Source: Macrostomum lignano (lineage: Eukaryota). Taken from it: a stretch of DNA of 64,000 bases. Under the pieces are notes generated by a model. That model saw nothing but the letters and a program-made list of their open reading frames with translations. It did no database searches and was not told the origin of the DNA. The position numbers were made by a program, and so were the translations under genes. The stretch lies in assembly GCA_002269645.1 (NCBI GenBank), contig NIVC01001887.1, forward strand, positions 191,092 through 255,091, written 5' to 3'. The first letter of the stretch is position 1. The number at the start of each line of letters is the position of its first letter. Positions 1 to 64,000 of this stretch are shown here, one piece after another.

Positions 1-305
1 CAACTGCCAGCCGACAATTGCCAGCCGAGAACTGCCAGCCGAGAAAACTGCCAGCCGACAGTTGCCATTCGACAACTGCCAGCCGACAACTGCCAGCCGA
101 CAACTGCCAGCCGACAATTGCCAGCCGAGAAAACTGCCAGCCGACAGTTGCCAGTCGACAACTGCCAGCCGACAACTGCCAGCCGACAATTGCCAGCCGA
201 GAAAACTGCCAGCTGGAAAACTGCCAGCCGACAACTGCCAGCCGACAATTGCCAGCCAAGAAAACTGCCAGCCGGAAAACTGCCAGCCGAAAACTGCCAG
301 CCGAC
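1..305 (+). repeat. Tandem array of ~14-bp units (CAACTGCCAGCCGA variants); left arm of a foldback-like structure
   Basis: Unit visible from base 1 (array may start upstream of the window); reverse-complement copies at ~931-1020. Confidence 0.9.
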
Positions 306-930
306 AAGCTCTACCTAATTGAATCTACTGTAGCCTACTTATTAGCTAAGTAAAAAGCACGAAACTGTTTGGCTAGCAAAAGGCTTGTGGGGTAGCATTA
401 AATGTCGCCCTTCCCTTCCCTATTTTTTTTCAGATTTCCATTAGAAGTATATATGTGAAGGAGAAGGCATTCTGTAATGCCTATTGTAAATATTTTTGTA
501 TTGAAAGTTCATTTACTTTATTATTTAATTTGCGATTGCGATTGCTATATGACGCAATCCTAGAAAAGTCTATTAAATTACTTTACTTAAATAAAGCTTT
601 CAAAGAAAGAGCAAAGGCTACCTAAAATACAAAATTTGAACCAAGATGTTCGTGCAGGAGCCGAAAGTTGCCAGCTCTGATTCGCGCACATGCCGCACTA
701 AGCTTACAAACTTTTGTTGGCGATAAAACAAAACAACTTGTAGCTAGGCTAACTGATTTCTGTAACAATGCAATGGCAACCTGTTTTTGCTGAATAATTA
801 ACTAATTTAATAAATAGTAAACAAAGCTGTCTACTTTCTAGCTAGATCCTGAATGCCATATTGCGGAAGGTGTAGTATACGCCGGAAAATTCCGGCGTAC
901 AAACGCTTTGTCTGGCGTACATCTAGCGTT

Positions 931-1020
931 TTTCTCGCTGGCAATTTTCTCGGCTGGCAATTGTCGACTGGCAATTGTCGGCTGGCAGTTTTCCGGCTGG
1001 CAGTTGTCGGCTGGCAGTTG
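931..1020 (-). repeat. Inverted copy of the 14-bp array (right arm)
   Basis: TCGGCTGGCAGTTG units are the reverse complement of the units at 1-305. Confidence 0.85.
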
Positions 1021-1034
1021 GGGTGGACCCCATG

Positions 1035-1480
1035 GAAGTGGGGCGGGGGTATAGAGAGCCCAATCATAAAATCGATAGTCCTGACCACCACACGCACAGG
1101 CGATAAATTGGGGCGGAGCTATAGAGAGGCCAACCATAAAATCGATAGTCCCGGCCATCCCACCCGCACAGGCGATAAACTGGGGCGGAGGTATAGTATA
1201 GAGAGGCCCATCACAAAATCGATAGTCCCGGCCATCCCACACGGACAGGCGATAATGTGGGGCGGAGGTATAGAGAGGCCCATCACAAAATCGATAGTCC
1301 CGACCACCCCACACGCACAGGCGATAAAGTGGGGTGGAGGTATAGAGAGGCCCATCACAAAATCGATAGTCCCGGCCATCCCACACGGACAGGCGATAAA
1401 GTGGGGCGGAGCTATAGAGAGGCCAACCATAAAATCGATAGTCCCGACCATCTCACCCGCACAGGCGATAAACTGGAGCT
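1035..1480. repeat. 72-bp minisatellite, ~6 copies
   Basis: Recurring GGCGGAGGTATAGAGAGGCCCATCACAAAATCGATAGTCCCG...CAGGCGATAAA; 24-aa periodicity in the overlapping ORFs. Confidence 0.9.
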
Positions 1481-1523
1481 GGTGGAGACATAAGTTGGGG
1501 CTGCAGATGTCAAAAAAAGTATA

Positions 1524-2134
1524 CTCAGCAACATTCAAAAGTTCCATCCTCCAAATTGCGAAAACTTCACACTCACAATTCAACCCTCAGGTTACGCAAC
1601 TATAAAGCCGCCGCGAGGAAAGGAAAGTTGATTGAATATCAATACTCGTAGTAAACGTCAGTCGCAAAATCTTAAATTTTTTATGCAATATTCAGTTAGA
1701 ATCGCGATGTGTGTAGGATCCCCTCGCACGCAGAAGTGCGGCGACTCTGCGGGGCATCCCAAGGATGAGGCGGCGCAGAAAGTCCTGGGGAAGCTGCTCC
1801 GAAGCGTTTTCAATGGCATGACGCAGAGCTCTCCGCAAAATGCATGGTGGATTGTATTTTCGAATGTTGCGTTTTAGGAAGTCCCCAGACATGCTCGATG
1901 GGATTCATGTCTGGGGACCGGGAAGGCCAGCGCAGAGTGCGCAGCTGTAGCTGTTCTTTCGGTTGACTGACAGCATCGGCTTGGTGTGGCGGCGCGTTGT
2001 CCTCCTGGACCATTAAGCAGACCCAAGCCACCCCCAAGTGGCAATAAGCTTTGCGCGTGCCGTATGTTGCGTCACTCGCAATAAGTGAAAAAATCATCTC
2101 GCTTAGTGGGGTGGAACTTTTGACTGTTGCTGAG
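1524..2134 (-). mobile_element. Internally deleted Tc1-family DNA transposon (~610 bp)
   Basis: Imperfect ~27-bp TIRs (CTCAGCAACATTCAAAAGTTCCATCC / GGGTGGAACTTTTGACTGTTGCTGAG) each flanked by TA. Minus strand encodes Tc1 C-terminal motifs QEDNAPPH..WPSRSPDMNPIEHVW and LILGMPRRVAALLRARGSYT in different frames. Confidence 0.9.
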
Positions 2135-2251
2135 TATTCATATATGCTCGTAGAAAAAAATGACTTCTTTCTAAGGGAAAGCTGCTAGTAAGACTAAGAC
2201 CCTTTACCTATATATTCTGAATGTAACTACAGCAATAACAGCATATATAAC

Positions 2252-2733
2252 TAGGGATTGCAATCCCGGGATCCCGGGACCCCAAATCCCGAGACTAATT
2301 TTTGTTAATGTTTTTACAAAAAGTGCTGTAATATTAAACATAATTAGGCCCACAACTAGTTTATTATACTGCGCTAATTTCCGTTAATTGCCTCACGTCG
2401 TGTGGCACCTTTTTAAACCCCGCATCACAGATTTAAATGTGAAATGAATTCCAATTTAAATTTTGATATGATTTGCTTCTTTACTACTAATTAGTACATT
2501 TATACTACTTACTTTAATAGGTCACAAGATAATGCTGTTTATCATCTACAAATAGATCATTATCTCTATAAAAATATAAAAAGTAAGCAAAAAAGCGTTT
2601 AGCGCATATTTTGCCTTAAAATTTCAACCTAGAAGCATAAAAATCTGTATTATTCTGATCCCGGGATTCAATCCCGGGATTGGCCAAAATCGGGATCCCG
2701 GGATCACAAAAATCCGGGATTTTGCAATCCCTA
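2252..2733. mobile_element. hAT-like MITE
   Basis: TAGGGATTGCAA...TTGCAATCCCTA termini, subterminal ATCCCGGGAT repeats, perfect 8-bp TSD TATATAAC at 2244-2251 and 2734-2741. Confidence 0.9.
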
Positions 2734-2902
2734 TATATAACGTTTGCTGGAAGCGAAAGCCTTACATTTACAAGTGGTTGCTTCTAAAGTGAAAAAGCAG
2801 CGATATTACAAATTAACTTCGAATTTTCGAAATCTAAGAATGAAACAACTCAAGCTGAGTAGCAGCGCCTCATGCACAAGTGGCTTCGTTTTAACAAGAA
2901 AA

Positions 2903-16363
<13,461 letters not shown>

Positions 16364-18260
16364 CCCAGCGTCCCAGGATCCGAAAGCGATCGGTAAGAAG
16401 GAAAAAATAATTAAAAAATGAAATTTGGAACTGTATCACAGGATTCCAGGCCGGGCGTGTTTGCTTAGTGAAAGCGCGGATTCAGCGCAGGCTAAGGTTT
16501 AAGACAGATGCGCGCCTCCTTCAGCCAGCCTGGCGCCCCATGCGGCTCGCCATTGGTCCGGCCAGCTTCGCCAGCAATTGGGCAGCGCCAAACTTTCAAG
16601 CCTCCCCGCTTTCCCCAGGCAGTGGGGCGCAGCGCCTTTAAATGTGTCATTTTCTGCATCGCGTGACAAACTGACACGAACAGCCGTGGCAGCAGTGCGT
16701 TTGGAATTTTTTTAGCTTTGAAATTTAGCCTCCGGGCTCTGACTGCCTGCTTCGTTGAGAGGTCTCAGAGATGCTTTTCTGGGCTGGCTGCACTCATGTG
16801 GGACTGTCTCATTTGCATTCGTTTCTTGTAAGTTGATACCCTCTCAGTTTCCGCTGTGACTTTCTGCTAAGGTGCAGCAATGCGCTCGGTAACTCTACAC
16901 CTGGAGCCAGTCTCTCCATCTCCCACGTTCCTCCGGTCACTCCACTTCACTTCACTCTCGAGCAGCAAGTTGGCCCCAGCTCGCACCCTCTCCACGGCTT
17001 GCGGCTCCACTTCGGCGCTCGGCAACAAACAGCACCGATCGGAGCTCTCAGCCTCATTTTGTCCTCTTAATTGACACTTGCTTTCTCGGTAAAGCAAAAA
17101 ACAATTGTATAGAGTTGTGGAGAAATTCCCTTATGAATTCCGATTGGGCCGTAGTGCGGAGCACAGGCGTCTTATAAGCACTCTTGTGTGAGAAGAATTG
17201 GGATATTTGTGTGACTCATGCAAGCAAATTGCTCTCATTGATTGTCTCGTAAACAACTCGAAAATTTGCTGTTATTGCCCTGATGCTTTTCTGAAGATTT
17301 TTATGCATATTTTCGCTTTCTAAAAGCTATCGTATGTCTCTGCATGGAGCTTCATATTATTACTGTCTGAAAAAAGAAAATGTGTTTAAATTAAGCTCTT
17401 GTACTCGTAATTTCATAGTCTCAGCTGCTTTGAAGAGAGACCGGAGTTACTGTCGCAGTACTCAGTGAAACGATAAATTAATGCTTTTAGAGCTGCGCCT
17501 GGCTCCAATTCGAGAGATTTCGATGGTTCCTCTAAGTCACAAAGGATCGGCCTCGACTCGAAATTGTCCGAAAATTAGAGTTATGCGTTGCTCATTCTAA
17601 AAGTTATAGGATAATTGTAACGTGAGACCACACACACAGTCCCCCCACGCCGATTCGTGCACATCCTTTTTAACCAAGAAGTTAGAGATTCGAACTGGTC
17701 TAAAATGGGTCCGGTAAACTGGATGATAATATGCAGAGTCGAGTTTATTTCTTACTATCAGTATGAAAAAGCATCATTGATGGTATAGTGGTAGTGCAGC
17801 TTTGCGCCGCAGGGTCAATTGTGACTATTTTCCTGTGAGAAATTTCTCAACCGCAGATGCAAAGAGGGCCTAAAGACTACTACCGGAGTGTAACTCATTC
17901 TAATAGCGGTCCTTTGACTGGGCTATATAGTTTTACGAGAAAAATAGGGAGGTGCATAAATTTTACTACCGGAACTAACCAGTAAATGCACCAGGAAATA
18001 AAAAGTTGGTCGAATTTCTACTTGAAAGTGGACCAAAAATTCACATTTTAATCATCCAATTTCCATTTCCATGTTCTATTTCCATTAATCTAAGAGGTTC
18101 CAGCTAGGTAAGGGATCGGGAGTCAGCCGACCCTAGAAATATTCTTGATTTGCGCCTGCAAGATTTTGAGGAAATTATATAGAATTTGTAAAGACCCAGG
18201 AATAATTACAAACATACATATCTTAATATTTGGTCAGCTACATGAAAACTGGATTATAAT

Positions 18261-18317
18261 CAAGGACCACTAGGAACACTTCGTTTTATCGTTACACTTC
18301 AAGTCTAGTAGTCCTTG
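18261..18317. mobile_element. 57-bp micro-MITE (CAAGGACYACTAG family)
   Basis: 13-bp TIRs CAAGGACCACTAG / CTAGTAGTCCTTG; ATTATAAT on both flanks (18253-18260, 18318-18325). Confidence 0.8.
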
Positions 18318-19829
18318 ATTATAATGCACCTAAGACGAAAAAAGTTGCTACAATATAAAAGTTGTCGAGACTTCCGGACTGTTTAGTGTAGACACTGCAT
18401 ATAAACAAATACAAATACAATAAATATGTTTTGTGCAAGCAGCTGGCCTAAAAGCTAATCCCATTAATAATTTTAACACGTATTAAGACTGAAAAGCTTG
18501 AAAAAAGACAAATCAAGAAAAGAATATAATAACATTTTTATTTATAGAGAAAATTCAATTATGTTGTATTATATATTAAATATCGTGGGGTTTTCCGAGG
18601 GATAGAGTATTTCACGTGTCGTCGTGACATTAGTAGTTAAGGTGGCTATATACTCCTAATCTATGTACTATTTCCTTGCAACTTTAAAACATCATGTATT
18701 TAGTTTCATGCACATACAAAGACAGAAAAGTATATATTTTACCTATTGCAAGATGGGGTTTACTTAATTCTTCAGCAATAATAAAATTTTTAAACTTATT
18801 TCAGTATGAAACAAAATAACACTAATTTTTCAAGAATATAAGAAACCATCTTATTTTACAGTGTCGCAAAATCCTTGTCATAATAAAATGCACAATAAAG
18901 TTTTAATTTTAACAATTACATTTAACATTAATTATGCCATTTTAAATATGCTATTTTAAATTCAGCTTATTAAATAAACTTAAAAATTACAACACTCGAA
19001 TTAAATTGTACCCTGATTACTATTTAGAAATTAGGCTAAAATGACCATTTGATTTACTGTCCTAAATGATCATAATTATGTACACATCTTATTTTTAAGT
19101 ATGTAAGTAATTCATAATTGTTGTAATGTTGTTGAATAAAACTTTGGTATTCACTTTAATAAAAGTGTGTTAAAGATGCATTCTTTTCAAGGTGAAAATG
19201 ATTAAAAAAATTTCTAGATAATTTTCTATAGATGCTAGATTATCTTAAAAGTAATTTAGATATATGGTTTTAAGCTTAAATTCTTAAGGTAAGTTTTTAA
19301 AGGAGCAATTACCAATAATTGATATCATTCAACTTTCAGAATTATCTGGTTCAGATACTGATAATATTTATTGAAAATGTTAATAAAATATACAGAATAT
19401 ATATTTTTAATTCTCTTAGCCAATAGCTATCTATATATATATATATATATATATTACTAATGGTAATACAAATAGCCATGAATGATTCTAAAGGTTGTTT
19501 CTATATATATAGTTATGATACAACTCTGAATTAGCTTTATGAAATATTTTATATTAATCTTGTTAATATATCTAATTAATTTCTGATTACATTAGAATAT
19601 TTTAGATTGAACTATAAAAAATCAATTTAATACCAATAGGAAAAATTAAATACATTATAATAAATATTATGCATGGTTTTTAAACAGTAAATTTACTCTT
19701 TAGAACTTAATATAAAATTGCTAGATATCTACTAAAGATTCATATTCATTTTAGATTCAAATCTATATAAATTGCTAGTTTTAATTGTTAATATATAATA
19801 TATTTTCCCTGAGCTCAGAAACAAAAATC

Positions 19830-21284
19830 ATGAGCACAGAGACATCAGGTGATGCAGCTCTGGCTGCTCAGCTGGCCCAAATGGAGATGGGAGGAACAGC
19901 AGTGGCTGGGCAGGGATCTCAACAGCAGCCACCACCAGCTCAGCAGCAGCAGCAGCAGCCACAACCAGCTCAGCAGCAGCAGTGGCAGCCACCACCAGCT
20001 CAGCAGCAGCAGCAGCAGCCACAACCAGCTCAGCAGCAGCAGTGGCAGCCACCACCAGCTCAGCAGCAGCAGCAGCAGCCACCACCAGCTCAGCAGCAGC
20101 AGCAGCAGCCACCACCAGCTCAGCAGCAGCAGCAGCCACAACCAGCTCAGCAGCAGCAGTGGCAGCCACCACCAGCTCAGCAGCAGCAGCAGCAGCCACC
20201 ACCAGCTCAGCAGCAGCAGCGGCAGCCACCACCAGCTCAGCAGCAGCAGCAGCCACCACCAGCTCAGCAGCAGCAGCAGCCACCACCAGCTCAGCAGCAG
20301 CAGCAGCAGCACACTGGTCTAGCGCCAGAACATCTAACAAAGCTACGCGCTGATGTTAATGTTGTTCAAAAGAATGCCACGGTGAGTCATAAACTTGTTC
20401 TGTTTTTATTAGTCAGTCAGGCGTTTCGCAGCCAGCGAGGAGGCAAACGGTTTTGCTCATTCCTCTGACCCCTGACCGCTCATACAATGTGTACAGCGGC
20501 CCTGACATTGTCGTGCTGTCATGGGCGGGAGTCGCATGCCGCCAGTTTTCTTGCACGAGTCGGCTGCTCCCCTTTCTGTGTTTTATTGCCTTCATTTTTC
20601 CTCATCGCCGCCCAGGTGTTTGCCGAGATGCTGGCCGAGCAGGAGGATCCGGCGGTCACGCCGGAGGCTGACGCGCAGCTGCTGCGAGAACTGGCCGGCA
20701 CCAACCAGCAGATGCAAGCCCGCATGCTGGAGCTCATCGGCTACCTGGGCGCCGTCATTGGCGGCCCTAGCGGCGGCGGCAGCGGCGGCAGCGACAGCCC
20801 CGGCCAGCTGCTAGAGGACCTGCTGCGGCTCAATGACCAGCTGAACGACTCGCTGCGCCGCTTCGATCGGCTCCAGCGGGCCTGGCAGGACCTGGCCAGC
20901 GGCGGCTTCTTCAACCCCATGTTCGACTTGGCCGAGACCGCCGCGCCGCCGGCGTCTCAGCTTCCGCCCCCAACGCATCCGCCCCCGGCGAGTCGACCAC
21001 AGGCTTCCAATCCGCCGCCAGATTTTCAATCGCGGCCCGCTGACGCCTACGCGGCTGCCGCCGCCGCCACCGCTGCCCCTGCTGCCGCCCCTGCTGCCGC
21101 CACTGCTGCCCCTGCTGCCGCCACTGCTGCCCCTGCTGCCGCCACGGCCCAGGCTGGCAATCCGGGCGGCCTACCGGACTCGGAGAAGGAGCTGGCCGAG
21201 ATGGAGACCTGGATGGGGCAGGGCGGCGGCGGCCTGTTCCCTGCTGGCGGCAGCTCGGACTCGCCCGCTGTCAGCGGCAAATAG
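19830..21284 (+). CDS. TOM1/TOM1L-type GAT-domain protein with N-terminal Gln/Pro repeat; exons 19830-20381 and 20616-21284, ~406 aa
   Basis: Spliced EHLTKLRADVNVVQKNAT|VFAEML..DAQLLRELAGTNQQMQARMLELI..LLEDLLRLNDQLNDSLRRFDR matches my recollection of the TOM1 GAT helices. Phase-0 GTGAGT donor and CAG acceptor; C-terminal ELAEMETWM. Confidence 0.8.
19925..20310 (+). repeat. Coding CAG/CCA-rich repeat (27-30-bp units encoding PPPAQQQQQQ)
   Basis: ~13 visible units within the open first exon. Confidence 0.9.
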
Positions 21285-22357
21285 GGGCCACTGACCGATG
21301 CGAATTCCAAGTTATTCACCCGCTACTGGCTATTTGCGCAGGCCACTGCCAAGGGGAGCCTGGACTGGCTTAGTGTGCTCAAGGACTTCTATTAGGGCGA
21401 CTGTATTGTAAATTGAAATGAAAAAGCATAAAATCAATGACAAAAAGTAATTATGTTGTTTGCAACACAGGTATCTTTTGATGAGAAATTCTTTTCTAAT
21501 CTTTTTTGAGTTTTTTTGAAGCGATTTGGCGTTCGTTCCCTGTTCTCATTTAGAAGTCCATGAGTGGGCAACTTCACAAGCACCGGCCCGCCCCCACACA
21601 CAGTGCCCTCTTGCCTGCTGCAGATGCCTATGTTTGTGTATCTGTTTGAATTGCTCGAACACTTTCTCCCGCGGATCCGGACTGCACGCTTTGCAACTCT
21701 GATAGAGAGAGCCTTCCGCATGACACCGCCGTGTTTTAAACGGCTTTCGCTATTCAGCCTACTGCCAGTAGCCCCAATTGTATCTCTGCTATGATAGCTT
21801 ACATGTATATTTATTTAACATTATTAATCATTGGATATAAACTGCATATGCTTTTTGGTAAAAAATATACACAGTAAGATTTTATAGTTATGACAATCTG
21901 CACGCAATAATGATGAATATCGCCGATTCCCATCTGCCCTCTCCGCCCCTCCCAGTCACGGCCTTCAGCTGCTCATTTTTGCGCTTCAATCGGCCCCGGT
22001 TAAACAGTTATCGCCACATTCAATTTTTTAGTCTCGCCGGGCCGTCTGGCTCTGCGACCAGCGGTCTGATGCAGCTTCTGAGTCTGTATTAATTTCATTA
22101 TTGCAGTAGTTCGCTGCTTGTCACTTTCCTGGGCGTCATTAATAGAATCACTTTATTATGCTTATCAGTTTAAAATACAAAAATACACTCATTCGCTCTA
22201 TACTGGTCTGCAGAAGTTCTCTATTTGAATTAATATACTTTAGACTCTCGCTCAGGTCATTTTAAAACTCCCAGCTTTCTACTGAAAGTAGTGCAAGAGT
22301 CTGCAGTAAATTTCAATTGATTTGAAGACCAAACCGGTTCCAGATCGCAGCTCCACA

Positions 22358-34831
<12,474 letters not shown>

Positions 34832-34949
34832 CCGGTCGCTGCCGCCCCAGCTGTACTCATTTGCTGTTGCAAAAGTCTATAATCCAAGATATTTAGTTTT
34901 TTTGTTCCCGTCCACCCACTTAATTAAGTGGTCCTTGCAAACTCCTAAC

Positions 34950-35220
34950 GGTCGTAGCCCAGTGGTCTGGCGCGGCGCTCTGGTGTGCCAGCGGCCCCGG
35001 CTCGATTCCAGGTGCAGTCACATTAATTTGGGGCTGAATTGGAATCCCGGCTTGGCTCTGCTCGTGCATACTGCGTACGTATCAGCGCACTTGTGTGCCT
35101 GCCTGCCCAGGAGAGTCGGCGGAATGCGCAGTAATGCCTCTCGCCGGTTGTGCGACACTGTCGCTTAAAATGCGCCAGGGTGCAGACAGACGCCTGCCCC
35201 CTGAAGCGTCTCGTAAAATA
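34950..35220 (+). mobile_element. tRNA-like head, probable SINE or tRNA pseudogene
   Basis: A box TAGCCCAGTGG and B box GGCTCGATTCC at tRNA spacing; acceptor stem does not pair; 3' extent is a guess. Confidence 0.45.
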
Positions 35221-36098
35221 TTAAGTGGTTTTTCTTTCTAATTGCAATGCATATTTGCATATTTTTTTCGTTGCTTTTTTGACACAGTTTTCTGATCGGC
35301 AGTTCTGAAGTGGAAAAATAGTTGAAAACTTATCAACTTAGAAAACGAACTCTGCCGGGTCAGTTTATATTGGCAGTGTTGGAATTTGGCTTTGTGTTGA
35401 ACATTGTATGATATAAAAGGAAGATTTTAATCAAGCTCTTCATTTTTCTTTACTTTTTCTTCATGCCTCAGTTTTCGCGGCAAGTTGGGCTGTGAAACCG
35501 GGTTTCCAATCACTGCAGTTGAAAATTTTAATAAACAGTTTAACCTGTTTCCGTCCAGACAAAAACCGAATTTCTTCTTGCACTTTTTACTTACCGATTA
35601 TTTTTTTATTTGCTATTTGTTTCAACATGTTGCAATTATTTCGGTCACAATGCGCAGGTGTGTTGGGATTCGAGCATGTCAATGTTCAAAGGATATACCA
35701 ATTGACGACCTCTAATAGCTTATTCTCTGCTAATTTCTAATCCCTATAGTGACAGTTCCACTCAGACATCCAGAATTCCATATGACAGGTAGAAACTATT
35801 GGTTTTTGTTCCCTTATCTTGACAGCAATTCTCACCTTGCTTGCTTGGCGTGCCTAAAATGCTAGGCTGAAGCGAGGGTTGGCCATAGACTATTACGCAT
35901 TTTTGCTATTGAGTCTCAGATGGCTAGGAAAAAGTCTCACTTAGCATACAAAAACCAATGCTGGGCTTCAACATTAGACGGAGATGATTAGAGGGGACAA
36001 CTTTACGCCAAAGACAATATTGTACAATACGAGCGTTTTGATATTTGTGTCCTGAGCTGGCAGTCCTGGTAACTGAGGCAGCTTGTTACTTCAGGTGG

Positions 36099-37439
36099 CC
36101 CAAATTTATTTAGATTACTGCTGCTATTTGAAGAGTGAACTATAGCTACAGCTGTCAGCGCACCACATGCTACCATAGACAGTACCGAAGACGCACAAGA
36201 GATTTAAGTATCACTGCACCCTCTCTTGCGCATCACTAATAGATTTTTATAGCTCAGTTTTGCCTACTGCAACGCCAGTGCAAAAACGAATGGAGCCAAG
36301 CAAAGAAAACTTTGGATTTTACGCATGGACGCGGCAGCATCTTGGAATCAGTGCTCAACAGTGCTTTGAAGAGCTGTCTTCCGTGTATGGCAGTAGAGCT
36401 CCATGCCATGCAACTGTAATTTAATTATTTCAAGGCAGCCACCGCTGATGCCAAGACCGGCCCCACTAAAAGAGCAGGCGACTGCCCGAGTGCCAGCGGT
36501 GCCGGGAGACGTCGATCAACTCGAACACCAGAGCTGATCAGCGATGCGCGTGTTCTGATTGAAGACGATCCAAAAGTGCCAGTACGGACCCTTGCTGACT
36601 GGCTGGAGGTTGACAAGTCAACAGTGCATCGAATTTTGAGAGAAGACCTGGAGCTGCGTTGTGTCACATCGGTATGGGTGCCCCATCACCTCACCGAGGC
36701 CAACAAACAGGCTAGGGTGGCATGTGCCAGAAACATCCGCAGCGTGTTTCAGAGTGAAGGAATCAACAACATCATGGACAAGTTGGTCACCCAAGATGAG
36801 TCCTGGATCTTCTTTGAAGGCCAGCCCTGCAAAATGAGCAACAGATGCTGGCTGTCGAAGGGGGAGCCCAGGCCCCAGGTGGTGAGAAGATGCATGACAA
36901 ACAAGAAGACTCTGCTTGTTGCAGCCTTCACCCCCAGCAAAAGGCTTTCATTTGAAACAACCAAACCAGGACAGTCAGTGGATGCGGAGTTCATTGTCAA
37001 CTTCGTTCAGCGAACCGGGAATCTCTGGCGATCTTTAAGAAGTCAACTGATTCATCTTGATCAGGTGATCTGGCAGTGGGACAACGCCCGGCCTCACACA
37101 GCTGCAGCAACTCAACATTTCATGGAGAAACGAGGCATCCGATTGCTGCACTAGGCACCGTACAGTCCAGATTTTAATCTTTGTAACCGTTTTTTGTTTT
37201 CTTGGCTGAAGCGAGACTTCGAGCATCGCCAGTTTGGGAACCATGTTGAAGTGCAAGAGGCGACGTTGCAGTGGGCAAGGGGTCTGGAGATTGAGAGCCT
37301 GCAGCAGGAGTTGCATCGACTTTGGGATCACTGCGACGCTGTTATTCAATGCCAAGGAGATTACGTCACTGACTGATGGTTTGTTTTGTTGCTGCAGTTG
37401 ATATTGTTAAATTTAGCGAGAAGTCTAAATAAATTTGGG
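36099..37439 (+). mobile_element. Decayed mariner-like transposon (transposase pseudogene 36290-37376)
   Basis: MEPSKENF..HTH, SVWVPHHLT, LVTQDESW, WQWDNARPH, H*APYSPDFNLCNRFLF (third catalytic D reads N); stops and a frameshift; 16-bp inverted repeat CCCAAATTTATTTAGA at 36099-36114 / 37424-37439. Confidence 0.88.
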
Positions 37440-38356
37440 ACAAATTCACCGATTATGTCTACTGACTGAATGCTGCATGCAGAAGAGGATTATTCCATTT
37501 CAGTTTTGGGAACGCAGCCGTCTCTGCGATGCCGATCGGGTGCTTTTGTTGAAGGTCCTGACGGTCGCCGCCGATGCTCCAGACGGTGATGAAGGGTACC
37601 CTAGTTCCTGGGATGCTGAGAACAAAGGCCTTTACGACTGATATGCATAGTTTCCTGAGCCGACGTGGTTTCATGATGAGATTTTGTGAACAGAAAAAAT
37701 TTGCCTATGTTGGTGGTTTTTGCCACCGGACACCCCGAGGAGAATCGTTGAATATCTTGACGATGCCGATTTTTCGTGATTCTCGGAGTTGCTTCATCGA
37801 ATAGAGCGGAAAATTTTAGCCCGTGTTCTGGATTTTGATGGCAATTGGTTGAATATTTTCGGAGATCCAGACAAAAGAAAATGTGTGCATTTGAAATACA
37901 CCCCCATGGTCTTTCTACTGTTAAGGGACCAGAAATTTCATTCTCGAAAAATGCCATTGTAGATCAGATGGTGGCATTTGAAATGATGGTGCATCTAACT
38001 GTAAGCTTAGCATTCTCTTACTCAGCTTGGGGAAGAGGTCAAATTCACAGGGATTGTGTGGCAGTACTTTTCAGCTATACAATTTATCCAGCAGCTCCTT
38101 CACAGTCCTTGTGAGGACTCGCATTGTCATGAAGCAGCAGGTGCTTCATGCACAGAACTTACAGGCTTCATCTGCGCACCCCTGAAGCGGATGATATACC
38201 ATTTGTAAACCGCTCGCTCAGGTGAAGCCATGCTGCCGGAAGGCTTCCAAAACTTGTCAGTGAACTCGTCACATGACAAATGAAAGATGCACTGAGATTT
38301 TGTCTCAGATACGTGCAATGCTTGGTATAATGTATTAAGTCACGCAACTTTGGCAT

Positions 38357-39064
38357 CAGGGGCGTCGCCATGGATTTTCTGGTGGGGGGACGAAGCCAAG
38401 AGTTTAACGTGTACATGACTAAATTTCTATATTTCCATTATTTTGGAATCGTGTTGTCAGCACTCCTTTTGGCACCGCAGGCACTCCTTTTAGCGCCGCA
38501 GGCACTCATTTTAGCGCTGCAGGCACTCCTTTTGGCGCCGCAGGCACTCCTTTTAGCGCCGCAGGCACTCATTTTAGCGCTGCAGGCACTCCTTTTGGCG
38601 CCGCAGGCACTCCTTTTGGCGCCGCAGGCATTCCTTTTAGCGCCGCAGGCACTCATTTTGGCGCCACAGGCACTCCTTTTGGCGCCGCAGGCACTCCTTT
38701 TAGCGCCGCAGGCACTCCTTTTAGCGCCGCAGGCATTCCTTTTAGCGCCGCAGGCACTCATTTTAGCGCCGCAGGCACTCATTTTGGCGCCGCAGGCACT
38801 CCTTTTAGCGCCGCAGGCACTCATTTTAGCGCCGCAGGCACTCCTTTTGGCGCCGCAGGCATTCCTTTTAGCGCCGCAGGCACTCATTTTGGCGCCGCAC
38901 TCATTTTGGCGCCGAAGGCGCTATATTTTGGCGCCATGAAGAAAAATTGTTGATTACCATAAGTCACAAGGTGGGGCGGGAGGGACAAAGCATTTGCATG
39001 TCCCCCCATAGCTTTTTCTGGGGGGACATGTCCCCCTCTGTCCCCCCCGGTGGCGACGCGCCTG
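38357..39064. mobile_element. hAT-like MITE containing an internal 21-bp tandem array (38455-38935)
   Basis: 14-bp TIR CAGGGGCGTCGCCA / TGGCGACGCGCCTG, subterminal GGGGGACATGTCCCCC; no clean TSD; homologous left end at 61978. Confidence 0.75.
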
Positions 39065-39601
39065 CAGAAAGTTGGTTTGAGCTGGTACTGCGCAGGTGGT
39101 GAGGCAATTTTAATTAGCCTTGGCTCACACAGGCTGTGCGCCAGCTATTGGATCGCGTATTTAAACAGGTGGCTACTTCTTGAATTTGAATATTTCATAA
39201 ACTGATTTGAAGCCAGCCAGCCAGCCTTCAGACAGCCTTCAGTCGGTGTTAAAGGTCAGTTCACTGAATCTGGATTCCTGTGCCATTAATCTAGAATTAT
39301 ATCTTTCCTCAATTCTGAAGTTTATCTGCCGGCATTTTATTGAAGAAAGTGCACTAAACGAGACAGTAGAATCAGGTGCAAGTTACAGATTTAGATTCTC
39401 CTAATGCTTTACAGAGTGCCAATGCCAATAGTATCGCTTCATGCTTTGCACGGTATGCTCTCTGACGGTTTTGATGGCAAAGCCTACAAGGGTGCTGTAC
39501 ATGTACAAAAAGTTGCGCCACTGTGTTGAGTCATGTTTCTCGGGCTTTGTTCGAAAAAAGCGTTCGTGATGTGGTCTTGATATTTTAATTAATACCAGTT
39601 C

Positions 39602-39752
39602 GTGGAATCTCCCTCAGTGGAATCTCCCTCAGTGCAATCTCCCTCAGTGGAATCTCCCTCAGTGGAATCTCCCTCAGTGCAATCTCCCTCAGTGGAATCT
39701 CCCTCAGTGGAATCTCCCTCAGTGCAATCTCCCTCAGTGGAATCTCCCTCAG
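39602..39752. repeat. 15-bp tandem repeat at the 3' break of a LINE fragment
   Basis: GTGGAATCTCCCTCA, ~10 copies. Confidence 0.92.
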
Positions 39753-40640
39753 TGAAATCGATGACTTCGGCCCACCGCCCATTATTGAACGTTGGTGCAT
39801 TGCCCACGTTACAGAAGTTGAGGTTTGTGCTGCTGACGTAGGCCAGCAGCTCCTCGCCTCTGCTATTGGTGTTCTTGCTGCCCCAATGCAGGTGGTGTGC
39901 GTTCACATCCCCTGCAATGAGCAGCTCGAACTGACGGGACGCGGCGTAGTCAATGAGGTTGACTAGCGCGTCGAAGACTACTGCGGCATCGCCTGGGAAA
40001 TAGGCAGATGCTGCCAGCACAGGTTTATTGGGAATGAGGTTATTGATTTGAACAACACAGATGTCCCCAGTCGAGAGATCAGGTCTCATCCATGCCTCAA
40101 AGCCTTTGCAGCAAAGACCAGAGATCTTTGGCGAGAGTGAGAACCCGCCATGCAAAAACAGTGGTAGCCAGATGGCACATTATTTGGCTTACCTTTAGTC
40201 ATCCAGGGCTCCTGCACGAAGACCAGGCCCGGAAGCTGTTGCTCTGTCGTGCGCATCAGGTTGACTGACGCCGCCACGCAGTGCTGGGTGTTGATCTGCA
40301 GACACCAGGTAGCCGCTGGCATCAGTGCAGATCGGGTGTTGCAGCCCTCCTCCTCCTCCTCGGCGCTCACCAGCTTCAGGTCGGGGTCGCCGGTGTCCAT
40401 GGGCTCCTCTTCAGCAAAAGGCCTCCGATTGGTCGGAAGGCAATAGGCAGCGTTTGCCGCCCTTCGCCCAGCGGCCACGGGGTCCTCCGTGCGCCGGCTG
40501 TTCCTCTCCTGCCTGCGGTCTTTCGGCCACCTGAGTTATTGCAGGCACAAGAGCAACGCCGTCGGAATAGGACGCAGCAACCGCTTCTCCACGGGGCAAC
40601 AGTCGATACGTTGCGCTTTTGTCCAATGGAACTTATCCTA
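39753..40640 (-). mobile_element. Non-LTR retrotransposon fragment: end of ORF1 plus apurinic endonuclease of ORF2; RT absent
   Basis: CLQINTQHCVAAS, VFVQEPW, SAYFPGD, GDVNAHHLHWGSKNTNSRGEEL, NVGNAPTF..EVIDFT are APE motifs of R1/LOA/Jockey-type LINEs; one frameshift. Confidence 0.88.
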
Positions 40641-41352
40641 TGCGACAGATTGGCCATCTCGGAGTCGCATTTTTTGGTGTTCCGAATGTACCTCTGTTCA
40701 TGTCTACACTTTCTATTTTGGACCGTAGATATTTCGAGCGTGCAGCGATGCATCAGTGTTCCCTTTAAAACAACAACAACAACAACAGCAACAACAACAA
40801 TTTTAACACTTGAAATTCATTTTACACGCACGATATCTGTCTGGCCATAGATATAAGAGCGCAAACACTGTATAGACTTCAGCCCAACTTACGTCTTAGC
40901 CAAGCACTAACCATATTGTCCATACTTGCGTGTTATTGTCCATACTTGCGTATTATTGTCCATACTCAAACGCATTATATTAACGAGTTTACTAAAAACC
41001 AGATTCAGTAAAACAGGAATTAAAAACTACTGTTGAGAAACATTACCGCTTGGGGGAGATGTCCAAAGCAATCGTTTGTCTCGAAGAATTTGTCTGTCAC
41101 ACATCTGCCTTACTCAAACAGTTTTCATCAAATCGTTGCTTCCATCAATGCTAGCACGCATCTTTTTGGTCGGACAGGTTTCGATGTGGACTGGCCGAGG
41201 AACCGGCAGTGATAGCGGGAAGACATTGCAAAGATAGGCACCTCATTGGACGGCATTGTGCTTGTGCTTGGAATATTCGTTAAGTTTTCGTTAAGTGAAG
41301 TGGCGCTCGCGTGCTTTACCCGATATCATGCATCCCGACTGTGGAAAAATAA

Positions 41353-42266
41353 TCAGTCAGTCAGTCAGTCAGTCAGTCAGTCAGTCAGTCAGTCAGTCAG
41401 TCAGTCAGTCAGTCAGTCAGTCAGTCAGTCAGTCAGTCAGTCAGTCAGTCAGTCAGTCAGTCAGTCAGTCAGTCAGTCAGTCAGTCAGTCAGTCAGTCAG
41501 TCAGTCAGTCAGTCAGTCAGTCAGTCAGTCAGTCAGTCAGTCAGTCAGTCAGTCAGTCAGTCAGTCAGTCAGTCAGTCAGTCAGTCAGTCAGTCAGTCAG
41601 TCAGTCAGTCAGTCAGTCAGTCAGTCAGTCAGTCAGTCAGTCAGTCAGTCAGTCAGTCAGTCAGTCAGTCAGTCAGTCAGTCAGTCAGTCAGTCAGTCAG
41701 TCAGTCAGTCAGTCAGTCAGTCAGTCAGTCAGTCAGTCAGTCAGTCAGTCAGTCAGTCAGTCAGTCAGTCAGTCAGTCAGTCAGTCAGTCAGTCAGTCAG
41801 TCAGTCAGTCAGTCAGTCAGTCAGTCAGTCAGTCAGTCAGTCAGTCAGTCAGTCAGTCAGTCAGTCAGTCAGTCAGTCAGTCAGTCAGTCAGTCAGTCAG
41901 TCAGTCAGTCAGTCAGTCAGTCAGTCAGTCAGTCAGTCAGTCAGTCAGTCAGTCAGTCAGTCAGTCAGTCAGTCAGTCAGTCAGTCAGTCAGTCAGTCAG
42001 TCAGTCAGTCAGTCAGTCAGTCAGTCAGTCAGTCAGTCAGTCAGTCAGTCAGTCAGTCAGTCAGTCAGTCAGTCAGTCAGTCAGTCAGTCAGTCAGTCAG
42101 TCAGTCAGTCAGTCAGTCAGTCAGTCAGTCAGTCAGTCAGTCAGTCAGTCAGTCAGTCAGTCAGTCAGTCAGTCAGTCAGTCAGTCAGTCAGTCAGTCAG
42201 TCAGTCAGTCAGTCAGTCAGTCAGTCAGTCAGTCAGTCAGTCAGTCAGTCAGTCAGTCAGTCAGTC
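41353..42266. repeat. Very long perfect (TCAG)n microsatellite (~910 bp)
   Basis: Direct inspection. Confidence 0.98.
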
Positions 42267-43799
42267 TTTTCCCTACCCGTACAAGGGCAACCTGACTGGG
42301 CAGACCGGTGATAGAAACTGGGCTGTTCCATCCATTCTGACTGGGCAGCCCGGCTGGATTTCAAAGGATTTCAACGCTTGGCAACGAAACTGAACGAGCG
42401 GTTCCGCTTTGGGTTCTCGCTGTCCCACATAAGCCCGCTAATACTATGATTATTAAGTTGCGTTACAGAGGAAAATCCACTGGGTGGAGCACTTCATAGC
42501 ATCTCCGAGAGCAAAGAAAATTCCATCTTGGATCCCTCTTTTCGAGTCGGGGATCTGACCAACCATGAGATTGATTGAAGAAAACAGAGAAGGAAAGATG
42601 GGGCGATGCAGAAGACCCTGTGCAGTGCTGGGCAGAGGTGGGAAGCTGGAGGCTGAGTAAAAGCGAGTCTCTGTACAGTTTGCACTGATCTACTCAGGTT
42701 AGTCCACCTCTCTCTTTCTCTCCCCCACTCTGTACACTGCATGCTCCTGCTTCAGCTCAGAGTGTACACTGAGAGAGCCTCTACTGAAAAGAGAATGAAT
42801 ACAAAAAGCGTCTCAGCGGGACTGGCAGGGAGAGGCAGCAAGATAATCTAATCTGATTCGAGTGCTCAAACAGCCCTGTCAGTTGCTCGTGCTGCAACCA
42901 GTAAAGAAGGTATTGCCGGTAATGCTCAAGGCAACAACCTCCTTGCTTAGGTAAGTTAATTGTGCATGCACTAGCATGCACAGCGGAATACAGCCTTAGT
43001 TGCTTTACTGTGACAAGCACTGAAAAATACAAAAACCGGCACAAACGTTCTGCCTACCCTGGTCAACCCCAAGGATCAGATTTCGTTTCTTTACATTCAG
43101 AATTGCCTGTTGGTACTTGGACCGCTGCTCAAAGCCTGCTACCCGAAACTGCCTATCCCGTATTGCCTGCAGATGGGAAAGTTAGAACGCTTTTCATTAA
43201 CAATTACGATAGTTCGGGATATTGTCCCTGTGCTATCGGTGATAGTCAGTGTCTGATATTGATATTAGTTCAGAACAGGTTTATAACTTTTATAGAAAAG
43301 GACCTCGATTTGCTCAGAACAATGTTCCTACCAAGCATGCTCTTGCACGGCCAAAAACCGACAGAAGAAAAGACACATGCTCAAAATTTGAGCAAAGTTT
43401 TCAAACTTTGTCTGGTATCTCCGCTGACTCACCTGCACAAACAATAGACGCGAAAGCCAGCAGGTAAGGCCTGATAAAAGGCCCGTGGCAGATTATGCTG
43501 CATTTCGAACGAGCACAAAAAGCACAGTCAAACAAACATGTTTCTTACAGCAAGTAAAATGATTTTACGGCTCGTAGATCCCCAAAAGCATTTTCTTCTC
43601 TTCAGGACAGAGTAAACATTGTTCCATCCTCGTTCTGAAAGCCAGATCGCAGGGATTTTATTGCTTGAATTCTCCAAAAACTGGAATTTCTCCCAGAAAA
43701 TCTCCGGTCTGCATCCTGCATTACAAAAATGTGTTGGAAATCAGTGCTGCCATTCGTCCCCATCCAATGTTTTCAGGAGCATCCAAAAGGAACGAAAAA

Positions 43800-44960
43800 A
43801 TGCTACGGTTTTGCCGCCTCCACCGGATTCAATGTACAGCCGCAGTACTTCTGCTCACTTTGCTGAGTCTTCTTAGCTTCTTCTTCTGGAGCGAAACAGA
43901 AATTGCAGTTAACACTGCAGAATCAAACATCCAACTCCAACCACAACGCCATCTCAAGCCAGCAAGCCAAATCAAAGACCGACCTGCGGGACCACCCAGG
44001 ATCTCCTTCGGCACGAAATACTTCGGCGACAACTCCGGCTGGAAGGATTACACGACCCGGTGGCGAGAAAACGGTCAGCGGTCTTGCGGATTTGACTGCG
44101 ACATTGTGCCCGACCCCGCCATTGCGGACGCCGTGCTGTTCCACGGCCGAGACCTTCCGTCGAAGCCCCCGAAACTGCAGCGAAAATACTGGCAGTACTG
44201 GGTGTACATGAACATGGAGTCACCTTTGTCTACCAAGTCGTACGGCTATGACGTTTCGTCAGCTCCCGCCTACAGATTCCTGTTCAACTGGACCGCCACC
44301 ACCATGCTGGAGAGCTCGGTGCACATGCCCTACGGAATGTGGAGCCTACGCGACAAGCCGGTCGAGGGTCCGTTCTACTCGCCTCAGAAGAAGCGCTACA
44401 TGGCGTACATCGCATTCTCGAACTGCAAGTACTCCTACAATGGGCGCGCCGAAAAGATTGCGGAGCTCAAACGCTACATCGATGTCCACGTGTATGGGAA
44501 ATGCGGCGACAGGGCACTCCCGAAGGACTGGAATGTGTGGCGAAAGATCTCAGAAGAGTACCGCTTCTACCTGAGCTTCGAGAACGCTTTTTGTCGCGAC
44601 TACATCACGGAGAAGTTTCACAACAACGGGCTGGACTCGCAGGCAGTGCCAGTAGCCTTCGGCGGCCTGTCTCGCTCGGACTACGAGCGGGTGAGTCCTC
44701 CGGGCTCGTTCGTGTATGCGCTGGACTTTCCGAGCATGCGGCAACTGGCCGAACACTTGAAGCAGCTGGCTGCTGATGAAGCGCAGTACGCCAGCTACCA
44801 CGAGTGGAAGAAGCGCTACGAGATTTCGCCTCGGTCTGACCTGCTTTGCGGCACCTGCGCCCGGCTGCACAAGGACCGCTCGGTTGGCGTGTTCGACCTG
44901 AGCCGCTTCTACGACATCAAACGCAACTGCCGCCCTTCCTACTACAAGTACCTAGTCTGA
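43800..44960 (+). CDS. Alpha-1,3-fucosyltransferase (GT10), type II membrane protein, single coding exon, 386 aa
   Basis: N-terminal TM AAVLLLTLLSLLSFFFW, ADAVLFH, WVYMNMESP, FNWTATT, and the alpha-1,3-FucT motif YRFYLSFENAFCRDYITEKF..VPVAFG; upstream TTTTCAG acceptor suggests a 5' UTR intron or trans-splice site. Confidence 0.95.
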   Translation: MLRFCRLHRIQCTAAVLLLTLLSLLSFFFWSETEIAVNTAESNIQLQPQRHLKPASQIKDRPAGPPRISFGTKYFGDNSGWKDYTTRWRENGQRSCGFDCDIVPDPAIADAVLFHGRDLPSKPPKLQRKYWQYWVYMNMESPLSTKSYGYDVSSAPAYRFLFNWTATTMLESSVHMPYGMWSLRDKPVEGPFYSPQKKRYMAYIAFSNCKYSYNGRAEKIAELKRYIDVHVYGKCGDRALPKDWNVWRKISEEYRFYLSFENAFCRDYITEKFHNNGLDSQAVPVAFGGLSRSDYERVSPPGSFVYALDFPSMRQLAEHLKQLAADEAQYASYHEWKKRYEISPRSDLLCGTCARLHKDRSVGVFDLSRFYDIKRNCRPSYYKYLV

Positions 44961-45872
44961 GATAACGAGTTTGCTTAAGGCAACGCTTTGTACTCTCGTT
45001 AATGCCACGACTTCTACTGCAATGCAATCCAATCAATGCAAATGCAATCCTGCAATCTTATGTAAGCTTTCCTAAGTTCAGAAAAGGAACCATTTTATTT
45101 GATTAGTGGTGGAAGCTTTGGACCAAGAGCTATCGCGTACCCAGATTTAAAATGATGCCTGGGTCAGGCAATCCTCTTCTGAAGCCGCATCCGCAGTCAT
45201 TTATCCATTCGCGGTGCGGTTCTGGAATTCAGCTACGAGCTAATCACCAAACATGGAAAACTATTGTCCTGATTTCTTTTCAGTCATGTACATATTTAAA
45301 TCAGGGCTGCTTGCTGTATGTATTTTTCTGTTTCGCATCCTCAGAATCAGCGGTAGTTTTACATTCCGATCTGGGAGCAGTCAGTAACTTTTGACCGCTT
45401 AAATATAGTAAAAGTTGTTGAATTTTTATTGCGCAACATGATTGCATATCACAGTTTTTTGCAGTTGTACTTTGTTTTACTAGTTTTGAAAGTGAGTTGT
45501 TGCACACAAGTGAATAAATTTTTTTATAAAACAAGTGGTTTATCGCACTACAAGCGAGTGAAACCTTAAGTTTCCAATTTAAAGGCAAAAAATTTTTCCA
45601 GTATCGAAATAGCGTAAATAAAACTTTCTGCTCTAAGCGTTTTACCCGACTGCGTTCGTATGAGCATCGTCGGGTATTTTTGAGCAACAAGGCAAACAAA
45701 CCAGTGGATTGGCTCTCCAGCCAACAGCCGGGCTACACGCACTGGCTGAAGCTGCAGCAACCAGGATCGAAGCAAACGCACATTCTGGACTCCAACGAAC
45801 TCAACACCAAGGATTCGTGCACTTGCGGGACAGTGCCGAACCACTGATATACAGGTACAGCCTTGCTGTAGG

Positions 45873-46502
45873 CTAGCGGTCCTTGGTCCGTGCCGAAGAC
45901 CACTAGACTTGGCTGCATACTAGTAGTCCTTGGTCCGTGCCGAAGACCACTAGACTTGGCTATATACTAGTAGTCCTTGGTCCGTGCCGAAGACCACTAG
46001 ACTTGGCTATATACTAGTAGTCCTTGGTCCGTGCCGAAGACCACTAGACTTGGCTGTATACTAGTAGTCCTTGGTCCGTGCCGAAGACCACTAGACTTGG
46101 CTATATACTAGTAGTCCTTGGTCTGTGCCAAATACCACTAGACTAGGCTATATACTAGTAGTCCTTGGTCCGTGCCAAAGACTACTAGACTTGGCTATAT
46201 AGCTAGTAGTCCTTGGTCTGTGCCAAATACCACTAGACTTGGCTATATACTAGTAGTCCTTGGTCTGTGCCAAAGACTACTAGACTTGGCTGTATGTATA
46301 CTAGTAGTCCTTGGTCCGGGCCAAAGACTACTAGACTTGGCTGTATGTATACTAGTAGTCCTTGGTCCGTGCCAAAGACTACTAGACTTGGCTATATACT
46401 GATTCAAATACTATAAATTAGACTTGGCTATATACTAGTAGTCCTTGGTACGTGTCAAAAGACTATTAAGACTTGCTGTATGTCAGTGGTCCTTGGTCCG
46501 TG
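45873..46502. repeat. 47-bp minisatellite made of a 39-bp micro-MITE plus an 8-bp spacer
   Basis: Unit = CAAAGACTACTAG-ACTTGGCTATATA-CTAGTAGTCCTTG + GTCCGTGC, ~12-13 copies. Confidence 0.9.
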
Positions 46503-47869
46503 TCTTTTCCGCTTGTTCGCTCATATTGAGGCTTGAGGCCTGTATGTAAATTTATATATCTGACTTGCTTATAAGATAAATAGCGTACAACACTAGAAAA
46601 TATTGTAATGCATAAAGATTGTACCAGGTAGCACTTCAATATTGAGAATTTTGTTCCTTTGTCAATTTTTAACCCACAAGAACGAAAATAAAATTATTTT
46701 ACTACATTAATATTATGACTGTGCTAATACTGATATTATTACTGAAAAGGAGTGCAAAGGGCTTACAATCACAGCAGTTAGTCAATGAAAATTGTGTCGT
46801 GGCCTGCAGCCGTTTCACTGGCAGTCTTCTCGCTGAAAATGGCATGTCTTAGCCTCATTAAGCCGAGTTTCTCCTTGGGCTGAGATACAATCCTAGAGCA
46901 AATATGAAGGCAGCATAATGCGGTGTTTTTATCAAAGATCAGGTGCGGCATTTCCTGGAAAATTCTATTCTTGCTTGAGGCCTGCGAGGTCCTAAAATCT
47001 GAAGCCACTGAAGCCGCTAAGCTATTTCGATGTCAGAGAGGCTTGGTACAGCTGTTAATGTTCATTGGTTTAAAGAAGCAGATCGCCAGAACCTCTTAAC
47101 TGCGAAAACGACAACCAAGGACGAGAAAGACGGTTTTTATCAATATTATGTTGACCTGTTAGTCGCTTGAGTATTCTATGGTGCTGCACATTTTCGCAAC
47201 CTTTGTTGGAACCTCACTGCCCCATCTCTCCCAAAAACCATGACTATCATTTAGCTTTTTGGCTACGCGCTAAAATCCGGATCTCTTCAATTTGGTTGAA
47301 GTCTCACAGTTTCGGCAGAGCGGAGCGGCAATTATTGCCAGTGCAGCAATCAGCTCTCCAGCTCCCCGCAAAAGCCTCAGCGGGAAAATGCAAATCGCAA
47401 CTGTTGTTGCTTCCGAGAAGTACAAACGGACAGAATTTGACCTAGTCCGTTCGAACTCGACCCCCCCTAGTTCAGCTGTGGAAGAGTGGAGTTCGCACAG
47501 GACTCATCCTATCGCTATCGCGCGATTCTCACAGATCCTCATCTCTTATTTATTGCCAGCAGTCTCCACACTGAGCTCAGCGGTTCCAGTGGAGCGTTGC
47601 GGAGTCGAAACTGTTTCGTCCGCACACAGTTGCTGCTAGAAATCCCGATACCGGTGAGTTTTTTCAAGATCGGTCAAACACGAGAGTATTGCAGTTACAG
47701 TGTATATGTATTTAGTCTGAATTCTCAGTCAAACTCAGAACCCTTAGGACTCCAGAAACGTCATGAGACGTCATCGCAAGGCTTTACCAGGGTACCGCAC
47801 GAGTTCACATCTTCCTTGAGTTTGTGTGAACCTCCACTACCAGTAGCCCTTTCGTTAGATTTTTCAAGC

Positions 47870-48190
47870 ATGGAGTAGTTGTAACCTAGTGGTTAGAGCG
47901 TCGGACTCACGACTTGAAGGTTGGGGGTTCGATTCCCGATCCCACTGGAACAGTTCGTGTCCTTGAGCAAGGCACTTATCTCTGCATTGCTTCAGTTTAC
48001 CCAGCTGTAAAATTGGTGCCAGCATTAGCTGGGGTAATTGAGGGTGTGTGTGGCGACCCCCCCAGTCCTTGGACTGAATAGCCGCACGCAACCTTCAGAT
48101 GCGCCGCGCAATAGCTGCGGCTGAGCTGTCGGTTGCACAGCTGGCCCAACTGGAGCAGGTGTAATCAATTATTATTTATTATTATTATTC
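47870..48190 (+). mobile_element. tRNA-derived SINE with CORE-like domain (copy 2) ending in (TTA)n
   Basis: Colinear with 24947-25235; A/B boxes; GTGTCCTTGAGCAAGGCACTTATCTCTGCATTGCTTCAGTTTACCCAGCTGTAAAA. Confidence 0.87.
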
Positions 48191-48339
48191 TTATGATCAA
48201 GCATGAATAATAATTGTGAAGATTGGGCGTAATCTACATACACAGTAAGCGGGTGACGCCAGGGTGTACAGTAGCGCCAATGACTTGCTGTCTAAATTCC
48301 CAGGAAGTCCCAGACACAGTCGGCAGCACAAAGTCCCCA

Positions 48340-48861
48340 ATGACCAGACTCAACTTCGTGAAGGAGGCAGGCGGCCTTTATGGGCAAAACTTGGCCAACG
48401 GGCTGACCTTCGGGATAACAGCGCTGCACAACTGGGCCACCGGCTGCCCCTGGCGCCTCGACAGCATCGGCTTCACCGTCCCGTTCGCCATATTCAACGT
48501 GGCCGCCTTTGTCGCCCTGCTGCCGTTCGCCTTCGACTGCTGCCGCCGTGGCTGCGGACGCCAGCAGCGTCGCCAAGCGCTGGTCGGCGTGTTCGCCGCG
48601 CTGTCCATCGTAGGCGCCCTGATGTCGCTCTCTGGCTTCTGCCTGTTCCTCAACGATAGACTGCTCACAGATGAAGCAGAGTTCATCAAGCGCGGCGGGG
48701 CCTGCAGAGACAGCCAGAGCAGCGCGAACCTGCCCGGCTCTCTGTACACGGCCAGCTCCGCCTACTCGGTCTTCCTGCTGATCGCGGCGAGCGTCACCTG
48801 TTGCACCAAGCGGCGGCCGCTTCGCTTTCTGGCCACGGACGAGGCGCCCGTGTCCATGTGA
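48340..48861 (+). CDS. Four-TM membrane module 1 (unknown family); probably continues by splicing at 48857
   Basis: ATG 48340, 3-4 hydrophobic segments, GCPWRL motif, TDEA near the end; the stop lies inside a GTGAGG donor. Confidence 0.7.
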   Translation: MTRLNFVKEAGGLYGQNLANGLTFGITALHNWATGCPWRLDSIGFTVPFAIFNVAAFVALLPFAFDCCRRGCGRQQRRQALVGVFAALSIVGALMSLSGFCLFLNDRLLTDEAEFIKRGGACRDSQSSANLPGSLYTASSAYSVFLLIAASVTCCTKRRPLRFLATDEAPVSM

Positions 48862-48904
48862 GGCTTGAGCAATTTTCTCCAAGTTCCTTGAAATGATTTG
48901 ATGG

Positions 48905-49208
48905 CCTGGCGCAGACCCGTCTGTACCAACCAATCGTCCCTCAGATTCCCTGGCGCAGACCCGTCCGTACCAACCAATCGTCCCTCAGATTCCCTGGCGC
49001 AGACCCGTCTGTACCAATCAATTGTCCCTCAGATTCCCTGGTGCAGACCCGTCTGTACCAACCAATTGTCCCTCAGATTCCCTGGCGCAGACCCGTCTGT
49101 ACCAACCAATTGTCCCTCAGATTCCCTAGCGCAGACCCGTCTGTACCAACCAATTGTCCCTCAGATTCCCTAGCGCAGACCCGTCTGTACCAACCAATTG
49201 TCCCTCAG
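48905..49208 (+). repeat. 44-bp minisatellite (7 copies), each carrying the TTGTCCCTCAG acceptor
   Basis: CAG at 48942, 48986, 49030, 49074, 49118, 49162, 49206. Confidence 0.92.
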
Positions 49209-49797
49209 ATTCCCCAAGAACAGAAAGCCCAGCAAGTCGGTGCTCGGCGGCATTCTCTCACTCACGGGTCTCGTCACCGCCTGCATCTGCGCCGCCTTCT
49301 TGGCCTTTGACTGCCCGGACTGGCGGCTCGGCTTCACCTGCTGCCTGGCCATCGGCTGCTTTTTCATCGTCTGCGGCTTCGTGGCTCTGCCGTTTTGCAA
49401 GAAAGACTTTCACTCTTCCGCCAGCTACCCGCCGCTGTTTGTCGCCTGCCTGACCCTGGCGGCCGTTTGCCACTGCCTGTCCTGGGGCGGCGCTGCTGTC
49501 GCTTTTGTCAGCTACGGCGGCAGCTCAGGCCAAGTGGGAGTTGGCGACAGCGCCAAGATGTGGATGGCCGTCCATCACAGCCGCAACTTCACGCTGCAGA
49601 ACTACGAAGACGTGTGCAACGGCGGCAGCACCTACCTCGCCATCGTGTCAGTTCTGCAGGTCCTGCTCTCCGCTGCCTACCTGATCGCTCTGGCCGTTCT
49701 GTACTACCAATTCGAGAGACTTCCGGTGAGCAGGTCAACTGATGAAGCCGAGGCGGCAGTAGCGTCCGAAGATGCGGAGGCGGCTGAGGAAAGGTGA
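49209..49797 (+). CDS. Four-TM membrane module 2 (no own ATG before TM1; likely internal exon 49209-49793)
   Basis: Four clear hydrophobic helices, DCPDWRLG motif, Cys-containing loop 2, acidic tail with TDEA; phase-2 acceptor and phase-2 AG|GTGAGC donor. Confidence 0.72.
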
Positions 49798-50428
49798 GCA
49801 ATTATTAAGAGTATCAAAGTGCTTGAATATTGAAAATGCTGAAGTATTGCAGGACCCAGTCAGCATGAATCTGTAGCTGAACCCATTTCCCGAATACATG
49901 GAGCACAAGAAATATGCGGCAAAATCTCTCGCAACTGGCCTAAAAGAAAGCCAACTTTCCGACTTTATTCAAGCCCTATTGCGACTTTATACAAGTTTGC
50001 AATAGTCGCTCATATATACATGTAAATTGATACTAGTGGCTCATATATATATTTACTTTTATACTAGTGGCTCATATATTACATACTAGTGGCTCATATA
50101 TACATACTAGCGGCTTCTGCCTCAGTCCCACTACTAGAGAACTTCTCTGCGAAACCGAGGCTGGTCCATCGCCCGATTCACTGCAGATCCCATACTAGAG
50201 CCGCTCAGCCATCTCTCTGGCCCAGCGAGCCAGAATTCGTTTCCGAAACATATCAGGGATGGCCCGAGAAGCGCATCAATCAAACAGAGTCAAAACCCGC
50301 CGCTAAGCTAATCCATCCGCCCGGCTTGCTGAAAGCTGGCTGTTGAAACTCTATTTTTAAAAGAATTTTTAAACGAGAGTACATATTACTGCTATTGGGA
50401 TAATATACGTATATAATGGGGACCCAAA

Positions 50429-50749
50429 ATGCAACATAAATTCATGTGCACTCAAATTCATGTGTGCTCAAATTCATGTGCACTCAAATTCATGTGTGCA
50501 CTTCATGTGCGCTCAAATTCATGTGCACTCAAATTCATGTGCACTCAAATTCATGTGCACTCAAATTCATGTGCACTCAAATGCATGTGCGCTCAAATTC
50601 ATGTGCACTCAAATTCATGTGCACTCAAATGCATGTGCGCTCAAATTCATGTGCACTCAAATTCATGTGCACTCAAATTCATGTGCACTCAAATTCATGT
50701 GCACTCAAATGCATGTGCGCTCAAATTCATGTGCACTCAAATTCATGTG
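50429..50749. repeat. 16-bp minisatellite (TGTGCACTCAAATTCA), continuing at 53146-53230 after the LTR element
   Basis: Same unit on both sides of the retroelement. Confidence 0.93.
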
Positions 50750-53145
50750 TGTAGTGCGCTTGTGTAGGTGCAGAAGTTAGGCTCTCATGGCCGTATATTT
50801 AAGCATTATATATACTAGTGAGCACAACGAGCTAGTGAGCACAACGTGCCACTGTTGCGTAATAGTGCGAGGGCGTACACGCACGTGGGGGAAGGCTAAA
50901 GTGAGAGAGCGAAGGAGAGACCCGCAATAGCAGTGCACTACATCTCTCCCCCAACCAAAAAAGTACAAAGCCTTAGAATTAGGAAGTAGAAATTAGATAA
51001 CTTCGCAGGTTAAGCATAACCAAACTTAAACATTTGATACATTTAAGTAAATTTATGTAATTTGCGCATATGTAATTTGTTCAATTAATAGAGCCCGGCT
51101 GTGCTGCTGTGGCATTGTGTCCCGCTGACGTGTTGCTGCTCAGCCGGTGGACTTCCAATAGCCAATCGCACAGCTTCGGTTACTTGCTGGCGCAGCGCCG
51201 ATTGAAATTAGCGGCGCGCCGTCTGGTCACCAGCTTCTAGTCGCGCTCTGACGACTGCTGAACGTCTCCTGCTGTGTCTGCCATCCGCTGTTGGCCGGCT
51301 GGGAGTGTCTCGCGCGCGTCACCGCCTCCGATGTTCTGGTGCAGGCGTCGCCTTGACAGAGCCGCCTGCGCCTGCCGGACCATGCCGGGCCACCAGACCT
51401 CCTTCCGCAGCCGGTCGATGGCCTTTCTCCTGCCGAATTGACCCTGGTGGGCCCAACTGATGGTCTGCTGCTGAAGCGCTGCGGGTACAACGATCCTGCC
51501 GCCCCTGAGCAGCATGCCGTCCCGCACCAGAAGCTCTCGCTTGAGCGAGTGGAAGCTGCTCGCCTGGGCTGTAGCGCCGAAGCGCCAGTTGCCAGTCGCC
51601 AGCGCCTGCATGACGAAGTTCAGAGCCGGGTCCCGAGCAGTGGCCTCGCGGATGCTGTTGTTGGTCGGGCCTTCCAATGCGAACTCGCCGGTGCTGAGCT
51701 GCTGCAGCGATACTCTGTCGTGGGCTGGTTGCTCGTCATTAAGAGCATCGGTCAGACTTGTAGCCTCTCTGGCCGGTGCCCGGGCCTGCGTCTCCAGACT
51801 CAGCAGCTGCAGGGATGTAGAGGTTGCACGGCCGAGCACACTGATGCCGCTACCGGGGACGATGATGAAGCTGGCCAGCTGAACCCTCGGGCCAACTGAG
51901 ACTCGCAGGCTGCAGACTCCCCGAGTGCGCAGAGGTTTTGCTGAGCGATATGGGAAGATCCTCTTTGTCGTCGGCTGCAGGCCTGGGGGCCCCGGGAGCT
52001 TCCGCCAGGCTGCCTCGGTGAGGATGTTACAGTCGGCTCCGCTGTCCACCAGCACCTGCACTGGAGTCGCTTCTACCAGCACGGTAGCCAGAGCCGCTGT
52101 CGCGCTCGTGTCAGAGGCCATCACGGTAAGGCAGAAGACGTCGTCCTCTTCACCTAAACTGTCGCTGCCGACTCGCAGAGCTCGCACGTCCTCTGGCCTG
52201 GACAAGCAGGCCTTGGCGAGGTGATTCGGCTTGCCGCATCGGTTGCAGGTCTTGCCTACCGCTGCGCTGCAGCTGCGGTGGCCGAAGTTGCCGCAGCGAA
52301 TGCACTTTGGCTGCTTGCGATCGGCTGTCTGTGTGGCTGATTCCTGCGGCTGCTCTGGCGGGCTGGACTCGCGCTTGCGCAGCCGCTGCACGGTCGCTGC
52401 GCTGGTCTCTATGAGGCTGGCCTGCGACTCCGCTGCCTCCATGGCCCTGGCCACCCGAAGCGCCTGCTCCAGGTCGACGTTGTCGATCGCTAGCAGCTTG
52501 CGGCGAAGCTGCTCTGAACTGCAGCCGGCGATCACCTGGTCACGGATCAGGGAGTCTCTGAGGCCCTCGAAGCCGCAGCAGTCGGCAGCATCTTTGAGGC
52601 GCTGGAGCCATTCGTCGATGGGCTCGCCAGACCGCTGCGTGCACAACCTGAACTGATAGCGGGTGAACGGGAGATTCCGCTTGCTGTCGAAGTGGTCGTT
52701 AAGCGCGGCTACGAGTGTTTCAACGTCTTTGCCTGCTGCCTCTTTGTCGCCGAGACCGGCCACAATCGTCTGCAAGTCCTCTCCGGCTGTATACAGCAAA
52801 AGCTGGCGAAGCCGCTTTTTGTCTTCGATGTTTGCAGCCACAGCAAAAAGTTCAAATTGTGCGTACCACTTTTTCCATTTGGTCTGAGCCGTGTTGGGGT
52901 CTGTTCGCAGGTCCAAGCGCGCTGGGCTTGGTAAGTTTAGCTGCGACGCCATTGTAGTGCGCTTGTGTAGGTGCAGAAGTTAGGCTCTCATGGCCGTATA
53001 TTTAAGCATTATATATACTAGTGAGCACAACGAGCTAGTGAGCACAACGTGCCACTGTTGCGTAATAGTGCGAGGGCGTACACGCACGTGGGGGAAGGCT
53101 AAAGTGAGAGAGCGAAGGAGAGACCCGCAATAGCAGTGCACTACA
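50750..53145 (-). mobile_element. Non-autonomous Gypsy-type LTR retrotransposon, 2396 bp
   Basis: Two apparently identical 193-bp LTRs (50750-50942, 52953-53145; TGTAGTGC...GCACTACA), 5-bp TSD ATGTG, PBS-like TGGCGTCGCAG next to the 5' LTR, polypurine tract GGGGGAGAGA next to the 3' LTR. Confidence 0.96.
51237..52952 (-). CDS. Gag - aspartic protease - integrase zinc-binding fragment ORF (571 aa); no RT, RNase H or IN core
   Basis: Gag (IRDQVIAGC), knuckles CIRCGNFGHRSC and CNRCGKPNHLAKAC, protease VLVDSGADCNIL, then GMLLRGGRIVVP..AHQGQFG..LRKEVWWPGM; no YxDD or DDE core. Confidence 0.9.
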   Translation of the reverse strand: MASQLNLPSPARLDLRTDPNTAQTKWKKWYAQFELFAVAANIEDKKRLRQLLLYTAGEDLQTIVAGLGDKEAAGKDVETLVAALNDHFDSKRNLPFTRYQFRLCTQRSGEPIDEWLQRLKDAADCCGFEGLRDSLIRDQVIAGCSSEQLRRKLLAIDNVDLEQALRVARAMEAAESQASLIETSAATVQRLRKRESSPPEQPQESATQTADRKQPKCIRCGNFGHRSCSAAVGKTCNRCGKPNHLAKACLSRPEDVRALRVGSDSLGEEDDVFCLTVMASDTSATAALATVLVEATPVQVLVDSGADCNILTEAAWRKLPGPPGLQPTTKRIFPYRSAKPLRTRGVCSLRVSVGPRVQLASFIIVPGSGISVLGRATSTSLQLLSLETQARAPAREATSLTDALNDEQPAHDRVSLQQLSTGEFALEGPTNNSIREATARDPALNFVMQALATGNWRFGATAQASSFHSLKRELLVRDGMLLRGGRIVVPAALQQQTISWAHQGQFGRRKAIDRLRKEVWWPGMVRQAQAALSRRRLHQNIGGGDARETLPAGQQRMADTAGDVQQSSERD

Positions 53146-53253
53146 ATGTGCACTCAAATTCATGTGCACTCAAATTCATGTGCACTCAAATTCATGTGCA
53201 CTCAAATTCATGTGCACGCACTCAAATTCATATACACTCCCCGCGCTTTTCAG

Positions 53254-54247
53254 TCAAGAGGCGAATGCGCCGCCGCCCACAGACCCCGAGCTTGGCGCGA
53301 GGTCCATCGGCGCCAGCGGGCTCTGCCTGGCGCTCTCGGGCAGCGCCGGAGTCGTCGCAAGTGCCGCCTACCTCTGCCTCAGCTGTCCTTGGCAGCTGGG
53401 CGGCCTGGTCAGCAGCTTGGTGCTCGGCCTCATCCTTGTCGCAGCCGGAGCTCCCGCGTGCGCCCTGCTTCAACGACGGCACTTTGCCAGGTCTGGCAGC
53501 CTCATTCCCGCCATCATCGGGCTGACTGCCGTCTGCATCTGCGTGTCGCTTTGCCAGCTGGTGTTCATGGTGACCGAGCTGGGGGTCATCAAGTCCAGAA
53601 AGTGGGCCCAGCAGCTCCAGGGGGAGCAGTCGGTCCTGCTGTTTTATGCCGAGGTTCCGCCTCAAAGGAATGAAGAAATCTGCGAAACTCGGTCGCTGTT
53701 TCTCATAGTTTATGGCGTTGGGACATTTGGCCTGTGTGTTGTGCACCTTATTCTGGCCTCCTACTGCTATCACTTCTTCAAGAAGCAGCGGGGTCTGGCT
53801 GTCACTGCTGATGCTGTCTCTTCTGAGGCTCAGGAGACACCTGGAGCTACGGCCGAGGCGGGTAAGCAGGCTGGCAGCGGTGAGGCGGACAATGAGTCAG
53901 AAGACAAAAATACGCCAGCCAATCAGGAGGAAGATGAGTCAGCGGACAAGATGACGCCAGCCAATCAGGAGGATGATGAGTCAGCGGACAAGACGACGCC
54001 AGCCAATCAGGAGGATGATGAGTCAGCGGACAAGACGACGCCAGCCAATCAGGAGGATGATGAGTCAGCGGACAAGACGACGCCAGCCAATCAGGAGGAT
54101 GATGAGTCAGCGGACAAGACGACGCCAGCCAATCAGGAGGATGATGAGTCAGCGGACAAGACGACGCCAGCCAATCAGGAGGATGATGAGTCAGCGGACA
54201 AGACAACGCCAGCCAATCAGGAGGATGAGTCAAGCTACCCCAAATGA
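53254..54247 (+). CDS. Four-TM membrane module 3 (no own ATG before TM1) with acidic 14-aa repeat tail
   Basis: TTTTCAG phase-2 acceptor at 53253, four hydrophobic helices, SCPWQLG motif; tail SADKTTPANQEDDE x7-8 may instead be intronic after G|GTAAGC at 53861. Confidence 0.72.
53911..54232 (+). repeat. 42-bp tandem repeat (in frame with module 3)
   Basis: GACGCCAGCCAATCAGGAGGATGATGAGTCAGCGGACAAGAC, ~7-8 copies. Confidence 0.93.
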
Positions 54248-54774
54248 GCACAAGCAGTCTGTCGCTGACTTTTAATAGCAAATTCGGCAATTTTTATTTT
54301 GTTTTTTCCTAAGCACAAATTTTAGCTATGCTATTAGACACAATACTGAAAACTAATTTCTTCAAATTATTCAGCACATCTAGTAGCCACTATTGATAGC
54401 ACAACGTTTTAGTCGCAAAACTAGCTTACATATTTTATAAATGCTAAAGGCTTTAAATAACTTTATTTTGTATTAATTCTGAGCCTTTTATGCAAAAGTC
54501 ACATTAGAAACGCTTAAACCGCATGTTAATGGAAAGTACAGCTTAGCTACCAAAATTTTTTCAATGCATAGCACTATTTGAAATTTTTTACTCTCGAAAG
54601 GTTATTAGAAATTTTATATCTCTACCGTACAAAAATCGCTAATGTTATCAATTAAGAATATTATCAACATTAGGAATTTTTAAGCGAATATTTCAAGACC
54701 ACTGAATTATCCGATTTTACCTACGGTACCAGGTTTCAATAGTCCATGACCAGAAGTGCTCAGAGTTGGTAGTC

Positions 54775-55530
54775 CCCAGAGTAGAGTAAAGCTTGCAGAG
54801 TCGAGAGTCAGGATCCCCAGAGTCAGGACCCCCAGAGTCAGGAGTCCCCAGAGTCAGGACCCCCAGAGTCAGGAGTCCCCAGAGTCAGGAGTCCCCAGAG
54901 TCAGGATCCCCAGAGTCAGGACCCCCAGAGTCAGGAGTCCCCAGAGTCAGGAGTCCCTCAGAGTCAGGAGTCCCTCAGAGTCAGGAGTCCCCAGAGTCAG
55001 GAGTCCCCAGAGTCAAGAGTCGAGAGTCAGGAGTCCCCAGAGTCAAGAGTCGAGAGTCAGGAGTCTCCAGAGTCAGGAGTCCCCAGAGTCAAGAGTCGAG
55101 AGTCAGGAGTCTCCAGAGTCAGGAGTCCCCAGAGTCAAGAGTCGAGAGTCAGGAGTCCCCAGAGTCAAGAGTCGAGAGTCAGGAGTCTCCAGAGTCAGGA
55201 GTCCCCAGAGTCAAGAGTCGAGAGTCAGGAGTCTCCAGAGTCAGGAGTCCCCAGAGTCAAGAGTCGAGAGTCAGGAGTCTCCAGAGTCAAGAGTCGAGAG
55301 TCAGGAGTCTCCAGAGTCAGGAGTCCCCAGAGTCAGGAGTCCCCAGAGTCAGGAGTCCCCAGAGTCAAGAGTCGAGAGTCAGGAGTCTCCAGAGTCAGGA
55401 GTCCCCAAAGTCAGGAGTCCCCAGAGTCAGGAGTCTTCAGAGTCAGGAGTCCCTCAGAATTAGGAGTCCCTCAGAGCTAGGAGTCCCTCAGAGTTAGGTG
55501 TCAAGAATCAGGAATAGCGAGAGTCAGGAG
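54775..55530. repeat. Compound minisatellite of GAGTCCCCA / GAGTCAG / GAGTCAAGAGTC subunits
   Basis: Direct inspection. Confidence 0.92.
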
Positions 55531-55582
55531 TCGAGTTGAGCACATGTCTTTCTCAAGCTGTTTTATTCATAAACATTTGCAG

Positions 55583-56198
55583 CATCGGCAAGCCGATGGC
55601 CCGAGCCACCAAGATACCGGTTGCCGCGGAGTCGTTGACCGGAGGATTCCTAGCTGCAATCGGGATTCTGGGCACCGGCGCCATCCTGGTACTGCTGGTG
55701 CCCAAGGGAATCAGTGGAACCTCGCTGGGCCTGGTCTGCCTCTGCCTGGTGCTGGGAGTCTTCAGCACCGTCTGCGGCTGCCTGTCGTTCCCGCTGTGCC
55801 GCAGCGACTACGCCAGGCTGGGCTGGTACCCGCGGCTCACCCTGGCCAGCGGCCTCCTGGCCACCTGTTGCTTCTGCCTGTCCGGGGCTGGCATTGTGGC
55901 GGTCATGTTCGACTGGGTTCTGTGCGATCAGTCGATTCGCGAGCTGGGCAAGGACTGCGGCTTCCCCTTCATTCTGCTGGGCAGCTTTCTGCTGTTTGAG
56001 CTCGTCTTCAGCCTGGTGCACATGGCCGCGCAGCTGGCCGTGCTGTTCAGGATCGTCAAGCACTCGGCCTGCCCTGGTGAGGCGGGCGCCGGTCAGGAGG
56101 CCGACAAAGAGGAAGACGGCAAGGAAGATGACGGAGCGGACTTGGATCAAGATGAAGGCGAGGCTGATGAAGCGTGCAGCGAGGCCGGCTCGTCTTAG
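55583..56198 (+). CDS. Four-TM membrane module 4 (own ATG at 55596 or spliced via acceptor at 55582), acidic tail
   Basis: Four hydrophobic helices aligning with module 2 (C..L..G.F..VCG....P.C..D......YP.L), Cys pair in loop 2, EADKEEDGKEDD tail. Confidence 0.75.
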
Positions 56199-57844
56199 GA
56201 AATCTTAGCAGAGAAACACCTCTAGACCCTTGAAGATACTTTGTTTTTCGTATATTGAAAATCTGTCAATTTCCTGTTGCAATCGTCAGTGATATTTATC
56301 AAAAGCTGGCTTCTGTTTCACCTTTGCTTTTCTTCTTTCTGGTAGCGTTAAAACTTTTTGAGGAGGGAAAGAAGAGAGTTAGTCAAAAGGCCTCGTGTAG
56401 TGCATGTAGACAGTGCATGTAAACTACATGTAGTGCATTAGAAATGTAAGTGCAGCCAAGAGCCAACAGAAAGCTGAGGAAATTCATGCTTGACGTCAGA
56501 GTCAGGCATTGAGCCCGGCAGCGCGAGGGAAGATGTTGAAGCGTTTTGCGGGGGCAGCGACAACTCTTTACTCACTGAAGAGGCGGGTGATTAAACAAAG
56601 GATTAGGCCTTCTTTCATCTGAGATGCTGGGGTTTCAAGTCAGGCAAAAAATGTTTTGCCAATGCTTGACTGTCAATCGATGGAGTGGAAAATTTTGAAA
56701 AGCCAATAGCCTGGTCTCCATGGCTACCACGGCGGGAGAAGGAGAAGAGGGCGGGGCCAGAAACCAGAAGCTGTCGTATTGTTGGTTGAGTTGGTTGTGT
56801 TGACTGCATTGTTGGTTGAGAGGCATTATTTTCAGGAAATTTCTGCTTCTCTCAATCCCTCATAGTTTTGTGCAAGATGCAGGCAGACCTGCTCCTCGAA
56901 CTGTGAGTGTCAGTCAAGTCTTCAGTCAGGCATCCCTGTAGTGTGTGTTGAAGTTACGGTTAGGCAAGATGAATTCAGAGCAAAACACTTTTTTGTTGCG
57001 CTGACAGTTCTAGAAAAAAAAAGAATCGAGCGATTTGTTTATATTTGCTTCATCTACGGAAATTCGGATCAGACGCCGAACTTACAGAATTGAGTGATAA
57101 ATAATTTTGAAAATAGCAGATTAGCAGAGGTTAGGAGAGTATATAAATATGAATTTTTGCCTGCGTAGAATATTTGCCCAGCGTCTTTAATGGAAAAAGC
57201 TTGAAAACATTGCATTGTCTCAAAGAGTTGAATTTTGGCTTCCAGCCTTTTGCTTTTAGCATTCATTTCCGCGCTTCTGTTCAACCCGGAAAGTAAGCTT
57301 CAAGCCAGTGGCAGCCTCAACGCAGACGGAGAGCCAGAACAGTAAAAAACCAAAGAATAATTTTTTTAAAGTTTTGCCAAGGCGAGTACAGGTGGCGGCT
57401 TCACGATGCATTCACAAGAGAGCCTCCAGTCTTTGGCTTTCATACGCAAAGCAGCTGGTACTTTTTAGGAATGCATTGATGATAGAAGGCTTTGAGTAAG
57501 GAAAAAGCAGTGGAAAAAGTTTATGCTTAATAAGTACGAGAGAAAAAATAATCAAAGATATTTCTGTCGTAGACAAAATATAAAATTCATGCGGTCCCGC
57601 ACGCATGACCTTACCATTCCAAAATAAAGAAGCATTAAATATTTCCAACCATTAGCTGCTGGGATCCTATTGCTGAAAGAGGAAAGGTAGAACTTGCCAC
57701 TTTTCTAATGCACCGCTACATTTTTTTGACCAAACACTCTCCCCAGCAGTTTAAAAATCATCCAAGCGTAATGTCTTTTATAAAAATGTTTAAGAACAGC
57801 GAAAAGTTCTTTCATGATTGACGAAAACTCCACCCCTTCCGCGT

Positions 57845-58591
57845 TTAGCCGAATGGGGACTGGCACTCGCACAGACCTTCGCTATTGCTTGGCGACATGT
57901 CGGACAGCCGTTCCCTTCCGTTATAAGCAGCGAGCAAGCCTTGTCCTCCGGAGTCGTCATTGGGCTCGCCATCGCTCCAGAGGTTGCTGCTGACGGTGTT
58001 GTTGCAGCCGACCCAGTACCAGCCGCCATCAGGCTCAGCGCTGCCGGGCGCCTGAAATCCTCCTAGCCACAGAGTGTTTCTGCTCCCATGGAGTGACCTC
58101 ACGTGCTTTATGTGCTCCAATTCTTCCATGCTCATCACGTCCGCCATGATCACCAGACCGCTCTCCGACTCGCATGTCGATTTTATGTCATTCCACGAGC
58201 CGCTGACCACCTTGTACTTGACTCCGCAGAAGTCGTCTCCGTATCCGGACGGACACAGCCGTCCCGCCGGCAGTCCCGGCTGCTGCCTCACGAACACCCG
58301 GCCTCGTCTCGAGCAGCCGCAGTCCCTCACAGACTTGCTGCACTTGTTGAACTCGAACAGCTGGCACGGACCGTCGGACAGGCTGTAGGCCTGGCACTGC
58401 GGTCTCAGGCCACACAGGATGGCGCAGTGCTCCACCGATGTAACTCCAGTGATGTTGCGGACGAAGTCGCTGTTGATGCACAGGGAGCCGTTGATGGGAG
58501 TGAATCTCAGGGAGCAGGCCTGGCTGCTCAGAGCAGAGCTCAGCAGTGATAAAAAGACGAAGCAAACCAGAAGGCTGCCAATTTCATACAT
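57845..58591 (-). CDS. Secreted PAN/apple + C-type lectin domain protein, intronless, 248 aa
   Basis: Signal peptide, PAN-like EHCAILCGLRPQCQAYSLSDGPCQL, CTL motifs WNDIKSTC, LWLGG, GWYW, WSDGEPND, GLCEC. Confidence 0.9.
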   Translation of the reverse strand: MYEIGSLLVCFVFLSLLSSALSSQACSLRFTPINGSLCINSDFVRNITGVTSVEHCAILCGLRPQCQAYSLSDGPCQLFEFNKCSKSVRDCGCSRRGRVFVRQQPGLPAGRLCPSGYGDDFCGVKYKVVSGSWNDIKSTCESESGLVIMADVMSMEELEHIKHVRSLHGSRNTLWLGGFQAPGSAEPDGGWYWVGCNNTVSSNLWSDGEPNDDSGGQGLLAAYNGRERLSDMSPSNSEGLCECQSPFG

Positions 58592-61093
58592 GCTTGTTGC
58601 CGTGCGGCTTGTTGCTAAGAGTAAATAGACTCACTTTCTTTATGTGCGATGGTGAGCTCAGGCAGGTGAGTTGCCGTTTTGCTATTGGATGAACCAGTAC
58701 TGACTCTCTTTACTTGCTGACTCAATTTTTCGTGCGTTCCATACCTTTATGGCTGCTTGGGTACCATTTAGATTGCCGTCTTTGCTTTTATAGAACAACT
58801 TATAATGATAAATTATATGATAATAATATTAATTAAATTTAATATGATATAAATATAAATTATAGTTCCATAAATAACGTTTCAGTGGGATATTTCTCGG
58901 AGGAAATCAACCCCTTTGCCCAGTGCCAGTGGTAATGCCTTCAATTGACGTCAACTTGATGCGGGGCACAGCCGTCAGGGACCTCAGGGACTCCAACTCC
59001 AACGCCAATGCCACGAAGGTCGAAAGCGCACGAAAATGCTCTTCTGATGCTCAGAACAAAATCCCTGCTCGGCGATCCGAACTCCGAAATTAGGTGAACG
59101 ACTGACAGTGTGAAAGAGCGCGGAGGACAGCAGAAGGACCTTCGTCCGGCCTAGCCAAGCCCGCTCAACTTAAACAAAGCATTTTTTCGCAGAAGCGTTG
59201 CGGCCGACATTATTAATGCAGAAAAAATATTCTGTAAAAATAACTTCAATATTCTTGTCAAACAGTAGTCAAACTGACTACCCTACTCTAACAGTAGGAA
59301 TACCAAGCCATGTTTCCTTCCGTCAAACTACCAAGCCCTGACAGTTTCTTTGCTGCGCCGGAACGGAGCAACGCAGGCACACGAAACTCAAGAACACGGG
59401 CTAACTTTTTGTTGCGCACCTTCTCAAACAAGAATCAAGTCGCCAGCCCTCCGGACCGTCGAGATATTCGACGATTCTGCCAGAAGGTCGGATTGGATTT
59501 TTCCCATAAGCGCCAGTGTATTCAGTACACCCCTGTGCGCCAATCAGCACTGCGCCTCAGTGCAGCCTTGCCAAGCCTCCAAATTTCAACAGCACGTCGA
59601 TCACATGTGTCTGCATCAGCTGTGACTTCGTTGGTCACTAGCCTTCACCCAGGCGGAGCTTCTGGACCTTCAACAGGTGGCACCAGGGGACTATGGAGAC
59701 CCTGATGCGAATTTCTCTAGTTTCGCCGATCAAGCCTCGACAGTGGGCAAGCCTCAACTGCTGGACGTGCATTCACTGTACACACGGCACCGATTATTTC
59801 TATTATCAGTAAGCAGTATCGTTCATGGAGAACAGCGAGATTTTTCCTTGCACAGCGTGTGACTGCAGCATCAAAAGCAGCAATTTTTGGACATACAGTT
59901 TTCTCCTCCTGCATCTTTCCGTCTTCTCAGGGGATGATAAAGCTTACCTGTCCATTTTAAAGAGCTTTCTAGTTGATCATTTATCATTCGCAATGCAGTA
60001 TGTGGTGTGTTCAATAAGAGAGGAACATTAAATGTCATTTAATCAATCGCAGATCGATCTCTGCGAGGCGGTCGTAGTGGCAGTGCGATTGCAAAAACTG
60101 CGTCCCCTACTTGGCAGGGATCAAGTAGTCTATATGGCAAAGGTTTTCATTTTTGCTCCCCCTCCCCAGGGCATTAAACTGGAGGCAGAGCAGCTCATTG
60201 GCTGTCTCTCCCGCTTCTCAATACCTGGGTTCGATTCCGTAAAGGCCACAGTGGTTCTTAATACACAATTACACACTAAGTCACTAGCCGAATGCGTAGT
60301 GACTTATCATGAAAATATTGAAAACAGTTAAGAATTCTTCGTAACTACAAGCGTGAATCTGGCACTTCCGCGAAATAACTTTTTTCCAAAATGCTATCAA
60401 TATTTAGAGAAGCAATGCTTTCCCTAAAAAATGAAATCAGGATCGATTTGGGTGGCGTCTAAATTCGCATCGGCGCGATGCATTGAAAGTTATGATGTGG
60501 AAATGGGAGAAATCTTCACTAGTTTGCTGGGTCTCCTAAGAATACCCGACTGCCTGCTGACGAAGACTGGGGGTTAGTCTGGCCACACAGCATGCGCTGC
60601 GGACTGCCTGCGCCTGCAGGAAGCGGGCTTCCATCTCGTGCGGGGCTTGTCTTCCCACTTTCTATGGATTATTCTGGGCTTCTGCTCAGTCTACGGCTTC
60701 CGCTCTTCGGCTTCCTGCCACTGGGTAAATGACAGAAAGATACTCAGTCATTTTTTCTTGTCTACAATACGTTTGCATGCCTGATTTGTCTGTTGAATAG
60801 AATTACAGACTTCTTAGAAGCAACTTCGCATTGTGCGGTCATGCGTCCCCGATCTGCAGTAAAATGCAGTTTGCGCAACACCAGCGTAATACGGCCAATC
60901 GAATGCAGAAGGGACAACGCGTGAAGAGGGCTGGGCTAGGCTGACCAGCCAAGAGAATACTGCTTCAGGAAAAATTAGAAAAGTTGTTTCAGATCAAAAT
61001 AGTTACAGAAGAATTAACAGGGCGGTTGTACTTTGTATGGAATTCCTTGAATAGAAGTTTGTATTGAAGTTGAAAATATAGTTATTTTCAGGC

Positions 61094-61647
61094 CATGTCC
61101 TACACGCATTCAATTTAGTCCAAGATATGTTTGTAAAAGTAGTGGAGCTTTTGTCTATGGTAGCAAGGGTGACACAGCAGCATTTATTTTGGTCTCACAG
61201 GCATCAATTTGATTCATAGCGACTATGAAACTCAATCATGAGTAGGCCCATGACTATGTACGAGTATTTAGATAATTCCCTTTATATGAGTAAATTTCAC
61301 TGTACCAATACAAGGTGACGTCAAAAATGTTGTCTGCTCAATTATAACAAAAAAGAGCATTTTAGCATGATCAAAAATCCACTTCGATCAAGTCCCATGG
61401 CGTTCGTTCGAAAGCCTAGTATATGGTCCACGAGTCTAGGGCTGATCCTGCTCCTCTTGCAAATGAAGCACTGCTTTCGTACTCGCTTCCTGTGACAGTG
61501 ATGTCTAAATGAAAATCTAGAGGTAAAACTATAGAGCAAATTCTGGACCCAAGCGAATGCTTCTTGGACAAAATTAAATGCTGCTGTGCCACCTCTGCTT
61601 TACTTTGACAACATATCTTGGATTAAATTAAATGCGTGTAGGTCCAT
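61094..61647. mobile_element. Small foldback/MITE-like element with ~85-100-bp imperfect inverted arms
   Basis: 61094-61194 is the reverse complement (with indels) of 61566-61647, e.g. CCTACACGCATT..AATTTA..CCAAGATATGTT and GCAGCATTTA. Confidence 0.65.
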
Positions 61648-61689
61648 TAGTACCGCTGCCAAATGACATGTCGGAATACTTGTCCCTTC

Positions 61690-61975
61690 CTGGGTAGGCA
61701 GCAATCAAGAAGTTCCCGTCTAGACTATTGCTTGGCTCGCCGTCGGCCCACAAGCTGCTGTCCACGGTGTTGTTGCAGCCGACCCAGTGCCAGCCCAAGG
61801 ACTACTAGACTAGAACTATAGCATTTCATGCAGTGGTCCTTGTGCCAGCCCTCTGCCGACTCCGCGCTGCCGGGCGCCTGGAAGCCTCCAAGCCACAATG
61901 AAGTTCCACCGTTCGAAGGGACTGCACCGAATTTATGGGCGCCATCTCTGCTATATCAGGTCAGCCATGCTCACC
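61690..61975 (-). pseudogene. C-type lectin relic, paralogue of 57845-58591
   Basis: Minus strand reads LWLGGFQAPGSAE..WVGCNNTVDSSLWADGEPSN; interrupted by a 47-bp insertion and cut off upstream by a MITE end. Confidence 0.85.
61796..61842. mobile_element. 47-bp micro-MITE inside the lectin relic
   Basis: CAAGGACTACTAG...CAGTGGTCCTTG with perfect 8-bp TSD TGCCAGCC (61788-61795, 61843-61850); the paralogues have a single copy of the site. Confidence 0.88.
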
Positions 61976-61977
61976 AA

Positions 61978-62160
61978 CAGGGGCGTTGCCATGGATTTTA
62001 TGGTGGGTGAGACAAAGCCAAGAATTTAACATCCACATGTACATGACTAATTCCTTCTAAATTTCCATTATTTTGAAAATCGTAGTCAAGGACCACTAGA
62101 AGTTACCGTTGTAGTGGTAACTTCTAGTGGTCCTTGATCGTTGTGTTGTCAGAATTAAGA
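61978..62160 (+). mobile_element. Left-end fragment of the MITE family seen at 38357
   Basis: CAGGGGCGTTGCCATGGATTTT..AGCCAAGAATTTAAC..TACATGACTAA..TTTCCATTATTTTG..AATCGT..GTTGTCAG is colinear with 38357-38460. Confidence 0.8.
62087..62136. mobile_element. 50-bp micro-MITE (perfect 21-bp hairpin arms) nested in the MITE fragment
   Basis: CAAGGACCACTAGAAGTTACC-GTTGTAGT-GGTAACTTCTAGTGGTCCTTG; flanks ATCGTAGT / ATCGTTGT (7/8 match). Confidence 0.85.
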
Positions 62161-62455
62161 CAGAAAGTTCAACATTTTGAAGAAAAAAGCAGTTAAAAAA
62201 CCCAACGCCTTGTGTACGTCAGTCAATATTTTGTTTCGGAGTTTGCTTTGAGAGTATTTTGCAGCGTCCAAACGTACGAGGACCTTCCCGCAACTTATTT
62301 ATTGTCAAAAGCCCAACTGACTGAAAAATCAGCAATACGAGCTCGTAAATTGAAATTCCACGATGTCTTTTGCATTTGTACTTTTTGCGTCGTTTTCAAG
62401 AATTCGAAAGGAGCATCAGTGTTATTAATTGCAGTCGGTCGAATTCCTGTTCAGT

Positions 62456-63195
62456 TCAGCTGAATGGGGAGACGCACTCACACAGGCCGCGACTGCCGCT
62501 GTTCGAGTACATATCGGACAGCCCGGCTCTTCCTATATAGGCAGCAATCAAGAACTGCCTCGAATCGTGGTTGCTGGGTTCGCCGCTGCCCCACAGGTGG
62601 GCGTCCACGGTGTTGTTGCAGCCGACCCAGTACCAGCCGCCATCAGGCTCCGCGCTGCCAGCCGGCTGGAAGCCTCCCAGCCACAAATCGTTACCACGAC
62701 GAAGCGACTCCACATGGCTCATCTCTGAGCTGCTCGTTACGTCCGCCATGATCACCAGACCGCTCTCCGACTCGCATGTCGATTTTATGTCGTCCACGAA
62801 CCGTTGTACTCCTTGTACTTGACTCCGCAGAAGTCGTCTCCGTATCCGGGCGGACACAGCAGTCCCGCCGACAGTCCCGGCTGCTGCCTCACGAACACCC
62901 GGCCTCGTCTCGAGCAGCCGCAGTCCCTCACAGACTTGCTGCACTTGTTGAACTCGAACAGCTGGCACGGACCGTCGGACAGGCTGAAGGCCTGGCAATG
63001 CGGCCTGTCCCAGCACAGAATGGCGCACTGCAGCTCCGAATTAATGCCCAGGAATGTTTGGACAAACTCGCTGTTGATGCACAGGGAGCCGTTAATGGGA
63101 GTGAATCCCGGAGAGCAGGACTGGCTGCTCAGAGCAGAGCTCAGCAGTGAGGCAAAGATGAGCGCGACACAGAGGTTTCCGGTAGAATGCTGCAT
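62456..63195 (-). pseudogene. PAN/apple + C-type lectin paralogue with a 1-nt deletion (pseudogene or assembly error)
   Basis: Near-identical to 57845-58591 over much of its length; TCG TGG AC GAC at ~62795 shifts the frame; EPS instead of EPN. Confidence 0.8.
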
Positions 63196-63906
63196 TCCAG
63201 TTGCCGTTTCGGATCTGGTAGTCATTTTCGCACTTAGACTTACCTGCTTTTAAAGCAGGGCGTTCATGTGATCCGTTTTTTGCCATTGGCTGCTGCCTAT
63301 CTGCTGGCAGGGGAGGATTGTGAAAGTAGTGATAGGCAATGAGCTTTTGTTTGAAATCAGAAGTATTGCCAAGTTTTTTGTTATTTTTTTGTTTATCTGA
63401 ATAAAAATGCTTTTTTTACTATTCAAGGAACAATGACAGCTGTCTATCTCTTTTCTTCTTGAGGAAATTGATATTTGAGAACAGGTAAAGGGCCTTGCTG
63501 CATCATCCACCCCCATATGCCAGTTTGCTTTTAGTGCTTTTAGCGCTAATGCAGTGAGGAAATGACAATGTCTCGGTTTTACATAAAATATCTTGTAATC
63601 TTGTAACTTCGCTGAACTGCCATGACTTTATGAGAAAACTGCTGTATAATTTCCTTAATTGTGCCAATCATTTCGTTCTCCGTTTAGTCGCATTTAAAAG
63701 GCTGATCCTCTACCTTCAGTAGCTTTACCGTCACATCATAATAAGAACTTGCGTGGGACGCGAATCGGGTGAGACCGCGCAGCGACATTCCCAGCCTGGT
63801 TTCACGCTATAAAATGTATTCTGCTAGTAGTGCTGGATAAACTTTACTCCAGCACAATGGCTTGTATTTGGGTTCCAAGAAGCTTGGCAGCCTGTCATGA
63901 ATAGGG

Positions 63907-64000
63907 TAGACTTGATCCAGGCATTCACAAACTCGATCTGCTGCCAGTCACTCAGTAGACTTGATCCAGGCATTCACAAACCCGATCTGCTGCAGTTACT
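63907..64000. repeat. Start of a ~49-bp tandem repeat running off the window
   Basis: GTAGACTTGATCCAGGCATTCACAAAC(T/C)CGATCTGCTG occurs twice. Confidence 0.7.

Follow-up and report, generated by a model that had tools for sequence, protein, structure and literature searches.

The window, the 64-kb stretch of DNA that we analysed, is the last 64 kb of contig NIVC01001887.1 in the Macrostomum lignano assembly GCA_002269645.1; its positions 45584-64000 match this contig at 100%. M. lignano is a flatworm that has operons and uses spliced-leader (SL) trans-splicing (PMC8629364, PMC5730564, PMC9851317). Four module open reading frames (ORFs) lie on the + strand at 48223-48861, 49198-49797, 53162-54247 and 55536-56198, and two subtypes alternate along them in the order B (module 1), A (module 2), B (module 3) and A (module 4). 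GC3 is 0.72-0.85 in all four modules, with coding periodicity, and 0.30-0.42 in the spacers. The ORFs of modules 1-3 are open throughout, over 173-330 codons, and match module 4 in GC3 and in their T-rich second codon positions.

Module 1 (48304-48857, + strand), the most divergent module and the candidate first coding exon, has in-frame ATGs at 48340 and 48280 and a candidate phase-0 acceptor at 48303/48304 (ttcccag/GAA). It ends at the donor AT/GTGAGG; left unspliced, it would run into a stop at 48859-48861. Putative intron 1 (48858-49208, + strand, 351 nt, phase 2) is almost wholly made up of seven tandem copies of a 44-bp repeat (48905-49214), and the acceptor tccctcag recurs in every copy. 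The last copy alone gives an open join; a TAG at 49171-49173 closes the frame for those upstream, and the six upstream decoy acceptors would yield frameshifted or stopped products. Module 2 (49209-49793, + strand) ends at the donor AG/GTGAGC, with a stop at 49795-49797 if unspliced. Within putative intron 2 (49794-53253, + strand, 3460 nt, phase 2) lie an AT-rich spacer and a 16-bp minisatellite (50438-50749 and 53146-53217); an internally deleted LTR retroelement on the - strand (50750-53145) is inserted in the latter. Module 3 (53254-54247, + strand) follows the phase-2 acceptor tttcag/T and carries a 42-bp x 8 coding repeat (53892-54228) in its acidic tail. Since it stops at an ordinary TGA with no donor, it has the form of a terminal exon. 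A further stretch of 16-bp minisatellite (54804-55532, + strand) lies in an intercistronic region or outron directly 5' of the acceptor of module 4 (ttgcag/C, ending at 55582). Module 4 (55583-56198, + strand) has an annotated CDS from 55584 that is 5'-partial (IGKP...), its own ATG at 55596 and a TAG stop at 56196-56198.

The donors open introns at 48858 and 49794, the acceptors end at 49208, 53253 and 55582, and all of them are in phase 2. Because they share this phase, every combination of modules is open; the computed 1-2-3 and 1-2-4 joins give 698 and 572 aa. The stop inside each donor is not a separate coincidence, since any phase-2 GTGAG/GTAAG intron has an in-frame TGA/TAA at intron positions 2-4. 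An ORF that ends inside a GTGAG donor is therefore what an internal phase-2 exon looks like. No GTRAG donor was found in the spacer between modules 3 and 4 or, outside the LTR element, in that between modules 2 and 3, so that the only in-frame partners for the acceptors are the donors ending modules 1 and 2. A sequence-only reading of this DNA had reported four homologous ORFs with loop and tail motifs, together with GTGAG donors, phase-2 acceptors and the two open joins; all of these are present. It had also stated that modules 2 and 3 lack an ATG before the first helix, which is correct for module 2, but module 3 has in-frame ATGs at 53162 and about 53210. Both are inside the minisatellite upstream of the acceptor, and splicing would remove them.

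By BLAST and HMM comparison, hydropathy and a structural model of module 4, the modules are homologous four-helix units, as that reading held. Module 2 matches module 4 with E 5e-14 and module 3 with E 6e-10, and module 1 is weakly similar to the others by BLAST (E 0.02-0.06). In leave-one-out HMM searches the four window modules reach 76, 87, 56 and 19 bits, and no shuffle exceeds 12 (for module 1, 18.6 bits against 11.5 in 1000 shuffles). A profile of the four modules retrieves the M. lignano proteins P0002 (E 5e-29) and P0003 (E 1e-10), and similarity to the family extends over the four helices, helix 1 sharing G-x6-G, loop 1 sharing GCPW or its equivalent and loop 2 an invariant Cys. GCPW-x-LDS is common to module 1 and a paralogous module, with GCPWRLDS shared by module 1 and the second module of P0002, and subtype A is marked by LP-x-C-[RK]-[RK]-D-[YF] after helix 2. 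No relatives outside M. lignano were found in an exhaustive profile search of 1.8 billion representative proteins, which returned three clusters, all from this species. Judged by sequence, the modules are an orphan family of small, predicted four-helix membrane proteins known so far only from M. lignano, in which A and B are two old, divergent subtypes. Elsewhere in the genome, single modules of the family form standalone genes. The exon duplication suggested earlier is thus too simple an origin for an array in which two old subtypes alternate.

By hydropathy, modules 2-4 each have four strong segments and module 1 only three clear ones, its first helix being weak. Both termini of each module are predicted to be cytosolic, with a short loop 1 and a cysteine-containing loop 2, and the AlphaFold (AF2) model of module 4 shows four long helices (pLDDT 79, pTM 0.69). 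In Foldseek, the best matches of this model are Fc-epsilon-RI beta (MS4A2; E 0.06, TM 0.47-0.56), CD20 and sarcospan. These top matches, with E 0.06-0.7 and TM about 0.5, do not reach significance, and the scores of synaptogyrin and claudins are similar. No module has a Pfam match above the cut-off, the best being CD20 with E 3.2 in one of nine modules; a profile search of PDB sequences gave no match at E<=10, and hhalign against a verified CD20 core gave a probability of 0.3%. The Tetraspanin, TM4SF (L6), MARVEL and claudin-PMP22 models of Pfam match none of the nine modules even at E<=10. The resemblance to MS4A/CD20 proposed from the sequence failed every sequence test and survives as a weak similarity of predicted fold, without a detectable sequence relationship. 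The channel or chemoreceptor role that the sequence-only reading had thought possible finds no support in these results.

Fusion of modules has a precedent in the family. PAA89729.1 (406 aa) and PAA71640.1 (413 aa) come from two homeologous M. lignano loci, each with two modules joined over a phase-2 intron. P0002 and P0006 each comprise an A module and a B module, and the donors, TT/GTGAGT in L003 and TT/GTAAGT in L007, contain the stop codon; the G-to-A difference between these two loci preserves both donor and stop. The intron is a tandem repeat of 693 and 851 nt in the two copies, the junction is identical, and the same junction peptide occurs in the UniProt fragments P0007 and P0008. The GenBank annotation was built from RNA-seq and transcriptome assemblies, with genes cut at SL-read peaks and poly(A) sites. 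Since the paralogous junction was annotated from transcripts, covalent two-module proteins are real in this family. Joining of modules by in-frame splicing, as proposed for the window, is thus documented at related loci, and junctions 1-2 and 2-3 may follow the same pattern.

We consider, with a probability of roughly 0.55, that the window holds a tandem array of four old paralogous single-exon modules in which modules 1 and 2, and probably 3, form one cis-spliced gene and module 4 is expressed as its own SL mRNA. If junctions 1-2 and 2-3 are used, modules 1 and 2, probably with module 3, would be exons of one gene with phase-2 introns, and the product would be a covalent chain with 8 helices in 368 aa or 12 in 698 aa. 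With both termini of each unit in the cytosol, as predicted, joining units end to end leaves the topology unchanged, and such a chain could serve as a built-in A/B hetero-oligomer. The acceptor of module 4, with no donor nearby, would take the SL, and its own AUG follows 13 nt later. The whole array would probably be co-transcribed in an operon-like manner. The 600 bp past module 2 are AT-rich and resemble the 3' UTR-like spacers that follow modules 3 and 4, a point against this explanation, and the gene may therefore end at module 2. We also count against it the decoy acceptors in intron 1, the divergence of module 1, the LTR element in intron 2, the deletion in the homeologous contig L001 and, with little weight, the lack of a gene model for modules 1-3 in the protein collections searched.

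A different explanation takes module 4 to be the sole functional gene: modules 1-3 would be decaying or not transcribed at all, and an ancestral gene with several exons would have left them their splice-compatible ends. L001 lacks window positions from about 47083 to 53466, so that it has neither module 1 nor module 2 nor the 5' half of module 3; the remnant of module 3 contains a premature stop, and module 4 is 100% identical. At least one copy of the genome can therefore do without this part of the array. The LTR element is a recent insertion outside the gene family: its two 193-bp LTRs (50750-50942 and 52953-53145) are 100% identical, and its 2.4 kb include a 571-aa ORF (51237-52952) with gag, protease and integrase zinc-binding domains. 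This insertion, the minisatellites expanded at splice sites, the degenerate module 1, the lack of a start codon in modules 2 and 3 and the fact that module 4 alone has a gene model would all suit decay. On the other hand, the long open frames of modules 1-3 carry a coding signal equal to that of module 4, and the donors and acceptors are intact. No gene model or protein for modules 1-3 was found in any protein collection searched. Little weight attaches to this, as transcripts overlapping repeats were dropped from the GenBank annotation, and this filter accounts for the absence. We regard decay of modules 1-3 as rather unlikely.

The start codons and frames argue for cis-splicing of modules 2 and 3. 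The SL ends in ATG, and this AUG is out of frame at the acceptors of both modules. At standalone or first modules, phase-0 acceptors place it in frame (cag/CCC ATG in L003; cag/CCG CCG and cag/CCG TGT in L005), and both of these L005 modules lack an ATG themselves; flatworms are known to use the 3'-terminal AUG of the SL as initiator (PMC8629364, PMC5730564 and PMC9851317, the last citing Cheng et al. 2006). The acceptors of modules 2 and 3 and of the cis-spliced module P2b are in phase 2, matching phase-2 donors. Since a usable ATG is lacking and the SL AUG is out of frame, modules 2 and 3 are translatable only if cis-spliced to the preceding module.

Module 4 is probably a separate gene, annotated as such and with its own ATG. 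No other module has a gene model in the databases, and the protein of module 4, P0001, is encoded on two contigs of GCA_002269645.1. The annotated 5' end coincides exactly with the acceptor at 55582/55583, which in that pipeline marks an SL trans-splice site; all four 5'-partial CDSs of the family start 0-2 nt after a CAG. The acceptor lies 1335 nt past the module 3 stop, and minisatellite makes up 729 nt of this distance. An operon in this species is recognised by an SL acceptor of the downstream gene at a repeat-adjusted distance of less than 1 kb from the upstream same-strand gene (PMC8629364). An ordinary operon, with four separate cistrons each freed by SL trans-splicing and translated alone without fusions, would agree with repeat-adjusted spacers of less than 1 kb, with the acceptors of modules 3 and 4, which fit the trans-acceptor motif YTNCAG, and with the annotated 5' end of module 4 at its acceptor. 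However, the frames at modules 2 and 3 oppose it: neither has an ATG before helix 1 except those of module 3 in the minisatellite that splicing would remove. In addition, the 38 non-repeat nt between modules 1 and 2 contain no AATAAA or ATTAAA, and the homologous A-to-B junction is cis-spliced in the paralog. Four independent cistrons are therefore very improbable. The sequence-only reading had favoured one gene with combinatorial or alternative terminal exons and 1-2-3, 1-2-4, 1-3 and 1-4 products, and the phase of the module 4 acceptor, equal to that of the internal ones despite its own ATG, would fit this, but openness follows automatically from a shared phase, module 4 is annotated separately from its acceptor and is unchanged where modules 1 and 2 are deleted, and skipping 3.5-6.7 kb over an intervening terminal exon has no precedent in the paralogs, so that this arrangement is very unlikely and its 1-2-4, 1-4 and 1-3 products find no support.

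Beyond the cis-spliced gene with a separate module 4, we can imagine that internal phase-2 acceptors are taken either by the preceding donor, so that the stop of that module is lost and an A unit is fused to a B unit as a covalent hetero-oligomer, or by the SL, giving a standalone module. Such competition between cis- and trans-splicing would produce a set of 4-, 8- and 12-helix proteins and set the subunit make-up of a lineage-specific MS4A-like complex, which seems distinctly unlikely to us. If the junctions in the window are used, the array would be a clear case of whole four-helix units of alternating subtypes, one per exon, chained into one polypeptide. It would then offer a natural system for how small membrane proteins turn from non-covalent oligomers into covalent repeats, and for competition between cis-splicing and trans-splicing of the SL inside flatworm operons. 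The biological weight may be small, since part of the array is absent from the homeologous copy. For annotation, ATG-less ORFs that end in G-TGA-G are a pitfall, being internal phase-2 exons rather than genes, and flatworm genes without an ATG may draw their AUG from the spliced leader.

Compared with known systems, the array resembles the SL operons of M. lignano in its same-strand genes, its short, repeat-rich spacers and the position of the module 4 5' end at a YTNCAG-type acceptor (ttgcag). It would differ from them in that cis-splicing fuses at least some cistron-like neighbours in frame rather than leaving them apart. In family paralogs that lack an ATG, the acceptors are in phase 0 and would take the SL AUG, as in flatworm use of this start codon. 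Counterparts from the same family and organism are GenBank hypothetical proteins from other loci, uncharacterised and less than 35% identical to the window modules: BOX15_Mlig010748g1 (PAA89729.1) and BOX15_Mlig021445g1 (PAA71640.1), two-module proteins with the same junction type, and BOX15_Mlig023160g1 (PAA50981.1 and two further accessions), a single-module gene. The two-module proteins are ordered A-B, whereas the window has B-A-B-A. Two four-helix MARVEL domains in one chain make MYADM-type proteins a covalent 8-helix tandem, the feature shared with the proposed chain; they belong to another family, do not alternate two subtypes and do not have one exon per unit. The MARVEL protein synaptogyrin is a weak fold match to the module 4 model. 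The modules as predicted resemble MS4A/CD20-like proteins (PF04103) in length (about 200 aa), four helices, cytosolic termini, acidic C-terminal tails, a short outer loop 1 and a larger outer loop 2 with cysteines. However, MS4A proteins are single-module and assemble non-covalently, unlike the chained modules proposed here.

All four open reading frames proposed in the sequence-only reading were found on the forward strand of the window, which is the final 64 kb of NIVC01001887.1 (contig coordinate = window coordinate + 191,091; the locus used here, NIVC01001887.1:236675–255091, corresponds to window 45584–64000 with a 100% match). Their homology is clear for module 2 with modules 4 and 3 (BLAST E values of 5e-14 and 6e-10, respectively). 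Module 1 is marginal by BLAST, and its relationship is upheld by a leave-one-out HMM test, in which it scores 18.6 bits and none of 1000 shuffles exceeds 11.5 (the scores are 87, 56, and 76 bits for modules 2, 3, and 4). The proposed four-helix topology agrees with four strong hydropathy segments in each of modules 2–4, but only three clear ones are seen in module 1. Codon periodicity is strong in all four modules, with a GC3 of 0.72–0.85 and enrichment of T at codon position 2, and the codon pattern resembles that of the adjoining GT10 fucosyltransferase gene (43767–44960, +), which is intact, has a single exon, and lies 3.4 kb upstream of the array on the same strand. No periodicity is seen in the inter-module spacers, which are AT-rich. 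A possible tRNA-derived SINE with a tRNA-like box B (GGTTCGATTCC) lies at 47900–48100, immediately before module 1; ARAGORN called no tRNA in the window, this stretch included. Downstream, on the opposite strand, lies a paralogous pair of cysteine-rich secreted-protein ORFs (57845–58591 and 62456–63225, −), ~86–88% identical to each other in DNA and with no Pfam match at E ≤ 0.001. Minisatellites are very dense throughout the window (e.g., 8642–9497, 22422–24392, 38370–38939, and 41246–42311), producing long spurious ORFs in several frames, which makes ORF-based reading harder.

Pfam scans of the four window modules, and then of nine modules, gave noise only and no family match. In an exhaustive HMMER search of 1.84 billion representative proteins with a profile of the four window modules, three real clusters were obtained: P0001, which is module 4; P0002 (PAA89729.1; 406 aa, two modules); and P0003 (PAA50981.1; 214 aa, one module). 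GenBank names the latter two as hypothetical proteins of M. lignano, and an exact look-up located P0001 only on M. lignano contigs, two in number and both of GCA_002269645.1 (Mlig_3_7 assembly). Since further modules lie around P0003, some of them without annotation and one, annotated at 231 aa, so diverged that the first profile missed it, the family is bigger than the profile search reveals; so far, it has been seen in M. lignano alone. Word-indexed protein searches with module 2 and with a 7-sequence alignment found no matches and are uninformative, the null of the latter most likely being due to low-complexity words swamping the candidate list. Exact look-ups returned no record for the fucosyltransferase, for module 1, for module 4 read from its ATG, or for the predicted products of 1-2 splicing. 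Two subtypes of module are distinguished by pairwise scores. Subtype A (modules 2 and 4, the first module of P0002, and P0003 with its neighbors) has LP-x-C-[RK]-[RK]-D-[YF] after helix 2, and subtype B (module 3, the second module of P0002, and, weakly, module 1) has GCPW-x-L in loop 1; their order is B-A-B-A in the window and A-B at the P0002 locus. In L005, a locus of paralogs on NIVC01000140.1, the C-terminal tails of the members at 5483–6178, 11826–12470, and 15910–16644 end in PPxY-like motifs (LPPTYEEAM, LPSYEDAV, and PPPCYDEAV), which would be expected to bind Nedd4-type WW-domain ubiquitin ligases. Unlike these, the tails of the window modules are acidic; in module 3, a 42-bp in-frame repeat × 8 (53892–54228) encoding DESADKTTPANQED makes the predicted cytosolic tail long and highly acidic. 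Another L005 module (6945–7780) is broken by an expanded coding tandem repeat (CCSPQPP in one frame, LLLTAAS in another), and the annotated gene there covers only the C-terminal 74 aa.

The donors and acceptors that had been reported around intron 1 (48858–49208), intron 2 (49794–53253), and module 4 were confirmed, as were their phase 2 and the open joins of 698 aa (1-2-3) and 572 aa (1-2-4). A GTGAG or GTAAG donor of a phase-2 intron necessarily brings an in-frame TGA or TAA into intron positions 2–4, so that an internal phase-2 exon, when taken for an ORF, normally appears to stop inside the donor. P0002 is encoded by two exons at a paralogous locus (L003, NIVC01000140.1), where exon 1 (10001–10617) ends with ...CCG GAC TT|GTGAGT, the 693-nt intron is nearly all tandem repeat with a donor copy in every unit, and exon 2 starts at cccctccccag|C AAG GTC. 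The junction in the protein reads ...PATNPD-F-KVFLPTD..., which places the L003 intron in phase 2 and the first module's stop within the donor. In the homeologous locus L007, which encodes P0006 (PAA71640.1, 413 aa), the junction is the same, the intron is 851 nt long, and the donor is retained as TT|GTAAGT with TAA as the stop; the UniProt fragments P0007 and P0008 also carry this junction peptide. The inter-module introns are made of tandem repeats that copy the splice site itself (window 48905–49214, L003 10618–11200, and L007 10618–11350); GT[GA]AGTGC donor copies number 18 in L003 and 21 in L007, and the annotated transcripts at both loci use the first. The GenBank annotation of M. lignano was built from RNA-seq (STAR, StringTie, and TACO) and a de novo transcriptome, and the TBONE pipeline split transcriptional units into genes at spliced leader (SL)-read peaks and poly(A) sites (PMC5730564). 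From this annotation method, we infer that spliced reads probably back the A-B junction of P0002-type genes and that the acceptor of their second module probably does not serve as a major SL site. The module 2-to-module 3 junction of the window is likewise A-to-B, the type documented in P0002. In the most likely model, modules 1–3 would form one gene, X, with exon 1 ending at 48857, exon 2 at 49209–49793, and exon 3 at 53254–54247. From the ATG at 48340, it would encode 698 aa with 12 helices, or 368 aa if ending at the module 2 stop, with the predicted junction peptides ...TDEAPVSIFPKNRK... and ...EAAEESQEANAPPP.... Since the helix number per module is even, the topology would be kept on concatenation, and a fused A-B unit could conceivably work as a covalent hetero-oligomer.

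Several weaknesses of this model make it a serious, though minority, possibility that modules 1–3 are pseudogenes. The homeologous contig (L001, NIVC01000004.1, 7600–8200) lacks window ~47083–53466, a ~6.4-kb deletion that takes out modules 1 and 2 along with the 5′ half of module 3; what is left of module 3 is 3.9% diverged and contains a premature stop. Module 4, together with the 1.5 kb that follow it, is 100% identical between the two contigs, and this abrupt shift in divergence around modules 3 and 4 points to either gene conversion or mosaic assembly. Intron 1 consists almost entirely of a 44-bp repeat × 7 (48905–49214) with seven copies of the acceptor tccctcag, so that six decoys precede the productive one. 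Intron 2 contains an internally deleted 2.4-kb LTR retroelement (50750–53145, −), and the AT-rich stretch following module 2 is similar to the 3′ UTR-like spacers following modules 3 and 4. The 193-bp LTRs of the element are 100% identical, implying a very recent insertion; it has a 571-aa ORF with gag zinc knuckles, a protease, and an integrase H2C2 domain, and it interrupts a 16-bp minisatellite (ATGTGCACTCAAATTC), leaving parts of it at 50438–50749 and 53146–53217. No model of modules 1–3 was found in any protein database searched, which is weak evidence for pseudogenes since the GenBank set left out transcripts overlapping repeats and module 3 contains the coding 42-bp repeat.

In M. lignano, ~30% of genes receive a 35-nt SL (CGGTCTCTTACTGCGAAGACTCAATTTATTGCATG), and ~15% belong to operons whose spacers are rich in repeats; trans acceptors follow the motif YTNCAG, and most cis donors read GT[G/A]AG (PMC8629364). 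This background, beyond the reach of the sequence-only reading, alters the way in which ATG-less ORFs placed after acceptors are to be read. A pure operon of separate cistrons is disfavored by the reading frames, and we regard it as improbable. The 3′ end of the SL is ATG, and according to PMC9851317, which cites Cheng et al. 2006, the flatworm SL AUG can act as an initiator, and 28% of the trans-spliced mRNAs of Schistosoma mansoni have it in frame. The first or standalone modules of the family have phase-0 acceptors with the SL AUG in frame (cag|CCC ATG in L003; ctgcag|CCG CCG and cccgcag|CCG TGT in L005), and a candidate acceptor of module 1 (48303|48304, cag|GAA GTC) is also of phase 0. 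The two L005 members concerned (11826–12470 and 15910–16644), unannotated and without an ATG before helix 1, are candidate cases of an SL-supplied start codon, judging from sequence. At the phase-2 acceptors of modules 2 and 3, the SL AUG would open the wrong frame. Both had been described as lacking an ATG before helix 1; module 3 does have in-frame ATGs at 53162 and ~53210, in the minisatellite upstream of its acceptor, but neither module has a usable one. With phase-2 acceptors and no usable ATG, modules 2 and 3 can be translated only by joining to a phase-2 donor, and the only ones available are those at the ends of modules 1 and 2. The two donor-like sites within the module 3 tail are of phase 1. 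The possibility that modules 3 and 4 each have a small 5′ exon of their own was rejected, since the spacers outside the LTR element contain no GTRAG donor. For an in-frame SL, module 2 could on paper use the acceptor ccccaag|AAC (49218|49219) and module 3 caagag|GCG (53260|53261), but both lack the CAG/YTNCAG consensus and were judged unlikely. Retroposition of SL-carrying mRNAs was also considered and rejected; no SL remnant is present within the window, and the modules have no nucleotide-level repeats in common.

Combinatorial or alternative terminal exons, as in the full sequence-only model, are similarly doubtful, since module 4 has its own gene model and its own ATG. P0001 starts with IGKP, from the first full codon past the acceptor ttgcag|C (55582|55583), 12 nt upstream of the module 4 ATG. 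Other 5′-partial models of the family also start 0–2 nt after CAG (L003 10001; L005 10001, with the acceptor ending at 9998; and L005 5483), as expected from a TBONE cut at the SL site followed by 5′-partial ORF calling. The identical copy of module 4 in L001 stands without modules 1 and 2. On the best reading of these sequences, module 4 would be a separate SL trans-spliced mRNA translated from the ATG at 55596, and the most likely model of this gene, Y, is SL|55583–56198 with a 200-aa coding sequence at 55596–56198. Since the repeat-adjusted spacers are short (~38, 680, and 600 nt), co-transcription of genes X and Y as one operon-like unit is plausible by the criterion of PMC8629364.

The AlphaFold2 model of module 4, built from a 7-sequence family alignment, is confident and shows four helices (pLDDT 79, pTM 0.69); a single-sequence model of P0002 was unusable (pLDDT 43). 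Against the PDB, Foldseek matches the module 4 model best to Fc-epsilon-RI beta (MS4A2; E = 0.06, TM 0.47–0.56), CD20, synaptogyrin, sarcospan, and claudins, none of them at E < 1e-3. A profile search of PDB sequences returned nothing, MS4A included, and hhalign against the CD20 core, verified beforehand against PDB entries, gave a probability of 0.3%. The proposed MS4A/CD20-like topology thus stands as a likeness of shape below significance, whereas every sequence test against MS4A failed. The model suggests that the family has the general MS4A-like shape, with membership in MS4A not established.

GenBank already lists the two-module proteins of the family as uncharacterized hypothetical proteins, and a literature search on them found nothing. 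A demonstration that competition between cis and trans splicing sets the module number would be a finding of greater interest. Tandem four-helix units in a single chain are known elsewhere, as in MYADM with its two MARVEL domains. What is unusual here is that each module occupies one exon, that two subtypes alternate, and that the arrangement interplays with SL trans-splicing.
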